Shown: positions 1-64,000 of the stretch, piece by piece
Layout of the letters: each line of letters opens with the position of its first letter
How positions within the stretch are numbered: the first letter of the stretch is position 1
DNA from: a phage
Reading direction: 5' to 3' (one strand)
Length of the DNA: 64,000 bases
Assembly: GCA_011915565.1 (NCBI GenBank)
Contig: GCA_011915565.1_3920.1
Program-made: the position numbers and the translations under genes
The notes under the pieces: model-generated
The model's input: the letters and a program-made list of their open reading frames with translations, nothing else
The model's database searches: none
Told to the model about the DNA's origin: nothing

Positions 1-1159
1 AAAAGACCTTAACGAATGGTGGACAAAGTTCTATAAAGAGAAAGACACAGTTCTTGAAGGGTTTAAGCAGCGTATCTACAATGCGCCCCGTTACTGCCCT
101 GCTGGTATCAAGAACTTCGCAGATGGTTTTGAGGCAATGAAGAATCGTGGTCAGATTCCATTGATTCCTTTCCCAGAATCTTTCGGAGATTTGAACAGGC
201 TGACTTATGGCGGTTATGGTTTAGGTGAGATTACAACTCTGGCAGCACCATCTTCAGTGGGTAAATCAGCATACACTCGTGAAATGATTTATACTGCTTG
301 GAAAGATACCGATTACAATATTGGTGTAATTCCGGTCGAAGATACCTATGAAGAGTTGATGGAGATGCTCTGTGCAATCCACCTCAGCAAGCAGATTTCT
401 GAGATTCCTTATGACGAACGTGATTGGGATGAATTGAAGGAAGCACATGCAGAGCTATCTAAAGGTCGTCGTATCCACATCGTAGACCATCAAGGTGCAA
501 TTGACCAAGATAACCTGCTGGAATTTGTTGACTATCTTGTTAACAGTTTAGACTGTAAGATTATTATTCTTGACCCTATCACGTTAGCTCTGTCACGTTC
601 AGATACGGATGAAGAGGAAGTTTTGTCTGAGCTATTGCGTCGTTGCAAACGCTACCAGTATGCGCAGGTAAACGTATGTCACGTTCGTAAGAGTGCAGGT
701 GGTCAGAAAGCTAACTCTGAAGGTGGGGATATCTCTGAAGAGGATATCAAGGGTTCTGGTGCGTATTTCCAGATTTCCATGAATAATATTTTGTTAATGC
801 GTAACAAGGTTGACCCAGACCCTGTTAAGAAAAACTTGACAAAAATCAAGTTAACTAAATGTCGTCGTCACGGTAAGTCAACGGGTATTGCTGGTCATAC
901 TTGGTACAATCCAGATACAGGGCGTCTCATTAAAGCATCTGGTTGTGGAGTTGACATTGATGGTGCAGCAGAAAATATCCGTCAACAGTTTGGTATTGGT
1001 GAGGCTGAAGACCATTACGATGACTCTTTGCCACATTATGAGGATGAAGTGTTTGACCGTGAGACTGGTGGAGTCTATACTGAAGAACAACGTCAAAGCT
1101 CAACGATTCCACCTGTATTAAGTGAGGATGCAGATGACTGCCCGTTTGAAACTGAGTGA
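1..1159 (+). CDS. DnaB-family replicative helicase (possibly primase-helicase), 5' end outside window
   Basis: Frame is open from position 2 to the listed start at 137; Walker A-like LAAPSSVGKS in a RecA-like core resembling T7 gp4 / DnaB C-terminal domain. Confidence 0.75.
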   Translation, partial: KDLNEWWTKFYKEKDTVLEGFKQRIYNAPRYCPAGIKNFADGFEAMKNRGQIPLIPFPESFGDLNRLTYGGYGLGEITTLAAPSSVGKSAYTREMIYTAWKDTDYNIGVIPVEDTYEELMEMLCAIHLSKQISEIPYDERDWDELKEAHAELSKGRRIHIVDHQGAIDQDNLLEFVDYLVNSLDCKIIILDPITLALSRSDTDEEEVLSELLRRCKRYQYAQVNVCHVRKSAGGQKANSEGGDISEEDIKGSGAYFQISMNNILLMRNKVDPDPVKKNLTKIKLTKCRRHGKSTGIAGHTWYNPDTGRLIKASGCGVDIDGAAENIRQQFGIGEAEDHYDDSLPHYEDEVFDRETGGVYTEEQRQSSTIPPVLSEDADDCPFETE

Positions 1160-1411
1160 TAGTTATAAAAGAGAGGGGTTCACACCCTTCTTTGAAGAAA
1201 AAAGTTTAAATAAATTTCAGGAAGAGTGTTTGACAAAGATTGATAGGTTCTATAGAATGCTCTACATGAAATGTGATGGGGGTGTTGAGGTAGAAGAAAA
1301 GTTCCATCACAGTATTATCACAGTCACTATTACTATACCTGAACATAATATTGGTTGGCTGTTTATAATGAAAGAAAATGTGTTTGAATATCAAGTATAT
1401 CGGAGAATATC

Positions 1412-1561
1412 ATGAAACACTCTAAAGCATTTGAAAAAGTTTTTGGGGACTCTTTAAAAGCCACTGCTGGAAAACCAGCAAAATACTATGAAGAAAAACG
1501 TGTAAGAACTGGAAAAACTGCACGTAAAGCAGCTTCTAAAGATAAGCACAACTTCCAGTAA
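1412..1561 (+). CDS. small basic hypothetical protein (49 aa)
   Basis: ATG preceded by GGAG about 6 nt upstream; below the 60-aa ORF-track cutoff; Lys/Arg-rich. Confidence 0.3.
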   Translation: MKHSKAFEKVFGDSLKATAGKPAKYYEEKRVRTGKTARKAASKDKHNFQ

Positions 1562-1568
1562 TTAATGT

Positions 1569-1597
1569 TTGACAATAGAGTATCAACAAATTAGAAT
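1569..1597 (+). promoter_or_regulatory. sigma70-like promoter (TTGACA-17-TAGAAT)
   Basis: Near-consensus -35 and -10 hexamers with 17-nt spacer, 37 nt upstream of the 1634 ORF. Confidence 0.55.
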
Positions 1598-1633
1598 TGG
1601 TACTCTTCATAAATTGAGATAGAGGTTTAAATA

Positions 1634-2491
1634 ATGTCTAAAGTTGTTAAAATGAAAGCTCCGGTAGAGAAGTACAATGGTACTGAACGTCAAACTCTGC
1701 GTTACCTGCTGAAAGATGTCTGGTTTTATTACCTGAATACTTCACCACGTCCGGGAAAAGGTAAGTCTATTGATAAGAAATTCCCAGGAAAAGATTGTAA
1801 CTACAGCGTTTCAATTCTGGCAGAAGATGGTAACAAGCTGTTTAAAGAGTTTACTAAGTCTAAGAAAAACCCAGAAGGTTGGGATAAAGTTACCACTGAA
1901 GCAGTTGATGCAGATGACTTCGAAGAGAAGTTTGGTTGCAAACCACCATTTGAAGCAGACACTTACTACATCTTGAAAGTAAGTCGTGCAGCAGCTTATA
2001 AAGATGGTGCTGTATGGACAGCTAAACAGTCATTCCCTGTAATGCTGATTGAAGAAGTAAATGGTAAGCGTGTAGCTGTTAAGCAGCCGATGAAGAAAAT
2101 CAAAGCTCAAGCATCTGACAAACATGAAGATGATAAGAACTATGATGTAATTCATCCAGATATTGCAGTTGGTAACGGTTCTTTTGGTAGTGTGATTCTT
2201 TCTACTCACTTCTACACTTTTGAGAACAATGTCTTGACAAAGCCTATTCAGGAACAGTTTATCATTGATACTCTTGTACCTTACACTGGTGGTAACGGTG
2301 CTAACGGTGAACCTGAACTGGATGAAGATGAACTGGCTATGCTTGGTCTTGATGGTGTCGAAGATAACGGTGAAATCACTGAAGAAGACGCAACAGACCA
2401 TAAATCTTCGAATGATTCTGATGATGGTGACGATGAAGACTTGCCAGACCCAGATGACGAAGAAGATGAAGACTTCGATACAGAAGACTAA
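1634..2491 (+). CDS. putative ssDNA-binding protein with acidic C-terminal tail
   Basis: 285 aa; C-terminus DDGDDEDLPDPDDEEDEDFDTED resembles acidic tails of phage SSBs (T7 gp2.5 / T4 gp32 style); follows helicase; good RBS. Confidence 0.6.
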   Translation: MSKVVKMKAPVEKYNGTERQTLRYLLKDVWFYYLNTSPRPGKGKSIDKKFPGKDCNYSVSILAEDGNKLFKEFTKSKKNPEGWDKVTTEAVDADDFEEKFGCKPPFEADTYYILKVSRAAAYKDGAVWTAKQSFPVMLIEEVNGKRVAVKQPMKKIKAQASDKHEDDKNYDVIHPDIAVGNGSFGSVILSTHFYTFENNVLTKPIQEQFIIDTLVPYTGGNGANGEPELDEDELAMLGLDGVEDNGEITEEDATDHKSSNDSDDGDDEDLPDPDDEEDEDFDTED

Positions 2492-2507
2492 TCTCTAAAA
2501 GTTACTT

Positions 2508-2536
2508 TAAAGCCCTGTACTTAGTATGGGGCTTTT
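2508..2536 (+). terminator. intrinsic terminator
   Basis: AAGCCC/GGGCTT stem followed by TTTTT. Confidence 0.6.
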
Positions 2537-2553
2537 TCATATGGAGAGCCATA

Positions 2554-3594
2554 ATGGAGAAGTACACATTAACAAAGCTTCCCGATTCAGTTACACATGT
2601 CTTTATTGACTCTGACAGCATTGCCTATAAAGGTGCTTGTGTAGTTGAGAAAGCAAAGTATAAATACGTTAATAAACTCACAGCAGAAGAATCTGAACCA
2701 TTTGATAATGCGAAAGATGCTGCAAGATGGTTAGCAGACCAGAGAATCCTTGTGGAAGAGCTTGGCCTGACATTTGATGAAGATGAATGGGAAAGACAGA
2801 CTTGGAAAGAAGCTAAGAGTGAAAAAGAAGCTATCATGGCTACTCAACAGGTGCTTCAGGAATGGCTTAAGGTTGTTGGGAAAGAGAGAACTTGGGTAGG
2901 CTATTTAACAGAGAAAGGTGTGCATAAACATAAAGACGTTAAAGGTCTTGAGCACCAATATCAAGGCAACCGTAAAGATGCTGTCACACCAACACACTTA
3001 GTTGCTTGTCGTGAATACCTTCTGTCAAGACCAGAGTTTAAGCTCTTAAAGGGGGGCTTCGAAGCCGATTCAATCGTAATCGCTAAAGCTGAAAAGATGG
3101 GTAAGAAAGCTGCTCTTATGAGTATTGACAAAGACCTTCGACAAGCTGAAGGAACTTATTGTATTGATATGACTTATGAAAAGTCACCACTAATTTTTAT
3201 TGCTGACAATAATGTTGGTGATATCTGGGATTGCCCTATCAAATCAAAACCAAAAGCTGCAAAAACAGTTGGCGTAGGTTTTAAATTCTTGTGTTATCAG
3301 GCTGTTGCTGGAGATAATGCAGACAACTACTTCGGCCTAAAAGGTGCTGGTAAAGTAGCTGTGATGAATGCTTTAGAGGGTAAAGAGACCTACAAAGAGT
3401 GTCTTGACGCTATCTATGAACTTTATGCTAAAAAAGATTCTTATACCTATGTGTCATGGGATGGACAGACTGTTACCAAAACACCATTAGAGTTAATGGA
3501 ACAGCATTTCTGGATAGCATATCAAGAGAGAAATCCAAAAGACAATTTCTCTTTCAAGAAATATAATTGGGAGCCGTGTATGAATGAAGATTAA
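2554..3594 (+). CDS. hypothetical protein, possible 5'-3' exonuclease/FEN-like nuclease
   Basis: 346 aa; N-terminal VFIDSDSIAYKGA resembles the acidic metal-binding start of T7 gp6-type exonucleases; tentative. Confidence 0.55.
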   Translation: MEKYTLTKLPDSVTHVFIDSDSIAYKGACVVEKAKYKYVNKLTAEESEPFDNAKDAARWLADQRILVEELGLTFDEDEWERQTWKEAKSEKEAIMATQQVLQEWLKVVGKERTWVGYLTEKGVHKHKDVKGLEHQYQGNRKDAVTPTHLVACREYLLSRPEFKLLKGGFEADSIVIAKAEKMGKKAALMSIDKDLRQAEGTYCIDMTYEKSPLIFIADNNVGDIWDCPIKSKPKAAKTVGVGFKFLCYQAVAGDNADNYFGLKGAGKVAVMNALEGKETYKECLDAIYELYAKKDSYTYVSWDGQTVTKTPLELMEQHFWIAYQERNPKDNFSFKKYNWEPCMNED

Positions 3595-4081
3595 AGGATT
3601 TGGCAATTGCCCCACCTACGGTCATTGGGTATCTTTATGTGGGGAAGTTGACCCCACTAAACATTTTGGCTTTGTCTATTTAGTGCACTGTAAGAAGACT
3701 GGACAATATTATATCGGAAAGAAACAGCTTAACAGCGTGACAAAAAGAAAAGTTGCTGGGAAGACTCGGAAGAAGGTAGTCACTAAGGAGAGTGATTGGA
3801 TGACTTACGAGACTTCTTCTGAGTATATTAAAAAAGATATTGAGAGCTTTGGAAAAGAATTTTTTGACTTTTACATCATTCAGACCTACTACACAAAAGG
3901 TGGCCTAGTCTATGGTGAAGCAAACCTTCAACATAAATTCGATGTAATGACAAAAAGGATTGACTCGAAGCTCAGACTCTTCTACAATGCCAATATTGCA
4001 GCAATTAAGTTTATTACTAAAGAAACTTATGAAGATGCTGAAAAAAGAATCCATAAGGTAATGAAAGCAAATTGTGCTTGA
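3584..4081 (+). CDS. GIY-YIG-like nuclease domain protein
   Basis: 165 aa; FGFVYLVHCKKTGQYYIGKK matches the GIY...YIG motif spacing; could be endonuclease II-like or a small homing endonuclease. Confidence 0.5.
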   Translation: MKIKGFGNCPTYGHWVSLCGEVDPTKHFGFVYLVHCKKTGQYYIGKKQLNSVTKRKVAGKTRKKVVTKESDWMTYETSSEYIKKDIESFGKEFFDFYIIQTYYTKGGLVYGEANLQHKFDVMTKRIDSKLRLFYNANIAAIKFITKETYEDAEKRIHKVMKANCA

Positions 4082-4102
4082 TAACTATTGAGAGAGAATA
4101 AA

Positions 4103-4351
4103 ATGTTTAACAAAAGCAAAGCTGTGAATTATGTAGCAAAAGTTGACAGTAAGATTGAAGAACTTGAGCGCATTCTTGCAAATGCTAGAGAATCAATAAT
4201 TAAAGAAGTTGAAGCTGTTGAATCACAAATGCAGCACCTAATGCTTAAACGCCAAGAGCTACGTGAGCATCTAGAATATATTGAAACACGAGAGCTAAAA
4301 GTTAACAGATATTTTAAGGAGTCCGAATGTTTAACTCAAGAGAATCAGTAA
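4103..4351 (+). CDS. hypothetical protein (coiled-coil)
   Basis: Track start at 4088 is TTG; first ATG at 4103 chosen. Confidence 0.5.
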   Translation: MFNKSKAVNYVAKVDSKIEELERILANARESIIKEVEAVESQMQHLMLKRQELREHLEYIETRELKVNRYFKESECLTQENQ

Positions 4352-5082
4352 AAAACTGGAACCTTCGTTGTGGAAACACTCAAAAGCAACCTTACAGTAA
4401 TGAGTATTGGGAATCTTTAAAATCTCAATCTCTGTGTATGCTTGAAGAAGCAAAAGAGCTTGTAAAAGCAATTGAAGAGAAAGACCCCATTGAGACATTG
4501 GATGCTCAGGTAGATTTGCAATATGTTCTTAACGGTTTGATTTACCTGTCACAACATGACCACAACGGTGCTATGGAAGCTGTTTGCCATAATAATGACC
4601 TGAAGTACACAGATGACTATGAAGAAGCTTTAAAACGTCTTGCAGACATTGAAAAGCGTACTGGTCAAGAGTGTATTATTCGAATGTCAGTGGTTGATGG
4701 TAAAGAGTGGTATGCGATTGTCCGTGCAGCCGATGGGAAGATTATGAAGCAATCAAATCTCCCTAAAGTACAGCTTGGTGAATACATTGTAGAGCTTGAA
4801 AGCCAAGAACTTTTTGTGGTAGTATCTGAGACATGCGTTATCTGCAAAGGTATTGTAGGTAGCTTAAAGGATTTGGGTGTAGATGGTTTTGTAGAAGTTA
4901 ATCCAATTACCTCTAAAGCAGATAAAGACTTCTGTAAAGAGAATGGACTATGGATTGCAGATATTGTCTACTATGATGGTGAGCAGTTCCATGTAACCTC
5001 ATACCCGAAACTGAATTATGATGCTAATAACCTGAAGTGCTGGTTAAAAGGGGTTGGTTATAATGGATTCACAGAACATTAA
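4327..5082 (+). CDS. hypothetical protein
   Basis: 251 aa ORF; AAGGAG RBS 7 nt upstream of ATG. Confidence 0.65.
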   Translation: MFNSRESVKNWNLRCGNTQKQPYSNEYWESLKSQSLCMLEEAKELVKAIEEKDPIETLDAQVDLQYVLNGLIYLSQHDHNGAMEAVCHNNDLKYTDDYEEALKRLADIEKRTGQECIIRMSVVDGKEWYAIVRAADGKIMKQSNLPKVQLGEYIVELESQELFVVVSETCVICKGIVGSLKDLGVDGFVEVNPITSKADKDFCKENGLWIADIVYYDGEQFHVTSYPKLNYDANNLKCWLKGVGYNGFTEH

Positions 5083-5386
5083 TAAAGAGGGTGTGGCTCA
5101 GAAGAGCCACTTCTCAAACTACAATATTTCTATGACGGTGTTTATGAATGACCCGTTACTTGAAAAGTATGGTGAGACTCCAGATACACTTCTGGATAAT
5201 GAACAAGTTTTAAAAGCAGTCCTGTACAAATACGGGATTGACATTGAGAAAGAGTATTCTTTTGAAATCTGCCAACACAGGAATACTTTTGGTAAAGTTG
5301 TGATGGCTCCACTTTTTATGGGTGTAGAAAGGACTGACTACGGTTGGTTATATCTAAAAAGAAACTTGGAGAAATACCGTGTTTAA
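5063..5386 (+). CDS. hypothetical protein
   Basis: Track start 5054 is TTG; ATG at 5063 chosen. Confidence 0.5.
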   Translation: MDSQNINKEGVAQKSHFSNYNISMTVFMNDPLLEKYGETPDTLLDNEQVLKAVLYKYGIDIEKEYSFEICQHRNTFGKVVMAPLFMGVERTDYGWLYLKRNLEKYRV

Positions 5387-5714
5387 AGCAAAGAAGTTAG
5401 ATTACGATGACATTATCTCAGGTGCTAAATTAGGTGTTGATAGTATCGGACAAGATGTTAAGCACGGGGACACAGTTATGTACTGTGATGACCGAAGAGG
5501 AAGAAGTGCAATCTTGTTTGGAAAAGTTGTATGTAAAATACGCGGTAATTATGTTGTTTCAGATATGGATGGCAACGTCGCACAAAAGCTCAAAATAATC
5601 ATGGATAGCAAGACTCCATCATGGCTCTTAAATTGTATGCACGCTTCGTCTATCACAAAAGTAAGTGATAAGTTTTACGATATGTGGCAGAATGAGCAAA
5701 TTTTCAAGATTTAA
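5379..5714 (+). CDS. hypothetical protein
   Basis: GTG start with GGAG upstream; followed by a strong terminator. Confidence 0.5.
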   Translation: MFKAKKLDYDDIISGAKLGVDSIGQDVKHGDTVMYCDDRRGRSAILFGKVVCKIRGNYVVSDMDGNVAQKLKIIMDSKTPSWLLNCMHASSITKVSDKFYDMWQNEQIFKI

Positions 5715-5719
5715 ACTAG

Positions 5720-5743
5720 GGAGCCTCTTCGGAGGCTCTTTTC
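5720..5743 (+). terminator. intrinsic terminator
   Basis: GAGCCTC-TTCG-GAGGCTC hairpin plus TTTT. Confidence 0.75.
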
Positions 5744-5760
5744 ATCTGTAGGATTAGAAA

Positions 5761-7995
5761 ATGATTAAGACAATTAAAAAATCAAATGGTACAGTAGTAA
5801 GCTTTGACCCAGAAAGACTGAATAAGTGGGCATCATGGGCAGATAAACGTGGAATTATCTGGTCAGAAGTCACTATGGAAGCTATGAAACGTGTCTATGA
5901 GGGTTGCACTACAAAAGAGATGCACCAAGCCATGATTGATGTTTGTGTTGATAAACAAACTCAAGAGTACTCAGATATGGCTGGACGACTGCTTTTGGGT
6001 ATTATCTACAAAGAAGCCTTTGGAGGCTTTACTAAGGTTCCTACGCTGATTACCTTCGTTAAAAATATGGAGAGAGCAGGACTTTGGGAGAAGATGGATT
6101 ATTCACAGGAAGAGCTTGAATACCTGCAAGGTTACATCGTGCACTCAAAAGATATCTCTTACGGTTATGCAGTCTTGAAACAGTTCAGAGACAAGTACGG
6201 TATCCGTGATATTAAAACGGGAAGACTGTTTGAGTCACCACAATTTATGTTCATGGGTATGGCTATGAAAGCCTTTGAGAAGCAACCAAAGCACCGTAGA
6301 CTGCAAGATGTTATCAAGCTGTACACTTACCTATCTGACCTGAAGATTAACGCTCCTACGCCCTATTTAAACGGGTTAAGAGCAACTAAATCAGGTTATG
6401 CGTCATGCTGTTTGATTAAGGCAAATGACACTGCTGAATCACTTGGTATTGCTGCAAAGGTTGCTTATGATATGACTACAAAGCAAGCTGGTATTGGTAT
6501 GCTTATGGAGACTCGCACTATTGGTGATGGTATCCGTCAAAATACTATTGAGCACATGGGTAAGCTACCTTATTACAAGCTTGTACGTTCATCTGTAGAG
6601 GCAAATAAACAGAAGAGCCGTGGTGGTTCAGCTAATAACTTCTACACTGCTCTAGACCCGCAGATTGAAGATTTACTGCGTTTGAAGCACCCTACAACGG
6701 TTCCTTCTAAACGTATTAATGAGATGGACTATTCATTCGGCACAAACGATTATTTCTGGCAGTGTGTTCAGTATGATACAGATTGGTTGCTATTCTCTTA
6801 CAAAGATGCACCAAAACTCTATGACATGTTCTACACAGCATCTGCTGATGAGTTTGCTATGGCAGTTGGTCATGCAGTACATTCAGGTGTTAAGCACAGA
6901 CGGGTAAAGGCTCGTGAAATTGCTAAGCTGTTTATTCAACAGCGTTATGCTACAGGTCGTGTGTATCCATTCTTCACTAACAATGTAAACACACATACAC
7001 CATTTAAAGAACCATTGAAGATGTCAAATCTTTGTATGGAAATTGTATTGCCAGTGTATGGTTTTGAGAAAGAGACAGACCTTTACAGAGATGATGCTGT
7101 GAAAGAGGATGGTGAGGTGGCTCTTTGCTTCCTAGCTAGTTTGGTTGCAGGGAGAATTTCAGAAGATGAATACGCTGACGTTGCTTATTATGCTCTTGCA
7201 ATGGTTGACTCCGTTATTGACCTTATGGATTATCCGTATCCGTCGATGCGTAACCATGTTCAGAAGCGTCGTTCTGTTGGGATTGGCCTTACAAATGTGG
7301 CTCATTACCTTGCGAAGAACTACGTGAACTACTCTTCACGAGCAGGTAAGACAAAGCTTCATGAACTTGCAGAGATGCACTCTTACTACTTACACGAAGC
7401 CTCTCTGAGACTTGCTAAAGAACGTGGTGTACCTGAGTATATGCAGTTCACTAAGTATCCTGAAGGTTGGGTTCCTCCGAAGACAGCTAACAGGAAGATT
7501 GATGAGAAGCATGATGCAAAGCTTCGTTATGATTGGGATGACTTAGCACAACGTATTAAAGAAAATGGTGGAATCCGAAACTCTGTATTAGAAGCTTACA
7601 TGCCTAATGAGAGTTCTTCACTGGCAACTAATACGACAAATGGCTTGTATCCAATTCGTGACTTTATTTTAACTAAAAAGTCTGCAACTGGTAACGTACT
7701 GTTTATTGTTCCAGATTATGAAGAGTTGAAGTATGTCTATGAAATTGCTTGGGATATTGACACCTTTGATATGATTGATTGTTATGCAATTGTTCAAAAG
7801 TTCACTGGTCAAGCTATCTCTTCAGACTTCTATGTTGACTATGCAAAGTCTAAGAAGGTATCATTGGCTCAAGCTCTGAAGTACATGATTTATGCCAACT
7901 CGGTAGGTATGAAAACCATGTACTATCTTAACAGTCGCATTGGTGTAGGTAAATCTGCACTGCAAGATGCTTATTGCGAGGGTTGTGGTGTTTAG
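5761..7995 (+). CDS. nrdA: ribonucleotide reductase class I large subunit
   Basis: 744 aa; N-terminal ATP-cone-like region (VSFDPERLNKW), active-site-like CCLIKAND, C-terminal CEGCG tail. Confidence 0.85.
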   Translation: MIKTIKKSNGTVVSFDPERLNKWASWADKRGIIWSEVTMEAMKRVYEGCTTKEMHQAMIDVCVDKQTQEYSDMAGRLLLGIIYKEAFGGFTKVPTLITFVKNMERAGLWEKMDYSQEELEYLQGYIVHSKDISYGYAVLKQFRDKYGIRDIKTGRLFESPQFMFMGMAMKAFEKQPKHRRLQDVIKLYTYLSDLKINAPTPYLNGLRATKSGYASCCLIKANDTAESLGIAAKVAYDMTTKQAGIGMLMETRTIGDGIRQNTIEHMGKLPYYKLVRSSVEANKQKSRGGSANNFYTALDPQIEDLLRLKHPTTVPSKRINEMDYSFGTNDYFWQCVQYDTDWLLFSYKDAPKLYDMFYTASADEFAMAVGHAVHSGVKHRRVKAREIAKLFIQQRYATGRVYPFFTNNVNTHTPFKEPLKMSNLCMEIVLPVYGFEKETDLYRDDAVKEDGEVALCFLASLVAGRISEDEYADVAYYALAMVDSVIDLMDYPYPSMRNHVQKRRSVGIGLTNVAHYLAKNYVNYSSRAGKTKLHELAEMHSYYLHEASLRLAKERGVPEYMQFTKYPEGWVPPKTANRKIDEKHDAKLRYDWDDLAQRIKENGGIRNSVLEAYMPNESSSLATNTTNGLYPIRDFILTKKSATGNVLFIVPDYEELKYVYEIAWDIDTFDMIDCYAIVQKFTGQAISSDFYVDYAKSKKVSLAQALKYMIYANSVGMKTMYYLNSRIGVGKSALQDAYCEGCGV

Positions 7996-8050
7996 TTTTA
8001 ACAACTATGAGGGTCGTAAAAGACCCTCTAAAAATAACTTTGGAGAGAGT

Positions 8051-8308
8051 ATGAAGGACTTAATAGCAAATCATGAGTGGCCAATTTATCTGTTCTACAA
8101 ACCTCGGAAAACGTTGTACTATGTAAGTAGCACAGATATGATGATAAAACAAAATGATGACTCATGGGTCGATGGTGTGTCATACATCTCTACAGCAGAT
8201 GGTAAAATCTATGCAAGACCATATGAAATGTTCAATGAAGAAAATTGGGAAGTTCTAGACCGAAAACAAGCCTTAGAAATGATAAAGAAAGGAGAAATCA
8301 CACTATGA
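8051..8308 (+). CDS. hypothetical protein
   Basis: ORF listed from 7967 overlaps nrdA; in-frame ATG at 8051 with GGAGAGAG RBS is the likelier start. Confidence 0.5.
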   Translation: MKDLIANHEWPIYLFYKPRKTLYYVSSTDMMIKQNDDSWVDGVSYISTADGKIYARPYEMFNEENWEVLDRKQALEMIKKGEITL

Positions 8309-9378
8309 TTAACCAACACCCAATCTTTTTAGGTGGTGAGAGAAAGACATTTGACTCACTTAATAAACACTACCCAAAAATCTTTGAGCTATATAAACAA
8401 CAAAAAGCGCAAGACTGGTCAGAAGATGAGTTTCCTTTTGAACAATCACGTCTTGATTTTGAGAGTGTGCCAGCATCAATGTCAGGTGTAATGCTTGAGA
8501 TTCTTAAGTGGCAGTGGGAAGCAGATACCCAAGTTGCTAAGAGCTTGGCATTCGCCTTTGCACCATTCATCTCTGATGACATCTATGCAACTGCAATTAT
8601 GAAGCAGTCTGAGATTGAAAACCTACATGCTCTTACTTACTCAGAGATTGTAAGGCAATGTATTAAAAACCCTGAAACAATCTTAGATGAGATTAACCAG
8701 AATGTTGCTGTGCAAGACCGATTAAAAACCGTGAATCGTGTTCTTGAAGAATTACTGGATGAAGGTATAAACTATCGCCTGAGTTATGTCCGTGATTCAC
8801 TTCTGGACAAAGACCCTTTACACTTCCATAAAGCGATTCTGAAAGGGCTGTTTGCAGTGACTGCACTTGAAGGTATATCTTTTATGGCATCCTTTGCATG
8901 TACTTTTGCACTTGATGCTCAAGATAAATTTCAGGGTATTGCTCAAGCTGTCCAGAAAATTATGCTTGACGAAATCCTTCACACTAAAATTGATATTGAA
9001 GTTTTAAAAGAAACTTTAAGAGATGATGAGTGGCAGAAAGCTTTTCAACAAATTCTTCCAGAGATTAAAGTAATCTTAGATGAAGTAGTTGAAAGTGAAG
9101 AGAAATGGTCGTATTATATCTTCTCCGAAGGACGTGCTGTAGTTGGCTTAAATACAAAGCTTCTTCATGAGTGGGTTTACTATAATGCTGCCCCACTGTA
9201 TGATATGTTTGGCATTCCCAGAGATTTTGTAGCTCCTAAAGAACCACCTTTGAAGTATATGATTAAGAAGATGGAAATTGATAAAGAGCAGAATGCTAAT
9301 CAGGAGCAACAGAACGGTGCGTACCTGTTGAATACTGTTGTAGATGATTTGAATAGTGGATTTTTAGAGGTTCCTTAA
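8305..9378 (+). CDS. nrdB: ribonucleotide reductase class I small subunit
   Basis: Listed ORF starts 8245; in-frame ATG at 8305 with AAAGGAGAAA RBS; size and position after nrdA fit R2 subunit. Confidence 0.75.
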   Translation: MINQHPIFLGGERKTFDSLNKHYPKIFELYKQQKAQDWSEDEFPFEQSRLDFESVPASMSGVMLEILKWQWEADTQVAKSLAFAFAPFISDDIYATAIMKQSEIENLHALTYSEIVRQCIKNPETILDEINQNVAVQDRLKTVNRVLEELLDEGINYRLSYVRDSLLDKDPLHFHKAILKGLFAVTALEGISFMASFACTFALDAQDKFQGIAQAVQKIMLDEILHTKIDIEVLKETLRDDEWQKAFQQILPEIKVILDEVVESEEKWSYYIFSEGRAVVGLNTKLLHEWVYYNAAPLYDMFGIPRDFVAPKEPPLKYMIKKMEIDKEQNANQEQQNGAYLLNTVVDDLNSGFLEVP

Positions 9379-9620
9379 TGACTTATGTGATTTACTCCAA
9401 AACTGGATGCCATCAGTGTGAGACTGCAAAGAATTTTGCAAAAGCTCGTGGTATTGACCATGTTGTGAGAATGTTAGGGCAGGATTATGAACTGTCAGAC
9501 CTGATGGATATTGCACAGATGCCAGTTCGTCAGATGCCGTTCATCATGAAAACTGATGGACAAAACCTAAAACCTGTTGGAACGCTACAGAATTTTATGG
9601 CAGAGGTGAATAATGCTTAA
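9378..9620 (+). CDS. nrdH: glutaredoxin/NrdH-like redoxin
   Basis: 80 aa; CHQC (CxxC) near N-terminus; sits between nrdB and nrdD. Confidence 0.65.
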   Translation: MTYVIYSKTGCHQCETAKNFAKARGIDHVVRMLGQDYELSDLMDIAQMPVRQMPFIMKTDGQNLKPVGTLQNFMAEVNNA

Positions 9621-9819
9621 ACGCCTTTGGGAAGGTTTGGTTGTTGATGCACCAGCTATTGTGATTGGTATGCTTGTTGTTAACCTATTTACTGATTTTG
9701 AACAAGGTTCATTGTTTGGGGCCATGTTACTATGGGTTATCTTTGAAATATTAGAGATACAGCTAGGCATCACTGAAAAACTGAGAAAACTCGTTTCTAA
9801 GTTTTCTAAAAAGATTTAA
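9613..9819 (+). CDS. small membrane protein
   Basis: 68 aa with two hydrophobic helices; followed by terminator. Confidence 0.45.
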   Translation: MLKRLWEGLVVDAPAIVIGMLVVNLFTDFEQGSLFGAMLLWVIFEILEIQLGITEKLRKLVSKFSKKI

Positions 9820-9826
9820 AATGAAA

Positions 9827-9848
9827 GGGTCTCTTCGGAGACCTTTTT
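9827..9848 (+). terminator. intrinsic terminator
   Basis: GGGTCTC-TTCG-GAGACC hairpin plus TTTTT. Confidence 0.75.
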
Positions 9849-9867
9849 AGCATGTAAAGGGGCAATA

Positions 9868-12012
9868 ATGAACAAAGTACAGATTATTAAAAAGAATGGC
9901 TCACTTGAAGAACCCGATATCAAAAAAGTTTTAGCGGCAGTAACAAAGTCAGCTAACAGGGTTGGATATAAAGAACTGCCACCAGATGTTACCCAAGCTC
10001 TTGAGTCAGCATTCATGAGGATTTTGGTAAAGTCCACTAAGCAGAATAATTTGCTTATCTCGGTAAATGATATTCACAGTATTGTTGAAGGTGCTTTGGC
10101 AGAGGTCAATCACGAGATTTATGAGTCTTACTCAACATACAGAAATTACCGTAAAGAGGTTGCTCAAAATTGGGACGAACTCTACCAGAAGACTAAAGAT
10201 ACACTCTTCTTAGGTGACCGTGAAAATGCTAACTTTGACAGCAGTTTAATTTCTACGAAAGGTTCAATTATCCGTGGTTACCTGACTAAAGAAATCTTTA
10301 AACAGTATCATCTAACACCAGAGGAACTTGAAGCCATTGAGAAAGGCTTTATCTATATCCACGATTTGAGAGACCTGATTTTTGGTGGTATTAACTGTTG
10401 CCTGTTTGACATTGGTAAAGTACTAAAAGGTGGCTTTGAAATGTCCGGCATTGAGTACTGTGAACCTAAATCTGTACTGTCAGCGTTGCAGGTTATTGGT
10501 GACGTAGTACTTTCAGCAACTGCACAGCAATTTGGTGGTTTTACTTTAGCAGAGATTGATAAGGTACTTGTACCGTATGCTAAGAAGTCTCTACGCTATC
10601 ATGCTGAGAAAGCATCATCTTATGGTATTCCTAAAGAGCATTACCACAATTATGTAATGGAGCAGTTACAAATTGAACTGACTCAAGGTTTTCAGTCACT
10701 TGAGATGAAACTAAATACCGTACCTTGTAGCCGTGGTGATTTTGCATTCACAACTTTAACATTTGGTTTACTTGACTCAGATATGTCTAATGAGGATAAT
10801 CGACTACAATACATGATTGCAAGTACTCTCCTAGATGTTCGTATGAATGGACAAGGCAAGAGTAAAAAACCTGTTGTATTCCCTAAACTGGTTTATATTT
10901 ATGACCAGAAGAGACATGATGAGAATATCTGTCAAGGTCACCTGTACAGTAAAGCTATTGAGTGTTGCTCTAAAGCAATGTACCCAGATTTCTTAAGTGT
11001 GTCTGGTCATGGTGCTGTAGCAGAGGCTTTTGAGCGTTCTGGTAAGGTAATTTCACCGATGGGTTGCAGAGCCTTCTTATCTCCATATTTTAATGAGGAT
11101 GGGGAAGAGTTTTACGTTGGTCGTGCTAACATTGGTGCTGTATCTTTGAACTTGCCAATGATTTACCAGTACTCTAAAGAGAATGGTTTAGATTTCTGGA
11201 AAGAGCTTGATAAGTACCTAGAGATGATTCGCAACTTCCACAAGAAACGCTACGAAATGATTGCTAATATGCCAGCAAGTTCTAACCCTCTTGCGTTCAC
11301 ACAAGGTGGTCTGTACAAAGGAACTAAGAAACCTACTGACAAGGTTGGTTGGGATATTGTGAAGTCCTTCACAGCTTCTTTTGGTGTTACTGCGCTTGAT
11401 GAGTTGTCTGTTCTTGCTGAAGGTAAACGACTTCATGAAGTTGGAAGCTATAGTTTTGCATATGATGTTCTGGCATACATTAACATGAAAACCGAAGAGT
11501 TTAAAAATGAAGATGGCTTCTTATATGCCGTCTATGGTACTCCAGCAGAATCACTATGTGGGACTCAGCTAAAACAGTTCAGAGATATGTTTGGGGTTAT
11601 CAAAGGTGTTTCCGATAAGGAATACTTTACAAATAGTTTCCATATGAATGTTGCAGCAGACATCTCACCATTTGAGAAGCAGGACTTAGAAGAGCCATTC
11701 TTCCATATCTGTAGAGGCGGTAGAATCCAGTATGTAAGAGTAGCTAACCCAGAAAACTTAACAGCACTTAAAAGTTGTATTACAAGAGGTATGTTGAAAG
11801 GTTTCTATCAGGGACTTAACTTTGACTTAGCAATCTGTGAACATTGTGGTAACAGGCCAAAGGCTGATGTTGAAGAATGTGAAGTTTGTCACTCACATGA
11901 TATCTCTGTGATTAACAGGGTGTGTGGGTATCTTGGATGGACTAAGATTAAAGGTGAATCCCGAATGAACGATGCAAAAATCGCTGAGATTCGTGACAGA
12001 GTTTCTATGTAA
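9868..12012 (+). CDS. nrdD: anaerobic ribonucleoside-triphosphate reductase (class III)
   Basis: 714 aa; C-terminal Cys cluster (CEHCG...CEVC) and glycyl-radical-like RVCGYLG motif. Confidence 0.85.
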   Translation: MNKVQIIKKNGSLEEPDIKKVLAAVTKSANRVGYKELPPDVTQALESAFMRILVKSTKQNNLLISVNDIHSIVEGALAEVNHEIYESYSTYRNYRKEVAQNWDELYQKTKDTLFLGDRENANFDSSLISTKGSIIRGYLTKEIFKQYHLTPEELEAIEKGFIYIHDLRDLIFGGINCCLFDIGKVLKGGFEMSGIEYCEPKSVLSALQVIGDVVLSATAQQFGGFTLAEIDKVLVPYAKKSLRYHAEKASSYGIPKEHYHNYVMEQLQIELTQGFQSLEMKLNTVPCSRGDFAFTTLTFGLLDSDMSNEDNRLQYMIASTLLDVRMNGQGKSKKPVVFPKLVYIYDQKRHDENICQGHLYSKAIECCSKAMYPDFLSVSGHGAVAEAFERSGKVISPMGCRAFLSPYFNEDGEEFYVGRANIGAVSLNLPMIYQYSKENGLDFWKELDKYLEMIRNFHKKRYEMIANMPASSNPLAFTQGGLYKGTKKPTDKVGWDIVKSFTASFGVTALDELSVLAEGKRLHEVGSYSFAYDVLAYINMKTEEFKNEDGFLYAVYGTPAESLCGTQLKQFRDMFGVIKGVSDKEYFTNSFHMNVAADISPFEKQDLEEPFFHICRGGRIQYVRVANPENLTALKSCITRGMLKGFYQGLNFDLAICEHCGNRPKADVEECEVCHSHDISVINRVCGYLGWTKIKGESRMNDAKIAEIRDRVSM

Positions 12013-12023
12013 AACTTGACATG

Positions 12024-12060
12024 GTGGTGTGAGTCTTGATAGGCTTACATCACCTTTTTT
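12024..12060 (+). terminator. candidate intrinsic terminator
   Basis: Imperfect hairpin followed by a T6 run directly after nrdD. Confidence 0.4.
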
Positions 12061-12166
12061 ATTGGATGTTAGATATGGCAGAGAGTATTATTGGGTTGTT
12101 CATAGGTTCTGTCTTACTAGGGTTCTTTTTAGTACTCTCTTATTGTGAATTAAGAGGCAAGTTAAA

Positions 12167-12367
12167 ATGTTTAAAATATCAAAAGCGTTGATATACATTC
12201 TCCACATTCTAATCTTCTTCTTTGGGGTTAGTGTTATGGTATGGGGTTTTTCAGACCCACAATGGAGTTTCGCATATCAGGGTCAGATGGATTTATGGTC
12301 ATGCTTCAAACCATTTTTAGGGTTAGTCATAGCATTCAGTGCATTGCCAACTAAGGTGAAATTATGA
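12167..12367 (+). CDS. small membrane protein
   Basis: 66 aa, hydrophobic N-terminal helix; a further unlisted 38-aa hydrophobic ORF lies at about 12075-12191. Confidence 0.4.
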   Translation: MFKISKALIYILHILIFFFGVSVMVWGFSDPQWSFAYQGQMDLWSCFKPFLGLVIAFSALPTKVKL

Positions 12368-12759
12368 TTAAGTTGAACAAAAAACAGTTAGAGTGGATTA
12401 AAGATTATGCCTCAGAGTGTGGCTCTTGCGAAAAGAATCACGTAAGATATTCAACATTCCATACGACCTTCACATTGTACATCAGCGACAACGTTCTAAG
12501 TGATTCCGTAGAAGATGGCGTAGCGTTACCTAATGAATTGCTTGACAAATTAGCTGTAGTCTCTGGAACTTGGTCTGAAGAAGACGGTCATGAATTATCT
12601 AATGATGTTGTCTTCTACACTCTTGAAAACATTATGAATCCAGAGTACATTATACTAATGACTTGTGCACAAGATTGTGTGCCATTACAAAACTTCATTA
12701 AAGAACACTGCGAAGAATTTATTACTAAACAGGTTCCTTGTCAGGTGGTGTTTGAATGA
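12364..12759 (+). CDS. hypothetical protein
   Basis: 131 aa ORF with start overlapping the upstream stop. Confidence 0.55.
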   Translation: MIKLNKKQLEWIKDYASECGSCEKNHVRYSTFHTTFTLYISDNVLSDSVEDGVALPNELLDKLAVVSGTWSEEDGHELSNDVVFYTLENIMNPEYIILMTCAQDCVPLQNFIKEHCEEFITKQVPCQVVFE

Positions 12760-13055
12760 GTAAAACAATTCGAAGAAAAGGTTTAAAGAACGTTCATGGA
12801 CTCTATGAGTGGAGAAATGAGGTACGTAACAGAGAAAATGCTTCAGATGTCTACTCCCATTCTGATATGATGTCCAGAAAAGGTGGCTCTTACGACTTCA
12901 CAAGCCAGCCTTGTAGAGAGATTAAGAAGGCCACTAAACGTCTTACAAGAACACAAATAAGGCAGCTTTCTAAGACATCCTTCTTAGATGAAGATTTTGA
13001 TATTGATAGCAAGTCTCCAAAGAAAGCCGCTAAGAACACTTATATGTATTGGTGA
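12756..13055 (+). CDS. hypothetical protein
   Basis: 99 aa ORF with overlapping start. Confidence 0.5.
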   Translation: MSKTIRRKGLKNVHGLYEWRNEVRNRENASDVYSHSDMMSRKGGSYDFTSQPCREIKKATKRLTRTQIRQLSKTSFLDEDFDIDSKSPKKAAKNTYMYW

Positions 13056-13064
13056 GGTAACTAG

Positions 13065-13550
13065 ATGAATTACATGGAGATTCGACCATTTGACACAGCT
13101 AATGGTGAAGGGGTTCGTGTAAGCCTCTTCGTAGCTGGTTGTAAGCATCACTGTGAAGGTTGCTTTAATAAGGAATCTTGGAAGTTTAATGCTGGTAAAG
13201 AGTTTACTTATGCAAACCTCTACGGTATCATTAAGTTAATGGATGATGAGGCCATCAGTGGGTTGTCAATACTCGGTGGAGAGCCTCTGGATGATAGAAA
13301 TATTCAAGAGGTTACCAACATATGCAAGCGTATTAAAACTGTTTATCCAGAAAAGTCTATATGGCTTTGGACAGGTTTTCAACTGCACGAAAAAATCCAC
13401 TTAGATGTGATGAAATATGTTGACGTGGTGATTGATGGTAAGTATGATTCATCTAAACCAACAGTTAAACCATATCGTGGTTCAGACAACCAAAACCTCT
13501 GGAGAAAAGAGTACGGATGGCAAGGTGATTGTCAGTGGAGAGCAGAGTGA
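13065..13550 (+). CDS. nrdG: anaerobic RNR activating protein (radical SAM)
   Basis: 161 aa; Cys cluster CKHHCEGCFNKESW typical of NrdG-type activases. Confidence 0.8.
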   Translation: MNYMEIRPFDTANGEGVRVSLFVAGCKHHCEGCFNKESWKFNAGKEFTYANLYGIIKLMDDEAISGLSILGGEPLDDRNIQEVTNICKRIKTVYPEKSIWLWTGFQLHEKIHLDVMKYVDVVIDGKYDSSKPTVKPYRGSDNQNLWRKEYGWQGDCQWRAE

Positions 13551-13645
13551 TTATTCTGGCAAATGGACTAAGGTATAACTCCAATTGGTATCACTGAAGA
13601 AGAACTCCATAAGTTCTGTATTAAACTTTAATGAGAGAGACTAAA

Positions 13646-13912
13646 ATGGGAATTTTAGGTAATATGAAGGCTGGCTTCTTGAAGGCACTGGCAAAAGCAG
13701 CAGCAATCATTTCTATGACTGGAAAGCAGGTTGGTGTAGATGCTTCAGCAGTTGCACAAGTTCTTACAAGCCAAATTGAACAGCAACCTTACATCTACGT
13801 AGGCCGTGGCAAAGGTGGTAAAAAACAAGCACATCGACCAACTGGTGCAGCAGCAATTAAACGTGCAGCTAAAAAAGCTCGTAACCGTAAACGTAATAAG
13901 AAGGCTAAATAA
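13646..13912 (+). CDS. hypothetical protein with polybasic C-terminal tail
   Basis: Amphipathic N-terminal segment then KRAAKKARNRKRNKKAK tail; ATG at 13646 has the better RBS than the track start at 13631. Confidence 0.5.
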   Translation: MGILGNMKAGFLKALAKAAAIISMTGKQVGVDASAVAQVLTSQIEQQPYIYVGRGKGGKKQAHRPTGAAAIKRAAKKARNRKRNKKAK

Positions 13913-13914
13913 TC

Positions 13915-14235
13915 ATGAGCAAAGTTTATAACACTCGCAAATTACAGATTTTCGTACTGTGCCAGTTTATGGCTAAAGAATACAACTTCTACTATTGCGG
14001 CACAGGTTTTATTAGTGATGATGATGGCTCATACCTTCCATTCAAAGAAGCTGTGAAGCTCTTTAATGAAGAGGAAAGCTCTAAGAAAGATATTGAAAAG
14101 GTGAAACTGACCTACAGCAAGAAAGATAAGAAGATTATCTGCCTAGATAACTTTGTAAAAGTTACTGGAAAAGCAAAAGAGCTTATGGATGAGAGTGAGA
14201 TTCCATTCACAAGCCTCTTGAAAGTAGCTCAGTAA
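13915..14235 (+). CDS. hypothetical protein
   Basis: 106 aa ORF. Confidence 0.5.
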   Translation: MSKVYNTRKLQIFVLCQFMAKEYNFYYCGTGFISDDDGSYLPFKEAVKLFNEEESSKKDIEKVKLTYSKKDKKIICLDNFVKVTGKAKELMDESEIPFTSLLKVAQ

Positions 14236-14246
14236 ACAGATACTAT

Positions 14247-14273
14247 AAGGGGACTGTAAAGGTTCCCTTTTTA
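14247..14273 (+). terminator. intrinsic terminator
   Basis: GGGGAC/GTTCCC stem plus TTTTT. Confidence 0.55.
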
Positions 14274-14286
14274 TTTTGGAGGTAAA

Positions 14287-14802
14287 ATGTATCTGTCAAA
14301 CCTGAAACGTTCGGTTGCAATGTCAGTTCTAAGACTCAGCTTTGATGAGCGTCAAGAGTTTATAGACTCCCACAAATATGACCCTTCAAATTCTAATCAC
14401 ATGGTTCTTTGGAATCGTGATAACTTCCGTGAAAGAGCACTTGTCCGTTATTACCCACACTACACAATAGATAACCTGTATGAATGGTGTGTTGTGAAGA
14501 ACACCATTGCAACACTGAACAATCTTTGCAGGTATACGGGTAAGCAAACATTTACATTAGGTCATCACAAACCTGTTACAAAAGGTGGTGAACATCACTG
14601 TGCAAACTGGTTTATCCAAACTAAAGCTGATAACCAGAAGCAAGGAGATAGCCTCCTAAGTATTCCTAAGATGACCTATGAAGAGCAAGAGAGGTATATC
14701 AAAAATAATATGCCAGATGTGCTTGACAACAACTATACAGATTTGGCAATATCTCTCCTGTTGAAGTTCGAGACAGTTTATAGGGCAACTTATAATGGCT
14801 AA
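14287..14802 (+). CDS. HNH endonuclease (possible homing endonuclease)
   Basis: 171 aa; LGHHKPVTKGGEHHCANWFIQTKADNQKQ fits the HNH motif; GGAGGT RBS. Confidence 0.65.
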   Translation: MYLSNLKRSVAMSVLRLSFDERQEFIDSHKYDPSNSNHMVLWNRDNFRERALVRYYPHYTIDNLYEWCVVKNTIATLNNLCRYTGKQTFTLGHHKPVTKGGEHHCANWFIQTKADNQKQGDSLLSIPKMTYEEQERYIKNNMPDVLDNNYTDLAISLLLKFETVYRATYNG

Positions 14803-15073
14803 AGAAAAGTGGGAGATTTTACCATTAGTCAGTGAAGGAGGTAATGGTTGTGAAATGTACATGATACGTGGTCATGTTCCAGAGCCAATTGCACTTGAGA
14901 TGGTAAACAACTTTACAGATGGTTCTTACAAAGACTTAGGCGAACCAACTGTCAAGCAACAATGGGTTAAACCTGTACCAGACAGCACAGGTAACTGTAG
15001 TGTACTTTATCACGTTGTAGACCCTGCAAAATGCAAATCTGCAATGGCAGTAACAAACGTAACTTTTGATTGA
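14795..15073 (+). CDS. hypothetical protein
   Basis: 92 aa ORF. Confidence 0.45.
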   Translation: MAKEKWEILPLVSEGGNGCEMYMIRGHVPEPIALEMVNNFTDGSYKDLGEPTVKQQWVKPVPDSTGNCSVLYHVVDPAKCKSAMAVTNVTFD

Positions 15074-15084
15074 GAGAGAAAACT

Positions 15085-15966
15085 ATGAAAACATCTATCC
15101 GTGTTACAGTTCATTCACCAACTAAAGGGACTCATGAAGAAGAGTTTAACATCGTCCAATTCCCTTCTGGTGAGATTGGTGGACACTTTTCGCCAGAGTT
15201 TGTTGATTTTACTGCTTATGCAGCATCATCCATCAACAATGTGATTATGATTGTAAAAGGTTATGACAAGGACACATTGTTTGCTGTGGCACTTGCTAAA
15301 GAAGCAATTGATGATTTAATTCCTCATGATTATGCTTTAAAGACTGTCATCTTTTACTACTTACCAAATGCACGATATGACCGTCACATGTTTAAAGGTG
15401 ACGCAGCAGCTTTAAAGGTTTTTGCTAAACAGATTAATGCAATGGGATTTGGCGCAGTCTGTGCAGTTGACCCTCACAGCTATGTACCAGATAACCTGTT
15501 TAACTGCTTCCAGAGTATTCCTCAAAAGGAAATTGCAGTCCACTATGCAAATGACCCACTGATTGATTACTTAGTAGCCCCAGATGCAGGTGCTGCTAAG
15601 AAGATTGCAGAGACTGCTAAAGAGGTGGATAAACCATACATCACAATGTCTAAAGTACGCAACCTTAAGACTGGTGAAATTACTGGTATGCGAATCCTTG
15701 ATGATGTTGATTTGACAGATAAAACCGTCATGATTCTGGATGATATCTGTGATGGTGGTCGAACCTTCATAGAAGCAGCTAAACATCTTCGTGAAGCAGG
15801 TGCAAAACGTGTGGAACTCTATGTAACACACGGTATCTTCTCTAAAGATGTTGAAAACCTTCTTGACAATGGCATTGACCACATCTACACTACAAACTCT
15901 TTAGGGGAAGCTAAAGACCGTGGCTTAACACATTATGGTCAAGTTACTGTAGCAAACCTTGATTGA
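15085..15966 (+). CDS. ribose-phosphate pyrophosphokinase-like (PRPP synthetase family; candidate ADP-ribose pyrophosphokinase)
   Basis: PRTase-type nucleotide-binding loop VMILDDICDGGRTF; track start 15070 is TTG, ATG at 15085 chosen; immediately upstream of the NAMPT-like gene. Confidence 0.7.
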   Translation: MKTSIRVTVHSPTKGTHEEEFNIVQFPSGEIGGHFSPEFVDFTAYAASSINNVIMIVKGYDKDTLFAVALAKEAIDDLIPHDYALKTVIFYYLPNARYDRHMFKGDAAALKVFAKQINAMGFGAVCAVDPHSYVPDNLFNCFQSIPQKEIAVHYANDPLIDYLVAPDAGAAKKIAETAKEVDKPYITMSKVRNLKTGEITGMRILDDVDLTDKTVMILDDICDGGRTFIEAAKHLREAGAKRVELYVTHGIFSKDVENLLDNGIDHIYTTNSLGEAKDRGLTHYGQVTVANLD

Positions 15967-15975
15967 AACTTTATA

Positions 15976-15997
15976 GGGGCTTAAAAGCCCCATTTTG
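15976..15997 (+). terminator. intrinsic terminator-like hairpin
   Basis: GGGGC-TTAAAA-GCCCC followed by ATTTTG. Confidence 0.5.
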
Positions 15998-16011
15998 AGA
16001 GAGATTAAAAG

Positions 16012-17793
16012 ATGACTAAATCACTTTATGCAGTACCAGCAGGTTTAAACGCAGATGCTTACAAATCTGGTCATGTTTACCAGTACCCTAGTGCAACAGA
16101 GTACTTGATGTTCAACCTGACACCACGTAGTGACAAATGGTTTAACAGCCCCTTAGCAATTGATGGTGTAGTAGCTTTTGGTATTCAACGTTTCGTTAAA
16201 GATTACTTGATAGACCACTGGAACGCCACTTTCTTTGAACGTGATAAAAAAGAAGCCATTGATGAAATCTTAGAAGTTATGAATGGTGTTCTGGGTAAAG
16301 ATGCTATCGGTCGAGAGCATTGGGAAGCACTTCACGACTTAGGTTATCTACCAGTTGAAGTATACGCTGTAGAAGAAGGTACAGTTGTTCCTATGCGTGT
16401 ACCAATGATTGTCTTCCAGAACACTGTTTCAGGTTTCCATTGGGTAGCGGGATATCTGGAAGATGCTTTCTCTGCTGAGATTTGGAAGGCTTGTACCATT
16501 GCAACTATTGCATTGCATTATAAACGCATCTGTAAGAAGTGGGCTGACCTTACTTGCGACAATGACTTACATTTACCTTATCAGTGCCATGACTTTGCTA
16601 TGCGTGGTATGTCCGGCTTTACTGATGACGCATTTAACGCTGTAGGCCACTTAACCAGCTTTAAAGGGACTGATAGCTTCCCTGCTGTATATACAGCTAA
16701 ACGCATCTACGGACAGTCTTACCCAGTCTCTGATATTGGTGGTTCTGTACCAGCCACTGAACACTCTGTAATGTGTGCAAACATTGCTTGGGAAGGTGGT
16801 AATGAGTTGGTTGAAGAAGAAAGACGCTTTAAAGGTGAGTTGCAAACCTTCCGTCGCTTCTTAACAGAAACTTATCCAACTGGTATTGCAAGTGTTGTTT
16901 CAGACACTTATAACTTCTGGAGAACTGTGTCAGAAATCTTACCAGCACTCCGTAAAGAAATTATGGAACGTGATGGCAAACTGGTAATTCGTCCTGACTC
17001 TGGAGACCCTGTACACATTGTCACAGGTTATAAAGCAATCCACTTAGAGTGTGCTAAAAAGGCTTATTATGAGCACCTAAGCAATCTGGAAGCCAGTGAC
17101 ACAATGCTGAATGCTGTTCTGAACATGAAGCTTGAAAACATCAGCTATGGTATTGCTGGATGGCTACTGTCAGAAGGCTACGAAATGGTTGTTGACAGAG
17201 AAGACTTTGAAGTTGCTGATACAGTGATGTTGAAGAACGCTTATATGGTTGGTTCTGCAAACGTTGTAACACGCCCTGTAGCAGAGATTGATGGAGCTAT
17301 TAAGACCTTGTATAACATCTTTGGAGGAACTATTAACTCTAAAGGTTTTAAGGTACTGGATGAGCACATTGGCCTTATCTATGGCGACTCTATCACGTTG
17401 GAACGTGCAAACGAAATCCTGAAGCGTCTGTATGAAATGGGGTTTGCAAGCTCTAACGTGGTGTTTGGTGTAGGCTCTTACACTTACCAGTACATGACTC
17501 GTGACACCTTTGCATTTGCTGTCAAAGCAACTCTTGCAAGCATTGGTGGCAAAGAGATTATGCTTGCAAAAGACCCTAAAACAGATAGTGGTGTTAAGAA
17601 ATCTGCCTTTGGTGGTGTAGCACCTATGTGGGATGGTGAGAATTTGAAAGCTGTAGATGGCTATGGATTCCAGAGCTTTGCAGATGCACTTGAACATCCA
17701 GCTTGTGCTTTACGTTTAGTCTTTAGCGACTCTGAGCAGTACGGTTACACAACTCTTGGTGATATTCGAAATAATATTGACAATCAGCTTTAA
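16012..17793 (+). CDS. nicotinamide phosphoribosyltransferase-like enzyme (NAMPT/NadV family; candidate NAD+-forming transferase)
   Basis: 593 aa; N-terminal NADAYKSGHVYQYP resembles the conserved NAMPT start (DSYK..H..QYP). Confidence 0.75.
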   Translation: MTKSLYAVPAGLNADAYKSGHVYQYPSATEYLMFNLTPRSDKWFNSPLAIDGVVAFGIQRFVKDYLIDHWNATFFERDKKEAIDEILEVMNGVLGKDAIGREHWEALHDLGYLPVEVYAVEEGTVVPMRVPMIVFQNTVSGFHWVAGYLEDAFSAEIWKACTIATIALHYKRICKKWADLTCDNDLHLPYQCHDFAMRGMSGFTDDAFNAVGHLTSFKGTDSFPAVYTAKRIYGQSYPVSDIGGSVPATEHSVMCANIAWEGGNELVEEERRFKGELQTFRRFLTETYPTGIASVVSDTYNFWRTVSEILPALRKEIMERDGKLVIRPDSGDPVHIVTGYKAIHLECAKKAYYEHLSNLEASDTMLNAVLNMKLENISYGIAGWLLSEGYEMVVDREDFEVADTVMLKNAYMVGSANVVTRPVAEIDGAIKTLYNIFGGTINSKGFKVLDEHIGLIYGDSITLERANEILKRLYEMGFASSNVVFGVGSYTYQYMTRDTFAFAVKATLASIGGKEIMLAKDPKTDSGVKKSAFGGVAPMWDGENLKAVDGYGFQSFADALEHPACALRLVFSDSEQYGYTTLGDIRNNIDNQL

Positions 17794-17808
17794 AAGTATA
17801 TGATAAGA

Positions 17809-17829
17809 GGCTCCTACGGGAGCCTTTTT
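17809..17829 (+). terminator. intrinsic terminator
   Basis: GGCTCC-TACG-GGAGCC plus TTTTT. Confidence 0.75.
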
Positions 17830-17846
17830 AATTTCTGGAGAAGATT

Positions 17847-18182
17847 ATGAAAATCAAAGAGATGAACATCAACATTGTCTTAGAAGAACGTTGGGAGAAT
17901 ATTAAGAAACCTGAAGATGGTAAAAAGTTCCTTAACAAAATTTTAGTAGCAGCTAAAGAAGAACTGACTGGCAAGATTGCAGCAGCAGTCACAATAAAAG
18001 TTTGTGTAAAAGGTCTTCCAGACAACCACCAATTTGCGCTTGACGAGTTTAAAAAAAGCTTCTACAATCCAAACAAACAGATGCTTGAAAGTAACTTTGC
18101 AGTATCTACAAGTATCGTCCATGACAGAAGCTTTATCCTTTACAAAAATATGAGAGGTGAGTCATGCAAGCATATTGGATAG
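17847..18182 (+). CDS. hypothetical protein
   Basis: 111 aa; GGAGAAG RBS. Confidence 0.55.
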   Translation: MKIKEMNINIVLEERWENIKKPEDGKKFLNKILVAAKEELTGKIAAAVTIKVCVKGLPDNHQFALDEFKKSFYNPNKQMLESNFAVSTSIVHDRSFILYKNMRGESCKHIG

Positions 18183-18340
18183 AAATTTTACTGTCACTTG
18201 GCAGCGTAGCAGTATTTGTTTACCTTCTTTGCAAGTACTATGCAGAGTACAAGAAGTGTGATTACTGCAATGGGGAAGGGTATACAAGAGCAGGTTGTTG
18301 CCCTATGTGTGGTGGTTCTGGTAAAATGTTTAATAAGTAA
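18164..18340 (+). CDS. small membrane-anchored protein with DnaJ-type zinc-finger repeats (58 aa)
   Basis: Not in ORF track (under 60 aa); strong GAGGTGA RBS; N-terminal hydrophobic helix then CDYCNGEGYTRAGCCPMCGGSGK (two CxxCxGxG units). Confidence 0.5.
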   Translation: MQAYWIEILLSLGSVAVFVYLLCKYYAEYKKCDYCNGEGYTRAGCCPMCGGSGKMFNK

Positions 18341-18368
18341 TTTAACAGTAAACTAAGAGGAAAGTATT

Positions 18369-20735
18369 ATGCGCATGGTAAATGACCACGCAGAAGTGAT
18401 TAAGAGTTCAACTTCTTTAGAGACGTCTCAAGCACAGATTACAATGACACCTGAGATGTTCAGCCTTTTGAGTTCTGGTGTGTATACCTTTAAAGAAAGG
18501 GCAGTGATTCGTGAACTGTCATGTAACGCAGTAGATGCTCAGAAAGAAGCTGGAAAAGAGAACATTCCATTCCATGTGCATTTACCTACTCGTTTTGAGC
18601 CTTACTTCGAAGTTCGTGATTTTGGAACTGGATTGACTCATGATAAAGTTATGAGTTTGTACCTAAACTATGGAGCTTCTACGAAGAATGACTCTAATGA
18701 CTACATTGGTGCAATGGGTATCGGCTCAAAGTCACCATTTGCAATTGCTCAGTCATTCACAGTATCTAGCTATGTTGACGGTGTTGTTAATAAGTACTCT
18801 GTTTATCTTGAGAATGGTATCCCTCAAGTAACTAAGCTGACAACTAACCCAACAAAAGAACCTAATGGTTTAGCTGTACGTGTGGCAGTTGCTGACCACC
18901 GTATCTCAAAGTTCTTTGAAGAAGCTGGGAATGTGTACTCATACTTCACTGTAAAACCAGAAAGTAATATTGAGTACGACGATATATTAGCAGATATGAA
19001 CGTCATTGCCCGTGAAGAAGGTGTTTATGATGCCATGATTCATAAGCAAAGCTGGCGTTCTGGCGCTAACAGAACAGAGTTTAATGTGGTGATGGGTAAC
19101 ATTGCCTACCCTGTTAACATGGAAGCATTACTTGGAGATGATTTCTTCAAAGTATTGCCAGAATTTTTCCGTAGGAGCGTAGACCTTGTAAACATCTACA
19201 TGCCTATTGGTTCAGTTGCTATTGCAGCTTCTCGTGAAGCATTGCAGATGAATGACACGACAAAAAATGTTATCATTGAGGCTACTAAAAAGATAACTGA
19301 AGCCATTACAAAGGATGTTATCAAGAAAGTTAATAGCCAACCTACACTCATGGATGCTGCACAGGCTTATGCTGAGTTACGTTTGAACTCACGAGAGATG
19401 TTTAATGCTGTGTGTCCAAAGCTAGAATGGGGAGGCGTTAAGCTTGATTCTCTGGAAGAAGAATTACTAAACATTCGTCGTGGGATTATCTACGCAGAAG
19501 ACGGCTCAGTCATTTATGAACGTGACGGCAAAGGTAATATTAAGGTTGATAGGAACGGGAACAATATCCCTAAAGTAGACTATCTTTATGACCCAGTTGC
19601 TTATGTCAAGTTCAACTCTTTAGAGAGTAAGATTCGTGCAACAGCACTTTCCTACACTCAAGAGGCAAGCATGTTCAATATCTTTGGTGCAATGCGTAAA
19701 AGCCAAATTGAACAGTTTTTGTTCGTGATTAATGACCGTCGCAATAAAAACGGTACTGAGAAGACTGTAGGACGCAATCAAATTTTGCGTGGTGCATGTC
19801 GAGACTATGCCAGTGAATCAAATCTGTTTCACAGATACAATGGCATTGTGTTTGTATTCTCGACTGAAAAAGAGTTAGATGATTTAATCAATCTACACAA
19901 ACTTGATAAAAGCTTGTTAAAGATTGTGAAGATGTCTGATAAGGAACACCACTATCAGCGCAAAGAAGCTGTAAGGGGTGTTGTAAAACTATGGAAAGCT
20001 GTTCCAGCAGAATCTGTAGCTTCATACAAAGAGGTGTCAGAAGACTTAGACACAATTGAAGAACCTCAGCTTTACATTAAGGCAGTTGGTGACACAGTTG
20101 ATGGTAGATGTTTTTGCTCATCTCCAGAAGATGTAGCTAAGTCAGTTGCTAATGTTACAGGTAAGACAGTCTATGTTTTCCGAAAAGCAAATTGGAAAAA
20201 GATACCAGAAGACTGGATTGAAGTAGATGAGCAACTCTTGAACGATAGCTTAACTGATGTTCACTGGATTAACCATAACAGATATATGACACGTATCTAT
20301 ATGAATGGTGTCCTTGACCTTACAAGCAGTTGGATTATTGCCAGAAACTTTACGTTTAATAACAGGAAGATTTCTCGCGGGTATTGTTATTCAAGGGATA
20401 CTATTAAGACAATCTTCTTAGAAGGGAATGAAGATGCTGTTGAGGCAATGTTCGGTAAGATTCAGTATGTGGCTGCACCGTTTGCATACACTTACACTAT
20501 CAGTGTTCTTCAGGATTTGAAGACATGCCTTGATAATGACACAAAACTGTACAAAAAGATTAAGAAAGCAGGTGACCGCATGGTTATCAAGCTGACAAAC
20601 TATCTTTCAAAAAGAAAACAAGAAAACTTCTTGCTTTCACACTTAGATTGGAATAAAGTATCACCTATCGAAGTGAGTAAGTTTTTAGGCTTTGATGTGA
20701 AATGTGTTCCAGAAGGTACAACAATTTACGATTAA
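18369..20735 (+). CDS. rIIA: rIIA protein (GHKL-type ATPase fold)
   Basis: Blocks align by eye with T4 rIIA: VYTFKERAVIRELSCNAVDA, FEVRDFGTGL, DYIGAMGIGSKSPF, MPIGSVAIAASREALQ. Confidence 0.85.
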   Translation: MRMVNDHAEVIKSSTSLETSQAQITMTPEMFSLLSSGVYTFKERAVIRELSCNAVDAQKEAGKENIPFHVHLPTRFEPYFEVRDFGTGLTHDKVMSLYLNYGASTKNDSNDYIGAMGIGSKSPFAIAQSFTVSSYVDGVVNKYSVYLENGIPQVTKLTTNPTKEPNGLAVRVAVADHRISKFFEEAGNVYSYFTVKPESNIEYDDILADMNVIAREEGVYDAMIHKQSWRSGANRTEFNVVMGNIAYPVNMEALLGDDFFKVLPEFFRRSVDLVNIYMPIGSVAIAASREALQMNDTTKNVIIEATKKITEAITKDVIKKVNSQPTLMDAAQAYAELRLNSREMFNAVCPKLEWGGVKLDSLEEELLNIRRGIIYAEDGSVIYERDGKGNIKVDRNGNNIPKVDYLYDPVAYVKFNSLESKIRATALSYTQEASMFNIFGAMRKSQIEQFLFVINDRRNKNGTEKTVGRNQILRGACRDYASESNLFHRYNGIVFVFSTEKELDDLINLHKLDKSLLKIVKMSDKEHHYQRKEAVRGVVKLWKAVPAESVASYKEVSEDLDTIEEPQLYIKAVGDTVDGRCFCSSPEDVAKSVANVTGKTVYVFRKANWKKIPEDWIEVDEQLLNDSLTDVHWINHNRYMTRIYMNGVLDLTSSWIIARNFTFNNRKISRGYCYSRDTIKTIFLEGNEDAVEAMFGKIQYVAAPFAYTYTISVLQDLKTCLDNDTKLYKKIKKAGDRMVIKLTNYLSKRKQENFLLSHLDWNKVSPIEVSKFLGFDVKCVPEGTTIYD

Positions 20736-20740
20736 AGTGT

Positions 20741-20770
20741 TTGACAAGGGGCTTTGAAGCCCCTTAGAAT
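20741..20770 (+). promoter_or_regulatory. sigma70-like promoter with hairpin across the spacer (TTGACA-18-TAGAAT)
   Basis: Spacer contains the AGGGGCTT-TG-AAGCCCCT inverted repeat; 45 nt upstream of rIIB. Confidence 0.45.
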
Positions 20771-20814
20771 AGCCTCACAAATTGATTGATTAACTAACAA
20801 GAGAGAGTAATAAG

Positions 20815-21924
20815 ATGACTACTAAAACTAAAGCACAGATTGACGCAGAAATTTACAAACTGGTTAAAGAAGGTAAGCTGACCAAAACAGCTATTGCACA
20901 GAAATTTAACACTTCAACCCGTTCAGTTGGTCGTGCTGTAGAGCGTCATGAAGCAACCCTAAAAGGGAATAAAAAGGCAACTTCTACACCAGCTACGAAG
21001 ACTTTGAAACAAGTTGCTAAGACTTTTAAAAAGAAAGCTGGCAAACCAGTTGAAAAGGTCGTTAAAGAGACTGTACAGAAAGCTCCAGTAAATAAACTGC
21101 ACGAAGCTATGCAGAAAGATGACAAAATTGAGTACATGATTACTGGTGACTCTGTAATTATGACTTATGGTTCAGAATCTGAAATTGTTGAGTCTACTCA
21201 TCCAAACTATCAAGAGATTGTAGTTCATGTTGTGAAAGGTGAGTTCAAGAAAGCATTTGAACTGATGAACATCCGTAAGTCTATCGAAAACTTCACTCAG
21301 GGTGCTATTACAATCAAAGGTGACAAGCTATTCTACGGTGCTGTTGAGATGCGTTCTACTCTGGTTGACCGTATTCTCCACATGATGAAGACTGGTGATA
21401 AAGGTTTTGAACGACTTGTAATGTTCTTCGAAAAACTGATGGAAAACCCATCTAAAGATTCTGTAGAACAACTTTGGGGATTTGTATCTCACCTTGATGT
21501 TGAAATTGATGAAGAAGGCTACATCATTGGTTGGAAGAAAGTCTCTACTCGTGAAGGCAAGCTGGTTGACTCTCACACCTACAAAGTGCCTAATGATTTG
21601 GGTAACATTGTAGAAATGCCACGTTGGATGGTTGATAATAACCGTAACGTAACTTGCTCTCAAGGTCTTCATGTTGGTGCTTGGGATTATGTTCGTTGCT
21701 TCTCAGGTGATACAATCCTGAAGGTTCGCGTACATCCACGAGATGTTGTATCTGTTCCAACTGATTACAACGATATGAAGATGCGTTCCTCTCGTTATGA
21801 AGTTGCAGCAATCGTTGATAATCAACGTAAAGTGCTGGAAGCATGGGACGGTAAGACTGAAGCTTTGCATGTCATCGTTGGCACTGCTGGTGAACTCATC
21901 TCTCAACGTAAACGTGAAATCTAA
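20815..21924 (+). CDS. rIIB: rIIB protein
   Basis: C-terminal half aligns by eye with T4 rIIB (FEKLMENPSKDSVEQLW, CSQGLHVG, VRVHPRDVVSVPTDYNDMKMRSSRYEV). Confidence 0.85.
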   Translation: MTTKTKAQIDAEIYKLVKEGKLTKTAIAQKFNTSTRSVGRAVERHEATLKGNKKATSTPATKTLKQVAKTFKKKAGKPVEKVVKETVQKAPVNKLHEAMQKDDKIEYMITGDSVIMTYGSESEIVESTHPNYQEIVVHVVKGEFKKAFELMNIRKSIENFTQGAITIKGDKLFYGAVEMRSTLVDRILHMMKTGDKGFERLVMFFEKLMENPSKDSVEQLWGFVSHLDVEIDEEGYIIGWKKVSTREGKLVDSHTYKVPNDLGNIVEMPRWMVDNNRNVTCSQGLHVGAWDYVRCFSGDTILKVRVHPRDVVSVPTDYNDMKMRSSRYEVAAIVDNQRKVLEAWDGKTEALHVIVGTAGELISQRKREI

Positions 21925-21941
21925 TAAGTAATTTCTTAAAA

Positions 21942-21964
21942 GGCTGCTTCGGCGGCCTTTTTTA
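21942..21964 (+). terminator. intrinsic terminator
   Basis: GGCTGC-TTCG-GCGGCC hairpin plus T6. Confidence 0.7.
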
Positions 21965-21993
21965 TTTGTATTTTGTGCAGAGTGCTGTATAAT
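21965..21993 (+). promoter_or_regulatory. candidate promoter (TTTGTA-17-TATAAT)
   Basis: Consensus -10 TATAAT with weak -35, upstream of the 22025 ORF. Confidence 0.35.
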
Positions 21994-22024
21994 TGTTGTC
22001 ACGATAAACTAAACAGGAGAACCA

Positions 22025-22573
22025 ATGAAGAAATTGATTCTAGGTTTGTGCTTAATGTTTACAGCACACTTATCTTATGCAGTTGACTGCCCAGAGCTAT
22101 CAATTAGCCAAAAAGTGAACATGTTAAAAGCTTACCAGTATGGTGAGAATAACATGGGTAAAGGTTGGGGTATCACTCTAGCAGCTATAGCCTTACAAGA
22201 GTCAGAGTTAGGTCTGAAGGTAGAAAATAAAAAGACCCATGACTATGGTATCTTCCAGAATCACTTGAAGACTGTTGTAAAGCGTAACAAAATTAGTCCT
22301 AATGTTGCTAAAAAGAAACTCTTAAAAGATTTTGACTATGCTGCGAAGGAAACGCACAAAGAACTTGAGTTTTGGACAAAGGTGCATGGTCAGCCAAAGT
22401 CAAAGAAGACTTTACAAAAAGTTTTAGCATCATATAATGCTGGGTATTCGTACAGAATCCCTAAAGCTAAGAAGTATTCTCAAGATGTCTATAACAACAT
22501 GAAAGTTATTGCTCAATGTGAATTTGCAACAAACATTTCTAAGGTAAACCATGAAAAAATTAAAAAAGTCTGA
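22025..22573 (+). CDS. secreted protein with signal peptide (possible lytic-transglycosylase-like)
   Basis: MKKLILGLCLMFTAHLSYA signal peptide; ALQESELG...GIFQ loosely SLT-like; AGGAGA RBS. Confidence 0.55.
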   Translation: MKKLILGLCLMFTAHLSYAVDCPELSISQKVNMLKAYQYGENNMGKGWGITLAAIALQESELGLKVENKKTHDYGIFQNHLKTVVKRNKISPNVAKKKLLKDFDYAAKETHKELEFWTKVHGQPKSKKTLQKVLASYNAGYSYRIPKAKKYSQDVYNNMKVIAQCEFATNISKVNHEKIKKV

Positions 22574-23246
22574 TGAAGTCCTGTGCCACGCTTATGACTT
22601 ACATCCTCATGAGTTAGGTCTTGATTCCTGTGTATGGACTCCAGAACAGTGCAGAGATTTTGAAGACACTGCAAGAGAGGTTGTATGTTCACTTGAAGAG
22701 TTCCACACATCAGAACCCATTGTGAACGTTGTGGACAAAGAGACTGGACAAACTATAGGTGTAAGGCGTGATAGTTTAGTGATAGTCAATAAAGACCTTG
22801 TAGAAAAAGGTAACCTCATCTTAGCAGATATTGATGGTGTTCTTACAAATTTTAATCACGAAGATTGCTCAACGGAATTGACTGATGGGTCATTCTCACA
22901 GTACACTAATCTTCTTGATTCTGTAAGAGCAAAACCAACATATGTTTTCAACATTATTGATGCAATTGCAAATCATGCAGCAGTTGGACTCTTGACAGCA
23001 AGAGGTGAATCTCAGAGAATACCTACTGAGATGTTTTTAAGGCACAATATAGAGCATGATTACTTGCTTTTTATGCGTGGTTTTGGAACTAACTCTATAA
23101 GTGCAGAAAGTTTGAAAGTGAGGATGATTCAGTCTTGCATTCTTCCTTACTTTAATATAGTATGCTTTATAGAAGATACAGAGAAGAATGTTCAGAAGGT
23201 AAACAGAATCCTTCCACACATTAAAACCATGTTAGTTAAACATTGA
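22551..23246 (+). CDS. HAD-superfamily hydrolase-like protein
   Basis: LILADIDGVLT matches HAD motif I (DxDG); tentative. Confidence 0.5.
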   Translation: MKKLKKSDEVLCHAYDLHPHELGLDSCVWTPEQCRDFEDTAREVVCSLEEFHTSEPIVNVVDKETGQTIGVRRDSLVIVNKDLVEKGNLILADIDGVLTNFNHEDCSTELTDGSFSQYTNLLDSVRAKPTYVFNIIDAIANHAAVGLLTARGESQRIPTEMFLRHNIEHDYLLFMRGFGTNSISAESLKVRMIQSCILPYFNIVCFIEDTEKNVQKVNRILPHIKTMLVKH

Positions 23247-23257
23247 GAGAAGAACTT

Positions 23258-23722
23258 ATGAACAATATCATTACGGTAGCACTGGACGATACGGCAAACA
23301 AATCTGAAGTAGTTCGTAAAATGATTCAAGGTAACTTTGAAGGTAAAATTTTCCGTGCTGTTAATGTAAAAGCTGATGGCAGCATTCGTGAATATCGTGC
23401 ATTGTTGAACGTTAAGAAGCACGTAAAAGGTGTTGGTTCAACGACTGCACACAAAGAAAACCTGATGACTATCTATGATATGGGTAAGGCTTCAGAGTTA
23501 GGTGCTGAAGGTATCGTTAAAGAAGGTGCTCCGTATCGCTCTTTCAATCTGGAAACTACCCTTATGCTTTCCTTTACAAGTGGTTCCAAAACAATCACTT
23601 ATCTCTTTACTGATGCTGCAACGGTATCTGCTATTAAGGATAGCACTGTCAAAGCTGGCGTAGTTGCTGCTGCAAAAGCTTCTTCGATGGCTGCAAATAT
23701 CCTTGCTAAAGTCCTCGGTTAA
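23258..23722 (+). CDS. hypothetical protein
   Basis: Track start 23243 is TTG; ATG at 23258 chosen; followed by terminator. Confidence 0.5.
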   Translation: MNNIITVALDDTANKSEVVRKMIQGNFEGKIFRAVNVKADGSIREYRALLNVKKHVKGVGSTTAHKENLMTIYDMGKASELGAEGIVKEGAPYRSFNLETTLMLSFTSGSKTITYLFTDAATVSAIKDSTVKAGVVAAAKASSMAANILAKVLG

Positions 23723-23733
23723 GGTTAAGATAC

Positions 23734-23756
23734 AGGCTCCTTCGGGAGCCTTTTTC
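23734..23756 (+). terminator. intrinsic terminator
   Basis: GGCTCC-TTCG-GGAGCC plus TTTTT. Confidence 0.75.
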
Positions 23757-23774
23757 ATTTCAGGAGATTGTTAA

Positions 23775-24122
23775 ATGACATTTAAAGAGTTCTGTCAAGC
23801 TACTTTCATAGTTGTTTTCTTAGTTGGGGCAGGTGTCTGGGGAGGATACTCTTACAGAGACTACCAAGTTGCTGAAACTGAGCTAAACAATGAGAAGCTG
23901 ATAAGTGTTGCTAAAGATGCTTATCAGGAAGGATTAGCTACACTGAGCACCAATTACAAAAATGATTTGAAAGATGTGCTTGCTAAGAATAAGCACACAA
24001 AAGAGGTACTAACGTATGAAAAAACTAAGCCAGAGTTTTATAATGTTTGTGTTACTGATAATTATGTCAGGGTGTTCAACGAACAAAGTGAACAGTACAT
24101 TCAAAAACTCCCAAGTAAGTGA
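23775..24122 (+). CDS. membrane protein with N-terminal TM helix (candidate i-spanin-like)
   Basis: 115 aa; FIVVFLVGAGVWGGYSY helix then polar domain; AGGAGA RBS; 3' end overlaps a lipoprotein ORF. Confidence 0.5.
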   Translation: MTFKEFCQATFIVVFLVGAGVWGGYSYRDYQVAETELNNEKLISVAKDAYQEGLATLSTNYKNDLKDVLAKNKHTKEVLTYEKTKPEFYNVCVTDNYVRVFNEQSEQYIQKLPSK

Positions 24123-24285
24123 GGGTGACAAGTACACTCAAGAAGAATCACGGTATATCATCAAAGGTAACACAGGCAGTGATGTAGCAGCAGCACTTGA
24201 GTTCTACCGTGACGGCTTTTACCAGTGTACAATTAAAGCTAATAACCTTATTGACATGATTTTATTAGGAAATAAACAGCAATGA
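24016..24285 (+). CDS. lipoprotein (candidate o-spanin-like)
   Basis: 89 aa; signal peptide with lipobox-like IMSGC; starts inside the 3' end of the preceding TM-protein gene in another frame. Confidence 0.4.
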   Translation: MKKLSQSFIMFVLLIIMSGCSTNKVNSTFKNSQVSEGDKYTQEESRYIIKGNTGSDVAAALEFYRDGFYQCTIKANNLIDMILLGNKQQ

Positions 24286-24551
24286 CAGAGAATGAAGATA
24301 CTTTTTACGTAGAAGGGTACTTACTGTTACCGCGACCAAAAGAAACTTATATGCGAATTGACTTCATACCAACCATTATGGATAATGTGATGTGTCATAT
24401 CTTTATGCAGGGTGTCACAGCACAGCTTAAGTATGTTGGTAAAGAGTGCAAAATAAAGGTTGACACTCATCCAGAAATCAAAGAGAATCACTACACATGG
24501 TTCTTACCAGACTCTAAAGAAATCTTAGCAGTTCTTAAAACGAGGAAATGA
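24282..24551 (+). CDS. hypothetical protein
   Basis: 89 aa ORF. Confidence 0.45.
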   Translation: MTENEDTFYVEGYLLLPRPKETYMRIDFIPTIMDNVMCHIFMQGVTAQLKYVGKECKIKVDTHPEIKENHYTWFLPDSKEILAVLKTRK

Positions 24552-24862
24552 TTATGCAATTCCAGCCAACAAATCGTGGATTTTCTTATGCAGAATTTAA
24601 AGATGCTAAAGGGGAAATTTGTACTTTACAAGAAAGTTCATCATACGAACCATGTATCTGGTTAGGTGCTAAAGAGGTCTCTGTTCAGTACCTAGATAAT
24701 GGCTGGAAAACACTTGACATCCCAGCATTAGTTGGTAAAGATTTTGTAGGTAATCAAAGAATGAAGCTCAATCAAGAACAGGTAAAAGAGTTGTTGCCGT
24801 ACCTCCAATACTTTGCTGAAAATGGTGAATTGCCAACAGAGGAACTTACAAATGCAGATTAA
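24548..24862 (+). CDS. hypothetical protein
   Basis: 104 aa; second ATG at 24554 has better RBS spacing. Confidence 0.45.
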   Translation: MIMQFQPTNRGFSYAEFKDAKGEICTLQESSSYEPCIWLGAKEVSVQYLDNGWKTLDIPALVGKDFVGNQRMKLNQEQVKELLPYLQYFAENGELPTEELTNAD

Positions 24863-25178
24863 TGGAAGAGACTTTGTAGCCGTTTACTACGAGAAAGACA
24901 AAGAAGTTGGCGTAGCACAAGTATCTTATGGCAATGGTAAGTGGCTATATGGAACAATCGCAGTAGTAGGAACAAGAAGTGATACAAAAACTTTTAAAGA
25001 TTGTGTTGACCTTCTTGAAGAATCCATTCAGAATCACTGGTGTCTGATATGGATGACTGACAACGAAGTGATAGAACGCTTCAAAAAGATTGGTATCAAC
25101 ATCGACAGTATTGAGCATGTTGATTTATATGAGCTAACTGAGAAGGTAAACTATGAAAGTAATACTAGCCAGAGATAA
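24852..25178 (+). CDS. hypothetical protein
   Basis: Listed from 24813; in-frame ATG at 24852 with GAGGAA RBS. Confidence 0.45.
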   Translation: MQINGRDFVAVYYEKDKEVGVAQVSYGNGKWLYGTIAVVGTRSDTKTFKDCVDLLEESIQNHWCLIWMTDNEVIERFKKIGINIDSIEHVDLYELTEKVNYESNTSQR

Positions 25179-25380
25179 AAAGACACGGAAACTCATCCGG
25201 TCAGCGGTGTTCATTGGACGAAATGAGGTCATCCCATTTACAGCAAATGATGTGATAACTTACCGGAAGAACTTAGTATTTACTGACTGTTTACGTGGCT
25301 TCATCTCCCAACCGTTGGAAGACTTTAAAAGCCGTTGTGGTAAAGGTATCATCATTCAAGAGGCAATTATCAATGGCTGA
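25153..25380 (+). CDS. hypothetical small protein
   Basis: 75 aa; overlaps neighbours. Confidence 0.3.
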   Translation: MKVILARDKKTRKLIRSAVFIGRNEVIPFTANDVITYRKNLVFTDCLRGFISQPLEDFKSRCGKGIIIQEAIING

Positions 25381-25573
25381 CTTCTGCAAAGACTGTTCTA
25401 TCGAAATGTTCGGACGTGATACAGGTGACTTAAAAGGTCTTATCACTGAAGATGACTTTAAAGCTGGTTATGCAATGCCAGTAATCTGTGAAGGCTGTGG
25501 GTGTATCTGGGTAGACCACGAAGGACAACGTGTAAAACCTTCAGAAGACAAAGAATCTTGGGAGAGATGTTAA
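25373..25573 (+). CDS. hypothetical Cys-rich small protein
   Basis: Internal ATG of ORF 25295..25573 with AGAGG RBS; CKDC...CEGCGC motifs. Confidence 0.4.
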   Translation: MADFCKDCSIEMFGRDTGDLKGLITEDDFKAGYAMPVICEGCGCIWVDHEGQRVKPSEDKESWERC

Positions 25574-26359
25574 ATGGGTATTGTAAAAATAATTAATGGT
25601 GATATCTTTGCCGCATTTGATAAAGGTAAGTTTGACATCATCGGTCACGGTTGCAACTGTATGAACTTAATGGGTGCAGGTATCGCTGACAAGATTTCTA
25701 AACTTTACCCAAAAGCGTATGAGACCGATACAGAAGTTTATCTGTATGCAGGTGGTATAGGTCACAAACCCTGTGAAAATTTACTAGGTAATTTCTCTGT
25801 AGCACGTTTAAAACAAGGTCGTATAGCTAATCTTTACACTCAGCTTAAGACTGGTAAAGATGCCCGATACAGTGCTTTAGAGTCATCTTTGAAACAGCTT
25901 AACAGATACTGTGAAGTTAATCAGTTGAAGAAAGTTGGGTTACCTATGATTGGTGCAGGTATCGGTGGACTTGACCCTCAAGCCGTTACCGTTATCATTA
26001 ATCAGGTGATGAAGAGTGTAGATGTGTATCTGTATGTCTACGAAGGAGAGATGTACCACAAGTTACGCTCAGGTTGGAATAACTACTGCGAACCAGAATA
26101 CTTTGCAGGTGTAGTAACGTTCACAGACAATGCAGTTACCCTCTTCAGACGAAGAAAAGGTAAGATACATCAAAGTAACCCTCCGGTTGAAAAGATGTCT
26201 CTAAGTAACGCTCTAGTTACCCACCTGTCGAAGAGCAATCACAGAATTGCAGTAACATTTGGCAGTGATGCAGACACATATATCTATGCAAGGACTGATG
26301 AAGATATCGAGGAGATTTTCTCATCACAAGAAGTTACCTTCTTAGACGCAAAGAACTAA
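25574..26359 (+). CDS. hypothetical protein, tentatively macro-domain-like (ADP-ribose binding/processing)
   Basis: 261 aa; N-terminal FDIIGHGCNCMNLMGAGIADKI loosely resembles the macro-domain Gly-rich loop region; low certainty. Confidence 0.55.
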   Translation: MGIVKIINGDIFAAFDKGKFDIIGHGCNCMNLMGAGIADKISKLYPKAYETDTEVYLYAGGIGHKPCENLLGNFSVARLKQGRIANLYTQLKTGKDARYSALESSLKQLNRYCEVNQLKKVGLPMIGAGIGGLDPQAVTVIINQVMKSVDVYLYVYEGEMYHKLRSGWNNYCEPEYFAGVVTFTDNAVTLFRRRKGKIHQSNPPVEKMSLSNALVTHLSKSNHRIAVTFGSDADTYIYARTDEDIEEIFSSQEVTFLDAKN

Positions 26360-26390
26360 TAAACTCTGTAGAATATTCACAATAGATTAA

Positions 26391-26434
26391 GCCTTCCTTA
26401 TCTGGTAAATTTTTCAGGTAAGGAAGGCTTTTTT
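26391..26434 (+). terminator. intrinsic terminator
   Basis: 10-bp stem GCCTTCCTTA/TAAGGAAGGC followed by TTTTTT. Confidence 0.8.
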
Positions 26435-26627
26435 ATTTCAAGATTGTGCAGGTAGAGTTCTGTAGAGAAATCTGTAGAGAAAATTTTGAACTCCAAAGAG
26501 AAAATTCATTTTCAAACTGTGCAGGTAATCTCCAAAGAGCTTTTTCATTTTCAAAACGTGCAGACCCCGCTCAGGTCGGGCAAGAAAAATCATTTTAGAA
26601 TTGTGCAGGTAGGTGGATGCAGGTGGG
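26435..26627 (+). repeat. four direct repeats, consensus CATTTTCAAAnTGTGCAGGTA
   Basis: Copies near 26435, 26505, 26544, 26590; two also share CTCCAAAGAG upstream; lies between a terminator and the first early promoter. Confidence 0.6.
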
Positions 26628-26787
26628 GATGTCGCCATTTCTCACAAGGCTAACACATCTGGAAATAAAAGTCAACAGAAAAATTTGTAGCGGATTGAAA
26701 AATAATTCTTGATTGTAGTTCTGTTTTGTGGTAGTCGCGTGCGCCCGTTTCATTACAATTTTTGCAAAAATATTTTTAAAATTCCTA

Positions 26788-26816
26788 TTGACTCTTTGAG
26801 TATGGTTATCTAATAT
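26788..26816 (+). promoter_or_regulatory. sigma70-like promoter (TTGACT-17-TAATAT)
   Basis: Directly upstream of the first class-A hairpin leader. Confidence 0.55.
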
Positions 26817-26820
26817 TTGC

Positions 26821-26879
26821 ATCAACGGGGAGGGAATGACCTTCCCCACTAAGTAAAGTCCTAAACTGGAGATTCTAAA
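26821..26879 (+). promoter_or_regulatory. class-A leader element, copy 1
   Basis: ATCAACGGGGAGGGAATGACCTTCCCCACTAAgTAAAGTCCTAAACTGGAGATTCtAAA then ATG; GGGGAGG/CCTTCCCC hairpin plus RBS. Confidence 0.6.
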
Positions 26880-27260
26880 ATGGCATACCGTGCACCTAAA
26901 TTCATCAACAAAGACAACTTCCGCAACGCACTGGAGAAGTCACTTGATGAAAAATTTAACGGCAAATTGATTGTTGTTCACGCATTCAATTTTAAGTATG
27001 ATATTAACGGGAATAAAATCAACCATTACACGGCAACCATGTTAGATGGTACGCTATCAAGTGAAAAAGCCGTACTGAATGCACTTGCAGGACGTGGTAA
27101 AAACCTGATAAGCTGCAATAAGAGACGTTATCAAGGTGGCGCATATGGTTATGATGATGCTGTTTACCATCTTGAAAATATGGGCTATTCAGTGGAGAAA
27201 GCTGGAGCGTCTCAAATAATTGGTAGTGATGGTTATGTGACAATCTTCAAAATTAAATAA
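26880..27260 (+). CDS. early-array small protein 1
   Basis: 126 aa ORF after class-A leader. Confidence 0.6.
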   Translation: MAYRAPKFINKDNFRNALEKSLDEKFNGKLIVVHAFNFKYDINGNKINHYTATMLDGTLSSEKAVLNALAGRGKNLISCNKRRYQGGAYGYDDAVYHLENMGYSVEKAGASQIIGSDGYVTIFKIK

Positions 27261-27346
27261 AAGTACTTTACAAGGGGCTTATAGTTCGATAAAGTAAGCC
27301 CCAGATAAAGAGCTTTATCACTCAATCCTAAATTGGAGATTCAAAA
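27258..27346 (+). promoter_or_regulatory. class-B leader element, copy 1
   Basis: AAGTACTTTACA, GGGGCTTA-loop-TAAGCCCC hairpin, AGATAAAGAGCTTTATCACTCAATCCTAAATTGGAGATTCAAAA then ATG; embedded TTTACA-17-TAAAGT promoter-like spacing. Confidence 0.6.
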
Positions 27347-27604
27347 ATGGCTATTATCAAAAACGTTGTAGTTCCTGCAAAAACTCGTGATGACGCTCGC
27401 ATCATGGCGAAAAAGTTAGGCGGGAAAGTGGTTGACAACGGAAAACAATCTGCTGTAAGATGGAGCGTGAAGGCTGATAAGCAACTAACCTTAAAACGCA
27501 GTTCAAACAATCTTTTTAAAGGTGTAAAATCACTCGGTAAAGTGAACGTGTTTACCAAAAAAGGCTATAAAATGCACTTATCATTAACTGGCAATTTAAT
27601 CTGA
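27347..27604 (+). CDS. early-array small basic protein 2
   Basis: 85 aa, Lys-rich. Confidence 0.55.
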   Translation: MAIIKNVVVPAKTRDDARIMAKKLGGKVVDNGKQSAVRWSVKADKQLTLKRSSNNLFKGVKSLGKVNVFTKKGYKMHLSLTGNLI

Positions 27605-27605
27605 T

Positions 27606-27694
27606 AAAGTACTTTACAGGGGGCTTAAAAGCTGATATCTTAAGCCCCAGATAAAGAGCTTTACCACTCAATCCTTAAACTAGGAGATTCAAAA
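27606..27694 (+). promoter_or_regulatory. class-B leader element, copy 2
   Basis: Same architecture as copy 1 (TTTACA, GGGGCTTAA hairpin, AGATAAAGAGCTTTACCACTCAATCC, GGAGATTCAAAA-ATG). Confidence 0.6.
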
Positions 27695-28207
27695 ATGAAA
27701 ACTGTAGAAGCTACCTTTGAAGTTGTAAAAGAAAAATTTTCCATCATTTACGAAGCTGTTAATTGCTTTGAAGCAAGCCATAACCTTGATAATTGGGAGT
27801 TTACAGATGACCATCAAGGCGGCGTGACTATTAAAAACCCCAACTGTCAGCGTAATGATTTTAAATATGCAATCCCTTTACATTACAGCCTTAAACAGCT
27901 TTCAAGTGACTATGCAAAACAAGGCCGGGAAAATCCATCAAAAGAGGCTTACATAAGCTTACAGAAAGAACTAGAAAGAGATTTAGAGGCTTCAGAATAC
28001 AACCTTGCCGCGAAAGTTGTCGATGCAAATGGTCAAACAATTTTAGATAGTTTTTATATTGGTTACGCTTTCGATTGGTGCTATAGTGACGGCGATGATT
28101 TAGAGGATAGACTAAAAGAAGAGGTGAGCAATTCAGACGCAGAATCTGAAGTATTAGAACGCTTGGAAGCATTAAAAGATTCAGTGATGAATATCTTTAA
28201 GAACTAA
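27695..28207 (+). CDS. early-array acidic protein 3
   Basis: 170 aa, Asp/Glu-rich C-terminal half. Confidence 0.6.
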   Translation: MKTVEATFEVVKEKFSIIYEAVNCFEASHNLDNWEFTDDHQGGVTIKNPNCQRNDFKYAIPLHYSLKQLSSDYAKQGRENPSKEAYISLQKELERDLEASEYNLAAKVVDANGQTILDSFYIGYAFDWCYSDGDDLEDRLKEEVSNSDAESEVLERLEALKDSVMNIFKN

Positions 28208-28295
28208 ATAGATTTCTTTACACGGGGCTATCAAGCTGATAAGATAGCCCCAGATAAAGAGATTTATCAACTATCCTAAACTGGAGATTCAAAAA
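28208..28295 (+). promoter_or_regulatory. class-B leader element, copy 3 (diverged)
   Basis: TTTACAC-GGGGCTATC hairpin-GATAGCCCC-AGATAAAGAGATTTATCAACTATCC...GGAGATTCAAAAA-ATG. Confidence 0.55.
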
Positions 28296-28592
28296 ATGAA
28301 ATTATCAAATAAAGTCCGTGAAAATCTAAGCAAGTTACTCAACAAAATTGATTTTATCGAGACATCAAGGAATAGTCATGATGTTATGGAATGGTTACAC
28401 GGAAAAATCAAAGGCCGTCGTGTAGTGATTTGCTTATGGAATAGTTGCAGGGAATATAAAAAACCTGTATTACAAGTCAATATCTATGATGATACTTTTA
28501 AAAGCCCTGTAAAGTCTAAAAGTGATTTATTAGAATCCTATGAGATAACTGTAAATGGCAAAGTATCAAGTAAAGAGGAAACACCATGTTAA
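28296..28592 (+). CDS. early-array small protein 4
   Basis: 98 aa. Confidence 0.55.
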   Translation: MKLSNKVRENLSKLLNKIDFIETSRNSHDVMEWLHGKIKGRRVVICLWNSCREYKKPVLQVNIYDDTFKSPVKSKSDLLESYEITVNGKVSSKEETPC

Positions 28593-28918
28593 TGACTGGT
28601 ATCACTGCAATCATTGCCATTTTCGCGCTATATAAGGCATATAAAGCCTATAATCTAGCAAATAAGGCAATCACACAGCAGGTTAGCAATAGCCTTGTAG
28701 AAAGCTTTCTAGGGCGTCTCAGTGATGAGCAAATAAAGCGGTTAGAAATGAGCTTCAGATTCAAAGCGAAAACCTATCAGATAAGTGACATCTTCAAGGA
28801 TGATTTCCAGTTAGTCGATGATTATAATTCTCTGATAAATGCTTTAAATATCAGTGACTTAAAAGACTACTACGCTGTAATTGTTCAAGAGTTGAGCAAA
28901 CGAAAACAAAACTGTTGA
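28586..28918 (+). CDS. early-array small membrane protein 5
   Basis: 110 aa; N-terminal TM helix; AAGAGGAAA RBS; no leader element of its own. Confidence 0.55.
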   Translation: MLMTGITAIIAIFALYKAYKAYNLANKAITQQVSNSLVESFLGRLSDEQIKRLEMSFRFKAKTYQISDIFKDDFQLVDDYNSLINALNISDLKDYYAVIVQELSKRKQNC

Positions 28919-29007
28919 CACTGATTTTTAGATAGATTAAATTACACATCAACGGGGAGGGAACAACCTTCCCACTAAATAAAGTCCTTAAACTAGGAGA
29001 TTCTAAA
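28914..29007 (+). promoter_or_regulatory. class-A element copy 2: promoter TTGACA-17-TAAATT plus hairpin leader
   Basis: TTGACACTGATTTTTAGATAGATTAAATTACACATCAACGGGGAGGGAACAACCTTCCCACTAAATAAAGTCCTTAAACTAGGAGATTCTAAA then ATG; near-identical to 29779-29870. Confidence 0.65.
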
Positions 29008-29280
29008 ATGTATACTACTAACAATGGCCTCACTTTGAACGTCACACTACGTCACTATGTAGATGGTGTCATGCACTTTGAAGATTTACAAGCTGAACAA
29101 CATATCTTAGATTGGCAAGTCGCAGGACTCCAAAAAACTGCTACGGGATACGGTAAAAAGATTCCAACTAGTTGGAAAGTTCACTATGAAGGACGTTTGC
29201 GCAGAATTTATCAAGATGTGCAAAGCAATAGCGCATCGAGTTACATTATAGTAAAAGGTGAAAAACTGCATTTAGTATAA
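29008..29280 (+). CDS. early-array small protein 6
   Basis: 90 aa. Confidence 0.55.
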   Translation: MYTTNNGLTLNVTLRHYVDGVMHFEDLQAEQHILDWQVAGLQKTATGYGKKIPTSWKVHYEGRLRRIYQDVQSNSASSYIIVKGEKLHLV

Positions 29281-29365
29281 AGTACTTTACATGGGGTTTA
29301 AAAGTTGGTATCTTAAGCCCCAGATAAAGAGCTTTACCCCTAAATCCTAAATTGGAGATTCAAAA
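29279..29365 (+). promoter_or_regulatory. class-B leader element, copy 4
   Basis: AGTACTTTACATGGGGTTTAAAAGTTGGTATCTTAAGCCCCAGATAAAGAGCTTTACCCCTAAATCC...GGAGATTCAAAA-ATG. Confidence 0.6.
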
Positions 29366-29770
29366 ATGGCTATTAATAATCGTGAGTTATCAATCTTAAA
29401 AGCACGTTTAACCGTTAATCGAATCAATGTTATCACGTCATCAGCACCAGACGAGACATTACACAACATTATCGGGAAGATTCAAGGTGTTATCTTAGAC
29501 GTTGAGAATGTAAAAAACTCATTAGCAGACGTTGCAGCAGGTGTTACACTAGACGGCGCACAATATGAAATGATTGACATGTTAGGCAAATCAAAGGTTA
29601 TGAATAAAGAGTTAGACTTAAAAATGTTTCGATTTGCCGTGAAAGTATGGCTATCTGTCGAGTATGATGCTAATTTTGCAATTGCTGATTTCTTTGCCAC
29701 TTGGTTGCAACGTAACTTAACAAATCATGATTTTCGTGATATCTGTGATGCAATTTACGCAGAACTTTAA
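29366..29770 (+). CDS. early-array small protein 7
   Basis: 134 aa. Confidence 0.6.
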   Translation: MAINNRELSILKARLTVNRINVITSSAPDETLHNIIGKIQGVILDVENVKNSLADVAAGVTLDGAQYEMIDMLGKSKVMNKELDLKMFRFAVKVWLSVEYDANFAIADFFATWLQRNLTNHDFRDICDAIYAEL

Positions 29771-29778
29771 AAATTTTA

Positions 29779-29870
29779 TTGACACTGATTTTTAGATAGA
29801 CTAAATTACACATCAACGGGGAGGGAACAACCTTCCCACTAAATAAAGTCCTTAAACTAGGAGATTCAAA
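29779..29870 (+). promoter_or_regulatory. class-A element copy 3: promoter TTGACA-17-TAAATT plus hairpin leader
   Basis: About 90-nt near-exact duplicate of 28914-29007. Confidence 0.65.
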
Positions 29871-30413
29871 ATGAAATGCTTTCACGGTACTACTCAAGAA
29901 AACTTTATCAACCTGATTAATAACGGTGATAAACCATCAGGTGTATGGAATTGTTCGGATATGGACGGCAATTTTTACGTGTACCCAGAAAATAAACTCT
30001 ATGGTGATGATGAGGAAGAGATAGCATCGGAAGGTATCCAGCAAGCTCTAGGAAATGCCACTATCACGGCAGCTTTTCAGATGAAAACTCAAAATATTGT
30101 TATCTTAGAACTTGACATTCCAGAGGATGAGCTAAATGATGATTATTCTTGTGATAACATGTCAAATATAGCAAGCTTTACAGAGTACTTTGATGTAAAT
30201 TGGATTAAAAAGGTCTATACAACAGAGTTCAACGCTATGTATTCACCTTTTTGTCTCCCTTCACTGGATAATCCAAATTTGAATTATCTTGATGAAACAT
30301 TGGAGCTACTTGCTAAAAGTATCCAACAATCCGACAGTATTCAGGTTTTTTGTGACATCATGGATACACTGACAGAAAACATTGTAGAGAGTGATTTAAA
30401 GGTCTTTTTCTAA
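29871..30413 (+). CDS. early-array acidic protein 8
   Basis: 180 aa, strongly Asp/Glu-rich. Confidence 0.6.
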   Translation: MKCFHGTTQENFINLINNGDKPSGVWNCSDMDGNFYVYPENKLYGDDEEEIASEGIQQALGNATITAAFQMKTQNIVILELDIPEDELNDDYSCDNMSNIASFTEYFDVNWIKKVYTTEFNAMYSPFCLPSLDNPNLNYLDETLELLAKSIQQSDSIQVFCDIMDTLTENIVESDLKVFF

Positions 30414-30479
30414 AAACCTATACATTCACCTTATAAACACTGATTAACCCCTTACAGGGGCTTTTAGAGGGCTTAAATC

Positions 30480-30713
30480 ATGCTTACAACCATTTATCTC
30501 ATCCTTTCTATCTGTAACGGTCATTCATGTGACTTTAAAGGGCTTGAAGAGTTTACAGGAAGTAAAGAAAATGCTATTCAGGTTTGCCAGATAGCAAGAC
30601 AAGACTATCCCGCCAGTGACGACATTCAATGCTACTTTAAGACAGAAGATGAAGACGGCATCTATTTTGACAGCGTTGACGGTCAATATGAAATTATCAT
30701 TGAAAAAGACTAG
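30480..30713 (+). CDS. early-array small protein 9
   Basis: 77 aa; hydrophobic N-terminus; leader differs from classes A and B. Confidence 0.5.
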   Translation: MLTTIYLILSICNGHSCDFKGLEEFTGSKENAIQVCQIARQDYPASDDIQCYFKTEDEDGIYFDSVDGQYEIIIEKD

Positions 30714-30804
30714 ACAAGCCTGATAAAAGTCTGTAAATTACACATCAACGGGGAGGGAATGACCTTCCCCACTAAATAAAGTCCTTAAACTAGGAGATTC
30801 AAAA
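30711..30804 (+). promoter_or_regulatory. class-A element copy 4 (TAGACA-17-TAAATT plus hairpin leader)
   Basis: ...TAAATTACACATCAACGGGGAGGGAATGACCTTCCCCACTAAATAAAGTCCTTAAACTAGGAGATTCAAAA-ATG. Confidence 0.6.
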
Positions 30805-31146
30805 ATGGCTTATGTAACCGTAATTACCGATAAAGCTGGCTCATCTTGGTCAACTCAGGTTAGTGATAAGATGTCGCCTATGCAGTGCCTAAAATACTTT
30901 GAGCAGTGGAACAAAGGCGAGGATGTAAGCCCCTTTCAAGTGATGCAAATCATCCATACAGATAACGAAGGGAATAAAACGACCTTGAACAGTGAATACT
31001 ACGCAAGCCGTTTTGAAACGAGAAGTAAAACAATGAAGCTTTTACGTGAATCCGGCTATTCTCATATTGCCGCGCTAATCTGGGATGACCTGCTAAAAAG
31101 CCAGCGTATCAGCTATGTAAAACCTGAAAAAATATTCATCAGTTAA
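30805..31146 (+). CDS. early-array small protein 10
   Basis: 113 aa. Confidence 0.6.
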   Translation: MAYVTVITDKAGSSWSTQVSDKMSPMQCLKYFEQWNKGEDVSPFQVMQIIHTDNEGNKTTLNSEYYASRFETRSKTMKLLRESGYSHIAALIWDDLLKSQRISYVKPEKIFIS

Positions 31147-31275
31147 TCAATAACTTACAAAAAACTTTTAAAAAAGTGTTGACAATACCCCTTGACATTG
31201 GTAACTTTGTTCGAGGGGGTTTATCTAAAAGGGATTCACTTAAAAGATTCTTTATAGATAAACTTAAAAAATTGC

Positions 31276-31304
31276 TTGCAATCATCTTCCAAAAACTTTA
31301 TAGT
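31276..31304 (+). promoter_or_regulatory. sigma70-like promoter (TTGCAA-17-TATAGT)
   Basis: In the 200-nt leader of ORF 31347; a second TTGACA/TTGACAT pair lies at about 31178-31200. Confidence 0.45.
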
Positions 31305-31346
31305 TTATCTCAAGCAATAATGCTTTCCTAAACTGGAGATTCAAAA

Positions 31347-31877
31347 ATGAACAAGTTCAAAGCTATCAACTACATTCGCTCAAATAGTGTCATGTCTAAG
31401 CCTGTTAAGGATACCTACGAATTTCGTTGCAATGGTGAACACTTTGCTACCATCACCAAATCAAACAACGGGGCTTATTATATCCATCGTCGTAATGTTT
31501 CTACGGTTGTAGTTTCTAACTTTATGCAAGCTGTAGCGGAACTCCTCCCGCTCTTCTTAGAAAAGTATGCCGTACAGTGTGAAAGTGTTCGTGAATGCAC
31601 TAAAACAGTGTTAAACGGTTATCGTATGGCTTACGAGCGCTCTTTAAAGAATCTCAATAAATACTACAAAGCACCGGAAGGCACTTCATCCACAGCCTAC
31701 GGGGTAGGGGGCTTCAATGTCAGCCTTTACGAAGTGGAAGAAATCGAGCTTTATGACCATCGCCCAAATGGTTACGCTAAGACACTGGGAGAGGGGTTAA
31801 TGCTGAATATCAAGAACTTAGAAAAAACTTTAAGAGAAATTGAAAAAGATATTGACGAGACAATCAAAAATCTGTAA
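31347..31877 (+). CDS. early-array protein 11
   Basis: 176 aa; CTAAACTGGAGATTCAAAA-ATG translation-initiation motif shared with classes A and B. Confidence 0.6.
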   Translation: MNKFKAINYIRSNSVMSKPVKDTYEFRCNGEHFATITKSNNGAYYIHRRNVSTVVVSNFMQAVAELLPLFLEKYAVQCESVRECTKTVLNGYRMAYERSLKNLNKYYKAPEGTSSTAYGVGGFNVSLYEVEEIELYDHRPNGYAKTLGEGLMLNIKNLEKTLREIEKDIDETIKNL

Positions 31878-31939
31878 ATTGTCAATCAACGGGGGGTAAC
31901 CTGCCCCACTAAACAAAATCCTAAACTGGAGTTATCAAG
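31852..31939 (+). promoter_or_regulatory. class-A element copy 5 (diverged; TTGACG-17-TAAATT plus hairpin)
   Basis: GTCAATCAACGGGGGGTAACCTGCCCCACTAAACAAAATCCTAAACTGGAGTTATCAAG-ATG. Confidence 0.5.
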
Positions 31940-32203
31940 ATGGAAAACGTAGAATTAACCACACTATTGCAGATTGCAACTGACAAAGAAGACGTAGCGT
32001 TGTTTCACCGTATCGAAAGTGATTTGTTCAATGGTGAAATCATTAAAGAATCTTACGAAGTTGTCGGATTCAAAGATGGTAAAGCATTTGGCTTTTTTGA
32101 CCTCGACAAAAGCAAAGCGGTTACAATGTACGATGTTCTATCTTGTGAAATTCTGACAAAATACAACGAAAAAAGGCTTGCAACCTACGCCAATATGCAG
32201 TAA
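31940..32203 (+). CDS. early-array small protein 12
   Basis: 87 aa. Confidence 0.5.
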   Translation: MENVELTTLLQIATDKEDVALFHRIESDLFNGEIIKESYEVVGFKDGKAFGFFDLDKSKAVTMYDVLSCEILTKYNEKRLATYANMQ

Positions 32204-32270
32204 ATTACTAATCAACGGGGAGGGAATGACCTTCCCACTAAACAAAGTCCTAAACTGGAGAATCTAAATT
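32178..32270 (+). promoter_or_regulatory. class-A element copy 6 (TTGCAA-17-TAAATT plus hairpin leader)
   Basis: TAAATTACTAATCAACGGGGAGGGAATGACCTTCCCACTAAACAAAGTCCTAAACTGGAGAATCTAAATT-ATG. Confidence 0.55.
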
Positions 32271-32519
32271 ATGTCAACTATCCGCGTAACTGTTAATGCT
32301 TATGGCTGCCACCAACTTGATGCAAAATTCGATATCGGTGGAACAGATAACACCTTTGACCTTATCAAAATGCTGATTCAGCAGGTGATACCAGATTATA
32401 ACCCTACTGATGACTTCTGGAAAGATGCCGTAAAAGAAGCCATAAACGAGGAATCTCACTACCATTATTGGGGTGACTTGATTATCTCTCTGTACTACAG
32501 CAAACAAGGTTACAACTAA
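32271..32519 (+). CDS. early-array small protein 13
   Basis: 82 aa. Confidence 0.5.
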   Translation: MSTIRVTVNAYGCHQLDAKFDIGGTDNTFDLIKMLIQQVIPDYNPTDDFWKDAVKEAINEESHYHYWGDLIISLYYSKQGYN

Positions 32520-32521
32520 TC

Positions 32522-32580
32522 GACGCAGCGGGGCTATTTAGCCCCAGATACCTGAAAAGCTCCTTCTCATAGGGGCTTTT
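32522..32580 (+). terminator. candidate terminator / truncated class-B hairpin
   Basis: GGGGCTATTTAGCCCCAGATA (class-B-like hairpin start) then AGGGGCTTTTTT. Confidence 0.4.
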
Positions 32581-34235
32581 TTACGTCTATAAAGAGACTC
32601 TATACAGTCCCTTTCCTTTCCTTCCTAGAATCTATCCCACTAATTCGATAGAGACTATCTCATACCTTAAAAAGCAATAACTCTATAGTCTACTCTATAA
32701 CCTCTTATCAAATCAACTTAAATATAAGCCCATAACCCGAAAGGGAAGGGCAACCACTAAAACGCTCTATAAAGCTCTATAACAGCCTTATCAACCTAAC
32801 TTAAGCAATCATATTAACCCACTCTAAAAAGCCCTTTATAGAGCTTCCCAGAGCCTTAAAAGAATCTTATAAGGGTGTAAGCTTTATCATCTCGTTAGTA
32901 TTCTTGTGAATAACTAAAAAGGGATTGGTAGTTCCTTTAAAGTATGTTATAGGGGCTATAAAGTTACTCAAAAGTTACGTAAAAGAGGCTATAAAGTTAC
33001 GTGATAGATAGCTTAAAAGTTACGTAAATGCTAGCCCCCTTAACATTTTCTTAACAATTTCTTAACAATCCCTACATAGTTATGCTTTTAAGGCACTTGT
33101 TAGAGACTTGTTAGCCCTTGTTAAATCTCTGTTAAGACCACGTAAAAGCCTTGTAAGAGTCTTTGACATAGCCTTAAAAGCCTCTGTAAAGCCCTATAAA
33201 GAGCTATCCATACAGTTGAGGGGTAGATACTAGGAAGAGATTTAAAAGAGCTTATAAAGAGTTATAGAGAGCTTTTAAGAGGTATGTTTAAGAGTTCACT
33301 AAGAAAGGAAAGGGAATGATAAGAAAAGAGATAGTGACCATGCTAATAGCTTGTTAAAAAGATTAAACACTTGTTAGAAACTTGTTAATTATCTTAACAA
33401 AATAACTCTTTAAAATTAACTTGTTAACTCTTGTTAGTCATCTGTTAAGCCTCTGTAAAGTCTATGTATCAACTGTTAAGAAACTGTTACATCCCTGTTA
33501 GTTCTGTTAAGAATCTGTTAAGACCTCTGAAGAGATGTTAAGAGAATGTAGTAGCTGTTAAGAGATTGTTAAGGATATTTTAAAATTTTGCAAAGTACTT
33601 GTAAGGGAGCTGTTAAGGGCTACCAAGCAGATATACATCCTAATCAGATATTTTTGAGTTCCTTCAAAGACCCTAAAAAATGACTTGATAGTCCTATTTT
33701 ATAAAAATTTTAAAAATCTGAATAATTACCTAGACAGTCTTTTAAAAATACAGGTAGAAACAGGCTTATAAGATACCTTGTTAGTACCGTGTTAGACCTT
33801 GTGAGATAAGGTCTGTAAAGATATTCCTGTTAAGTTTGTTAAAACAGTCTATATAGAGGCTTAGTAGTGCCTAGTGAACACCTATAGAGGGTAACATAGC
33901 TGACATAGAGATTAAGGGGTGTATAGAGGCTTCTAAGAGCGTATAGAGAGATGGTTAAGGTGATTGTATAGGTTGTTAAGAAGGCTTGTTAGAAGAGTGT
34001 TTAGAGGGCTTATTAAAGGGCTAGTTAGAAGGGTTATACAGAGGGCTATTAAGACCACTAGATAGTTACTAAGATACTATATAGTACTATATAACTATAT
34101 AGAGAGTAAGATTAAGGAGGTTGTTAAGAAGGATAGATATTTTGTTCACATATGATGGTGACCCAGAGGTTGGGACAACCGATAAAATTTTATAAAAATT
34201 AAAAAGCCCCCGATTAAGGAGGCTCTTAAGATATT
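32581..34235. repeat. 1.65 kb ORF-free repeat-dense region between convergent gene blocks
   Basis: No 60-aa ORF in any frame; dozens of short motifs (CTGTTAAG, CTTGTTAG, YTATAAAG, TATAGAG); in 33420-33620 the TGTTA cores recur at about 10-bp multiples. Confidence 0.7.
34196..34226 (-). terminator. candidate intrinsic terminator (minus strand)
   Basis: Reverse complement gives AGCCTCC-TTAATC-GGGGGCT followed by TTTTT, just downstream of the 34236 gene end. Confidence 0.45.
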
Positions 34236-34829
34236 TTAAATCAGTGTTTCCAGAACTGTTTTAAGGGATGACTTAGTTGTCTGATAAAAATGAATGAATC
34301 CGTTGTTGTTATCGAATATCTGCATCATGATATCATCTCCCTTGATTGGGTATACTCGGATATCATAGTGAAAACCATTAAAGACACAAGACCCATTACA
34401 GAATGCGCTAAAGTCATCCACTGAGATATACTCTTCATGTCCTGTGATTTTTATACAAACACCTTTACTCGGTCTCTTAGGGTTGATATCTTCCATCACA
34501 GACATACTCTGTCCACCAAGAGATACCATAGTGACCACTTTACGGTTCTTCTGTCTAAAGTACATCTTAACTTTCTGCAAAGTGTCTTCATAGAACGGAT
34601 AAGACCTAGCTACAAAGATTCCTTCAAGTGGCTCTTTACCATTTTCAACTTCTCTGGTATGTCGTACTGCAAAGATAATTTGTTGGAACCAGTCAAGATT
34701 TTCTTCGGAGAGTGCTTCTCGAACATCACTCCAGTCAAGGACTAAGTAGTTACCTTCAACTTCTTTTAAGTTATCTTTTTCCATATCTATCACACCATTA
34801 TCGTAAAACTTGGTAAGCTGGTACTGCAA
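34236..34829 (-). CDS. hypothetical protein
   Basis: 197 aa; start may be the internal Met at about 34784 given overlap with the upstream gene. Confidence 0.6.
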   Translation of the reverse strand: MQYQLTKFYDNGVIDMEKDNLKEVEGNYLVLDWSDVREALSEENLDWFQQIIFAVRHTREVENGKEPLEGIFVARSYPFYEDTLQKVKMYFRQKNRKVVTMVSLGGQSMSVMEDINPKRPSKGVCIKITGHEEYISVDDFSAFCNGSCVFNGFHYDIRVYPIKGDDIMMQIFDNNNGFIHFYQTTKSSLKTVLETLI

Positions 34830-35262
34830 ACTTGTTGCTATTGTTCCTAATAATGTCTTCTTCTGTTACTAAGAATGTAATCCCACATAAGTGCGTATAG
34901 TGGCTGTCATACTCGAATATTTTAAGTAAGTATTTACCATCATGATAAACAAATTCTACTACACCTTTTGCAACAATCTTTCCAGTCTTGAAGTCTTTAA
35001 GAGGGTATGTATTACCAACTTTAGGGGCTGTTTTCACTTCAGGTTCTTTTAGCTTCTCACTAGCTTCTACATCACCTAGTAAGTTAGAACTTTCAAAAGC
35101 TCTGAATCTCATATAAGCTTCTGAACATTCCCAGATAAAACAATGTACAAGAACCTTAGCAGCATGTCTTGAGCAATTCAACTCATCACAGATTTCTTTG
35201 TACATTTCATCTTTAGTTGAATTGGTAAGCATTGCTTTTCGAACTGTTTCTTTAATTTTCAT
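34798..35262 (-). CDS. hypothetical protein
   Basis: 154 aa ORF. Confidence 0.55.
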   Translation of the reverse strand: MKIKETVRKAMLTNSTKDEMYKEICDELNCSRHAAKVLVHCFIWECSEAYMRFRAFESSNLLGDVEASEKLKEPEVKTAPKVGNTYPLKDFKTGKIVAKGVVEFVYHDGKYLLKIFEYDSHYTHLCGITFLVTEEDIIRNNSNKFAVPAYQVLR

Positions 35263-35674
35263 AAGCTCTCCGAATAACCCTATTAAGCATCTCTAAAGTC
35301 AGCTTTCCAGATTCTAAATGCGGCATAACAAGCTTTAAAGCTTTTTCAACATCATGCACAATATCTATTATACCTTCTGCATAGGCTTCTACAAGGATAT
35401 CTTTTACACCGATATAGCCTTCATTGATAATGATTTGCATATCAAAATCTTCTGATTGCTTGTTTAACTTACCTCTCCAATACCCATCAGCATTAAAAGA
35501 TATCACTTCACACTCTTTAAAATCCATATCATCTGCATGGAATGGAGTAATTATTGTGCATTGGATTGGGTACTCTACACCAGTGGTGTCAACATCAAAG
35601 ACCTTCACAGAAGTAAGTGGTTTCTTTGTTTTAGAGCAGTAAACTGCCAATCTTTTACCAATAAGCTCTTTCAT
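35252..35674 (-). CDS. hypothetical protein
   Basis: 140 aa ORF. Confidence 0.55.
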   Translation of the reverse strand: MKELIGKRLAVYCSKTKKPLTSVKVFDVDTTGVEYPIQCTIITPFHADDMDFKECEVISFNADGYWRGKLNKQSEDFDMQIIINEGYIGVKDILVEAYAEGIIDIVHDVEKALKLVMPHLESGKLTLEMLNRVIRRAYEN

Positions 35675-35726
35675 TTCGCTACCTTCTAAGTTTCTACAAA
35701 GGGGCTATCAAGTAACCCCTAAGTTA

Positions 35727-35951
35727 TTACTCAGACTTTTCAGTCTTCTTATCGGATTTCTTGCTAGTCTTCTTCTCAGCTTTCTGTTCAGGTTCCTTCT
35801 CAGAAGTTGCCTTGATAACCATATCAAGAAGCTCTGATAAGTCACTCTTCAGCAAAGTAACAGGCTGCTCATTGTAGAAGTTTTTGTCAAGATAAACTTT
35901 GAACTCTTCTATAGAAGGAAATCCAAAAATTGGTACAGGTGTCTTAATCAT
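35727..35951 (-). CDS. hypothetical protein with Lys/Glu-rich tail
   Basis: 74 aa. Confidence 0.4.
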   Translation of the reverse strand: MIKTPVPIFGFPSIEEFKVYLDKNFYNEQPVTLLKSDLSELLDMVIKATSEKEPEQKAEKKTSKKSDKKTEKSE

Positions 35952-36027
35952 TACTTAGTTTCTCCATAGGCATCTTTCAAGATTGCCTTGTTAATCATTT
36001 CAGCGATTGCAAAACGAACACATACAG

Positions 36028-36531
36028 CTATAATTGTAGGTTGCATTCTTTACTTACCTCTTCAAGTTTAACCTCAGAGTCCTTAAGTCGTTTCTTATGA
36101 ACTCTGAATCTTATTAGTGAGATGATGATACCAGCTAAAGGAACAGCATACAAGTACCAGATATCATGTAGCTTTGCAGTAATCTGTGTAATTGTCAAAT
36201 CTTGAGCTATGTAGCTGATTGCTGATACTGCTAGTAATGTTGCTAAGAAAAACACTAGTATCATTGCAATATTCATACAACCTCTTGCATGGTACTCATG
36301 CTTAATACACTTATTCTTTTCGTCAACAACCCTGTTGTAGTCGTTTGTAAAGTCTCTGTAGAAAGCTTTCAAGTATTCTTTATTGTAGCCTTCAAAGCAA
36401 CCTGTACCGTACCAATAATCACCACCAAAATGTGCTATGATACCAGTATCTCCGTTTGGTTTGGTTACTCTTAGAGAGACATGATGACCAGTCTTCTGGT
36501 AATCTATCTTATATCTTTCTTCGTAAATCAT
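36028..36531 (-). CDS. membrane protein (two predicted TM helices)
   Basis: 167 aa; hydrophobic segments IAMILVFFLATLLAVSAISYIA and YLYAVPLAGIIISLI. Confidence 0.55.
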   Translation of the reverse strand: MIYEERYKIDYQKTGHHVSLRVTKPNGDTGIIAHFGGDYWYGTGCFEGYNKEYLKAFYRDFTNDYNRVVDEKNKCIKHEYHARGCMNIAMILVFFLATLLAVSAISYIAQDLTITQITAKLHDIWYLYAVPLAGIIISLIRFRVHKKRLKDSEVKLEEVSKECNLQL

Positions 36532-36746
36532 TTTTCAACCCCTCTCAATCTCTTGTTCCATTCAAGGTCAACAAATCTTTGCAGAACTTTTCCTCTAGGT
36601 GTTACACCTTTTAAATCTGCATCGTAACAATGGTAAAAGTCACCTTCAGCGTGTTTACCATAGCATTTTCTGATATTCTGGCTTCTGCGATACTGTTCTA
36701 ACAAGGACAGTTTGTAGTAATCTTCAACTGTAGTTAGTTTTTTCAT
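36528..36746 (-). CDS. hypothetical protein
   Basis: 72 aa. Confidence 0.4.
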   Translation of the reverse strand: MKKLTTVEDYYKLSLLEQYRRSQNIRKCYGKHAEGDFYHCYDADLKGVTPRGKVLQRFVDLEWNKRLRGVEK

Positions 36747-36830
36747 TCTTTCACCACGTATCTTCTCAAGAAACTAAAAAAGGGAACTACCTCTCGATAG
36801 CCCCCATCATAGTTAATGTTGTATATTCGG

Positions 36831-37412
36831 TCAAGAGTATTTTTTAGGCAGTAATGCACTGCGCTTATTGCTCTCTTCACTCAATAGTGCGATAAATTCA
36901 TCACCTTTACCCTTCCACGGGCTGAATGTCGGAATGTGCTCTCTGATAGCATCAATCACTGTTTTAAGGGCGTTGTTCTTTAACCACCAATCAGATACCG
37001 CTGAAGCTACAATGTAGTAAGCACCGTCATCTGTGAAGATTGGCTCAGAGATACATGGCGAAATCATAGTGGTAATGATAGAACCATTATTCATGTAGTA
37101 TGTTCTTTTTTCAACCTTATCAAGAAGCTTATGAAGGTCTGCAAAGAGACTCACCACCTCTTTATGGTCAATATCTTTTTCAAGATTTGCTCTATATTTC
37201 AATAGTGCAGCATCGACCTCTTTGTCATTGAATTTGAAGTATTGAACTTCTTCATTCACACATACACTGATGTTGTTGGTGTTTATCGTCAATTTGCACA
37301 GTTTGACTGGAGAGTTAATGTTGGTCTGAAAAAGTGCTACACAGCCTTCTACATTCCCGAAATGTTTGACTAATGTAACTTCTGGTTGGATGTGCTCATG
37401 TTCTTCTGACAT
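36831..37412 (-). CDS. hypothetical protein
   Basis: 193 aa. Confidence 0.55.
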   Translation of the reverse strand: MSEEHEHIQPEVTLVKHFGNVEGCVALFQTNINSPVKLCKLTINTNNISVCVNEEVQYFKFNDKEVDAALLKYRANLEKDIDHKEVVSLFADLHKLLDKVEKRTYYMNNGSIITTMISPCISEPIFTDDGAYYIVASAVSDWWLKNNALKTVIDAIREHIPTFSPWKGKGDEFIALLSEESNKRSALLPKKYS

Positions 37413-37756
37413 TATAGTTTCCTCATTAAATACTTTTTAAGTTGTGTGTTAGGTTTCTCAAAAACTTCTATAGAAGATATCTTGACAGACTCACCACGCA
37501 TACCTGTATGTTTAAATATGTAATACTCTAACATCCCTATGTACTTTGCTGGTAAGTCATGTTTGACATACACTGTTACAGAATCTTCAAATTCAACAAC
37601 CTTTGTACCATCCTTGTAGTTAAACTCTCTAGGGTGGTTGTAGTTATCAATGTCATACATTAAAAAGAGTCTTTTCCGTTGCATGTCAAGCTTATTGGTT
37701 AAAGACTCTTTAATATCTGAGAAGTTTTTGTACACTGTGACATGGAGCTTACTCAT
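37412..37756 (-). CDS. hypothetical protein
   Basis: 114 aa. Confidence 0.5.
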   Translation of the reverse strand: MSKLHVTVYKNFSDIKESLTNKLDMQRKRLFLMYDIDNYNHPREFNYKDGTKVVEFEDSVTVYVKHDLPAKYIGMLEYYIFKHTGMRGESVKISSIEVFEKPNTQLKKYLMRKL

Positions 37757-38042
37757 CGTTAAACTCTCTGACGAAGAAATAGTTGACTTTGTTATTACCT
37801 ACCATAAGGTCAAAGCAGGTATTTTCAAAAGGTTTGTTGTAGGCATCGTATGAAATATATGGGTCAGCTACTTGCTTAGTGCTTAACTTCTTACTTGATG
37901 GATTTAAGAGGCCACCATACAGCTTCTTGATAGCCTCTTCTACAACAGACCAGATAATTTCGTCAGTAATTTCTTCGTACAGGTCAAGTTCACGCTCCAG
38001 TGAGAAGTCACAAATAGGGAAAACAACCTGTACTTTACTCAT
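37749..38042 (-). CDS. hypothetical protein
   Basis: 97 aa. Confidence 0.5.
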   Translation of the reverse strand: MSKVQVVFPICDFSLERELDLYEEITDEIIWSVVEEAIKKLYGGLLNPSSKKLSTKQVADPYISYDAYNKPFENTCFDLMVGNNKVNYFFVREFNDE

Positions 38043-38449
38043 TAACGAATAACCTGTGAGACTTGAATTGCTTCAGTTACTGACAAGTCACCTACTTTCT
38101 CTTCTTTGATAAAAGTGAAGGTGAGTTCAACAGGTTCTTGCTCTTCTTGCTCTTCTTGCTCAACTGGAACACCATTAAGCTCATCAAAGATTGATTGGGT
38201 TGTCCAGTCTTCTCCACCATCTGGATAGTGGATTACGTAGAGAGGGAACTCTGTGTTAAACCAACCAAATACAGGGCAGCCATCTTCATCATCTCGCACC
38301 CGATGAAGGGTGCTTCCAGACCCTGTAAAACGAAGGAATAAATCTCCGTTGCACTTGAATATTACTGCGTCGGCAAAACCGATGTCTTCTCGACCATCAT
38401 GACCAAATGTGTCAACCTTTACTTGAATATCTCTAACATCTTTATTCAT
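38042..38449 (-). CDS. hypothetical protein
   Basis: 135 aa. Confidence 0.5.
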   Translation of the reverse strand: MNKDVRDIQVKVDTFGHDGREDIGFADAVIFKCNGDLFLRFTGSGSTLHRVRDDEDGCPVFGWFNTEFPLYVIHYPDGGEDWTTQSIFDELNGVPVEQEEQEEQEPVELTFTFIKEEKVGDLSVTEAIQVSQVIR

Positions 38450-38840
38450 AAAAACCTCTCTCTGCTTGTTCGATTTTTGCTCTTAAAGTTTCGCAATGCT
38501 GTAGATGGTAGTTAGCTTCTTGTTCATGTGTTGCTAACTGCCTTTCCAGAACAGATTTATAGTAACCTGCAAGTTGCTCTTTTGTCAATGGGTGCTCTGA
38601 AATAATATCAAGTCCACTTTCACCAAGAGGATTGAATTGTCCATGCTCATTGACATTGTAAGTCTCAAACTTGAACATACCATTGTTCACAGACTTAATA
38701 GGTGACAGTTCAACAAGCTCTACAGTAAACCGTGTATACACCTTGTCGCCTCTTGAAACTACATTGTTTCCAATGATGCGTACAAGCGAACCATTACGAG
38801 TGTATTTAAAAGTCCCAAAATCACTAGCCCAAAGCTTCAT
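38442..38840 (-). CDS. hypothetical protein
   Basis: 132 aa; AAGGAGAAAACT RBS on minus strand. Confidence 0.55.
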   Translation of the reverse strand: MKLWASDFGTFKYTRNGSLVRIIGNNVVSRGDKVYTRFTVELVELSPIKSVNNGMFKFETYNVNEHGQFNPLGESGLDIISEHPLTKEQLAGYYKSVLERQLATHEQEANYHLQHCETLRAKIEQAERGFYE

Positions 38841-38851
38841 AGTTTTCTCCT

Positions 38852-38882
38852 TAGAAAATAAAAAAGGCTCCCGAAGGAGCCT
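38852..38882 (-). terminator. intrinsic terminator (minus strand)
   Basis: Reverse complement AGGCTCC-TTCG-GGAGCC then TTTTTT, downstream of the endolysin gene. Confidence 0.7.
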
Positions 38883-38891
38883 ATGAAGATA

Positions 38892-39356
38892 TTACTTTGG
38901 ATATACACTGTCAAGATAAATGTCAGCTTCCATTCTACGTCTGTTTTTCAGACCGTTTGAAGTGACCTTCTTACCTTTGACTGTAACCTTGTTCCACCAC
39001 TGCATAGCTTCTGCACAACCTACCTTATTACCAGCATTGTGGCGCTTGATAAATGTGGAATCCTGCATAGCTGTGATACCGATGTTGTATGTTTCACTTA
39101 CAAGTGCATCGAACTCATTCTGAGTAGTTGGAACCTTGATAGCTTTGTTCACTGCTGCAACAAACTTCTCAACATCCGCGAGAAGATACTGTTCAGCTTG
39201 TTCAGCGGTGATTTTCATTCCCATCTTAACAGGTTTTCCGTCAATACGGATTGTACCATACCCGATTGTTGGGATTCCGGCAGAGTCTTCGTAAGCCTCT
39301 AACTCCAGACCTTCGAAGAACTTAATAGCTTCTAAACCTTTTCTTGAGAGTTGCAT
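38892..39356 (-). CDS. endolysin, phage lysozyme (GH24, T4-lysozyme-like)
   Basis: 154 aa; GLEAIKFFEGLELEAYEDSAGIPTIGYGT matches the T4/lambda lysozyme catalytic N-terminal region. Confidence 0.8.
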   Translation of the reverse strand: MQLSRKGLEAIKFFEGLELEAYEDSAGIPTIGYGTIRIDGKPVKMGMKITAEQAEQYLLADVEKFVAAVNKAIKVPTTQNEFDALVSETYNIGITAMQDSTFIKRHNAGNKVGCAEAMQWWNKVTVKGKKVTSNGLKNRRRMEADIYLDSVYPK

Positions 39357-40489
39357 TATGCCTCCCCTGCTGGGTTAACAGTAACTGTTGCAGCATTAGA
39401 CGTTACAGAACCACCTGCACCAGTAACTACACAGGTGTAGCTTCCTGCATCAGCAGCGGTTGCACCTTCTTTGGTGTAAGTTGCAGTAGTTGCATCGAGG
39501 ATGTCTTCCTCACCTTTCTTCCATTGGTAACCTGTCGCACCTGTTGCCACAACATTCAGCGTTAAGGTCTCACCTTCAGTGATTTCTTGATTGGTTGGCT
39601 GTTGAGTGATAACTGGTAAAGCTTTCACAGTAACGGTTGCAGGGTTAGAAGTGACAGAACCACCTGCACCTGTTACAACGCAAGTGTATGAACCTGCATC
39701 TGCTGGCAGAGCACCAGACTTACTATAGGTTGCATCTGTAGCCGAAGGAATGTCAGAGCCATCTTTCTTCCACTGATAACCTGTTGCACCTGTTGCAGTC
39801 ACTTCCAAGTTGATGTTTCCACCCTCATTGACGGTCTGGCTAGAAGGTTGTTGTGTAATCACAGGCAGTGCGTTGACAGTAACTGTTGCCGCATCTGAGG
39901 TAACGCTTGTCCCAGCCTCTCCAGATACAACACAAGTGTATGAACCAGCATCAGAAGGTTCTACAGACTGTTTTGTGTAGGTTGCAGATGTGGCGCTAGT
40001 GATATCCTCACCATCCTTTTTCCATTGATATCCAGTGGCATTAGTTGCAATAACACTTAGGGTAAGTGTACCACCTTCATTTACTGTTTGATTGGTTGGT
40101 TGCTGAGTGATTGATGGTGGCTTGATAGCGTCCTTCAACTTAGCATTCAACATTGAGAATGGTTTAACTCTTGCCAGCCATTCACAATAAACTGTATCAA
40201 CGTCTTTACCATTGATAATTGCATATTGTAAGTCCATGAAGAAGTCAGAAGTTCTCATTTGAGCACCAACACTGTAAAGCAACTCATCACTAAATGGAAC
40301 TTTGTAGTCTGGTTTATAGTCAAACTTCTCAACTTCTGCAATATCAGCTTCAGGCCAATACGAGCTATAGGTAAGTGGTAAAATAGCCTCTTGATATGTT
40401 CTAAAATCATATCTCTTACCAGCCTTTACGTTTGCAATGAAGCCCTTCACAAACTCTTTGAAGTCTGGGTAAGTCTTTGCTTTAATCAT
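39356..40489 (-). CDS. protein with three tandem Ig-like (I-set-type) domains
   Basis: 377 aa; three repeats of about 80 aa each containing GYQWKKDG...DAGSYTCVV; N-terminal 110 aa paralogous to the adjacent 123-aa protein. Confidence 0.7.
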   Translation of the reverse strand: MIKAKTYPDFKEFVKGFIANVKAGKRYDFRTYQEAILPLTYSSYWPEADIAEVEKFDYKPDYKVPFSDELLYSVGAQMRTSDFFMDLQYAIINGKDVDTVYCEWLARVKPFSMLNAKLKDAIKPPSITQQPTNQTVNEGGTLTLSVIATNATGYQWKKDGEDITSATSATYTKQSVEPSDAGSYTCVVSGEAGTSVTSDAATVTVNALPVITQQPSSQTVNEGGNINLEVTATGATGYQWKKDGSDIPSATDATYSKSGALPADAGSYTCVVTGAGGSVTSNPATVTVKALPVITQQPTNQEITEGETLTLNVVATGATGYQWKKGEEDILDATTATYTKEGATAADAGSYTCVVTGAGGSVTSNAATVTVNPAGEA

Positions 40490-40857
40490 TTCTTTTCAGC
40501 CTCTAAATGTGCGTTTAGTCTAAAATAACCTTTGTGATTCGGAGATACATCACCAACGACAATACCTTTAACCTTATATCCTTTACCAATTACATACTGG
40601 ATATCCATAAGGAATCTTCCAAGACCAACAATATGGAACATTGGGTATAATAGACTCTCAGAGTCTGGAATATTGATTTCAGGTTTGTAGGTACGCTGTT
40701 CGCTTGTTGGTGTAATATCTTCTTCAGGCCATTTACTGAGTCTCCATGTCAAAGGTGTTGGGATAACATCATTAAGGTTGTACCTTTCACCATTTTGCAC
40801 GGAATTGATATAGGATTGTAGGAAGCAATAAAAGTCTTTTGCACTCTTAGCTTTCAT
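40486..40857 (-). CDS. hypothetical protein, paralog of the Ig-like protein N-terminal domain
   Basis: 123 aa; shared blocks (ERYNL/KRYDF, YKP, FLMDIQYVI/FFMDLQYAI, LNAHL/LNAKL). Confidence 0.6.
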   Translation of the reverse strand: MKAKSAKDFYCFLQSYINSVQNGERYNLNDVIPTPLTWRLSKWPEEDITPTSEQRTYKPEINIPDSESLLYPMFHIVGLGRFLMDIQYVIGKGYKVKGIVVGDVSPNHKGYFRLNAHLEAEKK

Positions 40858-40904
40858 TAAATATCCTTATAAATAGTTAAAGGGGCATAAGCCCCTATTC
40901 ACAC

Positions 40905-41495
40905 TTAAGCTTTGGTCTTAAGTAGGTTCTTAAGTTTTTTAAGATTCATACTCTCATCAAACTTAAAACCAAATCCATTGACATAATCAATGAACTCGGA
41001 TTTCTTACTGAGTGACAATGCGTAACTCATATCAAAGTTCTTACTTGTTTCTGCATCTGGACTAGAGTTCACATCAAATGAAATTTCCGTAGGCTCTTGC
41101 TTACTTTTTCTCATATTATCAACCAACAAACATGTATAGTTTGCTGGATAGAAATTTACACTACCATCAACGTAGCTGTACTTATTATTATGGACAAGGT
41201 TGGAAAATACCTTAAGGAATGTTTCTGAGTCGTGGCAAACAAGTTTGAATTGGCTGCTCTCTCCAAGCGCAACTAATGAATACGGACTTTCACTATCGAA
41301 GTGATAATTTGGATTCGATGCCGTTACTGTTACACGCATCAAGTTATTAGCAATAGTCTTCTGTTTAAAAGAATTTTGAACATAGTGAAGACCTCTATCA
41401 CACTGATTGACTAGCTCTTTAAGTAGGTCATTTGCATAAGGTGAATTAATTGATACAGAGCCATCACTATTGTAATTAAAACTTACTGTTAACAT
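40905..41495 (-). CDS. hypothetical protein
   Basis: 196 aa. Confidence 0.55.
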   Translation of the reverse strand: MLTVSFNYNSDGSVSINSPYANDLLKELVNQCDRGLHYVQNSFKQKTIANNLMRVTVTASNPNYHFDSESPYSLVALGESSQFKLVCHDSETFLKVFSNLVHNNKYSYVDGSVNFYPANYTCLLVDNMRKSKQEPTEISFDVNSSPDAETSKNFDMSYALSLSKKSEFIDYVNGFGFKFDESMNLKKLKNLLKTKA

Positions 41496-41722
41496 TTTTC
41501 AGTTCTCCTGCGATTTATAATTTTGCTGCAATAGAGAAACGAAGTAAACTCACTGGAAGAAACCATTAAGTGTTGTTCACTAGATTGAGCCATTGCCCTG
41601 AAATACATTCCAGTCAAAGCATCATAGTGACTATTCTTTCCAATTGAGGTTATATAGCCATGACTCTTTGCAGTTTGATATAAATCTATAATATCTGCGA
41701 TTTCTAATTGGGAACTACACAT
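41489..41722 (-). CDS. hypothetical protein
   Basis: 77 aa; first gene of the minus-strand block. Confidence 0.4.
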   Translation of the reverse strand: MCSSQLEIADIIDLYQTAKSHGYITSIGKNSHYDALTGMYFRAMAQSSEQHLMVSSSEFTSFLYCSKIINRRRTEKC

Positions 41723-42114
41723 AGATAATCCTCTTGTCTTCTGTAATTTTGAAAGAACAGGTACAGACCAATTTCAGAGGATGAATAGTAGATTAACTCT
41801 ACCCTTTTTGATTCCTTACAGTGATTGGTATTCTTACCTTTCTTCGGTTTATTTGATTTTCTCATTAAGTCTCCTTTGTAGAACAAGGCAGACCTACAGC
41901 TTTAACTAAGATGGTACAGTAATCCATACAACAAGTCAAGAACTATTGCAAGTTAAAAAAGTTGTTGACAAAGTACTTGACAAGGTGTAGGCTTATAAAT
42001 ACTTAGAAGATAACTTAAAAGGTTCCTCTAAAAAGGCTATTTAAACAGATATCTTTCTGGATATCTATCTTTTATCTTAAAAGCCTTTTAAGAGGTCTTA
42101 TAAGAGGCATACCA

Positions 42115-42486
42115 ATGAAAAACAGAACAAACAAAGGCCAGTTTAAAAAAGGCCAGTCTGGAAACCCATCTGGAAGACCAAAAGGCTCTCGTAACAAAAG
42201 CTCACTTGTAAAAGCTCAACTGACCATTGATAATTCTGCTGAGTTTGCTGCAAAGTTGTTTGAAGCGATTGTTACAAGGGATGCTGCTAAGCTTGCAGAG
42301 TTCGGTTTGACGACTGACGATGTAAACCTGAAGTCGATGATGGAAGCTGGTAAAACTATCATGACTCACTCAGCAGGTGAGATGAAAGCAATTGCAGCAG
42401 ACACTAAGAAGACCCCTGATAATGGTGGTCAGCCTCAGACAGATAACAAACCAACGTTCTCTGCTGTTGCAACCCTCAAAAAATAA
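42115..42486 (+). CDS. hypothetical protein with GNPSGRPKG motif
   Basis: 123 aa; basic N-terminus KKGQSGNPSGRPKGSRNK. Confidence 0.55.
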   Translation: MKNRTNKGQFKKGQSGNPSGRPKGSRNKSSLVKAQLTIDNSAEFAAKLFEAIVTRDAAKLAEFGLTTDDVNLKSMMEAGKTIMTHSAGEMKAIAADTKKTPDNGGQPQTDNKPTFSAVATLKK

Positions 42487-42498
42487 TTTTAAAAGATG

Positions 42499-42528
42499 TT
42501 GACAGACTCTATAAAGTTGCTCTAAAGT
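42499..42528 (+). promoter_or_regulatory. sigma70-like promoter (TTGACA-18-TAAAGT)
   Basis: Upstream of the vWA-domain gene. Confidence 0.45.
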
Positions 42529-42567
42529 CTGTCACATCAAACAACAAATGAGAGAAGAGAGGAAAAT

Positions 42568-43983
42568 ATGAGCGAATTATTTAAACATGCGCACCTTCAT
42601 GCAGGTCGAACTGAAAATGGTGCTGTAAACCATACTTCATCAATGTCTGCTCTTGTAGACTTTTACAAAGCTGCTGGTTCAAGCCGTAGCAATGTAGAAA
42701 TCTTACCAGACCTGTTCTACAAAGCTTTGCGTGAGGATGTTGATGTTGCAGTTCGTATTTTACTGCATATGCGAGATGTACGAGAAGGTATGGGTGAGCG
42801 TAAGGCCTTCAGAACTGTTTTACTTCAAGCGATTGAAGACAAAGTTTTAGAGCCTACGCAGGTTCTTCGCATTATGGATAAGGTTGCAGAACTTGGTCGT
42901 TTTGATGACTTCAAAATCTTCGTAGGTACTCGTTTCGAGACAGATGCCTTCAAGCATTTAGAAGCAGCATTACTAGACCCTGCAACAGCAGGTTTGGCGG
43001 CTAAGTGGTTACCACGAGTCAAACCACGTCATAAGCAGTTTGTAAAACGTTTCTGCAAGTTTGCCAACTTGAGTGAGAAAGAGTACCGCACACTGTTGTC
43101 TGCACTATCTGATACAGTTGAGCAAAAAATCTCTGCTAATGAGTTTGGTAAGATTGATTACAGCAAGATTCCTTCACTTGCTGCTGCACGTTACCAAAAA
43201 CTCTTTAACCGTAAAGATGGGGAACGTTACAAAGCTTACATTGAGTCTTTATCAAAGGGCGAGGCTAAGATTAATGCTGGTGCTGTTTACCCATACGATG
43301 TGATTAAATCTGTTAAGTATGGTAATGCAGATGTTGCTAATGAGCAGTGGAAAGCACTACCAAACTGGATGGCAGAAGGTGAAAACATCCTATGTATGAC
43401 TGATGTTTCAAGCTCAATGTATTGGGTGAATTTTGGTTCAATCACTGCACTTGATATTGGTGTATCACTTGCCTTGTATGTAGCAGAACGCAATACAGGT
43501 TGCTTTAAGGATGAGTTGATGGTTTATTCAACAAACCCTCACTTCATCGAACTGAGTGGTGATTTACGAAACCGTCATCGTCAGGTGATGCGACACGTTG
43601 AATATGGCTCAACCAACTTACAAGCAGCTTTTGACCGCATTCTTGAAACAGGTAAAAGAAACAACTTGACTCAGAAAGATATGCCAAGTAAGCTTATCAT
43701 CTTCTCCGATATGGAGTTTAATCAGGTTGATGGTGCTAATGGTCGTACAAACTTCGAAGCAATTCGAGATAAGTACGAAAAAGCTGGATATGAGATGCCA
43801 CAACTGGTATTCTGGTACTTAGCAAACCGTAATGGTACTTGCGAAGTATCTATTAAGGATAACGGTGTAGCAATGGTATCTGGTTTCTCTCCAGCCACTT
43901 TAAAAGCTTTGCTTGGTGGTGAGAAGTTTGACCCAATCAGCGTAATGCTCAAAGCAGTAATGATTGACCGTTACATCTGGTAA
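42568..43983 (+). CDS. von Willebrand factor A (vWA) domain protein with N-terminal helical domain
   Basis: 471 aa; MIDAS-like DVSSSM at about residue 280; domain order resembles Ro60/TROVE or DUF2828-type proteins (inference). Confidence 0.7.
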   Translation: MSELFKHAHLHAGRTENGAVNHTSSMSALVDFYKAAGSSRSNVEILPDLFYKALREDVDVAVRILLHMRDVREGMGERKAFRTVLLQAIEDKVLEPTQVLRIMDKVAELGRFDDFKIFVGTRFETDAFKHLEAALLDPATAGLAAKWLPRVKPRHKQFVKRFCKFANLSEKEYRTLLSALSDTVEQKISANEFGKIDYSKIPSLAAARYQKLFNRKDGERYKAYIESLSKGEAKINAGAVYPYDVIKSVKYGNADVANEQWKALPNWMAEGENILCMTDVSSSMYWVNFGSITALDIGVSLALYVAERNTGCFKDELMVYSTNPHFIELSGDLRNRHRQVMRHVEYGSTNLQAAFDRILETGKRNNLTQKDMPSKLIIFSDMEFNQVDGANGRTNFEAIRDKYEKAGYEMPQLVFWYLANRNGTCEVSIKDNGVAMVSGFSPATLKALLGGEKFDPISVMLKAVMIDRYIW

Positions 43984-44002
43984 AAAGTTTTAAAAAGGGT
44001 AT

Positions 44003-44031
44003 TGACAATGTGTTTAATACCCTTTAATATG
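44003..44031 (+). promoter_or_regulatory. sigma70-like promoter (TTGACA-17-TAATAT) with overlapping inverted repeat
   Basis: GGGTATT...AATACCC palindrome spans the -35 and spacer; heads the tRNA array. Confidence 0.55.
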
Positions 44032-44148
44032 TTCTACATAGAAACGAGATGAGGGCTTTTCTAAGATACTGAAAAATATTTTAAAAAAGTTCTTGACAAC
44101 CACTAAAAAATAATGTTAAAGTGGTTACATAGAGTTTGAAAAGTTTAT

Positions 44149-44225
44149 CTCTGTTTAGCTCAGCTTGGTAGAGCGTTCCGTTTGGGGCGGTAAGGCCGGA
44201 GGTTCAAGTCCTCCAACAGAGACCA
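44149..44225 (+). tRNA. tRNA-Pro (anticodon TGG)
   Basis: Manual cloverleaf: acceptor CTCTGTT/AACAGAG, GGTTCAAGTCC T-arm, CCA encoded. Confidence 0.7.
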
Positions 44226-44232
44226 AATTAAT

Positions 44233-44310
44233 GTTCCAGTAGACAAAATGGTAAAGTCACCACTCTTTCAAAGTGGATATCTGAGGGTTCAAATCCCTTC
44301 TGGAACGCCA
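44233..44310 (+). tRNA. tRNA-Glu (anticodon TTC)
   Basis: Acceptor GTTCCAG/CTGGAAC; anticodon stem CCACT/AGTGG, loop CTTTCAA; CCA encoded. Confidence 0.7.
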
Positions 44311-44315
44311 GTTTT

Positions 44316-44392
44316 GACAGAAGACCAATTACAGCAAACTTAATCTTATTCATCTGAAGGTAAATCGGACAAAGAAGAGATTTGGTCTGGTC
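44316..44392 (+). other. tRNA-spacer structured element, copy 1 (CAGAAGACC...GGTCTGG)
   Basis: Conserved CAGAAGACCAATTACAGCAA head and TTGGTCTGG tail forming a 7-bp closing stem. Confidence 0.5.
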
Positions 44393-44401
44393 ATTAAGAA
44401 T

Positions 44402-44478
44402 TGCGGGTATAGAGAAAGGGTGTCTCACATGTCTCATTAGCATGGTATCGGCAGGTTCGACTCCTGCACCCGCCTCCA
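44402..44478 (+). tRNA. tRNA-Met (anticodon CAT)
   Basis: D-stem GAGA/TCTC, anticodon loop CTCATTA, T-arm GCAGG-TTCGACT-CCTGC, CCA encoded. Confidence 0.65.
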
Positions 44479-44480
44479 AA

Positions 44481-44550
44481 TTTACAGAAGACCGTTTACA
44501 GCAATACTTATTAAATTTTTAGCGGAAAAATTGAAAGATACGGTCTGGTA
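44481..44550 (+). other. tRNA-spacer structured element, copy 2
   Basis: TTTACAGAAGACCGTTTACAGCAA...ACGGTCTGG. Confidence 0.5.
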
Positions 44551-44561
44551 ATACTAAACAT

Positions 44562-44638
44562 GGTTAGGAAGCACATAAGGTATGTGCGGTCGCCTGTTAA
44601 GCGAATGGCACAGGGTTCGAATCCCTGACTAACCGCCA
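44562..44638 (+). tRNA. tRNA-Asn (anticodon GTT)
   Basis: Acceptor GGTTAGG/ACTAACC; anticodon loop CTGTTAA; T-arm CAGGG-TTCGAAT-CCCTG. Confidence 0.65.
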
Positions 44639-44646
44639 AATTAAAT

Positions 44647-44734
44647 GTGTCGTTATCCCGTAGATGGTAGCGGTGGGGACTGTAAATCCCTTGTCATTGA
44701 GACTCGGTAGGTTCGACTCCTACACGGCACACCA
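44647..44734 (+). tRNA. tRNA-Tyr (anticodon GTA), long variable arm
   Basis: 88 nt; anticodon stem-loop GGGGA-CTGTAAA-TCCCT; type II structure. Confidence 0.65.
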
Positions 44735-44739
44735 ATAAA

Positions 44740-44816
44740 GGCTATGTAGTTTAACTGGAGAAAATACTCCCCTGTCACGGGAGATGATGTGAGTTCAAGT
44801 CTCATCGTAGCCGCCA
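44740..44816 (+). tRNA. tRNA-Asp (anticodon GTC)
   Basis: Acceptor GGCTATG/CGTAGCC; anticodon stem CTCCC/GGGAG, loop CTGTCAC. Confidence 0.7.
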
Positions 44817-44875
44817 ATTTTGAGAGGGCTATTTAGTTCCTCCCTTAAAGAGTTCTTACGAGTATTCTTTAAAGG

Positions 44876-44952
44876 AGCAGAAGACCAAATACAGCAAGAA
44901 TGTATGAAATTTCAAGCCAATTTAATTTTGAAAATTTAAAACTTGGTCTGGC
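44876..44952 (+). other. tRNA-spacer structured element, copy 3
   Basis: GCAGAAGACCAAATACAGCAA...CTTGGTCTGG. Confidence 0.5.
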
Positions 44953-44963
44953 TCAACAAATTT

Positions 44964-45098
44964 ACAGAAGACCGTTTACAGCAAAACTTAAACAATCTAT
45001 TTCTCCGGTAAAGAAAAGGCGAAGGTTCGATTCCTTCACTCGGCAGATGTCGAGTTGGTGTAATGGTAGCACTTAAGATGATAAACAACGGTCTGGTA
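44964..45098 (+). other. tRNA-spacer structured element, copy 4, containing a degenerate tRNA-like segment
   Basis: TTTACAGAAGACCGTTTACAGCAA head; T-arm-like GAAGG-TTCGATT-CCTTC, hairpin ACTCGGCA/TGTCGAGT, D-arm-like TGGTGTAATGGTAGCAC, then ACGGTCTGG. Confidence 0.45.
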
Positions 45099-45239
45099 AT
45101 TATCTTTGTAGATAAGTTATTAAGCTTACCTGTGAGTATGCGACCACAAAGGGTGAAGGGTAAATTCTAGATTTAAACCCAAAAGGCACATCGCTACAGA
45201 CCTTAAGCAAGTCTGGGTAGCTTATCTACAAAGATAATT
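45098..45239 (+). other. perfect 19-bp inverted repeat enclosing 104 nt
   Basis: AATTATCTTTGTAGATAAG at 45098-45116 and its exact reverse complement at 45221-45239; lies between spacer element 4 and tRNA-Lys. Confidence 0.6.
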
Positions 45240-45243
45240 TAAT

Positions 45244-45319
45244 GGAAGTGTAGCAGAATGGTGATGCGGCAGACTTTTAATCTGACAGGCGATGGGTTCG
45301 AATCCCTCCACTTCTACCA
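45244..45319 (+). tRNA. tRNA-Lys (anticodon TTT)
   Basis: Anticodon loop CTTTTAA; T-arm ATGGG-TTCGAAT-CCCTC; paralog of the 46541 tRNA. Confidence 0.6.
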
Positions 45320-45397
45320 AATTCACCCTTAACTGAGAAACACCTGCGCGGCTGGAAACACCCACTCAACAGTTTCTCTAACTAGGGTACTTATTCT

Positions 45398-45474
45398 GGT
45401 TCAGTCGCAGATAAGGTAATGCAAGGGTCTCATAAGCCCTATGAATGTGGGTTCGATTCCCATCTGAACCTCCA
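45398..45474 (+). tRNA. tRNA with CAT anticodon (Met or lysidine-Ile)
   Basis: Acceptor GGTTCAG/CTGAACC; anticodon stem AGGGT/GCCCT, loop CTCATAA. Confidence 0.6.
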
Positions 45475-45475
45475 A

Positions 45476-45551
45476 GCTGGTATAGTTAAGAAGGTTATAA
45501 CACTCCCCTGATAAGGGAACATCGGTGGTTCGATTCCACCTACCAGTACCA
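45476..45551 (+). tRNA. tRNA-Ile (anticodon GAT)
   Basis: Acceptor GCTGGTA/TACCAGT; anticodon loop CTGATAA. Confidence 0.65.
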
Positions 45552-45566
45552 ATTTCAATAAAGTTG

Positions 45567-45595
45567 TTGACATTGAGATGTGACTCCTTTATACT
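45567..45595 (+). promoter_or_regulatory. sigma70-like promoter (TTGACA-17-TATACT)
   Basis: Inside the tRNA array, upstream of a 200-nt hairpin-rich spacer and tRNA-Arg. Confidence 0.55.
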
Positions 45596-45797
45596 AACCT
45601 TAGTTTTCGTTGCGTAGCGTCTATTTTGCAAATTTAAAATAAATGCAAACGACAATGTTTTTCTGGCAGTAGCTTGATAGGCTAAACACCAGTGAGGTCT
45701 TCCAATCCCTCATCAAAGAATTTGGCGTACTCGCCCACGGTATGATTAATAAGGTGGGCATCTTTAAGGGCTTTCTAAGAGAGTCTTTAAAGATAAT

Positions 45798-45874
45798 GCA
45801 CCCTTAGTTCAATTGGATAGAGCAACGGTCTTCTAAATCGTTAGTTACAGGTTCGAATCCTGTAGGGTGTACCA
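45798..45874 (+). tRNA. tRNA-Arg (anticodon TCT)
   Basis: Acceptor GCACCCT/AGGGTGT; D-arm GTTC...GAGC; anticodon loop CTTCTAA. Confidence 0.7.
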
Positions 45875-46016
45875 AATAGTTAGCAGATTACTTAGACGGC
45901 CTTAGCGGGTCTTCCTGTAGGGAGGTGGTCTGTATCTCATGTTTTCCAGAACATGTAAATAATCTGAGAAGAAGCTTGACAGTGTTGAGATAACAGGGTA
46001 AGCTTCGAATTATAAT

Positions 46017-46099
46017 ATGGGACGATGTTAAGACTCTAAGGCATGAGCAACGGCCTCCAAAACCGTTTCAAAGGGGTTCAACTCCTCCGTCCCATGCCA
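46017..46099 (+). tRNA. tRNA-Trp (anticodon CCA)
   Basis: Acceptor ATGGGAC/GTCCCAT; anticodon loop CTCCAAA; 83 nt with enlarged D region; preceded by TATAAT. Confidence 0.55.
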
Positions 46100-46112
46100 A
46101 AGTCTTATTAGG

Positions 46113-46200
46113 GGTAGGTAGCGGCTAATGGCAGCCAAACAGTCTTGAAAACTGTTGCCACTGTAGAGATACGGTGAGGGTTCGACTCCTTTACTTACCG
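46113..46200 (+). tRNA. tRNA-Ser (anticodon TGA), long variable arm
   Basis: Anticodon stem ACAGT/ACTGT, loop CTTGAAA; type II; no CCA encoded. Confidence 0.6.
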
Positions 46201-46376
46201 CCTAATAAGATTTACTCCGTCCATGCTTGTTCGCATTGTCGGTTTATCCCTCGTGTATTGTCGTACACTGTCAAAGCACCTAGTAGGTGTCACGGAGAAG
46301 AGATAATATCAAGCTCTCCAAAGGTTCTAGTCACCGGATTAAACAAGACTATGCAAAGACCTATTTAGGTCTTTTT
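46201..46376 (+). ncRNA. candidate structured non-coding RNA ending in an intrinsic terminator
   Basis: No ORF; long-range complementarity (ACTCCGTCC ... GTCACGGAGAAG); ends with AGACC-TATTT-AGGTCT plus TTTTT at 46355-46376. Confidence 0.4.
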
Positions 46377-46456
46377 AGAGGGCTTCTAAGGTTATTAGTC
46401 GCTTGTTGTGGAACCTTGTTGCTCAGGTTCTTAGAAGTTCTCTAAAAAGATTTAAT

Positions 46457-46533
46457 GCACCTATAGCCCAACTGGTAGAGGCAGCAGACTTAGAATCTGC
46501 TCAGTGTGAGTTCGAATCTCTCTAGGTGTACCA
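46457..46533 (+). tRNA. tRNA with TAG anticodon (Leu by anticodon; short variable arm)
   Basis: Acceptor GCACCTA/TAGGTGT; anticodon stem GCAGA/TCTGC, loop CTTAGAA; 77 nt, type I. Confidence 0.55.
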
Positions 46534-46540
46534 AATTAAT

Positions 46541-46616
46541 GCAGGTGTAGCAAAATGGTTATGCGGCTGACTCTTAATCAGTAAGACGATGGGTTCAATT
46601 CCCTCCACCTGTACCA
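46541..46616 (+). tRNA. tRNA-Lys (anticodon CTT)
   Basis: Paralog of the 45244 tRNA; anticodon loop CTCTTAA. Confidence 0.55.
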
Positions 46617-46622
46617 AACAAT

Positions 46623-46698
46623 GGGGTCATAGTTTATATGGTTAAAATTCGAGTTTTGCAAACTTGGGAACCGAGTTCAATTCTCGGTGACTCCACCA
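46623..46698 (+). tRNA. tRNA-Ala (anticodon TGC)
   Basis: Clean 76-nt cloverleaf: GGGGTCA acceptor, GTTT/AAAT D-stem, loop TTTGCAA, T-arm CCGAG-TTCAATT-CTCGG. Confidence 0.7.
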
Positions 46699-46704
46699 AT
46701 TAGT

Positions 46705-46779
46705 GCATCCATAGTTTAAACGGGAAAATTACAGTCTTCCAAACTGAGGTTGAGGGTTCGATTCCCTCTGGATGCTCCA
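46705..46779 (+). tRNA. tRNA-Gly (anticodon TCC)
   Basis: Acceptor GCATCCA/TGGATGC; anticodon loop CTTCCAA. Confidence 0.65.
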
Positions 46780-46786
46780 AATTAAT

Positions 46787-46862
46787 GCTCCTATCGTATA
46801 ATTGGTTATTACGGTTGCCTTGTAAGCAACTTATCAGGGTTCGAGTCCTTGTGGGAGCACCA
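46787..46862 (+). tRNA. tRNA-Thr (anticodon TGT)
   Basis: Anticodon stem GTTGC/GCAAC perfect, loop CTTGTAA; T-arm CAGGG-TTCGAGT-CCTTG. Confidence 0.7.
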
Positions 46863-46892
46863 ATTCAGAGGTCAAGTGAAAGACCGCTTTGA

Positions 46893-46950
46893 GTCAACTG
46901 AAGACCGTAACAAATTCCACGGAGTTGAGTTAGCGGCACAACTCCAGACC
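46893..46950 (+). other. tRNA-spacer structured element, diverged copy 5
   Basis: CTGAAGACCGTAACAAATTCC related to the CAGAAGACC head; enclosed by AGAGGTC/GACCTCT inverted repeat. Confidence 0.4.
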
Positions 46951-46958
46951 TCTTTCAT

Positions 46959-47033
46959 ACTCGCTTAGTTTATATGGTAAAACATCACCCTTACAAGATG
47001 AAGAAAAAGGTTCAAGTCCTTTAGTGAGTACCA
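46959..47033 (+). tRNA. tRNA-Val (anticodon TAC)
   Basis: D-stem GTTT/AAAC; anticodon loop CTTACAA; T-arm AAAGG-TTCAAGT-CCTTT. Confidence 0.65.
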
Positions 47034-47034
47034 T

Positions 47035-47112
47035 GTTCCAGTATCCCAATTGGCAGAGGATGCAAGCTCAAACCTTGTATTAGTGACGGTTCGAATCCGT
47101 CTTGGAACACCA
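47035..47112 (+). tRNA. tRNA with CAA anticodon (Leu by anticodon; short variable arm)
   Basis: Acceptor GTTCCAG/TTGGAAC; anticodon stem GCAAG/CTTGT, loop CTCAAAC; T-arm GACGG-TTCGAAT-CCGTC. Confidence 0.55.
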
Positions 47113-47117
47113 ATTTT

Positions 47118-47193
47118 GCAGGATTAGTTCAAATGGAAAGAGCAACAGTCTACGAAGCTGTTAATAGGGGTTCGAATCCCTTATCCTGCGCCA
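47118..47193 (+). tRNA. tRNA-Arg (anticodon ACG)
   Basis: Clean 76-nt cloverleaf; anticodon stem ACAGT/GCTGT, loop CTACGAA. Confidence 0.7.
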
Positions 47194-47210
47194 GATAAAA
47201 AGGTGATACT

Positions 47211-47453
47211 ATGCAAACATTAACAGTAGTTGAACATGAAAACTGTGAGAGTATTGAGTTTGTCAGGGTCATTGGTGTTGAACACCACATTTTCTTAAAA
47301 GTTGGATACTTATGTGACCCCGCTAGAGTAGAAAGATTTATACGTGATTGTTTTGGTGGTAGACATCTGAAGAGTGTTATTTTTGAGACAGTTTTACCAG
47401 AAGGTTTAGAAACGAATAATAACATTTACCTCCTTACGAGGATTAGACAATGA
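47211..47453 (+). CDS. hypothetical protein embedded in tRNA array
   Basis: 80 aa; AAGGTGA RBS 6 nt upstream; directly follows tRNA-Arg. Confidence 0.5.
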   Translation: MQTLTVVEHENCESIEFVRVIGVEHHIFLKVGYLCDPARVERFIRDCFGGRHLKSVIFETVLPEGLETNNNIYLLTRIRQ

Positions 47454-48007
47454 GATACTTAAAGTATGCTTCATGGATTTTCTTAGCTTTGTTAGAGCCA
47501 TTTGCAGCAATCTTAGCAGTTATCTTAGCACCTTTTGTAGTTCCATTCTACAGTGAGAAGAAAGGACACTTACCTTTCGGGTTCAGATGGATGGAGACTT
47601 ATGACAACCCAATTGATGGTGATGCAGGTCATATCAAACGATGGGCTAAGATTAGAAAGATTGGTAAGCTTGGTGTCTACATGCAGAGAGTTGGATGGCT
47701 CTGGAGAAACAAAGCTTATAACTTCTCTTACCATGTGTTAGGAAGAGATGTAAAAGACGTTACTAAGTGGAAAGGTAATATCAACGTAAGTTCTAACCCT
47801 GAAGATAATCAGACAGGTTATCTCCTAATGTGGAACAGTAATGCTTGGGGATTATTCGCTTTTATCCCATCAATTAAAATCTTTGGTAAACAATTCTACT
47901 GGAGAATTTATGTTGGATGGAAACTTAAAAGTGTTGTCCCAGAAGAAAGAGCATTCTCAAGGGAAAGAGTTATGTTGGCATTCTTTATTCATCCACTAAG
48001 AAAGTAA
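47450..48007 (+). CDS. membrane protein embedded in tRNA array
   Basis: 185 aa; N-terminal TM segment WIFLALLEPFAAILAVILAPFVVPF; start overlaps upstream stop (ATGA). Confidence 0.6.
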   Translation: MRYLKYASWIFLALLEPFAAILAVILAPFVVPFYSEKKGHLPFGFRWMETYDNPIDGDAGHIKRWAKIRKIGKLGVYMQRVGWLWRNKAYNFSYHVLGRDVKDVTKWKGNINVSSNPEDNQTGYLLMWNSNAWGLFAFIPSIKIFGKQFYWRIYVGWKLKSVVPEERAFSRERVMLAFFIHPLRK

Positions 48008-48015
48008 AGATTTAA

Positions 48016-48091
48016 AGGGGATTAGTTTACAAGGTTAAAACCTCGGTCTTTGAAATCGAAGAAGTTGGTTCAATTCCAACATCCCCCGCCA
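48016..48091 (+). tRNA. tRNA-Gln (anticodon TTG)
   Basis: Anticodon loop CTTTGAA; T-arm GTTGG-TTCAATT-CCAAC; unpaired 1:72 and G73. Confidence 0.65.
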
Positions 48092-48093
48092 AT

Positions 48094-48172
48094 GCTCCAT
48101 TACTCCAATTGGCAGAGAGGCCAGACTTAAAATCTGTGTTATGTATCGGTTCGAATCCGATATGGAGTACCA
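48094..48172 (+). tRNA. tRNA with TAA anticodon (Leu by anticodon; short variable arm)
   Basis: Acceptor GCTCCAT/ATGGAGT; anticodon loop CTTAAAA; D-loop AATTGGCAGA shared with the 47035 tRNA. Confidence 0.5.
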
Positions 48173-48177
48173 AATTT

Positions 48178-48253
48178 AGCGGTATAGCATAACTGGCAAT
48201 GCAGCAGCCTCTGAAGCTGTCCTATTAAGGTTCAAATCCTTATGCCGCTGCCA
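48178..48253 (+). tRNA. tRNA-Gln (anticodon CTG)
   Basis: Acceptor AGCGGTA/TGCCGCT; anticodon stem GCAGC/GCTGT, loop CTCTGAA; G73. Confidence 0.6.
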
Positions 48254-48284
48254 CTTCTAAGGATTCTTACGAGAGTCCTTAAAT

Positions 48285-48360
48285 GTGGCCTTATCATAAA
48301 TGGTAATGACCCATGCTGTGAACATGGTCTATACGGGTTCAAATCCCGTAGGTCACCCCA
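48285..48360 (+). tRNA. tRNA-His (anticodon GTG)
   Basis: Anticodon stem CCATG/CATGG perfect, loop CTGTGAA; discriminator C. Confidence 0.7.
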
Positions 48361-48366
48361 ATTTAT

Positions 48367-48442
48367 AGTCCAAGTAGCTTATATGGTTAAAGCGCGTGTC
48401 TGAAAAACATGAGAAGAGGGTTCAAATCCCACTGGACTACCA
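48367..48442 (+). tRNA. tRNA-Phe (anticodon GAA)
   Basis: Anticodon stem CGTGT/ACATG, loop CTGAAAA; T-loop TTCAAAT; CCA encoded. Confidence 0.6.
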
Positions 48443-48458
48443 ATTTCAAAGGTGCTTA

Positions 48459-49193
48459 ATGAAAGAGATGACAGAACAAGGTAAGGAGATTTTCAATCTC
48501 TTAAAAACCGGTAAAGGGTTTTCTAACCCCCTTATTACTGGTGCAGCAGTTCTCGGTGGAACCGTAGCTGCCTCTACATCACTTGTAAGCTCTATTAGCT
48601 CTGTATCAGACCCTACAGTAAAGGATAAGCTTGTTGCTGCTGGACTTACAACAGTTCTGCTTAACAGCTTTACCACGAGTCTGACAAGCACTACATCAAC
48701 TACCAAAACACTAACAGATTACGGTCAAAAGTCCATTGATGAGTTTTCATCACGTATGCAGGTAGCAAAAGGTTACTCTAATGTTATGGGTGCAGCAGGT
48801 GAACAAGTTGGCTGTACACCATTTAGTGGTATTATGGGTGTTGCTACAGAGTATGGTCAAAAAGCTATTGATACGATTAACAGTGCACTAGATAGTGTTA
48901 ATGGTGTGTTAAGTGACTTACAAGATGCTATTGACAAAGGTCTTGATACTATTTCTGATTTAGCTGAGCAAGCTGTTAGTAAGATTAATGAAGGTATTTC
49001 AAAAATTACAGCTTATGCAGATGAAGTTGTGCAGATGATTGAAGAAGAAGCTGCTCTTATTGCAGAGTACCTTAAAACGAATATCAATGGGTTCTTAGCA
49101 GGTATCTTACCAGACTGGTTTGATGATGCTTGTAAAACTGGTGTAATTGACACTATTGCAACACCAGAAATGAAGAACGCATTACAGAAATAA
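48459..49193 (+). CDS. hypothetical protein (Ser/Thr-rich N-terminus, helical C-terminus)
   Basis: Track ORF starts at 48396 inside tRNA-Phe; first ATG after the tRNA (48459) with AAAGGTG RBS chosen. Confidence 0.55.
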   Translation: MKEMTEQGKEIFNLLKTGKGFSNPLITGAAVLGGTVAASTSLVSSISSVSDPTVKDKLVAAGLTTVLLNSFTTSLTSTTSTTKTLTDYGQKSIDEFSSRMQVAKGYSNVMGAAGEQVGCTPFSGIMGVATEYGQKAIDTINSALDSVNGVLSDLQDAIDKGLDTISDLAEQAVSKINEGISKITAYADEVVQMIEEEAALIAEYLKTNINGFLAGILPDWFDDACKTGVIDTIATPEMKNALQK

Positions 49194-49195
49194 AT

Positions 49196-49288
49196 GGAAG
49201 ATTAACCCTAAAAGGTAAGGGAGCAGTTTGCTAAACTGCCAGTAGCTGAGAAATCGGTGTACCAGTTCAAGTCTGGTATCTTCCTCCA
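49196..49288 (+). tRNA. tRNA-Ser (anticodon GCT), long variable arm
   Basis: Acceptor GGAAGAT/ATCTTCC; anticodon stem GCAGT/ACTGC, loop TTGCTAA; T-arm TACCAG-TTCAAGT-CTGGTA. Confidence 0.65.
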
Positions 49289-49292
49289 ATTT

Positions 49293-49368
49293 GAATCCGT
49301 GACAGAAACGGCTATGTGCCTGTCTGCAAAACAGGTTTATAAGGGTTCGAGTCCCTTCGGATTCTCCA
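49293..49368 (+). tRNA. tRNA-Cys (anticodon GCA)
   Basis: Acceptor GAATCCG/CGGATTC; anticodon stem CCTGT/ACAGG, loop CTGCAAA. Confidence 0.7.
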
Positions 49369-49405
49369 AGTTATTTTACTCTCTCTCAATTAAAATAATA
49401 ATAAT

Positions 49406-49465
49406 GCCCTGCTATAAGTATTCTTCCTTTCGCTACCGAAGAGTATTTTTAGACAGGGCTTTTTT
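49406..49465 (+). terminator. intrinsic terminator (long hairpin)
   Basis: GCCCTG ... CAGGGC stem with structured loop, then TTTTTT. Confidence 0.6.
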
Positions 49466-49530
49466 ACAGAGTTATACTTTATAGGAAGACTTATACAGTA
49501 TGTCTCTGACGTACATTGTGGTTTCTCCTT

Positions 49531-49554
49531 GACGGTCTCTGTGCCGTCTTTTTT
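49531..49554 (+). terminator. intrinsic terminator
   Basis: GACGG-TCTCTGTG-CCGTC then TTTTTT. Confidence 0.7.
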
Positions 49555-49590
49555 AAGGGGAAACATGATTAACTATTTGGAGAAAACATA

Positions 49591-49791
49591 ATGAGCGAGA
49601 CCGTTTATAAAGAACTTTATGAAGCTAATAAAAAGCTAGAATTTATGCAGAATACTATCATGGCAATTGCAGACAGATTGTCTGTAGCAACAGGTATTGA
49701 TATTAAAGAAGCATCTATGGATGCACTTCTTGATGCTGTTGATGCAAAGTTCGAAGTTAAGAAAGAAGAGACTGCTACAGACTCTGAATAA
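49591..49791 (+). CDS. small hypothetical protein upstream of terminase
   Basis: 66 aa; GGAGAAAACATA RBS; too small to call a small terminase subunit. Confidence 0.5.
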   Translation: MSETVYKELYEANKKLEFMQNTIMAIADRLSVATGIDIKEASMDALLDAVDAKFEVKKEETATDSE

Positions 49792-49812
49792 TTCTATTTG
49801 CGGAGGTGCTTA

Positions 49813-51414
49813 ATGGACTTAAATGCTGTTAAGCAGAAGCGAGTGGAAGATGTTAGGAAAGTCCTAGCTGGAGAGTTGGGGCTTTCTGATGAAGTAAAAG
49901 AAATTATCAAATCATTCGGTAAAGACCCCTCTAAATTCCTTCCAACTCAAATTCTGACTTTATTAAGATACACACCAGACCAAGTTCGCCTTATCTTTAA
50001 ATTGATGACTGATAAGAACTATGTAGCCCCTCAGCCGGGTTCTCAAGAGGTCTTTTTAAATACTAATGCTGACTTGGTTCTCTATGGTGGTGCTGCTGGT
50101 GCTGGTAAGACTGCCGCATTGTTAATGGACTCTTTAAGATTTATTGAAGACCCTAACTATAATGCTGTATATTTCCGTCGAAATACAACACAGTTACAAG
50201 GTGGTTTATGGCCTGCCGCAAAGAAACTATTTGGTAAGTTTGGTGGGATTCCTCACGAGCAGAAAATGACTATCACATTCCCTTCTGGGGCAACTATCAA
50301 GTTTACCTACCTAGAACTTGAAAAGCACGCTGAAGGTCATCAGGGTATTGAATACTCAGCTATTTACTTTGACGAAGGTACGCACTTCTCTGCTTCACAG
50401 ATTTCATACCTACAAACCCGTCTACGTTCTGGTGCTGAAGGTGATTCATACATGAAGATTTCCATGAACCCAGACAGAGACCACTTTATTTACGATTGGG
50501 TAGAACCATTCTTAGATGAAGAAGGTTATCCAGACCCTGAAAAGTGTGGTCGTATTCGTTGGTATGTAATGAACGATGGTGTGATGGTTTCTGATTGGGA
50601 GAGAGACAAGATTCTTGAAATGTTCCCTCTTGAGATTCCTCAAACATACACCTTTATCTCTGGTACGATTGATGATAACCCAATCCTTGACTTCTTAGAG
50701 CCTAAGTACCGTGGTAAGTTGGAAAACAACACCCCTGTAAACGTTGCAAGACTTCGTTTCGGTAACTGGAAGGCTCGTGCAGAAGGTTCAAACTATTGGC
50801 AAAGACAATGGTGTGAAATTGTTGATTCACTACCAGAAGATGTATTTGATGTTAGAGCATGGGACTTAGCAGCAACTTTACCATCGGAGATTAACCCTAA
50901 TCCAGACTGGACAGCAGGTGTTAAGATGGGTAAATCTAAAAAAGACGGTTGCTATTATATCATTGATGTAGTAAGATTTAGAGATAGACCCTCTGGAGTC
51001 GAAACACAAATTAATTTGACTGCTGAAAGTGACGGTAAGCGAACTGGTATTTTTATCCCTCAAGACCCAGGCGCTGCTGGTAAATCCTACGCAACATCCC
51101 TCATCAGGAAACTTGCCGAGAAAGGTTATCGAGCAAGAGCCAAACCAACAAATAAAGATAAAGTTACCCGCTTTGCGGGATTTTCTGCTGCTTCTGAAGC
51201 TGGACTTGTAAAAGTCTTGAGAGGTAGTTGGAATGAAGCTTACTTTCAAGAGCTTGAAGGCTTTTGTGGCGATGGTAAAACTAAAGATGACCAAGTGGAT
51301 GCTACCAGTGATGCTTTCAACAGTCTTAACGAAGTTAAATTATTCAAGCCACCATCAATGGGTGCTCACACAGATTTAGTGAGAGGAAACCCATATGAGG
51401 GGCTTAGACGTTGA
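49813..51414 (+). CDS. terminase large subunit
   Basis: Walker A LYGGAAGAGKT; track start 49798 is TTG, ATG at 49813 with GGAGGTG RBS chosen. Confidence 0.85.
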   Translation: MDLNAVKQKRVEDVRKVLAGELGLSDEVKEIIKSFGKDPSKFLPTQILTLLRYTPDQVRLIFKLMTDKNYVAPQPGSQEVFLNTNADLVLYGGAAGAGKTAALLMDSLRFIEDPNYNAVYFRRNTTQLQGGLWPAAKKLFGKFGGIPHEQKMTITFPSGATIKFTYLELEKHAEGHQGIEYSAIYFDEGTHFSASQISYLQTRLRSGAEGDSYMKISMNPDRDHFIYDWVEPFLDEEGYPDPEKCGRIRWYVMNDGVMVSDWERDKILEMFPLEIPQTYTFISGTIDDNPILDFLEPKYRGKLENNTPVNVARLRFGNWKARAEGSNYWQRQWCEIVDSLPEDVFDVRAWDLAATLPSEINPNPDWTAGVKMGKSKKDGCYYIIDVVRFRDRPSGVETQINLTAESDGKRTGIFIPQDPGAAGKSYATSLIRKLAEKGYRARAKPTNKDKVTRFAGFSAASEAGLVKVLRGSWNEAYFQELEGFCGDGKTKDDQVDATSDAFNSLNEVKLFKPPSMGAHTDLVRGNPYEGLRR

Positions 51415-51430
51415 TAGCTAGGTGAGAAGA

Positions 51431-52897
51431 ATGGCAGATATTACAGAAACACAAGAAAGCTTACCACCATTTAGAATGGGTGAAGTAGGTTCTTTGGGTC
51501 TGAAGGTTAAGAATGGAAGAATCTATGAAGAACCTCGTCAGGCACTAAGGTTCCCTGAAAGTATTAAAACTTTCCAATTAATGATGCGTGACCCTGCTGT
51601 AGCAGCATCTGTAAATATTATTAAGATGTTTGTCAGAAAAGTCAACTGGAGATTCGTACCTCCAAAGGGAAAAGAGCAAGACCCTAAAATGCTTGAAAGA
51701 GCAGACTTCTTTAATTCTTTAATGGATGACATGGAGCATGATTGGGCAGATTTTATTAACTCTGTAATGTCATTCTGCACTTATGGGTTCTGTGTTAACG
51801 AAAAGGTTTATAAGAAACGTCAGGGTAAAAAAGGAAAGTACCAGTCAAAATTTGATGATGGTCTAATTGGGTGGGCTAAATTACCAATCAGAAACCAGTC
51901 AACGCTTGATAAGTGGTATTTTGACGAAGACTTTAGAAAAGTTACTGGTGTTAGACAGAATCTGAGAAATGTTTCACACATTGCTGGAGCAATCAATCTT
52001 GGAGAAAGACCTCTAACAAGAAAACTTCCACGAGCTAAATTCATGCTGTTTAAGTATGACGATGAATATGGAAATCCAGAAGGTCGTTCACCATTACTTA
52101 ATGCTTATGTACCGTGGAAATATAAAGTACAGATTGAAGAGTATGAGGCTGTTGGCGTTTCAAGAGACTTAGTAGGTATGCCAAAGATTGGTTTACCACC
52201 AGATTATCTGGATGAAAATGCAGAACCTGAAAAGAAAGCTTTCGTACAATACTGCAAAACTGTTGTTAATGACATGATTGCTAATGACAGAGCAGGTTTA
52301 ATCTGGCCTAGATATATCGACCCAGATACTAAAGAGGACATTTTTGAGTTCTCATTAGTTTCTAGACAGGGTGCTAAAGCATACGATACAGGTTCTATTA
52401 TTGATAGATATTCCAAGCAGATTATGATGGCATTCATGTCAGATGTTCTTGCTATGGGTCAGTCAAAATATGGTTCATTCTCTCTTGCAGATTCTAAGAC
52501 AAGCCTATTAGCAATGTCAGTAGATATTCTGCTGAAGCAAATTAAGAACGTAATTAACCGTGATTTAGTTGCACAGACTTATGCTCTTAATATGTGGGAT
52601 GATGAAGAACATGTACAAATCACGTATGATGATATCGAAACTCCAGACCTTGAAGCAATTGGTTCTTATATTCAGAAGACTGTTGCAGTAGGTGCTTTGG
52701 AAGTTGACAAAGAGCTATCTAACAAACTTAGAGAGCATATTGGTCTTCCTCCTGCTGATGAGTCTCATCCAGTATCTGAAAAGCTTTCTCCAAATAGCCA
52801 AAGCCGTTCAGGAGATGGTTATAAGACCGCTGGAGAAGGTACTGCAAAGACACCTTCAGCGAAAGACCCAAGCACAGCAAATAAGGCAAATAAATAA
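51431..52897 (+). CDS. portal protein
   Basis: About 490 aa directly after the terminase; track start 51422 is GTG, ATG at 51431 chosen. Confidence 0.7.
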   Translation: MADITETQESLPPFRMGEVGSLGLKVKNGRIYEEPRQALRFPESIKTFQLMMRDPAVAASVNIIKMFVRKVNWRFVPPKGKEQDPKMLERADFFNSLMDDMEHDWADFINSVMSFCTYGFCVNEKVYKKRQGKKGKYQSKFDDGLIGWAKLPIRNQSTLDKWYFDEDFRKVTGVRQNLRNVSHIAGAINLGERPLTRKLPRAKFMLFKYDDEYGNPEGRSPLLNAYVPWKYKVQIEEYEAVGVSRDLVGMPKIGLPPDYLDENAEPEKKAFVQYCKTVVNDMIANDRAGLIWPRYIDPDTKEDIFEFSLVSRQGAKAYDTGSIIDRYSKQIMMAFMSDVLAMGQSKYGSFSLADSKTSLLAMSVDILLKQIKNVINRDLVAQTYALNMWDDEEHVQITYDDIETPDLEAIGSYIQKTVAVGALEVDKELSNKLREHIGLPPADESHPVSEKLSPNSQSRSGDGYKTAGEGTAKTPSAKDPSTANKANK

Positions 52898-53397
52898 TGG
52901 CTGAAGTTATCTCTATTTCAAATGCTACACGAGTGCATTCGTATAGGGGTGTTCTTATCATTACTGATGAGTTATCTGTAGAGGCTGGCTCAAGGGTCAG
53001 CCTTTCAGGTTATGTAAGTGATGGTGGAACCTCTGACGTTTTCACTATTTGCAGGTTACTTGATGCACCAATGAGTGGAAAACCGTTTATTTCAGGAAAT
53101 TGTAGTGAAATTGTTAAAATTCCATTTGACAGTTCATGCCTTTTGGGTGTAAAGTTATATAACTGCGAGAATAAACGTATCAATGTTAATAGCATTGAAG
53201 CCGCTTTCATTACCCTCGATACTGCATTTCAATCTCCAATGACAGTTAATAAAGAAACAAACAGACTTGAATACATTTTTTCACAAAATGATTACAAAGT
53301 ACTTGTCAAAGGTAAAGTATATGATATGATTGTAAATGTGGTAGATGAATCTGGTAACCATTCAACAGTCCTTAAACAAAAAGTAAGGTTTAATTAA
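52897..53397 (+). CDS. hypothetical structural-module protein
   Basis: 166 aa ORF, start overlaps portal stop. Confidence 0.55.
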   Translation: MAEVISISNATRVHSYRGVLIITDELSVEAGSRVSLSGYVSDGGTSDVFTICRLLDAPMSGKPFISGNCSEIVKIPFDSSCLLGVKLYNCENKRINVNSIEAAFITLDTAFQSPMTVNKETNRLEYIFSQNDYKVLVKGKVYDMIVNVVDESGNHSTVLKQKVRFN

Positions 53398-53729
53398 TGG
53401 GAACATTAACTATTGATGGTAAGAATAAAATCCTCGCCACGCTAACCCCAACGACTATTATTTTACACAATGTAGACCCAACGGCAGACCCTACAGCAAA
53501 TAAGGTTACTCAGCCAGTGGCTATTTATTTTTCTGAACCGGATAATGGCTTAATTGCCTCAGAAGACACAGTTAATATTACTGTTCCAGCTTCTGCAACG
53601 GTCTCACACTATAGCTTGTGGGATGCTAACGATAAATGCGTGGCAACTGGTGCTCTTAGCAAACCTCAATTCTTTGCTGAAGAAGGTATCTATGTTATCT
53701 CTTCAGTCTCTGTAGATTTAAACAAATAG
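53397..53729 (+). CDS. hypothetical structural-module protein
   Basis: 110 aa ORF. Confidence 0.5.
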   Translation: MGTLTIDGKNKILATLTPTTIILHNVDPTADPTANKVTQPVAIYFSEPDNGLIASEDTVNITVPASATVSHYSLWDANDKCVATGALSKPQFFAEEGIYVISSVSVDLNK

Positions 53730-53740
53730 GGTGAGTAAAA

Positions 53741-55087
53741 ATGAGTTCGAATATCTTCAGACTTGCTGATAGATTATTCAACCAACCTTTACTAGCCACT
53801 GAATCATTAGCTCACTCAGCAGCAACTTATGTGAATAACAGATTGCTGGGTGATGTCCAAGCAGCAGTAAACTTTGATAAACCTAAAGGTGAAGCAAGAA
53901 GTCTTTTAAAAGTAAAAGATGACATTGCTATTATTCCTATTATGGGTGGTTTAACTCATCGTATGACATTCATTGATGCAATGTGTACAGGTGGTTTAAG
54001 CTCTTATGAAGGTTTACGTAGAGGCTTTGACGAAGCTTTAGCAGATGAGTCAATCAAGACTATTGTTCTGCACATTGATTCTGGTGGTGGTGAAGCTTCA
54101 GGTTGCTTTGAATTAGCACGTCACATCATGGCTTCAAGAGGCCAAAAGAAAATTATTGCTTATGTAGATGAGTTCGCTTGTTCCGCTGCATATGCTCTTG
54201 CATCTTCTGCTGAAGAAATTATTGCATCACCAGATGCAGATGTTGGTTCTATCGGTGTAATCATGGTTCATCAGGAATTAACTAAGGCATTTGAAAAGAA
54301 TGGCGTAACAATTAACGTCATCAAAGCTGGTGAGTTTAAAGGTATGGGTTCACCATTCCAAGCACTTTCAGAAGAAAGCAAAGAAAGACTTCAAAAGAGA
54401 ATTAATGATACCTACGCAACCTTTACAGGTTTTGTAGCTGAAGCTCGTAATATCTCTGAAGAAGCTGTAAAGAATACTGAGGCGAATGTTTATTCTGCTC
54501 AGGAAGCTCTTGAACTTGGTTTAATTAACTCAATCATGTCTCAAGATGATTTCTTAAATTACTTACAAGGTTCTGAAGAGGCTCCTGTAAGTTTAAACGT
54601 TAACAATTCAGGTGAAGAAATGACTGAACAAGAAAAGCAAGAACTAGAAGCTTTGCGTCTTCAGGTTGCTCAAATGAAAGCTAAAGAACAGGAAGCTGCT
54701 TTGTCAGATTTGACTAATAAGATTTCTGCTTCTGCTGAAGCTTTTGGATTTGATGCAAAAGAAGCTGCAACGACTATTTTAGGTGCTGGTCTTGATAACC
54801 CTCTAAGTGTTCTGTTTATGAATGCTATGGAAGGTGCTAACCAGAAACTTAATGAAACTATCGCGTCCCATGCTTCTGCAATGGAAGAAAAAGAATCAGA
54901 AATTACCAAGCTGAAAGAAACTGCTGGTGCTGTTCTTGAACATTCTAACGCTATGGAAGAAGTGGGTAATGACGGCGAAGCTGATTTGGTTGAAGAAGAA
55001 AAAGAACCAGCTAAGAATGCTTCCGAAGACACCGCTGAACAACGCAAACTGGCTCTCCAGAATGCTCTAAAATCTCTTATCAAATAA
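53741..55087 (+). CDS. prohead protease (S49/SppA-ClpP-like) with C-terminal scaffold-like region
   Basis: IIAYVDEFACSAAYALASSAEEIIASPDADVGSIGV resembles S49 peptidase core; C-terminal 150 aa Ala/Glu/Lys-rich helical. Confidence 0.75.
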   Translation: MSSNIFRLADRLFNQPLLATESLAHSAATYVNNRLLGDVQAAVNFDKPKGEARSLLKVKDDIAIIPIMGGLTHRMTFIDAMCTGGLSSYEGLRRGFDEALADESIKTIVLHIDSGGGEASGCFELARHIMASRGQKKIIAYVDEFACSAAYALASSAEEIIASPDADVGSIGVIMVHQELTKAFEKNGVTINVIKAGEFKGMGSPFQALSEESKERLQKRINDTYATFTGFVAEARNISEEAVKNTEANVYSAQEALELGLINSIMSQDDFLNYLQGSEEAPVSLNVNNSGEEMTEQEKQELEALRLQVAQMKAKEQEAALSDLTNKISASAEAFGFDAKEAATTILGAGLDNPLSVLFMNAMEGANQKLNETIASHASAMEEKESEITKLKETAGAVLEHSNAMEEVGNDGEADLVEEEKEPAKNASEDTAEQRKLALQNALKSLIK

Positions 55088-55098
55088 GGAACACAATA

Positions 55099-55476
55099 AT
55101 GGCATATCAAGGTTTTACTAAGTTAGGTAACAGAGAACCTCTGAATGATATCATTCTTTGGGAACAGGTTACACCAACAGGCCACTCTCGTAAAGAGTAT
55201 ACCCCACAGGCATCTACAGAGTATCGTGTAGGTGAAGTTCTGAAAGCAGACGGTACTAAGGTACAAGCTGGAGAAGAATCTCAAGCAGACTCTGTATGTA
55301 TCGTTAATTTCTACGCAGACCTGCAACTGTCTTACCACGGTCAGTTGAAAGTTGTTGGTATTTACCGCGACGCAGAGCTAAAAGACATGCTTACTCTTGA
55401 ATCAAGCGTTGACGCTGAAGCAGTCAAGACAGCTCTGGCTGCTAAAGGTATTGATTTCGTACCAACTGGCCTGTAA
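55099..55476 (+). CDS. hypothetical head protein
   Basis: 125 aa between protease and capsid genes. Confidence 0.55.
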   Translation: MAYQGFTKLGNREPLNDIILWEQVTPTGHSRKEYTPQASTEYRVGEVLKADGTKVQAGEESQADSVCIVNFYADLQLSYHGQLKVVGIYRDAELKDMLTLESSVDAEAVKTALAAKGIDFVPTGL

Positions 55477-55509
55477 TAACAATAATAAGACATTCTGGAG
55501 AATTTTACA

Positions 55510-56616
55510 ATGTTGACTAATTCTGAAAAAAGCAGATTTTTCCTTGCTGACCTGACTGGTGAAGTCCAGTCTATCCCAAACACTTATGGGTATATTTCCA
55601 ACTTAGGTCTGTTCCGTTCAGCACCAATCACCCAAACTACTTTCCTTATGGACTTGACTGATTGGGATGTTAGCTTGCTTGATGCGGTAGACCGTGATAG
55701 CCGTAAAGCAGAGACTAGCGCACCTGAGCGTGTTCGTCAAATCAGCTTCCCAATGATGTACTTCAAAGAAGTTGAAAGCATTACTCCTGATGAAATTCAG
55801 GGTGTACGTCAGCCAGGCACTGCAAATGAACTGACTACTGAAGCTGTAGTACGTGCTAAGAAGCTGATGAAGATTCGTACCAAGTTCGATATTACTCGTG
55901 AGTTCCTGTTTATGCAAGCTCTGAAGGGTAAAGTTGTTGATGCTCGTGGTACTCTGTATGCTGACCTGTACAAGCAGTTCGACGTTGAGAAGAAGACTGT
56001 TTACTTCGACCTTGACAACCCTAATGCTGACATCGACGCTTCTATTGAAGAACTGCGTATGCACATGGAAGATGAAGCTAAGACTGGCACTGTAATCAAC
56101 GGTGAAGAAATTCACGTAGTTGTTGACCGCTTATTCTTCAGCAAACTGGTTAAGCATCCTAAGATTCGTGACGCTTATCTTGCACAGCAGACTCCACTGG
56201 CTTGGCAACAGATTACTGGTTCTCTGAGAACTGGTGGTACTGACGGCGTTCAGGCTCACATGAACACTTTCTACTACGGTGGTGTTAAGTTTGTCCAGTA
56301 CAACGGTAAGTTCAAAGACAAGCGTGGTAAGGTTCACACTCTGGTGAGCATTGATAGCGTAGCGGCAACTGTTGGTGTAGGTCATGCTTTCCCTAACGTT
56401 TCTATGCTGGGCGAAGCAAACAACATCTTCGAAGTGGCATATGGTCCATGTCCTAAGATGGGTTATGCCAATACACTTGGTCAGGAACTGTACGTATTCG
56501 AATACGAAAAAGACCGTGACGAAGGTATTGACTTTGAAGCTCACTCTTACATGCTGCCATACTGCACACGTCCTCAGTTGCTGGTAGACGTTCGTTCTGA
56601 CGCTAAACCAGACTAA
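55510..56616 (+). CDS. major capsid protein (probable)
   Basis: 368 aa downstream of protease/scaffold; position and size only. Confidence 0.65.
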   Translation: MLTNSEKSRFFLADLTGEVQSIPNTYGYISNLGLFRSAPITQTTFLMDLTDWDVSLLDAVDRDSRKAETSAPERVRQISFPMMYFKEVESITPDEIQGVRQPGTANELTTEAVVRAKKLMKIRTKFDITREFLFMQALKGKVVDARGTLYADLYKQFDVEKKTVYFDLDNPNADIDASIEELRMHMEDEAKTGTVINGEEIHVVVDRLFFSKLVKHPKIRDAYLAQQTPLAWQQITGSLRTGGTDGVQAHMNTFYYGGVKFVQYNGKFKDKRGKVHTLVSIDSVAATVGVGHAFPNVSMLGEANNIFEVAYGPCPKMGYANTLGQELYVFEYEKDRDEGIDFEAHSYMLPYCTRPQLLVDVRSDAKPD

Positions 56617-56637
56617 TATTCTTAAGGAGGGTTATGA

Positions 56638-57087
56638 ATGTGTTATACAGGCGACCCAGCCAATAACCCTCTTGATAGAGTAAGAATCCTCTGCACAGAC
56701 ACCAATAATGATGAAATTCTCATTGAACAGTCTGTGCTAGAGTGGTTCTATCTAGAATCTGGAAAGGATGAAAAGAAAGCAGCCATCAAAGCTCTTAAAT
56801 ATTTACTCTTTCAAGTAGCCAAGATGGGAGATGAGAAGGTTGGTGGTGTTTATTTACGTAACTCTTCCAGATTCAAATCTCTGAAAGCTGTTTATGACGA
56901 CCTTGTTAAAAGCTCTGTTTCAGGACTACCCTATGCAGGTGGTATTAATCAGTGTGATATTGATATGCGTCGTCAGAATCCTTGCTCTGTCAAGAAATAC
57001 ACAGAATATGGTGATGCTGCCAGATACGAAGGCAGAGATTACTGCAACCGTGTTAATGGCGTATTTATTATCGAGCGAGATGAATAA
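56638..57087 (+). CDS. head-tail connector/completion protein (probable)
   Basis: 149 aa; AAGGAGGG RBS. Confidence 0.55.
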   Translation: MCYTGDPANNPLDRVRILCTDTNNDEILIEQSVLEWFYLESGKDEKKAAIKALKYLLFQVAKMGDEKVGGVYLRNSSRFKSLKAVYDDLVKSSVSGLPYAGGINQCDIDMRRQNPCSVKKYTEYGDAARYEGRDYCNRVNGVFIIERDE

Positions 57088-57569
57088 TGGTTAAAAGGGT
57101 TATTCACCCCGCTAGAGCAAAATTAGTCGGGGCTATGAAGAACTTGCAAACGGCTAATGCTCAAGTTGGGTATTTTCAAGAACAAGGTCAACATAGCTCT
57201 GGTTTTTCTTATCCTGCTTTAATGTATTTACAAGAAGTTATTGGGGTTCCTTCAGCTTCTGGTAAAGTATATCGTAGGTTGTTTGAAATCACTATGATGC
57301 TAAACAAACAGACCTTGTTAGAGCAGACTAAGAAGAATCTATATAAGCAACTTAGCAGTCTCAACACAGACCCTTCAAATACCTTAGAAGCATTTGCAAA
57401 GAATGCTCAAAAGGCAATTAAAAGGGGTTTTGGTAATTCTGCTATCCTCCCTCCTAACGCACCTTCCACAGTCAAGAAAAAAGGCTTTAATGCACCTCTT
57501 GTTGAGACAGGTGACTTAAGAGATAACCTTGCTTATAAAATTTCTACTAAGAAGGGTATTAAGAAATGA
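57087..57569 (+). CDS. head-tail joining protein (probable)
   Basis: 160 aa. Confidence 0.5.
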   Translation: MVKRVIHPARAKLVGAMKNLQTANAQVGYFQEQGQHSSGFSYPALMYLQEVIGVPSASGKVYRRLFEITMMLNKQTLLEQTKKNLYKQLSSLNTDPSNTLEAFAKNAQKAIKRGFGNSAILPPNAPSTVKKKGFNAPLVETGDLRDNLAYKISTKKGIKK

Positions 57570-57967
57570 GACTCTTAAACAGACACAGCTTTGTAGTAAA
57601 GCGTAAAGTCTCTGAAGACGGTTATTACAATGATGATGGTGATTGGGTAGCTTCACAAGATATTGTAGAGGTTAACTGCAAAGGTAATATCCAGCCATAT
57701 ATCAAAGGTTCTGTAAAGAATGGTACACAGATTGCTTTACCGGAAGGTATCAGGCTTACCGATACAAGAATCCTGTATACTACATATAAACTTAGAACTT
57801 CAGATGATGTAGAGTGGAATGAGTCTGACATTGTTATGATTGATGGTCATGAGGATGAAGTATTTATGACTATGGATTGGTCACAGCAATTAGCCCATAC
57901 GTCCCATTATGAATATATCATTATTAGAAGGGATAAAATGAATGCAGTTAGAAACAGCAGAACTTGA
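57566..57967 (+). CDS. head-tail joining protein (probable)
   Basis: 133 aa. Confidence 0.5.
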   Translation: MRLLNRHSFVVKRKVSEDGYYNDDGDWVASQDIVEVNCKGNIQPYIKGSVKNGTQIALPEGIRLTDTRILYTTYKLRTSDDVEWNESDIVMIDGHEDEVFMTMDWSQQLAHTSHYEYIIIRRDKMNAVRNSRT

Positions 57968-58541
57968 AAAAGGTCTAGTTAGAACCTTAGTGGATGTTAT
58001 TGGTCACAGACTAGCTCGTGATAAAAATAATAGACCAAATGTAATTAGAGCTTACCCTTCTGATAACTCAAATGACAAAGGTTTAAAACCTGACCAGCCA
58101 TTTATTACCGTATATTGTCAAGATGCTGCAACACCTTATGGTTGGGTTCTTGATAAGTTTGTTGAGGATGATGTAGTTTGCTACAGAATTGCTTTTCAGA
58201 TTCCAGTATTAATTACGGTAAATGGTAAAGGTGCTCACAGTATTATGCTTGAGCTTAAACAACGATTAGAGATGAGTTCAGTCAGAGATTTAATTCTTGA
58301 AGAGACAGGAGCTACAGTTTTAGACACTGGAGCTATCCCGAATGACTATACCTATCTCAATACAGATTTCGAAAATTCTGCGCCTCTTGTTGTAACTCTT
58401 GTAAAAAATTCAGTCCTGAAAGATGAACGTGGGGGAATTATTGAACGTGTCATTGTTGATGGTGAATTAGTTTACGAAGAAGGACAAGAGCCACCAGAAT
58501 ATACTATCCATCTAGATGTAGACTCCAAAGGGGTAAAATAA
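57942..58541 (+). CDS. tail completion/terminator protein (probable)
   Basis: 199 aa. Confidence 0.5.
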   Translation: MQLETAELEKGLVRTLVDVIGHRLARDKNNRPNVIRAYPSDNSNDKGLKPDQPFITVYCQDAATPYGWVLDKFVEDDVVCYRIAFQIPVLITVNGKGAHSIMLELKQRLEMSSVRDLILEETGATVLDTGAIPNDYTYLNTDFENSAPLVVTLVKNSVLKDERGGIIERVIVDGELVYEEGQEPPEYTIHLDVDSKGVK

Positions 58542-59894
58542 ATGTGGAATCCAATTGTTAATGTAGATATTACATTGAACACCGCAGGAACTACAAGAGA
58601 AGGTTTTGGGCTACCACTATTTTTAGCTTCAACAGATAACTTTGAAGAAAGAGTCCGTGGTTACACTTCCTTAACTGAAGTTGCTGAAGATTTCGATGAA
58701 AACTCTGCTGCATATAAGGCTGCTAAACAACTTTGGAGTCAGACTCCTAAAGTAACTCAGCTTTATATTGGTAGACGTGCTATGCAGTACACTGTATCAA
58801 TTCCTGATGAGGTTACTGAGAGCACCGACTATTCTTTAACTGTAGCTGTGAGCGGTGGAGTTTCTCAGCCATTCCAGTACACTTCACAGTCAGAAGATAC
58901 TGCTGAGAAGGTGCTACAGCAGCTTAAAACTCAGATTGAAGCAGAGCCTTCTGTAAAAGACCTTGTTACCGTCAATGTAACTGGTGCTGGTGGTTCAGCA
59001 ACAATGGTAATCACCAAAGCGGGTGACAATGACTTCGTGAAGGTTACCACTACAGCACAAACAGTGTCAATTGCAAGTACAACTGCTGACACAGCATCGA
59101 CTGCTCTGGCAGCTATTGAGGCTTATTCAACTGACTGGTATTTCATTGCAGCAGAAGACAGAACTCAACAGTTTGTCTTAGCAATGGCTTCTGAGATTCA
59201 AGCTCGTAAGAAGATTTTCTTTACAGCTAACTCTGATGTAACAGCCTTACAAGGTACAGAATTAGCTAGTGCAAATGATGTTCCAGCACAGCTTGCTAAG
59301 AGTCAGTACACTCGTACCGTTTGCTTGTGGCATCACACAGCGGCAGAAGACTATCCAGAAATGGCATACATTGCTTATGGTGCTCCGTATGATGCAGGTT
59401 CAATTGCTTGGGGTAACGCACAGTTAACTGGTGTAGCTGCTTCTCTACAGCCATCTAATCAGAGACCTCTGACAAGTATTCAGAAGTCAGCTTTAGATGC
59501 ACGTCACTGTAACTTTATTGACCTTGATGGTGGTGTTCCAGTGGTTCGCAGAGGTATTACTTCTGGTGGGGAATGGATTGATATCATCCGTGGTGTTGAC
59601 TGGTTAGAATCAGACCTGAAAACTTCTCTGAGAGACTTGCTAATTAATCAGAAGGGTGGTAAGATTACTTATGATGATACTGGTATTACCCGTATTCGTC
59701 AAGTCATTGAAACCTCTCTGCAAAGAGCAGTCAACAGAAACTTCCTGTCATCTTACACAGTTAATGTTCCTAAAGCCTCTCAAGTTGCTTTAGCAGACAA
59801 GAAAGCTCGTATCCTGAAAGACGTTACCTTCTCAGGTATCTTAGCAGGGGCTATCTTGGATGTTGACTTGAAAGGTACAGTGGCTTACGAATAA
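58542..59894 (+). CDS. tail sheath protein (probable)
   Basis: 450 aa immediately upstream of a 148-aa tube-sized gene, chaperone pair and tape measure. Confidence 0.6.
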   Translation: MWNPIVNVDITLNTAGTTREGFGLPLFLASTDNFEERVRGYTSLTEVAEDFDENSAAYKAAKQLWSQTPKVTQLYIGRRAMQYTVSIPDEVTESTDYSLTVAVSGGVSQPFQYTSQSEDTAEKVLQQLKTQIEAEPSVKDLVTVNVTGAGGSATMVITKAGDNDFVKVTTTAQTVSIASTTADTASTALAAIEAYSTDWYFIAAEDRTQQFVLAMASEIQARKKIFFTANSDVTALQGTELASANDVPAQLAKSQYTRTVCLWHHTAAEDYPEMAYIAYGAPYDAGSIAWGNAQLTGVAASLQPSNQRPLTSIQKSALDARHCNFIDLDGGVPVVRRGITSGGEWIDIIRGVDWLESDLKTSLRDLLINQKGGKITYDDTGITRIRQVIETSLQRAVNRNFLSSYTVNVPKASQVALADKKARILKDVTFSGILAGAILDVDLKGTVAYE

Positions 59895-59909
59895 TAGAGG
59901 TAAATTGGA

Positions 59910-60356
59910 ATGGCTATGTATCAGCAATATTCCCCTAAAGACGTTGTGTGTAGCTGGAATGGTATTGCCATTGAAGGCTTTGCCCCAGACTCATTCTTAC
60001 GTCTACAGAGAACATCACCACTTGTGACACCAGTTGTAGGTGCGGGTGGTCAAGTTGCTCTGACAAGAAATGCAGACAAGACAGGTACTATTGAGATTGA
60101 GCTAATGCAGACTTCTCTCTCTAACCAGATGCTTTCTGCAATTCAAGCTAAACAAGACAATATGGAACTTGAAGAAGATATCTCTTCTAACTTCGTAATC
60201 TACGACCCATCAGGCTCTGTTCTGGCAACTGGTATTAATGCTTGGTTGCAGGAATTACCACAGATTGAACTTGGTCGTGACCAGAACTCTAAAACTTGGA
60301 TTTTTGGTTGTGAGAAGCTAGACTACACTTCTACAATTCCAGCGTCAAGTGTTTAA
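59910..60356 (+). CDS. tail tube protein (probable)
   Basis: 148 aa; followed by strong terminator. Confidence 0.6.
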   Translation: MAMYQQYSPKDVVCSWNGIAIEGFAPDSFLRLQRTSPLVTPVVGAGGQVALTRNADKTGTIEIELMQTSLSNQMLSAIQAKQDNMELEEDISSNFVIYDPSGSVLATGINAWLQELPQIELGRDQNSKTWIFGCEKLDYTSTIPASSV

Positions 60357-60368
60357 TAAATCCTATAA

Positions 60369-60400
60369 GGGGGAGACTTTAAAAGGTCTTCCCCTTTTTT
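60369..60400 (+). terminator. intrinsic terminator
   Basis: GGGGGAGAC-TTTAAAAG-GTCTTCCCC then TTTTTT. Confidence 0.75.
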
Positions 60401-60429
60401 GTTTCTTTTAAAAGTATTAAGGAATCACA

Positions 60430-60828
60430 ATGAAAACAGAATCTAGAGTAATTAATGGTAAGAAAGTAAATATCGTTCTGCTTGGGGCAAGAGATGGTAT
60501 TAAGATGTCTATGAAGTTGGGTAAAATTGTTGTTCCAACCTTTGCACAGATGCTGTCAAGTCTGACTGATAAAGACAAGAAAGAATCTCCAATGGTTCCA
60601 TTTAAAGAACTTGTTGAAGCTTGTTTTGACAGAATTGAAGAAATTAACCTTGAAGAAATGGCTACATTACTATTTCAAGGGGCAACTGTTGATGACTTCC
60701 CACTCAATATTGATACATACTTCCAAGCAAACTACGGCGAGTTTATTGATTACTTAGCATTTGCGCTGGAGGCAAACTTCGGAAGTTTTTTCGAAGCAAG
60801 CATTTTCAAAAGCCTAACTTCTCAGTAA
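60430..60828 (+). CDS. tail assembly chaperone (probable)
   Basis: 132 aa directly upstream of tape measure gene. Confidence 0.5.
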   Translation: MKTESRVINGKKVNIVLLGARDGIKMSMKLGKIVVPTFAQMLSSLTDKDKKESPMVPFKELVEACFDRIEEINLEEMATLLFQGATVDDFPLNIDTYFQANYGEFIDYLAFALEANFGSFFEASIFKSLTSQ

Positions 60829-60830
60829 AC

Positions 60831-61069
60831 ATGGGTAACACTCTACAGACACCACTAACTGATGCTGCTGTAGAGGCAACCTATGAAGAAGCAGACGAGA
60901 TGAAATTTGTGCTTGCTATTTATGGTATGGAAGGGTGTAAAGAAACACTTGACCAACTCTTTGCTATGACATTCTCTGATTTATTATCATTGAGACAATT
61001 TCTTGAGATTCAGAGGTCGTATAAAGAGGAAATTGCTTACAACGAACTTAGAAGAGCAGGAAAAATGTA

Positions 61070-61070
<1 letters not shown>
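60831..61070 (+). CDS. tail assembly chaperone, second ORF (probable)
   Basis: 79 aa between chaperone and tape measure. Confidence 0.45.

Positions 61071-64000
<2,930 letters not shown>

Follow-up and report, generated by a model that had tools for sequence, protein, structure and literature searches.

A PRPP-synthetase-like and NAMPT-like gene pair in a Felixounavirus probably encodes the published NAD+ reconstitution pathway NARP1

Introduction

Does an adjacent pair of PRPP-synthetase-like (Prs-family) and NAMPT-family genes in a phage genome serve pyridine salvage, or does it rebuild NAD+ against bacterial immunity? The question is raised by a 64,000-nucleotide stretch of phage DNA (GenBank assembly GCA_011915565.1; hereafter the window), for which a preliminary description made from the sequence had proposed the anti-defence pathway NARP1 (NAD+ reconstitution pathway 1). 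The pathway acts after NAD+-depleting defence systems (SIR2-HerA/Nezha, type I Thoeris, DSR1/2, SEFIR and others) have split NAD+ into ADP-ribose (ADPR) and nicotinamide: Adps transfers the beta,gamma-pyrophosphate of ATP to the terminal ribose of ADPR, at its 1'' hydroxyl, giving ADPR-PP and AMP, and Namat replaces the pyrophosphate of ADPR-PP with nicotinamide to yield NAD+ directly, a route that involves neither an NMN intermediate nor an adenylyltransferase. Both reactions and their structural basis have been shown for homologues from SPbetaL1 and ICP1, and the reactions have been run in vitro on SPbetaL1, ICP1, DyoEdafos and Paenibacillus proteins. Specifically, SPbetaL1 and ICP1 Adps convert ADPR and ATP to ADPR-PP and AMP, with ribose-5-phosphate not being used, and SPbetaL1 Namat uses ADPR-PP in preference to PRPP, with NAD+ as the direct product. 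From the analysis below, the operon in the window is identified as NARP1 of a Felixounavirus with a probability of about 0.93.

Organization of the locus

The adjacency given in the preliminary description was borne out, as two same-strand ORFs fill exactly positions 15085–17793 (Table 1). They are separated by a 45-nt spacer between the adps stop and the namat start, and a ribosome-binding-like motif, TTGAGAGAGA, lies 5' of both. The mechanical first start of the adps ORF is an upstream TTG at 15070; the ATG used here is the one that corresponds to the annotation of Bas63, wV8 and SP22. The 56-nt stretch 15960–16015, which spans the spacer hairpin, folds at -12.9 kcal/mol (z = -2.9), and this hairpin may act as an attenuator or RNA stabiliser. 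Downstream of namat, the 47 nt from 17794 to 17840, with the terminator-like hairpin inside, fold at -16.6 kcal/mol (z = -3.3; 0/200 shuffles fold as well), and adps and namat would be transcribed as a unit closed by this hairpin. The two upstream ORFs, which follow a terminator-like site at 14247–14269, have an 8-nt overlap, and the second stops 12 nt short of the adps ATG. They correspond to phrog_3500 and phrog_4726 (both of unknown function), with a weak HNH match (2.7e-6); Bas63, FelixO1 and SP22 have ORFs of matching lengths annotated at the syntenic position, and the two window ORFs are possibly co-transcribed with adps. In FelixO1, an HNH endonuclease gene sits between adps and namat.

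Table 1. Features of the adps-namat locus and of its surroundings in the window.
Feature	Position	Strand	Remarks
NrdG	13065..13550		upstream of adps
Two tightly packed ORFs (171 aa, weak HNH-like; 92 aa)	14287..15073	+	between the 14247-14269 site and adps
adps (predicted ADP-ribose diphosphokinase, PRPP-synthetase-like, 293 aa)	15085..15966	+	ORF from ATG
Intercistronic GC hairpin GGGGCT-TAAA-AGCCCC, then ATTTTG	15976..15991	+	adps-namat spacer sequence
namat (predicted nicotinamide ADP-ribose transferase, NAMPT-like, 593 aa)	16012..17793	+	ORF
Namat selectivity-clamp loop (SCL) SDKWFNSPL, residues 40-48	16129..16155	+	four residues longer than that of SPbetaL1
Namat lineage-specific insertion, alpha/beta sub-domain, residues about 340-427	17029..17292	+	gap versus 9W5W/9W5X
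Namat selectivity-clamp helix (SCH) motif GSYTYQYMTRD, residues 488-498	17473..17505	+	sequence comparison
Intrinsic-terminator-like hairpin after namat	17805..17828	+	10-bp stem, then T run
rIIA	18369..20735		downstream of namat; phrog_612, 3.8e-189
rIIB	20815..21924		downstream of namat; phrog_609, 2.9e-89
Macro-domain protein, 261 aa	25574..26359	+	Pfam Macro 1e-07; phrog_335 'phosphatase' 1.9e-112

The location beside rIIA and rIIB noted previously also holds, both genes lying just downstream of namat, and the remaining nrd genes are placed upstream of adps by synteny with relatives. This setting between nrdA/B/D/G and rIIA/B, an early nucleotide-metabolism region, would suit a Prs-like enzyme that mainly raises PRPP for phage nucleotide synthesis, with the NAMPT-like gene as a passenger. 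Such a role is nevertheless extremely unlikely, as the catalytic hairpin and PP loop of the first protein are of the Adps type (see below) and the phenotype of the corresponding genes in phage Bas63 is specific to NAD+-depleting defence.

Source phage and experimental precedent

The window derives from a Felixounavirus and, over the adps-namat region, is 99% identical to Escherichia phage SP22 and 98% identical to wV8; the Adps of SP22 and that of the window differ at 2 residues (two sequences read by eye). NARP1 was itself discovered in this genus, when genes 79-80 of Felixounavirus Bas63 (MZ501086.1) were deleted (Osterman et al., bioRxiv 10.1101/2024.02.11.579819). The window pair is syntenic with these two genes. 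In the Bas63 work, the deletion mutant showed a ~20-fold plating loss on SIR2-HerA cells and NAD+ recovery was gone, and the supplement includes the wV8 and SP22 proteins as entries in the Adps and Namat tables, with the Namat entries tagged 'Adps-associated' (bioRxiv 10.1101/2024.02.11.579819).

These experiments bear directly on classical pyridine salvage, in which a true PRPP synthetase and an NMN-forming enzyme would feed host NadR, NadD or PncC routes to NAD+. Most GenBank Felixounavirus records name the two genes in this sense ('ribose-phosphate pyrophosphokinase' and 'nicotinamide phosphoribosyltransferase'), the Pfam and NCBIfam names agree, and E. coli encodes NadD and NadR. However, Bas63 kept its counter-defence against SIR2-HerA even in a host without pncC and nadR, and ADPR-PP was found in infected cells solely when the operon was present (bioRxiv 10.1101/2024.02.11.579819), so that for the Bas63 orthologue classical salvage is largely refuted.

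Sequence signatures of Adps

The first protein contains the motif TVMILDDICDGGRTF quoted in the preliminary description and belongs, as stated there, to the Prs family by its profile matches (Pfam Pribosyltran, PF00156, 1.2e-11; Pribosyl_synth, PF14572, 4.7e-10; TIGR01251, 1.5e-35, 122.6 bits). Against the Prs equivalog models, however, it scored at most 104 bits, far below all cut-offs (296–536), which also speaks against classical salvage, and it shares 31–37% aa identity with biochemically proven Adps (ICP1, SPbetaL1 and a Pseudomonas phage) as compared with 24% for E. coli Prs. Lys190, in the hairpin KVRNLKTGEI, aligns with ICP1 K185 and SPbetaL1 K162, the residues whose replacement (K185A and K162A, respectively) abolished Adps activity. 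The ADPR-contact residues F26, R97, H131, D167, D219 and D220 are kept and D223 is also conserved, and the PP loop DDICDGGRTF is like that of ICP1 (DDICDGAASF) and unlike that of E. coli Prs (DDMIDTGGTL). The adenine-stacking Phe92 of ICP1 corresponds in the alignment to Met102 of the window protein, with Phe103 adjacent, and the same is seen in Bas63. At the C-terminus the protein is short (293 aa versus 315 aa in E. coli Prs) and the alignment stops before the E. coli C-terminal segment, suggesting that the PRPS alpha11-alpha12 regulatory/filament module has been lost. Taken as sequence evidence, these features argue that the first protein belongs with phage Adps and not with housekeeping Prs.

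Fold and selectivity clamp of Namat

The NAMPT-family assignment of the second protein, in which the quoted motif DAYKSGHVYQYP was also found, agreed with matches to Pfam NAPRTase (5.3e-35) and NAMPT_N and to NCBIfam PRK09198 (1.6e-140). Its best PDB sequence match was SPbetaL1 Namat (9W5W/9W5X, 2e-127), with lesser matches to HdNadV (1e-103), Xcc Nampt (5e-52) and human NAMPT (1e-41). The AF2 model (pLDDT 94) had the 9W5X and 9W5W chains as top fold matches, with target-normalised TM values of 0.94–0.95. By alignment-based residue mapping, the catalytic core residues D15, Y17, F195, R198, D221, A248, H251, R327 and D329 are conserved, all nine being invariant in the A2 set. Model and mapping together point to a Nampt-like fold with an intact catalytic core that includes the phospho-histidine.

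The features expected to select for the adenine-bearing substrate are also present. The clamp helix of the window resembles that of SPbetaL1 Namat (GSFTYQYNTRD), whereas the true Nampt controls HdNadV (GAQTYQRNTRD) and Xcc Nampt (GGALLQKVDRD) are without the Namat adenine clamp; at phi3 the window has Met versus the commoner Asn or Val. In the clamp loop, S40-D41-K42-W43 are identical in the window and Bas63. The rule for this loop is that the third residue is R, K or Y and that, if it is K or Y, adenine stacking is provided by the fourth residue; Bas63 is given in the Namat structural paper as a Lys-type case, where stacking on adenine falls to the fourth residue. The presence of this clamp, missing in NMN-forming enzymes, is a further point against classical salvage. 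In favour of salvage, SPbetaL1 Namat can make NMN from PRPP if ADPR-PP is absent, and Namat homologues keep this NMN-forming activity with PRPP in vitro, so some salvage flux is possible; offered both substrates, however, SPbetaL1 Namat produced NAD+ only. Overall, classical salvage is considered very unlikely as the function of the pair.

The window Namat further contains an insertion of ~85 aa that neither SPbetaL1 Namat nor any Nampt enzyme has. It folds confidently in the AF2 model (pLDDT 93–97) as three helices and four short strands and was seen only in Ounavirinae-type phages, inside the Namat gene of 254 records; the Namat structure paper makes no mention of it (the word 'insertion' occurs 0 times).

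Search for an NMN adenylyltransferase

An alternative in which the NAMPT-like enzyme would work with a phage NMN adenylyltransferase (NMNAT) encoded elsewhere in the genome, i.e. NARP2, was considered, since the second gene is of the NAMPT family and phages such as KVP40 use Nampt and Nmnat. The preliminary description had seen no recognisable NMNAT, and phmmer searches with E. coli NadD and NadR as queries, in the six-frame window and the complete 87-kb SP22 genome, likewise gave none (best E = 1.2). The (H/T)xGH motif was absent from six frames of both, and no NMNAT annotation occurs in the SP22 record or in the inspected portions of the records for Bas63 and O157 typing phage 8. These results disfavour both NARP2 and classical salvage; together with the listing of the wV8/SP22 proteins under 'Adps-associated' and not 'Nmnat-associated' in the founding paper, they leave NARP2 a next to negligible probability.

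The refuting conditions named in the preliminary description come out in favour of the NARP1 reading, no NMNAT being found in the window or the SP22 genome and both proteins carrying signatures of Adps and Namat and not of housekeeping enzymes. Because they share 98% (Namat) and 78% (Adps) aa identity with the Bas63 proteins and all tested signature residues are conserved, the window's own Adps and Namat would be expected to perform the NARP1 reactions.

A distal macro-domain gene

No macro domain was found within two genes of the NARP1 pair, and the sole macro gene found in the window lies 7.8 kb downstream of namat, 15–16 annotated genes away in syntenic relatives. Its product comprises a Poa1p/TARG1-like macro domain at residues 1–165 and a beta-rich C-terminal domain, and the AF2 model (pLDDT 90) had TARG1 (2e-10), Poa1p (3e-9) and DarG (3.5e-9) as its top folds, with similar scores for all three. 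Along its entire length, the macro domain shares 27% identity (2e-13) with the Vibrio phage Gary Adpp, whose activity is proven, and 34% identity (1e-17) with a NARP1-associated macro protein of Pseudomonas phage PN09. Members of the family are likewise encoded by large T-even-type phages, where their neighbours are tk and vs-type genes and not a NARP1 operon. The aRES preprint defines NARP1-AP by an Adpp 'within two genes', and the window macro gene falls outside this limit. It is a tentative and rather unlikely possibility that this gene serves as an unlinked Adpp; Felixounaviruses would then count among the NARP1-AP phages. If the protein were an ADPR-1''-phosphate phosphatase, surveys with a two-gene limit would undercount phages that also beat RES-type NAD+ phosphorolysis.

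Related bacterial loci

In the 80 loci of bacterial species that best matched the window's Namat, the adenine-clamp signature was present in 72 and an Adps-type Prs paralogue lay nearby in 73, with an NrtR gene within the locus in 56/80 and an NMNAT-like gene in only 1/80. The closest cellular relatives of both window proteins (46–48% identity) are chromosomal pairs in Klebsiella, Erwinia and Kosakonia, i.e. in Enterobacterales, the order of the phage's hosts. We marginally favour the view that the phage pair goes back to an old bacterial module, copied without its regulator and not invented by phages, and that NrtR-controlled prs-nadV operons carry out NARP1-type recycling of ADPR to NAD+. 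Because ADPR is the NrtR anti-repressor, the bacterial pathways would then be induced by their own substrate. If true, this would explain the question left open in 2008 of a dedicated Prs paralogue co-regulated with NadV (PMC2330246), and ADPR-to-NAD+ recycling would be a housekeeping pathway borrowed by phages.

Significance

The pair very probably represents the already published NARP1 pathway, and its identification here is not new, since the window belongs to the very genus in which NARP1 was discovered and the operon published. The practical value lies in the annotation of Felixounavirus records; the SP22 record labels adps as nadR. The by-products of the analysis, namely the NrtR linkage, the macro gene, the Namat insertion and the Adps mosaic, may outweigh the main finding, the Ounavirinae-specific insertion and the mosaic Adps N-terminus being unexplained features of the NARP1 type example.

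Comparison with known systems

The closest known system is bas63_0079/0080 of Bas63 (JohannRWettstein), of the same genus, which occupies the same position between nrdG-side small ORFs and rIIA/rIIB with equal gene lengths (882 and 1782 nt) and an equal spacer. The high identity of Bas63_0080 to the window Namat includes the lineage-specific insertion. In Bas63_0079, every mapped contact residue is the same as in the window Adps, but residues 1–180 of the latter share just 57–73% identity with Bas63 and the adps DNA identity drops to 58%; the window carries a second allele, of the wV8/SP22 type, divergent at the N-terminus. Bas63 also has an extra small gene after namat, bas63_0081, that the window does not.

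SPbetaL1 NARP1, characterised biochemically and structurally as a pair, has the gene order of the window. Its Adps (WIT26982.1) shares 31% identity and the catalytic Lys with the window protein but has the PP loop DDLSSFGGTF. Its Namat, of about 490 aa, shares 37–38% identity in the fold alignment as well as the catalytic core and SCH clamp motif, but is without the ~85-aa insertion and a 15-aa insertion and has Arg40 in the SCL in place of the Lys-Trp of the window. ICP1 Adps (structures, PMC13586617), also 31% identical, is PRPS-like and has the PP loop pattern DDICDG..F and the hairpin K-x-R-x-x-K-T-G-x-I, as in the window; its ADPR contacts F18, R87, H121, D161, D212 and D213 are all kept, and A218, A219 and S220 of its PP loop are replaced by G225, R226 and T227.

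The NMN-forming NadV/Nampt enzymes (H. ducreyi 9KE8, Xanthomonas 7YQO and human NAMPT) and NARP2 Nampt share the fold and catalytic core of the window Namat; however, they have no aromatics at clamp positions 3 and 7 and no Adps partner, and NARP2 of KVP40 requires an NMNAT. In NARP1-AP of Vibrio phage Gary (Osterman et al., bioRxiv 10.64898/2026.01.28.702374), the order is Adps-Adpp-Namat in one operon. Gary Adpp and the window macro protein may belong to the same Poa1p-like family, and they have in common the loops H-x-C-N-C...G-x-G-I-A and G-x-G-[IL]-x-G-x-D. The window gene, however, lies outside the operon, and its product has an additional domain, of about 95 aa, at the C-terminus. Finally, with regard to the bacterial nrtR-prs-nadV operons (Rodionov et al. 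2008, PMC2330246), the window shares its Namat clamp motif and its Adps-type hairpin and PP loop with the chromosomal pairs of Klebsiella, Erwinia and Kosakonia. The bacterial operons differ in their chromosomal location, in their linkage to NrtR, an ADPR-responsive repressor with no counterpart in the phage copy, and in having no Ounavirinae insertion.

The gene pair and its genomic surroundings

The preliminary description had placed adjacent PRPP-synthetase-like and NAMPT-like genes at 15085-17793, and two same-strand ORFs were found exactly there, each encoding a protein that contains the peptide string quoted for it. The product of the first gene, adps, matched phosphoribosyltransferase and PRPP-synthetase-associated Pfam domains as well as TIGR01251, and that of the second, namat, matched NAPRTase/NAMPT_N, with NCBIfam PRK09198 at 1.6e-140. 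The start codons of both adps and namat are preceded by TTGAGAGAGA. The rIIA/rIIB neighbourhood was also borne out, both genes lying directly downstream of the pair; Pfam gave no match for rIIA and sub-threshold matches alone for rIIB, and both were confirmed by PHROGs. NrdG is encoded upstream of the pair, as are, by synteny with relatives, the remaining nrd genes. The two small ORFs in front of adps are tightly packed with an 8-nt overlap and, together with the terminator-like site that precedes them, this suggests a possible transcription unit of four genes (two small ORFs, adps and namat), in which the ORFs at 14287-15073 may be co-transcribed with the NARP1 genes.

Features of the NARP1 region and of the macro-domain gene (positions in the window)
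Feature	Position	Strand	Description
Terminator-like site	14247-14269		Upstream of small ORFs 14287..14802 and 14795..15073
Small conserved ORF (phrog_3500)	14287..14802	+	Upstream of adps; HNH-like stretch GHHKPVTKGGEH...N...N
Small conserved ORF (phrog_4726)	14795..15073	+	Directly upstream of adps
adps	15085..15966	+	ORF, 293 aa counted from ATG
GC hairpin	15976-15991		Inside the 45-nt adps-namat spacer; surrounding 56-nt stretch (15960-16015) folds with z = -2.9
namat	16012..17793	+	ORF, 593 aa
Namat insertion	17029-17292		Residues ~340-427; small alpha/beta sub-domain, confidently folded in the model
Strong terminator-like hairpin	17805-17828		3' of namat; z = -3.3 for folding of the surrounding 47-nt stretch (17794-17840)
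rIIA	18369..20735		Just downstream of the gene pair; PHROGs
rIIB	20815..21924		Just downstream of the gene pair; PHROGs
Macro-domain gene	25574..26359	+	261 aa; macro domain and beta-rich C-terminal domain

Adps and Namat signatures support a NARP1 pathway

Assignment of the pair to NARP1, in which the ADP-ribose diphosphokinase Adps and the nicotinamide ADP-ribose transferase Namat rebuild NAD+ from ADP-ribose (ADPR) and nicotinamide, is supported by the signatures of both proteins, by their orthologues in phage Bas63 and by the absence of an NMN adenylyltransferase (NMNAT). In an alignment of the Adps of the window with those of ICP1, SPbetaL1, a Pseudomonas phage and Bas63 and with E. coli Prs, Lys190 aligned with the essential K185 of ICP1 and K162 of SPbetaL1, and F26, R97, H131, D167, D219, D220 and D223 corresponded to the ADPR/ATP contacts described for ICP1 (PMC13586617). 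The PP loop reads DDICDGGRTF in the window, DDICDGAASF in ICP1 and DDMIDTGGTL in E. coli Prs; the Adps hairpin is KVRNLKTGEI, and the C-terminal PRPS module is lacking. For Namat, the adenine-clamp motif GSYTYQYMTRD (residues 488-498) is absent from HdNadV (GAQTYQRNTRD) and Xanthomonas Nampt (GGALLQKVDRD), two enzymes that truly form NMN; the fold-search description of entry 9KE8 is NadV of “Hd” bound to NMN. The variable clamp loop contains Lys42-Trp43, the arrangement that the Namat structure paper gives for Bas63, and the catalytic core, with His251, Arg327 and Asp329 among its residues, is intact. The AlphaFold2 model of Namat (pLDDT 94) had SPbetaL1 Namat as its top fold match, with a target-normalised TM of 0.94-0.95. 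The comparison with characterised Adps and Namat proposed in the preliminary description thus revealed Adps-type residues and hairpin and a Namat-type clamp and fold, and housekeeping signatures were not matched.

An adjacent NAMPT-like gene could also belong to NARP2, in which Nampt acts with a phage NMNAT. This reading is excluded, as phmmer searches using the E. coli proteins NadD and NadR as queries yielded noise only (best E = 1.2) in all six-frame segments of the window and of the complete genome of its close relative SP22, and no (H/T)xGH motif occurred in either, in agreement with the earlier statement that no NMNAT is recognisable.

Lineage-specific variation in Namat and Adps

Felixounavirus Namat is ~100 aa longer than SPbetaL1 Namat, the excess being mostly one insertion, which is confined to the Namat gene, in 254 Ounavirinae-type phage records, and diverges faster than the remainder of the gene (43-53% aa identity for the Sf14 and phiSUSP1 groups). 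The Namat structure paper makes no reference to this insertion. Its origin as an intein or homing element was rejected upon inspection of the insert, which has no Cys/Ser...His-Asn splice motifs; that it is confidently folded within the protein and in-frame in the 254 records also speaks against such an origin.

Adps is mosaic in its N-terminal part. Over ~15100-15600, DNA identity to Bas63 falls to 58-79%, with flanks mostly at 89-99%, and the mosaic segment of adps spans 15085-15620, corresponding to Adps residues 1-180, which share 57-73% aa identity with Bas63 as against 92-98% for residues 181-293. For many records, the alignment begins only at nt 276 of the query. Based on these drops in identity and partial alignments, two N-terminal Adps alleles circulate in the genus, a wV8/SP22 type and a FelixO1/Bas63 type, and all mapped substrate-contact residues are identical between them. 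The mosaic is not covered in the founding NARP1 study or the related literature examined, and the same holds for the Namat insertion, the macro-domain protein described below and the HNH gene between adps and namat of FelixO1.

A distant macro-domain protein

In NARP1-AP, NARP1 is accompanied by the phosphatase Adpp. The macro-domain protein of the window shares 27% aa identity with Adpp of Vibrio phage Gary, a proven ADPR-1''-phosphate phosphatase, and 34% with the macro protein associated with NARP1 in Pseudomonas phage PN09, and the HxCNC...GxGIA and GxG[IL]xGxD loops are common to all three. Its fold is Poa1p/TARG1/DarG-like, and the fold search does not separate Poa1p from TARG1 or DarG. 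Members of the family are also encoded next to tk and vs-type genes in large genomes of T-even-type phages. With 7.8 kb between it and the upstream namat, the gene would be missed by the “within two genes” screen used to define NARP1-AP. Its synteny with NARP1 is preserved in distant relatives (loci L009 and L010), at ~9-10 kb, which may merely reflect overall genome colinearity and is therefore not evidence of a functional link. Given the distance, the ambiguous fold and the occurrence of the family in T-even-type genomes, the protein is a hypothetical and rather unlikely candidate for Adpp; if it did have this function, the genome would carry NARP1-AP in dispersed form. A role as ADP-ribosyl hydrolase or, given the polynucleotide kinase gene at 22551-23246, as an accessory of RNA repair is just as conceivable.

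The intergenic spaces between the small early genes that follow the macro gene (~26800-30800) contain a family of repeats of ~60-110 bp. The repeats match several places in SP22 at 87-98% identity and probably represent repeated promoter/terminator modules.

NrtR-linked homologues in bacteria

The closest cellular Namat homologues (46-48% identity) are encoded by chromosomal genes in Klebsiella, Erwinia, Kosakonia, Citrobacter and similar genera. In these core loci, an NrtR gene is divergent from an Adps-like gene, whose product is 48% identical to the window Adps over 190 residues, followed by a Namat-like gene. Across the loci examined, which include Klebsiella michiganensis (L013/L014), the bacterial relatives of the pair are chromosomal and usually adjoin the gene for NrtR, an ADPR-responsive repressor. 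One genome was scanned per bacterial species and the best 80 loci were analysed; being picked by similarity to phage Namat, they are uninformative on the frequency of true Nampt operons. The Namat clamp signature was present in 72 of the 80 loci, a Prs paralogue within 5 kb in 73, an NrtR homologue in 56 and an NMNAT-like ORF in one. For all Prs paralogues, the score against Adps exceeded that against E. coli Prs; most showed the hairpin pattern K-x-R-x3-TG-x-[IL] and nearly all a DD[IL]CDGG-type PP loop, and NUDIX and NrtR_WHD domains were found in all seven NrtR homologues sampled.

On balance, it is slightly more likely than not that the phage pair derives from a bacterial NARP1 module linked to NrtR. 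Rodionov et al. 2008 (PMC2330246) described nrtR-prs-nadV operons in which the best NrtR anti-repressor was ADP-ribose, and explicitly left the dedicated Prs paralogue without explanation; a substrate-induced bacterial NARP1, if real, would explain it. The founding NARP1 paper merely alludes to ADPR-regulated transcription (bioRxiv 10.1101/2024.02.11.579819), and a 2026 paper found one Paenibacillus pair active with no mention of NrtR. In the literature searched, “NrtR” and “NARP1” were not found together in any paper.

Relatives and the Bas63 precedent

Megablast matched the region to 258 phage records, almost all of them from Felixounavirus; identity was 99.1% for Escherichia phage SP22 and 98.4% for wV8. 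In GenBank records of relatives, the pair is named ribose-phosphate pyrophosphokinase and nicotinamide/nicotinate phosphoribosyltransferase, or in one case hpt and pncB; in the SP22 record, the Adps gene carries the tag “nadR” and rIIA the name “DNA ligase”. The names Adps or Namat are used in none of the records examined, and the RyDEP and NARP3 papers make no mention of Felixounaviruses or Bas63.

The NARP1 of the window is already known, Felixounavirus being the genus of the type example. The founding study (Osterman et al., bioRxiv 10.1101/2024.02.11.579819) started from genes 79-80 of Bas63 (BASEL phage JohannRWettstein, MZ501086.1), a Felixounavirus, and in its supplementary tables wV8 and SP22 have entries both for Adps and for “Adps-associated” Namat; the printed SP22 Adps differs from that of the window at two residues. 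In the same study, Bas63 without the operon showed a ~20-fold plating loss on SIR2-HerA cells, NAD+ recovery was abolished by the deletion and ADPR-PP was seen with the operon only. Counter-defence was kept even when the host had neither pncC nor nadR, so that the NMN route is excluded for Bas63. The SPbetaL1 homologues were used for enzymology, Adps converting ADPR and ATP to ADPR-PP and Namat forming NAD+ from ADPR-PP and nicotinamide (bioRxiv 10.1101/2024.02.11.579819). We infer that the window's own proteins, the Adps allele especially, would act like the proteins tested from Bas63 and SPbetaL1.

The loci of relatives differ in their inserted genes. In Salmonella phage FelixO1 (L011, 2116-2607) adps and namat are separated by an inserted HNH homing-endonuclease gene; at this place the window has the 45-nt spacer with a hairpin. 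In several other Felixounaviruses (among matches H51-H61), an HNH gene also lies under the match, which is ~470 bp longer than in the window. Bas63 has an extra 345-nt gene, bas63_0081 (25509-25853), right after namat, which is absent from the window (at 17844) and from the wV8 and SP22 types. Otherwise, the Bas63 operon has the same gene lengths, spacer and neighbours as that of the window, with protein identities of 98% for Namat and 78% for Adps.

Follow-up and report, generated by a model that had tools for sequence, protein, structure and literature searches.

Promoters interleaved with sense-strand stem-loops at early gene boundaries of a Felixounavirus resemble the PeSLs of T4-like phages

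Promoter-early stem-loops (PeSLs) were defined in phages RB49 and phi1 by Arbiol et al. (2010; PMC2839356), who describe an AT-rich region with an upstream stop codon, then a sigma-70 promoter, a poly-G/poly-C stem-loop containing G-T pairs, an SD and an ATG, and give as the commonest arrangements a stem-loop set in the -35/-10 spacer or overlapping the -10 (PMC2839356). They also provide lacZ evidence for the promoter and terminator activity of RB49/phi1 elements and report recombination between PeSLs (PMC2839356), while Comeau et al. (2014; PMC4122927) extended the elements to other T4-like phages.

Felix O1-like phages carry sequences that we here call class-B and class-A modules. In Felix O1 these were listed simply as 57-bp and 39-bp direct repeats (Whichard et al., 2010; PMC3185647): the 57-bp repeat, CTTTACATGGGGCTTAAAAGTCTGTAAAGTAAGCCCCAGATAAAGAGCTTTACCACT, is the class-B module and the 39-bp repeat the class-A promoter, and both lie outside the promoters and terminators predicted in that paper, which assigns them no structure or function. 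The GenBank record of phage wV8 lists the same sequences as DR_1–DR_9, and the available text of the wV8 paper mentions neither repeats nor promoters; the XTG1 record annotates the hairpins as minus-strand terminators. Our literature searches found no PeSLs reported in Felix O1-like phages, no paper naming both PeSLs and Felix, and no mapped transcript 5′ or 3′ ends for Felix O1-like phages.

The sequence analysed here is a 64,000-nt stretch of phage DNA (the window; contig GCA_011915565.1_3920.1 of GenBank assembly GCA_011915565.1). Sequence comparison places it in Felixounavirus, subfamily Ounavirinae: positions 20000–24000 are 100% identical to Escherichia phage vB_EcoM-Ro111lw and 97–99% identical to wV8 and many other Felixounavirus genomes. 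An ORF at 18369–20735 corresponds to rIIA, as annotated in relatives; rIIB starts with an ATG at 20815, and small plus-strand ORFs continue beyond it to ~32.5 kb, all genes of the module region being on the plus strand. Relatives were sampled through the rIIB protein, yielding 30 IMG/VR loci, and class-B copies were then gathered with an nhmmer profile; a search of genome contigs with an rIIB profile returned only two remote and uninformative bacterial loci.

All features described below are on the plus strand. Ahead of rIIB, the rIIA stop codon TAA (20733–20735) lies 5 nt before a -35 hexamer, TTGACA (20741–20746), which an 18-nt spacer separates from a -10 hexamer, TAGAAT (20765–20770); both were assigned from sequence and conservation, and together they score 11/12. 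Standard sigma-70 geometry predicts a transcription start at the A at 20777, 7 nt past the -10. The hairpin AAGGGGCT-TTGA-AGCCCCTT (20746–20765; centroid RNA structure -13.3 kcal/mol) comprises the whole 18-nt spacer plus one base of each hexamer. A preliminary description of this DNA had reported the hexamers, their separation and the inverted repeat exactly as we find them, save for a two-nucleotide TG loop; because two nucleotides are too few to close a hairpin, we read the palindrome instead as an 8-bp stem with the 4-nt loop TTGA.

The rIIB -35 is kept in 29 of 29 Felixounavirus-type IMG/VR loci (once as TTGACT) and in a more distant locus, L032, and the -10 is TAGAAT or TAAAAT in all Felixounavirus-type relatives. 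The spacer shortens from 18 to 17 nt in relatives with 76–84% rIIB identity (L021, L024–L029). The core stem GGGGCT/AGCCCC, whose half-sites are common to the rIIB site and class B, is retained around a loop that varies among TTGA, TCAA, GAAA and GCAA. The rIIB stem itself offers almost no informative variation, and the sole variant, AACCCC (L009, L031), creates a C.A mismatch on the plus strand; both points count against the explanation we favour.

Class-B modules have another layout. TTTACA is followed by one base, GGGGCTTA, a loop of 10–13 nt and TAAGCCCC, and the -10 starts in the loop and extends into the 3′ arm. The preliminary description had given them the rIIB design, with the -10 placed after the hairpin, which does not fit these widely spaced arms; the sites it listed do exist, although two were slightly displaced (27267–27295 rather than 27265–27293, and 28217–28245 rather than 28216–28244; the other two -35 to -10 spans are 27613–27641 and 29286–29314). 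The four -10 hexamers (TAAAGT, TATCTT, TAAGAT and TATCTT) are individually weak, with 9/12 matches, and three of the four copies have an upstream TGn. Each module begins at or next to an upstream stop codon (TAA or TGA) and ends in ...GGAGATTCAAAAATG.

Module 1 (27259–27346) has its -35 at 27267–27272, its -10 at 27290–27295 and its inner hairpin at 27274–27302; outer strands at 27259–27270 (5′, holding part of the stop codon TAA at 27258–27260) and 27306–27317 (3′) flank these elements, and a predicted +1 A at 27303, from sigma-70 geometry, precedes an SD and an ATG at 27347 (RNA fold -18.8 kcal/mol, z -4.65). In module 2 (27605–27694) the corresponding features are the -35 at 27613–27618, TGn and the -10 at 27636–27641, the inner hairpin at 27620–27648, outer strands at 27605–27616 and 27652–27663, a predicted +1 at 27649 and an ATG at 27695 (-20.2 kcal/mol, z -3.78). 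Module 3 (28209–28295) has the -35 at 28217–28222, TGn and the -10 at 28240–28245, the inner hairpin at 28224–28251, outer strands at 28209–28220 and 28255–28266, a predicted +1 at 28252 and an ATG at 28296 (-24.7 kcal/mol, z -7.39). Module 4 (29278–29365) has the -35 at 29286–29291, TGn and the -10 at 29309–29314, an inner hairpin at 29293–29321 whose fifth pair is U.G, outer strands at 29278–29289 and 29325–29336, a predicted +1 at 29322 and an ATG at 29366; its plus-strand RNA folds at -18.6 kcal/mol, against -16.5 for the minus strand.

Across relatives we compared 138 class-B copies, representing 55 distinct cores. TTTACA is invariant in all of them, and the T and A of the -10 lie 17 nt downstream of it in 49 cores and 18 nt in the other six, so that TAnnnT occurs at 17–18 nt in 54 of 55 cores (the final T is lost in one), while the three inner positions are near-random. 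Because the T and A are unpaired loop bases that stay invariant beside drifting neighbours, the pattern fits a sigma-70 -10 rather than a hairpin loop. The predicted +1 is the A that opens an invariant block, AGATAAAGAG, directly past the 3′ arm. We also considered, and rejected, two other promoter readings. If the stop-codon TAAAGT served as the -10 and transcription began ahead of the hairpin, in the class-A manner, its -35 would fall in non-conserved coding sequence, unlike TTTACA-17-TAnnnT, which belongs to the conserved module. Reading GAGCTTTAC followed by TAAATT as MotA-box-like would put the start downstream of the SD, and T4-type promoter-specificity factors are reportedly absent from Felix O1 (PMC3185647).

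The class-A modules show a third design, in which the hairpin GGGGAGGG...CCTTCCCC follows the -10 of TTGACA-17-TAAATT by ~10 nt. The first of them in the window (26788–26879) has TTGACT-17-TAATAT at 26788–26816, a hairpin at 26827–26847, at about +4, an SD and an ATG at 26880. That at 28915–29007 has TTGACA-17-TAAATT at 28915–28943, a hairpin at 28954–28973 with a plus-strand G.U and an ATG at 29008; it folds at -13.4 kcal/mol on the plus strand and -9.7 on the minus. Three more combine TTGACA-17-TAAATT (29779–29807), a hairpin at 29818–29837 and an ATG at 29871 (module 29779–29870); TAGACA-17-TAAATT (30711–30739), a hairpin at 30750–30770 and an ATG at 30805 (30711–30804); and TTGCAA-17-TAAATT (32178–32206), a hairpin at 32217–32236 and an ATG at 32271 (32178–32270). 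A class-A-like module read from the sequence (31852–31939) has TTGACG-17-TAAATT at 31852–31880, with the upstream stop codon inside its -10, a hairpin at 31891–31907 and an ATG at 31940. Most class-A hairpins contain a G.U pair, and the commonest folds 3–4 kcal/mol better than its reverse complement.

Two further composites were found. In the first (12016–12066), TTGACA (12016–12021) abuts a 14-bp hairpin (12023–12054) with a -10-like TAGGCT (12040–12045) within its 3′ arm; the hairpin is followed by TTTTTTATT, making this the sole copy with a canonical U-tract. The second and weakest case (31179–31217) is TTGACA-17-TAACTT, with CCC...GGG arms at 31189–31217 around the spacer and -10. The window thus shows all three stem-loop positions: between the boxes (rIIB), over the -10 (class B) and past it (class A). 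At least 12 modules fall within 26.8–32.3 kb, clustered among small variable ORFs. In blastn searches the class-B module was found in Ounavirinae only, at 1,415 places in 288 phage records, or about five per genome.

This association of promoters with hairpins is real and strongly non-random. The motif TTKACANGGGGYT, allowing at most one mismatch, has six matches in the window against 1.07 expected, a count reached in 0 of 100 shuffles. Of the strict promoter-like sites, defined as TT[GT]AC[AT]-16..18-TAnnnT, seven enclose a hairpin with a stem of 7 bp or more and at least four G-C pairs, and all seven are on the plus strand; 200 dinucleotide shuffles gave a mean of 0.06 and a maximum of 2. 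The preliminary description had taken repeated use as a sign of function, and in this it was right: these are genuine, reused promoter-plus-hairpin units.

The strand on which the stems act was read from their variation. Among the first nine pairs of 48 distinct class-B inner hairpins there are 34 G.T/T.G cells and one A.C/C.A; as G.T is a wobble only if the plus strand folds, this 34:1 asymmetry indicates folding of the sense strand. In an alignment of the inner hairpin (A1), 98.9% of cells are paired, compared with 59–61% when the partner is slid by one column, and none of 500 shuffles reached the observed percentage paired or covariation score. In a full-module alignment (A3) of 66 distinct sequences, Erwinia phage copies among them, 97.9% of the cells of the 20-pair structure are paired, and sliding the partner lowers this to 57% or less. 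Seven of its pairs change on both sides, compared with 2.6 ± 1.0 in shuffles (0/500); at pair 3 G-C is replaced by U-A, and pair 5 occurs as C-G, U.G and U-A. As modules recombine with one another, copy counts overstate the number of independent events.

The G+C-rich class-B hairpin is extended by an outer helix, in which the stop-codon/-35 region, TAAAGTACTTTA, pairs with +4 to +15, TAAAGAGCTTTA. Among 96 distinct modules, pair (-3,+9) is U.G in 89, U-A in four and C-G in three; pair (-4,+10) is G-C in 74 and U-A in 12, with ten mismatched cells; and pair (-6,+12) is A-U in 85 and G.U in ten. In module 3 the outer strands, TAGATTTCTTTA and TAAAGAGATTTA, are complementary at 12 of 12 positions, including two G.U pairs, and identical as direct repeats at only seven of 12. 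The full structure has 9 + 5 + 5–6 bp with a 3×3 loop and an A.A mismatch, compared with 7–8 bp in the rIIB and class-A hairpins, and so the whole class-B promoter lies inside an interrupted RNA hairpin of ~20 bp. This covarying helix enclosing the promoter is possibly a new detail; in the available parts of the PeSL papers we found no strand-specific wobble or covariation evidence for sense-RNA stem-loops. Taken together, wobble asymmetry and covariation argue that selection acts on the stems as single-stranded nucleic acid of the sense strand, for which read-through RNA is the simplest candidate.

Tolerance of G.T pairs is also compatible with a folded plus strand of DNA. We rejected the minus-strand terminator reading of the XTG1 annotation on account of the wobble asymmetry and of the plus-strand orientation of all genes in the region. 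GATAAAG-AG-CTTTATC was considered as a 5′ hairpin or operator; it is mostly imperfect, CTTTACC being common, and is better read as the 3′ strand of the outer helix. A permissive Rfam search yielded no family for these elements, only sub-threshold chance matches such as mir-22 on the class-B hairpin.

More distant relatives repeat the design with other arms. In L032, whose rIIB is 60% identical, rIIB is preceded by TTGACA-17-TCTAAT, whose -10 is overlain by another hairpin, AAGTGGTC...GGCCACTT, and the class-B-like units include TTGTCG-GGGTTGTTTGAGTAGGT-GATAAT-AAACCC-ATAGAG. Pectobacterium phage Arno162 has TTGACA-GAGACTCTTT...TGC-TAAGGT...AAAGAGTCT-TTTTT and a second unit, TTGACA-GAGTA...TGG-TACTCT, whose -10 is itself the 3′ arm. 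In Erwinia phage phiEa104 the class-B arms are GGTGTTTA/TAAGCACC, with G-C replaced by U-A at pair 3, while the modules retain TTTACA, the spacing, TAnnnT and GATAAAGAG; in a further copy the loop contains the -35 and the spacer a U-tract. Recurrence of the arrangement with unrelated arms points to selection on the arrangement itself and argues against a sequence-specific binding site.

Cassettes were mapped in 28 loci by locating the modules of classes A and B and clustering the intervening segments. Cassettes 7, 5 and 12 are polymorphic for presence or absence among these loci, cassette 4 is replaced by 17, cassette 2 is tandemly duplicated (2,2) in L026, and the class of module preceding a given cassette changes. 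All mapped gains, losses, swaps and duplications are bounded by modules.

The closest described systems are the PeSLs of RB49/phi1, PST/T4 and nt-1/KVP40. Like them, the units described here have an upstream stop codon in an AT-rich stretch, -35 and -10 boxes ~17 nt apart, a G/C stem-loop with G-T pairs lying between the boxes, over the -10 or just past it, and an SD and ATG at the 3′ end; they too cluster among small ORFs of unknown function and bound the indels and replacements that separate close relatives. Our own detector, run on RB49, returned gttgacAGGGGATCGGTGATCCCCTatact, which nearly matches the rIIB layout, together with several copies whose -10 sits in the loop, as in class B. Our units differ in belonging to Ounavirinae rather than Straboviridae and in having no sequence homology to RB49 modules. 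Every PeSL property that can be looked for in sequence was found, and only descent from T4-like phages was not, which is a matter of lineage and not of mechanism; PeSLs are further characterized by promoter and terminator activity, shown for RB49/phi1 elements, and by the formation of mini-circles. They also resemble canonical intrinsic terminators in having a G+C-rich stem-loop a few nucleotides past a stop codon, under sense-strand selection, but differ in containing a promoter and, save for the copy at 12016, in having no U-tract (at least 5 U of 8). Of the loops, that of rIIB (4 nt) falls in the 3–8-nt range of intrinsic terminators and those of class B (10–13 nt) do not.

We therefore consider it probable that the units are cassette boundaries of the PeSL type, pairing a sigma-70 early promoter with a stem-loop formed in read-through RNA. 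Each would consist of an upstream stop codon, an AT-rich stretch, the early promoter, an interleaved G+C-rich stem-loop and a shared ribosome-binding region with its ATG. The promoter would act as duplex DNA, the downstream mRNA starting just 3′ of the stem; as the predicted +1 falls past the 3′ arm, promoter-initiated RNA would not contain the inner hairpin. The hairpin, which lies within the spacer at rIIB and encloses the -10 and the entire promoter in class B, would act as sense-strand RNA, and only in transcripts read through from the upstream gene. The two signals could share ~30–60 nt since the spacer and the middle of the -10 are little constrained in sequence. The homology that repeated modules offer may also allow recombination to insert, remove, exchange and duplicate cassettes.

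Beginning 5–15 nt past the upstream stop codon and ending at -1, the hairpin is so located that it could act on the upstream message at its 3′ end. Its most likely effect would be to attenuate or terminate read-through transcription and cap that 3′ end, insulating each small early gene. The tails of the rIIB hairpin (UUAGAAUA, also given as TTAGAATA) and of the class-B hairpins (AGAUAAAG, also given as AGATAAAG) hold no U-tract, and a terminator scan of the window did not list these sites; terminators nearby (21938–21961, 23734–23751 and 26389–26430) have 5–6 U's each. Efficient intrinsic termination is therefore doubtful, and the RNA-level role may be 3′-end protection or processing. On balance we favour attenuation combined with 3′-end protection.

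Processing is also the core of the main rival explanation, in which the class-B hairpin of read-through transcripts would be an insulator site cut by RNase III or another structure-guided RNase, leaving a protective 3′ hairpin on the upstream message and a downstream mRNA whose 5′ region matches that of the promoter-initiated one. A 9-bp upper stem, 3×3 internal loop and 10–12-bp lower stem (in all ~20 bp, -18 to -25 kcal/mol) may suit such an enzyme, RNase III sites being about two turns (20 bp or more) of largely paired RNA that an internal loop often interrupts; the absence of a U-tract also favours this role, and the layout resembles the early RNase III sites of phage T7. Those are intergenic hairpins between consecutive early genes, likewise made up of two stems, upper and lower, separated by an internal loop, at which cleavage leaves a 3′ hairpin on the upstream message; unlike class-B modules, they contain no promoters. 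The lacZ assay of PMC2839356 cannot distinguish termination from RNA cleavage or decay. The rIIB (8 bp) and class-A (7–8 bp) hairpins, however, are far too short for RNase III although similarly placed, and the lack of an Rfam match is a further point against processing, an explanation that we regard as unlikely.

A more speculative reading, to which we would give slightly less credence, makes the class-B module a promoter inside an RNA switch-off hairpin, ~20 bp long and stretching between the upstream stop codon and +15, both strands of which would be present only in read-through RNA; a double-strand-specific RNase would cut, or the folded single strand recombine, at the internal promoter start. 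If so, processed and primary transcripts of every cassette would share one 5′ end, each cassette would be a self-contained mobile expression unit, and the module would be comparable to a T7 RNase III site or an integron attC site with a promoter of its own.

We think it distinctly improbable that the hairpins work as DNA, by hairpin or cruciform extrusion or as a folded plus strand that tunes the promoter or serves cassette recombination. Two of the rIIB loop sequences, TTGA and TCAA, are exact reverse complements of each other and are found on several flank haplotypes, a signature of hairpin-mediated loop inversion; cassettes are shuffled at modules, a PeSL crossover was mapped inside a loop by Arbiol et al. 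(PMC2839356), and folded DNA tolerates G.T pairs too. Yet a cruciform, in which both strands fold, would not be expected to show a 34:1 strand asymmetry, loops of 10–13 nt and internal loops disfavour extrusion, and ordinary homologous recombination between ~90-nt modules is enough for the shuffling. The DNA structure proposed in the preliminary description as modulating promoter strength is likewise disfavoured by the 34 G.T cells to one A.C on the plus strand and by class-A G.U pairs that weaken the reverse complement by 3–4 kcal/mol.

Its other suggestion, a binding site for a phage factor overlapping the promoter, fares worse. An operator bound by a protein dimer, of phage or host origin, that represses or activates early promoters would account for a palindrome overlapping core promoter elements, for the half-sites shared by rIIB and class B and for the invariant AGATAAAGAG block, but is very improbable: half-site spacing ranges from 4 to 13 nt and is altered by indels, including those of the spacer, class A, L032, Arno162 and phiEa104 have unrelated complementary arms, and compensatory and wobble substitutions preserve pairing instead of a recognition sequence. 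Least credible is the idea that the hairpins alone are functional and the hexamers, with no transcription start, are there by chance—an alternative also raised in the preliminary description, which was half right, in that the hairpins do act as sense-strand RNA—because, weak as the class-B -10s are and though their last T doubles as a stem base, TTTACA is invariant, the unpaired T and A keep their distance from it amid near-random loop positions, the rIIB site (11/12) has stayed conserved despite a spacer indel, 34 strict promoter-like sites lie on the plus strand and nine on the minus against ~18.6 expected on both together, and the same composite was shown to be an active promoter in RB49/phi1 (PMC2839356).

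Read as PeSL-type boundaries, these units carry the PeSL concept beyond T4-like phages and into Ounavirinae, a myovirus subfamily unrelated to them, and suggest that virulent phages dependent on the host RNA polymerase have arrived convergently at, or widely share, the device of setting an early promoter within a stem-loop where genes meet. Strand-specific wobble and covariation supply direct comparative evidence that such stem-loops function as sense RNA. On this reading, the repeats recorded in Felix O1 and wV8 would gain a function and the minus-strand terminator annotations would be corrected, while Felix O1-like phages, some of them studied as candidates for therapy or biocontrol, acquire a set of precisely predicted promoters.

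The class-B modules, in which a TTTACA -35 hexamer precedes a GC-rich hairpin enclosing the -10 and the whole is closed by an outer helix, begin with a 5′ outer strand. In modules 2 (27605-27616) and 4 (29278-29289) this strand is a perfect 12-nt palindrome, TAAAGTACTTTA, and in module 1 (27259-27270) it reads AAAAGTACTTTA; it takes in the stop codon of the preceding gene as well as the initial four bases of the -35. Downstream, the early cassettes have in common a near-identical translation-initiation region, CCTAAAYTGGAGATTC(A/T)AAAATG (26858-26882, 27325-27349, 28273-28298, 29344-29368 and 31325-31349), which follows class-A modules (TTGACA-17-TAAATT-type promoters with a hairpin after the -10) and class-B modules alike and provides the two classes with common homology.

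The GenBank record of the related phage XTG1 (L001) labels several hairpins of the early cassette region, class-B copies among them, as Rho-independent terminators on the minus strand (14532-14552, 17144-17164, 18009-18029 and 19563-19583), and the same annotation places no minus-strand genes in that region. Wobble asymmetry in the class-B hairpins points to the plus strand.

Two composites fall outside the main module classes. The first (12016-12066), located outside the early cassette region, has TTGACA immediately beside a 14-bp hairpin with several G.U pairs, followed by TTTTTTATT; its -10-like TAGGCT lies within the 3′ arm of the hairpin, and the element combines a canonical terminator with a promoter-like site that overlaps it. 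The second (31179-31217), in the 200-nt gap upstream of the gene at 31347, comprises TTGACA-17-TAACTT enclosed by arms of CCC...GGG; its loop holds another TTGACA, and it is possibly a degenerate composite or a tandem one.

Repeats were also found on either side of the cassettes. Within the long gap 3′ of the strong terminator at 26389-26430 lie three direct repeats of ~34 nt each (...CATTTTCAAA..GTGCAG; 26491-26608), overlapped by an ORF (26446..26598) that is possibly not a true gene. The corresponding gap also holds similar arrays in Erwinia phage phiEa104 (four copies of ...CATTTTCAATTTGTGCATAG; L036, 3552-4010) and in Arno162 (four copies of a 34-mer; L035, 9033-9728), and all three arrays may be iteron- or operator-like. 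Just beyond the early cassette region, further families of short direct repeats, D8 (TGTTAAATCTCTGTTAAGACC...) and D9 (TATGTTATAGGGGCTATAAAGTTAC...), are present at 32943-33534.

At the hairpin in the -35/-10 spacer upstream of rIIB, the loop (20754-20757) is either TTGA or its exact reverse complement, TCAA, when the window is compared with the same site in L006-L031, and each version is found on several flanking haplotypes. This alternation looks like recurrent inversion of the hairpin loop, which would mean that the rIIB palindrome also pairs within one strand at the DNA level.

Follow-up and report, generated by a model that had tools for sequence, protein, structure and literature searches.

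Felix O1-type spanins and the locus in the window

The spanins of Felix O1-like phages have been catalogued in SpaninDB, where the 'JH2' i-spanin and o-spanin families comprise phages JH2, EC6, FO1a, FSL SP-010, FSL SP-012, FSL SP-107, Felix01, Moogle, Mushroom, UAB_Phi87 and wV8 (Kongari 2018, PMC6139136). For Felix01, the i-spanin is listed at 5330-5678 and the o-spanin at 5571-5841, with an overlap of 107 nt and the architecture 'ovl', and the i-spanin family also takes in the phiEco32-like phages (PMC6139136). A protein is placed in a SpaninDB family if 40% or more of its length aligns with a member at an identity of 40% or higher. According to Kongari et al., essentially all experiments on spanins have been done with lambda Rz/Rz1 (PMC6139136), and lytic function in the Felix O1-type family is presumed from architecture and by analogy. 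According to the genome announcements of Moogle and Mushroom, the lysis genes of Felix O1-like phages code for i-/o-spanins, a soluble lysozyme and a putative class III holin, and are scattered in a 'T4-like' manner rather than gathered in a cassette.

The window, that is the whole 64-kb stretch of DNA analysed here, is a Felixounavirus sequence and is collinear with Salmonella phage SeKF_63. The features discussed are listed in Table 1. Over the region of the gene pair, identity is 99.5% with Escherichia phage vB_EcoM-Ro111lw and 96-98% with many genomes of Felixounavirus, among them UAB_Phi87 (97.5%) and HY02. An earlier note, made from the sequence, had described two partly overlapping ORFs here and read them as an i-spanin/o-spanin pair. 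The coordinates it gave are exact, with 107 nt shared in the +1 frame, and its reading agrees with the SpaninDB class of the near-identical genes of Felix O1, FO1a, UAB_Phi87, Mushroom and Moogle. We consider it highly probable (about 0.93) that the pair is a two-component spanin of overlapped architecture, which in phages of the Felix O1 type ('JH2' family) takes the place of lambda Rz/Rz1.

Table 1. Features of the window, with positions counted from its first nucleotide.
Feature	Position	Strand	Details
rIIA homologue	18369-20735	+	ORF list; annotation of collinear SeKF_63 record
rIIB homologue	20815-21924	+	ORF list; annotation of collinear SeKF_63 record
Secreted protein, 182 aa	22025-22573		Between rIIB and polynucleotide kinase
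Polynucleotide kinase (PNK)	22551-23246		Upstream of the spanin pair
Terminator-like GC hairpin AGGCTCCTTCGGGAGCCT with T-run	23734-23760	+	Separates the i-spanin gene from the 159-aa ORF upstream; consensus scan
i-spanin Shine-Dalgarno AGGAG	23762-23766	+	8 nt upstream of the i-spanin ATG
i-spanin gene	23775-24122	+	ATG, 348 nt, 115 aa; ORF list
o-spanin Shine-Dalgarno AAAGAGG	24000-24006	+	9 nt before the ATG, within the i-spanin coding sequence
o-spanin gene	24016-24285	+	ATG, 270 nt, 89 aa, +1 frame relative to the i-spanin; ORF list
Dual-coding overlap	24016-24122	+	107 nt; frame 0, i-spanin C-terminus (YEKTKPEFYNVC...); frame +1, o-spanin signal peptide and first mature residues
Endolysin (soluble lysozyme), 154 aa	38892-39356	-	tblastn, 97.4% to SeKF_63 endolysin; phrog_7, E=4e-58
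Putative holin, 185 aa, one N-terminal TMD	47450-48007	+	Among tRNA genes; 96% identical to a Mushroom CDS annotated 'holin'

The likeness to the Felix O1-type pair, which is p014/p015 in Felix O1 itself, is close. Genes of 348 and 270 nt, the length and frame of the overlap, the ribosome binding site (RBS) string and the context (PNK, hypothetical gene, i-spanin, o-spanin) are all shared, and the proteins differ by a few conservative substitutions and in no structural respect. The i-spanin departs from the Felix01 sequence printed in the SpaninDB supplement at three residues only (I13V, Q40E, V55A), and its RBS string, tttttcatttcAGGAGattgttaa, is the one given there for the Felix01 i-spanin. 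It is 97-99% identical to proteins of fjerdesal, Pr103Blw and BPS17W1 that are annotated as i-spanin or Rz-like spanin. The 89-aa o-spanin is 97.8% identical over 100% of its length to its counterparts in Felix O1, FO1a and Mushroom. Both proteins therefore fall within the 'JH2' family threshold. In the records of four close relatives (fjerdesal, Pr103Blw, BPS17W1 and Mushroom) the two genes are named i-spanin and o-spanin, and in Mushroom and BPS17W1 it is the same 270-nt ORF that bears the o-spanin name, with identical gene geometry. The pair is thus already catalogued as a spanin, and is a well conserved, ordinary member of a known family.

The two proteins and their membrane-targeting signals

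Set against the two-component spanin criteria of Summer 2007 and Kongari 2018, the pair consists of a small i-spanin with one N-terminal transmembrane domain (TMD) and a C-terminal domain of inferred orientation, and an o-spanin with a signal peptide, a lipobox and its Cys, and no Asp at +2. The o-spanin gene overlaps the i-spanin gene by 107 nt in the +1 frame, which places the pair in the 'overlapped' class, and there is at least one predicted periplasmic Cys in the pair (C92 and C71), a disulfide being only predicted. A periplasmic coiled coil in the i-spanin, which is typical of lambda-like spanins but not defining, is the one feature that was not found.

The 115-aa protein has a single hydrophobic stretch, FCQATFIVVFLVGAGVWGG, at residues 6-27 approximately (nt 23790-23855), with a Kyte-Doolittle maximum of 1.73 over 19 residues and 2.88 over 11 residues, and the one N-terminal transmembrane helix proposed from the first reading is borne out. 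It is followed by a domain of 88 aa, of which 31% are charged, with a single Cys at position 92. Ahead of the TMD there is a short N-terminal tail. By analogy with lambda and T4, the TMD is probably oriented N-in/C-out, which would place the 88-aa domain in the periplasm. Over its full length the protein matches the PHROG profile phrog_1152, 'Rz-like spanin' (E=1.7e-41).

The i-spanin has no predicted coiled coil, and 43% of shuffled sequences reach its heptad score, a crude home-made measure. The earlier note had taken a periplasmic coiled coil as a required sign of a spanin. This is too strict, because more than 120 accepted i-spanins have no such prediction (PMC6139136), and its absence does not refute a spanin. 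Within the family itself, the heptad result is in line with the Pepcoil data of SpaninDB, where the number of segments is 0 for Felix01, 0 for Mushroom and 1 for Moogle (PMC6139136).

The o-spanin begins with a signal peptide of residues 1-19 (nt 24016-24072), MKKLSQSFIMFVLLIIMSG, which has an MKK n-region and is followed by CSTNK. The lipobox MSGC lies at 24064-24075, and the stretch MFVLLIIMSGC agrees with the PROSITE PS51257-type rule, with Cys20 as the lipidated residue and Ser21 at +2. The signal peptide ending in IMSGC that had been noted from the sequence is therefore confirmed, and its Cys and the +2 Ser are invariant in nine sequences. By the established +2 rule, Ser at +2 leads to Lol-dependent sorting to the outer membrane, and Ser21 therefore points to an outer-membrane location for the o-spanin. 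The window has 230 six-frame ORFs that reach 50 aa, and a loose lipobox pattern is present in only 4 of them; when the N-termini of the four were read by eye, the 89-aa ORF was the only one with a canonical n-region, h-region and lipobox. LipoP and PROSITE checks are shown in the SpaninDB supplement for other entries (PMC6139136).

The mature o-spanin, 70 aa long, lacks proline and contains C71 as its only Cys besides Cys20. Its strongest PHROG match is to family 4180, of 'unknown function' (E=1.4e-50), and there is a weak match to phrog_456, 'Rz-like spanin' (E=1.5e-3). Sequence searches of Pfam and PDB gave no matches for either protein; NCBIfam matches to the o-spanin were confined to the signal peptide and far under the cut-offs. 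In the SpaninDB supplement, the secondary structure predicted for the Felix O1-type o-spanin comprises 20% helix and 16% strand (Kongari 2018, PMC6139136). Single-sequence AlphaFold2 generates an all-helical model for the i-spanin and, for the o-spanin, some 33 aa of disordered linker followed by a C-terminal helix; the pLDDT of 51-52 for both models means that they carry little weight.

Each gene has a recognisable Shine-Dalgarno sequence (Table 1), and the Mushroom record annotates an RBS at the place equivalent to that of the o-spanin. A consensus scan for terminator-like hairpins around the pair found no more sites than expected from shuffling, and a sigma-70 promoter scan of the same region did no better than on shuffled sequences.

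Conservation and constraint in the overlap

Alignments were made across Felixounavirus, Suspvirus, Mooglevirus and the podophage Kuravirus SU10, covering a range of 28-98% protein identity and including nine o-spanin sequences. In the o-spanin the invariant residues are M1, the lipobox Ser18, Cys20, Ser21 and Cys71, together with a C-terminal LE(F/W)Y.D...C motif. In the i-spanin they are a GG after the TMD, YEKTK, F88, N90 and Cys92, forming a YEKTK..F.N.C motif. Each subunit has exactly one predicted periplasmic Cys; both are invariant, and each is found at 80% of the length of its protein (C92 of 115 and C71 of 89). Periplasmic Cys residues occur in at least one partner in 507 of 528 spanin systems, and tend toward the C-terminal interaction site (PMC6139136), a trend that the two positions fit.

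More distant relatives are the spanins of Kuravirus (the phiEco32-like phages SU10, NJ01, ECBP2 and KBNP1711), which are also overlapped and are homologous to those of the window, with 35% identity for the i-spanin and 29% for the o-spanin. The i-spanin is in the same SpaninDB family, while the o-spanins are below the 40% threshold. Both groups have the lipobox, the +2 Ser, a single Cys per partner, and an overlap in which YEKTKPxFYNVC and the signal peptide are encoded by the same DNA. The Kuravirus phages differ in being podophages, with an HNH endonuclease upstream of the pair and a macro-domain protein directly downstream. At the DNA level, the only similarity is in a stretch of 68 nt within the overlap (24015-24082), which is about 80% identical to the Kuravirus phages. 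Conservation of the i-spanin is highest in the segment YEKTKPEFYNVC, whose DNA doubles as the coding sequence of the o-spanin signal peptide.

The pattern of variation was analysed by codon position in nine gap-free Ounavirinae copies of the pair. In the part that encodes only the i-spanin there are 18, 15 and 50 variable sites at codon positions 1, 2 and 3 of the i frame. The part that encodes only the o-spanin has 13, 7 and 43 in the o frame. The 107-nt overlap has 8, 6 and 8, with no bias toward any codon position, and its mean pairwise difference is 0.063, compared to 0.139 and 0.175 for the two single-coding parts, so that it is about half as divergent. At the level of sequence comparison, the codon-position pattern and the low divergence of the overlap together show both frames to be translated and under purifying selection, with the overlap doubly constrained.

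These results bear directly on whether the o-spanin gene is real. It might be argued that only the 115-aa gene is genuine, and that the +1 ORF is a chance frame which resembles a lipoprotein because it runs through an AT-rich stretch encoding hydrophobic residues. Several GenBank records do omit the full ORF or use internal ATGs (the equivalents of 24064 or 24088), and one published comparison reports 'only the i-spanin' in one Felixounavirus. However, the o-only counts are a clear coding signature, neither the ATG nor the lipobox nor the Cys changes across the whole range of identities aligned, and there is a strong AAAGAGG 9 nt upstream of the start. A tblastn search with the o-spanin matched 313 phage records, with 80% or more of the ORF covered in every one, and in the nine aligned loci this coverage takes in the signal peptide. 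Gene callers are in any case biased against overlapped o-spanin genes (PMC6139136). The chance-frame reading is effectively refuted.

It is worth adding that the start at 24016 adopted from the first reading is correct, and is better than that in several close GenBank records, in which the o-spanin is left unnamed or is begun at an internal ATG (window 24064, giving MSGC..., or 24088) and therefore loses its signal peptide. Such a truncated start would defeat automated detection of a lipoprotein or a spanin. Mis-starting of overlapped o-spanins by gene callers is a problem described by Kongari et al. (PMC6139136).

Dispersed lysis genes and comparison with T4 and lambda

The lysis genes are dispersed in the window, as published for the Felix O1-like group, and the suggestion of a T4-like dispersal in the earlier note matches the Moogle and Mushroom genome papers. 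The endolysin, with which the spanins would act as functional partners, is 14.6 kb from the pair and on the other strand, close to the 15 kb first estimated. The remark that no holin was obvious stands in part. A PHROG scan of the small membrane proteins of the window found no holin-labelled family, but there is a homologue, at 96% identity, of the gene annotated as holin in Mushroom (Table 1). Its PHROG family, 2143, is of 'unknown function', and its assignment as a putative holin comes from the Mushroom annotation only.

Around the pair, the gene order is rIIA, rIIB, the secreted protein, PNK, a 159-aa protein with no assigned function, i-spanin and o-spanin. On the 3' side of the o-spanin there are small ORFs with no assigned function and then a macro-domain phosphatase.

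This neighbourhood could be cited for a different view of the 89-aa lipoprotein. The earlier note had offered a superinfection-exclusion factor as an alternative; in a fuller form, the lipoprotein would be a superinfection-exclusion or receptor-masking factor comparable to T5 Llp or Cor, and would overlap the gene of a small membrane protein by chance. The pair is in an early-type block (rIIA/rIIB, polynucleotide kinase, macro-domain phosphatase) and not beside the endolysin, the mature lipoprotein has no Rz1-like proline-rich region, and its best PHROG (4180) has no assigned function. Against this, neither protein matched any PADLOC defence model, and the lipoprotein has no match to exclusion-protein families. 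The overlap and the conserved Cys of each partner have been kept in both the Ounavirinae myophages and the Kuravirus podophages, although the neighbouring genes differ, and this locking of the gene to the i-spanin in two phage groups is the linkage expected for an obligate two-subunit complex. The proven spanins of T4 are also found among early genes, by pseT and away from e and t, and the genes discussed here have already been classed as spanins by specialists. We therefore regard an exclusion factor as very unlikely, and prefer the spanin reading.

The T4 spanins PseT.3/PseT.2 resemble the window pair in several ways. The inner-membrane protein is of type II and has about 115 aa, its partner is an outer-membrane lipoprotein of about 90-100 aa, PseT.2 is structured and lacks a proline-rich region, and the genes are among early-type genes beside polynucleotide kinase, a long way from both the endolysin and the holin. 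There are also clear differences. PseT.3/PseT.2 are of the separated type, with an overlap of 4 nt compared to 107 nt in the window, and have been experimentally validated; the T4 i-spanin has no Cys and the o-spanin has two, compared to one and one here; and the T4 order (pseT.3, pseT.2, pseT.1, pseT) is reversed relative to PNK. [quoted passage not shown] A shared T4-type spanin module, as might be implied by the proximity of PNK, was therefore rejected, since the proteins are unrelated in sequence beyond their targeting signals. With no homology, one Cys rather than two, and overlapped genes, the window pair does not belong to the PseT.3/PseT.2 family, and the synteny with PNK may be coincidental or functional.

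The comparison with lambda Rz/Rz1 is similar in outcome. Both systems combine a subunit anchored in the inner membrane with an outer-membrane lipoprotein that is read from the same DNA in the +1 frame, and both have a periplasmic Cys near the C-terminal interaction region. However, Rz1 is wholly embedded in Rz, whereas in the window the genes share only part of their length; two coiled-coil domains are present in Rz, whereas none is predicted in the window i-spanin; and Rz1 is 25% proline and unstructured, whereas the window o-spanin has no proline in its mature part. No similarity to Rz/Rz1 was found in Pfam or in the PHROG lambda families. On all these grounds, the pair is not a member of the lambda family.

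The lack of the coiled-coil and proline-rich fusion motifs of lambda, and the closeness of rIIA/rIIB, could be taken to mean that the two proteins have no lytic role and instead form a membrane-anchored complex, such as a sensor or anchor in the periplasm tied to rII-type lysis timing. A tailed phage that infects a Gram-negative host and has a holin-endolysin system is, however, expected to need a spanin, and no other pair of a TM protein and an outer-membrane lipoprotein was seen in the window, where the loose lipobox scan gave no further credible lipoprotein ORF. Many accepted spanins, as noted above, are likewise without a predicted coiled coil. A non-lytic complex is an even more improbable explanation than an exclusion factor, and a spanin remains the preferred reading.

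On this preferred reading, a mechanism can be proposed by analogy with lambda and T4 (as described in PMC6139136). The 115-aa i-spanin would be inserted in the inner membrane by its N-terminal helix, N-in/C-out, so that its 88-aa, mostly helical domain would reach into the periplasm. The 89-aa o-spanin would be exported, lipidated at Cys20, cut by signal peptidase II and sorted to the outer membrane. The C-terminal regions of the two proteins would then bind to each other across the periplasm, through the peptidoglycan mesh, in a complex stabilised by intermolecular disulfides via C92 of the i-spanin and C71 of the o-spanin. Once the murein had been removed by the holin and the soluble lysozyme, the spanin complexes would fuse or disrupt the outer membrane, and so free the progeny.

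The nature of these disulfides deserves comment. The lack of a predicted coiled coil, an o-spanin free of proline, and a single invariant periplasmic Cys per subunit, in both cases near the C-terminal contact region, raise the idea of a variant mechanism, in which the two subunits would be joined by a heterotypic i-o disulfide (C92-C71). Homotypic i-i and o-o disulfides have been shown for lambda and T4 and are the default expectation, and we consider a heterotypic bond unlikely.

On the lysis map of the window, which is now complete, rIIA/B (18.4-21.9 kb) are followed by the spanins (23.8-24.3 kb), the endolysin (38.9-39.4 kb) and the putative holin (47.5-48.0 kb). The pair adds no new biology, and its value is mainly one of annotation quality: an overlapped o-spanin, of the kind mishandled by gene callers, is recoverable from a reading of the sequence alone. 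Felix O1-like phages are widely used in the biocontrol of Salmonella and E. coli, and a correct annotation of their lysis genes is therefore of some applied value.

Annotation of the spanin genes in related phages

In several GenBank records of Felixounavirus, Mooglevirus and Suspvirus phages, the o-spanin CDS either carries the label 'hypothetical' or begins at an internal ATG, with MSGC... or further downstream (see the table, where L-numbers denote GenBank loci of other phages). An internal start gives an annotated protein that has no signal peptide. The complete 270-nt ORF is present in Mushroom, BPS17W1 and UAB_Phi87. For vB_Si_DR094, 'only the i-spanin' has been described (PMC8300805), and the missing o-spanin is probably the same annotation artefact.

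At the locus of Citrobacter phage BSwM KMM4 (OP902293.1; L007 601-944), the o-spanin ORF is the only one of the pair to be annotated. Here the i-spanin frame is disrupted by an apparent 1-nt deletion in the part encoding the TMD, as judged from two tblastn pieces in different frames and a locus that is 1 nt shorter. Either a genuine pseudogene or an error in the sequencing could explain this.

Coordinates of the features discussed (in the window unless a locus is named)
Feature	Coordinates	Strand	Remark
182-aa protein	22025-22573	+	two genes upstream of spanins
Putative holin, 185 aa	47450-48007	+	single N-terminal TMD; within tRNA gene cluster
o-spanin locus	24016-24285		
o-spanin CDS	L001 2565-2786		internal start or hypothetical
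o-spanin CDS	L002 2564-2785		internal start or hypothetical
o-spanin CDS	L004 24088-24285		internal start or hypothetical
o-spanin CDS	L006 905-1111		internal start or hypothetical
o-spanin CDS	L008 914-1111		internal start or hypothetical
Dual-coding 68 nt	24015-24082; SU10 L010 1501-1568		similar in Ounavirinae and Kuravirus
GC hairpin + T-run	21938-21961		terminator-like
GC hairpin + T-run	23734-23760	+	terminator-like; 24 nt upstream of i-spanin start
GC hairpin + T-run	26389-26430		terminator-like

Other candidate lysis genes and transcription signals

The 182-aa protein has a signal peptide that looks cleavable (MKKLILGLCLMFTAHLSYA/VD), and may act on murein as a second, secreted enzyme. 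Its match to the Pfam SLT transglycosylase is below threshold (19.2 bits against a cut-off of 21.3), and a PDB sequence search gave no match. It belongs to PHROG 600, whose function label is unknown, and its counterparts are annotated as 'putative lysin' in fjerdesal and 'T4 RegB-like' in Mushroom. The putative holin belongs to PHROG 2143 ('unknown function') and matches neither Pfam T-holin nor any entry in NCBIfam; the holin label used in Mushroom appears to be based on topology alone.

Small gene blocks of the window are flanked by terminator-like hairpins. Given the one closely preceding the i-spanin start, the spanin pair may head a transcription unit of its own, or its expression may be controlled by read-through. 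Around the pair, sigma-70-like promoters were not found above chance level.

Comparison with T4 and Kuravirus

The polynucleotide kinase gene (pseT) is at most one gene away from the spanin pair in both the window phage (22551-24285) and T4 (L013 2503-4282). The spanins of the two are unrelated in sequence, and the gene order relative to the kinase is reversed. In the spanin region, the sole DNA-level similarity (~80%) between Kuravirus podophages and Ounavirinae myophages is the dual-coding 68 nt, which encodes the YEKTKPxFYNVC motif of the i-spanin together with the signal peptide of the o-spanin. In both groups a macro-domain protein is encoded downstream of the pair, at 25574-26359 in the window and directly adjacent in Kuravirus SU10.

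Follow-up and report, generated by a model that had tools for sequence, protein, structure and literature searches.

The window analysed here, a 64,000-nucleotide stretch of phage DNA (contig GCA_011915565.1_3920.1), carries on its plus strand a complete coding sequence at positions 25574–26359 (stop included) for a two-domain protein of 261 amino acids, as a preliminary description of the region had correctly placed it. The gene starts with an ATG, 7 nt behind a Shine-Dalgarno sequence read from the DNA (GGGAGAG, plus strand, 25560–25566), and this ATG abuts the TAA of a preceding small ORF, to which its translation is likely to be coupled. It is the last gene of a unit bounded on the plus strand by intrinsic terminators at 23734–23751 and 26389–26430, the second of them strong, with a 17-bp stem and a T-run, and it follows i- and o-spanin-like ORFs and several small ORFs that have no family match. 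The unit sits in the plus-strand block of rII, nrd and NARP1 genes. Its small neighbours are of early type, T4 tk.4 is likewise placed among the early genes of T4, and we infer that the macro gene is expressed early in infection.

This region of the window is 93–95% identical to the DNA of about 200 Felix O1-like phages (Felixounavirus) of Escherichia coli and Salmonella, and the macro gene is conserved across these genomes under the labels ‘putative macro domain protein’, ‘phosphatase’ and ‘O-acetyl-ADP-ribose deacetylase’. Its orthologue in phage Bas63 (JohannRWettstein) is gp95, a ‘putative phosphatase’ with 97% identity to the window protein. The HMM of PHROG 335 (‘phosphatase’) matches residues 1–260 at E=1.9e-112; a T4-like Tk.4 homologue and gp175 of Vibrio phage Hades match the same HMM at 4e-70 and 1e-48 respectively. 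The product is a macrodomain protein of PHROG 335, the phage family that includes Tk.4 (AdfM) of T4 and Adpp. Relatives of its macrodomain were found by tblastn in 2857 of 50,697 phage records, among T4-like, rV5-like, Vi01-like, PB1-like and Felix-like phages, and the Hades protein used as the query returned essentially the same 2000+ genomes. The macro and phosphatase labels were already public, and roles for the family were published in 2025–2026; the unexplained feature of the window gene is its orphan C-terminal domain.

The preliminary description had noted that a Gly-rich N-terminal segment, residues 20–41, resembles the ADP-ribose loop of macro domains, and had rated its own call as one of weak motif resemblance only. 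The segment is such a loop, and ‘weak’ understates the resemblance. The score for Pfam Macro (PF01661), 32.3 bits (E=1e-7), exceeds the curated gathering cutoff of 22, with the profile covered nearly end to end, and a profile built from 30 homologues matches the solved structures of TARG1 (4e-17), Mycobacterium tuberculosis DarG (4e-16), SCO6735 (3e-15), Poa1p (4e-15), BT1257 (3e-14) and Thermus aquaticus DarG (1e-13). Structure prediction, which had been proposed as the check on the macro call, upheld it: the AlphaFold model made from the same 30-homologue alignment is confident (pLDDT 90.5, pTM 0.89) and has the three-layer alpha/beta/alpha macro fold. Both Gly-rich ADP-ribose/phosphate loops, MGAGIA (33–38) and IGAGIGG (126–132), are present, and their glycines are invariant or near-invariant. 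By sequence and by structure the nearest relatives belong to the ALC1-like class (TARG1, DarG, Poa1p and SCO6735) and not to the MacroD-, PARG- or macroH2A-type classes. Enzymes of the ALC1-like class hydrolyse groups attached to C1'' of ADP-ribose, and the sequence of the window macrodomain fits a Gln-type branch of this class.

A broad role would be conceivable for such a domain, in that it could remove mono-ADP-ribose from protein (Glu/Asp) or RNA, or deacetylate O-acetyl-ADP-ribose, and thereby act against ART-based defences of other kinds or adjust ADP-ribosylation in the infected cell, with no specificity for DarT2 or aRES. Among members of the same class, TARG1 and SCO6735 also hydrolyse Glu/Asp-linked ADP-ribose on protein, the public annotations include ‘O-acetyl-ADP-ribose deacetylase’, and macro domains are the most widespread ADP-ribose-processing domains of phages, occurring in 41% of myoviruses with substrates that are largely untested (PMC9503650). 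However, SCO6735 strongly prefers DNA over protein substrates, the Lys/Asp dyad with which TARG1 de-ADP-ribosylates protein is absent (Q90 and G131 in the window protein), and the ‘ymdB/deacetylase’ labels were carried over by automatic annotation from another class, the MacroD type. The two phage-family members that have been characterised each serve a specific anti-defence function, and no ADP-ribosyltransferase is annotated in the inspected part of the Bas63 genome. We therefore regard a host-takeover eraser of this general kind as quite improbable.

The macrodomain occupies residues 1–157 (plus strand, 25574–26044) and has an intact active site of the Gln type. Its first loop, the ADP-ribose-binding motif H25-G-C-N28-C...M33-G-A-G-I-A38 (25646–25690), is anchored by H25, G26, N28, C29, M33, G36 and A38, all invariant in the 30 homologues, which reach down to 28% identity and in which P46 and G72 are invariant as well. 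The second motif, N86-L-Y-T-Q90 (25829–25843), has invariant N86, L87, T89 and Q90; aligned to DarG sequences taken from the PDB and to TARG1, it falls on NFPTK of DarG and YLITK of TARG1, and its N-x-x-T is DarG-like. The phosphate-binding loop 2, P124-M-I-G-A-G-I-G-G-L-D134 (25943–25975; P124, G127 and G129 invariant), aligns with PPLGxGNGGL of DarG and PRIGCGLDRL of TARG1 and has the DarG-like GxGxGG. In four alignments Q90 (codon 25841–25843) stands at the position of Lys80 in DarG and Lys84 in TARG1, and G131 falls in the column of TARG1 Asp125. Through these lysines, and so by a transitive comparison, Q90 corresponds to Gln85 of SCO6735 (PMC9411070); N28 (codon 25655–25657), which aligns with the catalytic Asn22 of DarG, is likely to be the equivalent of SCO6735 N27, again transitively, via DarG.

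The Streptomyces enzyme SCO6735 shows what such a site can do. Where DarG and TARG1 have their catalytic lysines it has Gln85, and Asn27 keeps this residue in position; Q85A and Q85E mutants are inactive and N27S is nearly dead (PMC9411070). The enzyme cleaves DarT-made dT-ADPr on DNA faster than does DarG or TARG1, leaves guanosine-ADP-ribose uncleaved, and rescues E. coli from DarT (PMC9411070). As Gln85 is essential for catalysis there, Gln in place of Lys at residue 90 does not imply a dead enzyme, and we predict that the window macrodomain is catalytically competent. The loss of the DarG/TARG1 lysine could instead be taken to mark a non-catalytic reader or sponge that sequesters ADP-ribose-derived signals or adducts, and some macrodomains are pure readers (PMC9503650). 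However, besides the requirement for Gln in SCO6735, there is catalytic activity in Adpp, which has a homologue in Hades with this Gln-type signature, and none of the 30 diverse homologues departs from Gln90, Asn28 or the two Gly-rich loops, so that a pure binder seems highly improbable.

The remainder of the protein, residues 158–261 (about 100 amino acids; plus strand, 26045–26356), forms a beta-rich orphan module confined to macro proteins of Felix-like (Ounavirinae-type) phages. Only one Pro and one Gly are invariant among its homologues, it has no Pfam match, and in BFVD its sole match is the homologue encoded by phage SUSP2. When 1.84e9 representative proteins were searched with a profile, just 11 matches came back, of which the genuine ones are the same macro fusion or pieces of it (the truncated gene call P0032 and the 54-amino-acid fragment P0036), and the others are repeat beta-proteins (PQQ propellers, adhesins and retroelement polyproteins) that score through repetition. 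An NCBIfam ‘inorganic diphosphatase’ hit to the module (E=0.094) was treated as chance. Binding of nucleic acid was also considered and set aside: net charge is not conserved in the module and nothing suggests such binding. It appears to be a module particular to this lineage, for binding or for structure, and, with respect to an action on DarT2 adducts, it is a point on the other side of the argument that both Tk.4 and Adpp do without it.

The same genome carries the NAD+/ADP-ribose-handling pair to which the preliminary description had referred. This is NARP1 (plus strand, 15070–17793), identified by Pfam and by identity to Bas63 g79 and g80: Adps (15070–15966; Pribosyltran/Pribosyl_synth) is Prs-like and 78% identical to g79, and Namat (16012–17793; NAPRTase/NAMPT_N) is NampT-like and 98% identical to g80. 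Experiments have established that the two Bas63 genes restore NAD+ and act against SIR2-HerA and further systems. A macro enzyme that works alongside NARP1 is known from Vibrio phage Gary, in which Adpp, a Poa1p-like macro protein encoded between Adps and Namat, converts ADPR-1''-phosphate to ADPR; it acts on the product of the aRES NAD+ phosphorylase, which lets NARP1 rebuild NAD+, and it is genetically required against aRES (10.64898/2026.01.28.702374). The window protein could likewise be mainly an ADPR-1''-phosphate phosphatase that acts in trans with the phage's own NARP1, as a ‘split’ NARP1-AP. A defence of the aRES/RES type would split NAD+ by phosphorolysis into nicotinamide and ADPR-1''-P; the latter is no substrate for Adps, and the macro enzyme would turn it into ADPR for NARP1. 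We consider this possible but less probable than the anti-DarT2 role proposed below, with which it is compatible; if the macro protein does have this activity, NARP1 is a possible functional partner.

Several findings are in keeping with such a division of labour. The Hades macro gene, gp175, lies between Adps and Namat in the same three-gene operon and stood in here for the Gary protein that had been assayed; it is a PHROG 335 member, carries HQCNC, NVYGQ and PLIGCGLAGG, and shares with the window protein 29.9% identity and a common HxCNC / N-x-Y-x-Q / PxIGxG signature. Loop 1 of the window protein (HGCNC) is nearer to HSCNC of Poa1p than to NTVNC of DarG, and aRES systems were cloned from bacteria that these phages infect, namely E. 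coli, Klebsiella and Enterobacter. In the contigs of all three distant two-domain homologues examined (35–41% identity), a NARP1 gene is followed by rIIA-rIIB, a PNKP-like gene and then the macro gene, some 9–10 kb downstream of the NARP1 gene. The survey of Adpp looked only within two genes of NARP1 (10.64898/2026.01.28.702374), and a distal macro copy would therefore have escaped it. It also bears on the matter that the only biochemically assayed member of the phage family, Gary Adpp, is an ADPR-1''-P phosphatase, and with NARP1 present this role would suit the window protein equally well, which speaks against removal of DarT2 adducts.

However, the NARP1-AP definition requires an operon, with the macro gene within two genes of NARP1, and in the window the macro gene is separated from Namat, which lies upstream, by 7.8 kb, some 16 genes and two terminators, and belongs to another transcription unit. 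Its product is nearer to T4 Tk.4 (81 bits) than to Hades Adpp (58 bits), and it has neither the 7-residue insertion that follows Gln in Hades Adpp nor the Y-G-Q variant of that protein, a comparison made through Hades gp175 as the proxy for the tested Gary enzyme. The family is not tied to NARP1, since many of its T4-like copies have no adjacent NARP1 (their neighbours are vs and tk), and although NARP1 is a constant companion in the two-domain lineage, shared synteny confounds this co-occurrence.

The yeast Poa1p has a further role that might be considered for a phage with 26 tRNAs, namely clearance of ADPR-1''-P made by a Tpt1/KptA-type 2'-phosphotransferase when tRNAs cleaved by anticodon nucleases of the host are repaired. 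A PNKP-like gene lies 2.3 kb upstream of the macro gene, Bas63 gp107 has been reported as weakly similar to the C-terminal domain of Tpt1, and one relative (P0026) has a cyclic-phosphate-processing receiver domain fused to its macro domain. However, the window counterpart of gp107 (29871–30413) showed no similarity to Tpt1 in sequence searches of Pfam and the PDB, the PNKP-like ORF gives no Pfam match, and neither an RNA ligase nor a 2H phosphoesterase is annotated in the inspected region of Bas63. A function in RNA repair is accordingly very unlikely.

We propose, at a probability of about one in two, that the window gene encodes an early anti-defence enzyme that removes DarT2-derived ADP-ribose from phage DNA, possibly with dephosphorylation of ADPR-1''-P in addition. 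The host toxin DarT2 would ADP-ribosylate thymidines in single-stranded phage DNA; the ADP-ribose would sit between two loops, HGCNC...MGAGIA and PMIGAGIGG, with its distal ribose positioned by Asn28 and Gln90; and a mechanism like that of SCO6735, water-mediated and without a lysine, would free the ADP-ribose and allow phage replication to resume. The same active site might, as in Adpp, dephosphorylate ADPR-1''-phosphate to ADP-ribose for the phage's own NARP1 when an aRES-type NAD+ phosphorylase is active. We favour the anti-DarT2 role because Tk.4 is the nearest characterised relative and has the exact YTQ motif and loop lengths, because a Gln-type site has been proven to cleave dT-ADPr, and because the macro gene is not operonic with NARP1. 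Deletion of tk.4 sensitizes T4 to DarTG2, as found in a transposon screen and with a clean deletion, and the protein has been named AdfM (HIDEN-SEQ preprint, 10.1101/2025.11.20.689424); this evidence is genetic, comes from a preprint and concerns T4 alone. The PhageMaP knockout screen of Bas63 did not flag gene 95, and the paper is silent on DarTG; a search of the literature found nothing that links Bas63 or Felixounavirus to DarTG2. The preliminary description had interpreted the gene as one for an ADP-ribose-binding or -hydrolysing protein, which is supported, and its suggestion that the phage manipulates ADP-ribose signalling or reverses ADP-ribosylation-based defence appears well aimed.

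Macrodomains are often promiscuous. Since both substrates carry a C1'' leaving group on the distal ribose, a single enzyme could serve the two of them. A more elaborate version of this idea, which we think unlikely, is that one enzyme is directed against two unrelated defences, acting on the DNA adducts of DarT2 and, in a ‘split’ NARP1-AP, on the ADPR-1''-P of aRES, and that the C-terminal domain is a novel module that binds a toxin or directs targeting, comparable to the DarT-binding domain of DarG in role though not in fold. If the proposed anti-DarT2 function is true, Felix O1-like phages, a large group used for typing, biocontrol and therapy of Salmonella and E. coli, carry a counter to DarTG2 and possibly to aRES, and their host range on strains with DarTG2 or aRES would be easier to predict. 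Across the family, the macrodomains may each be specialised for dT-ADPr DNA or ADPR-1''-P, or may erase C1''-linked ADP-ribose in general, and NARP1-AP may prove far commoner than the 15% reported if distal macro genes are included.

Among the known systems, DarG is the best NCBIfam and PADLOC match of the window protein, and membership was nevertheless rejected: NCBIfam NF048014 scores 47.6 bits against an equivalog cutoff of 250, five-fold below it, with the macro part alone aligned. DarG2 and the chimallivirus AdfM have the catalytic Lys80 (in NFPTK or LLPTK) where the window protein has Gln, and neither the DarT-binding C-terminal domain of DarG nor its adjacent darT is found in the window. 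The AdfM of PhiKZ, a Lys-type phage macrodomain, removes DarT2 adducts (PMC13309987). Its chimallivirus clade, found in about 300 phage genomes, is DarG-like, with TVNC and LLPTK (PhiKZ gp104, Asesino gp217; PMC13309987), and clusters with DarG at 85–91 bits, against only 21–29 bits to the Gln-type phage proteins. The DarG2/chimallivirus AdfM cluster as a whole scores 85–181 bits internally and 29–41 bits to the window protein, and DarG, the Lys-type chimallivirus AdfM and TARG1 together span 29–45 bits to it in BLASTP. Human TARG1/OARD1 is the best match among solved structures, but its mechanism was rejected for the window protein, which does not have the Lys84/Asp125 dyad. Yeast Poa1p shares the H-x-C-N-C loop; both it and TARG1 are cellular proteins of eukaryotes and serve different physiological functions. 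SCO6735 and BT1257 are bacterial housekeeping or repair proteins with marginal single-sequence matches to the window protein (E 0.04–0.5), and SCO6735 (E=0.49) belongs to a different subclass of the ALC1-like macrodomains, one with a longer ‘mobile loop’.

The closest characterised relative is T4 Tk.4, at 35.4% identity over 161 amino acids in BLASTP. Both proteins have the signature AHGCNC, NLYTQ and PxIGAGIG (PRIGAGIG in Tk.4), and both are encoded by orphan phage genes among small early genes; tk.4 has no adjoining NARP1 gene. Identity at this level leaves room for a shifted substrate preference, a point against the anti-DarT2 role, and Tk.4 is a single domain of 155 amino acids where the window protein has a second one. 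The two proteins that bear the name AdfM, T4 Tk.4 and PhiKZ gp104, fall in different macrodomain lineages and differ in catalytic residue (Gln and Lys respectively). Tk.4 and Adpp, by comparison, are one family of more than 2800 phage genes, yet they have been assigned different substrates.

A regulatory or operator function is possible for the intergenic stretch directly 3' of the macro gene terminator (26431-26879). The motif TGTGCAGGTA is present there in three exact copies, at 26445, 26518 and 26602 (spacing of approximately 73 and 84 bp), and is found exactly nowhere else across the 64-kb window; TCTGTAGAG is repeated in tandem at 26459 and 26471. A promoter-like element, TTGACT-17-TAATAT, is located at 26788-26816, 5' of the next gene. 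Small minus-strand ORFs are annotated at the corresponding region in related phages.

Two non-orthologous phage macrodomains, represented by T4 tk.4 (L006:4926-5390, on the T4 sequence) and Asesino gp217 (L007:571-1071, on the Asesino sequence), each separately received the name AdfM. T4 Tk.4 is of the Gln-type and belongs to PHROG 335, whereas PhiKZ gp104 and Asesino gp217 are of the Lys-type and DarG-like, and the mutual score between the two groups is only 21-24 bits. In a metagenomic protein of 339 amino acids (P0026), a relative of the macro domain encoded at 25574-26359 is fused to cREC_REC (Pfam PF20274), a 'cyclic-phosphate processing receiver' domain, and this fusion hints that some members of the family use ADP-ribose cyclic-phosphate or 1''-phosphate metabolites as substrate.

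Several other ORFs have counterparts in Bas63, a close Felix O1-type relative. The 231-aa ORF at 22551-23246 is a 'polynucleotide kinase' by the Bas63 annotation; however, the evidence behind this label is weak, as the ORF had no Pfam match even at E<=10 and the HAD_PNKP marks among its homologues were weak or faint. The 180-aa ORF at 29871-30413 is by position the counterpart of Bas63 gp107, for which a weak resemblance to the RNA 2'-phosphotransferase NAD-binding domain and conditional importance on strain S17-1 have been reported. When this ORF was compared with Pfam and PDB sequences, nothing matched beyond a chance-level hit to CTD12 (E=0.03). The 26 clustered tRNA genes (44149-49368, plus strand) match the Bas63 tRNA block, and closely 5' of them is a 471-aa ORF (42568-43983), the counterpart of Bas63 g130, a Ro60-like protein reported to act against the ppl and hhe defences.

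Relatedness to Bas63 is uneven within the NARP1 NAD+-reconstitution pair (15070-17793). Namat shares 98% identity with g80 but Adps only 78% with g79, the differences falling mostly within the N-terminal ~180 residues of Adps, which suggests recombination or mosaicism inside the operon. Intron/HEG presence in nrdD also seems to differ between these close relatives, since Bas63 nrdD is annotated as a two-piece join split by a homing-endonuclease gene, whereas the NrdD-like ORF at 9868-12012 is one unbroken frame of 714 amino acids.
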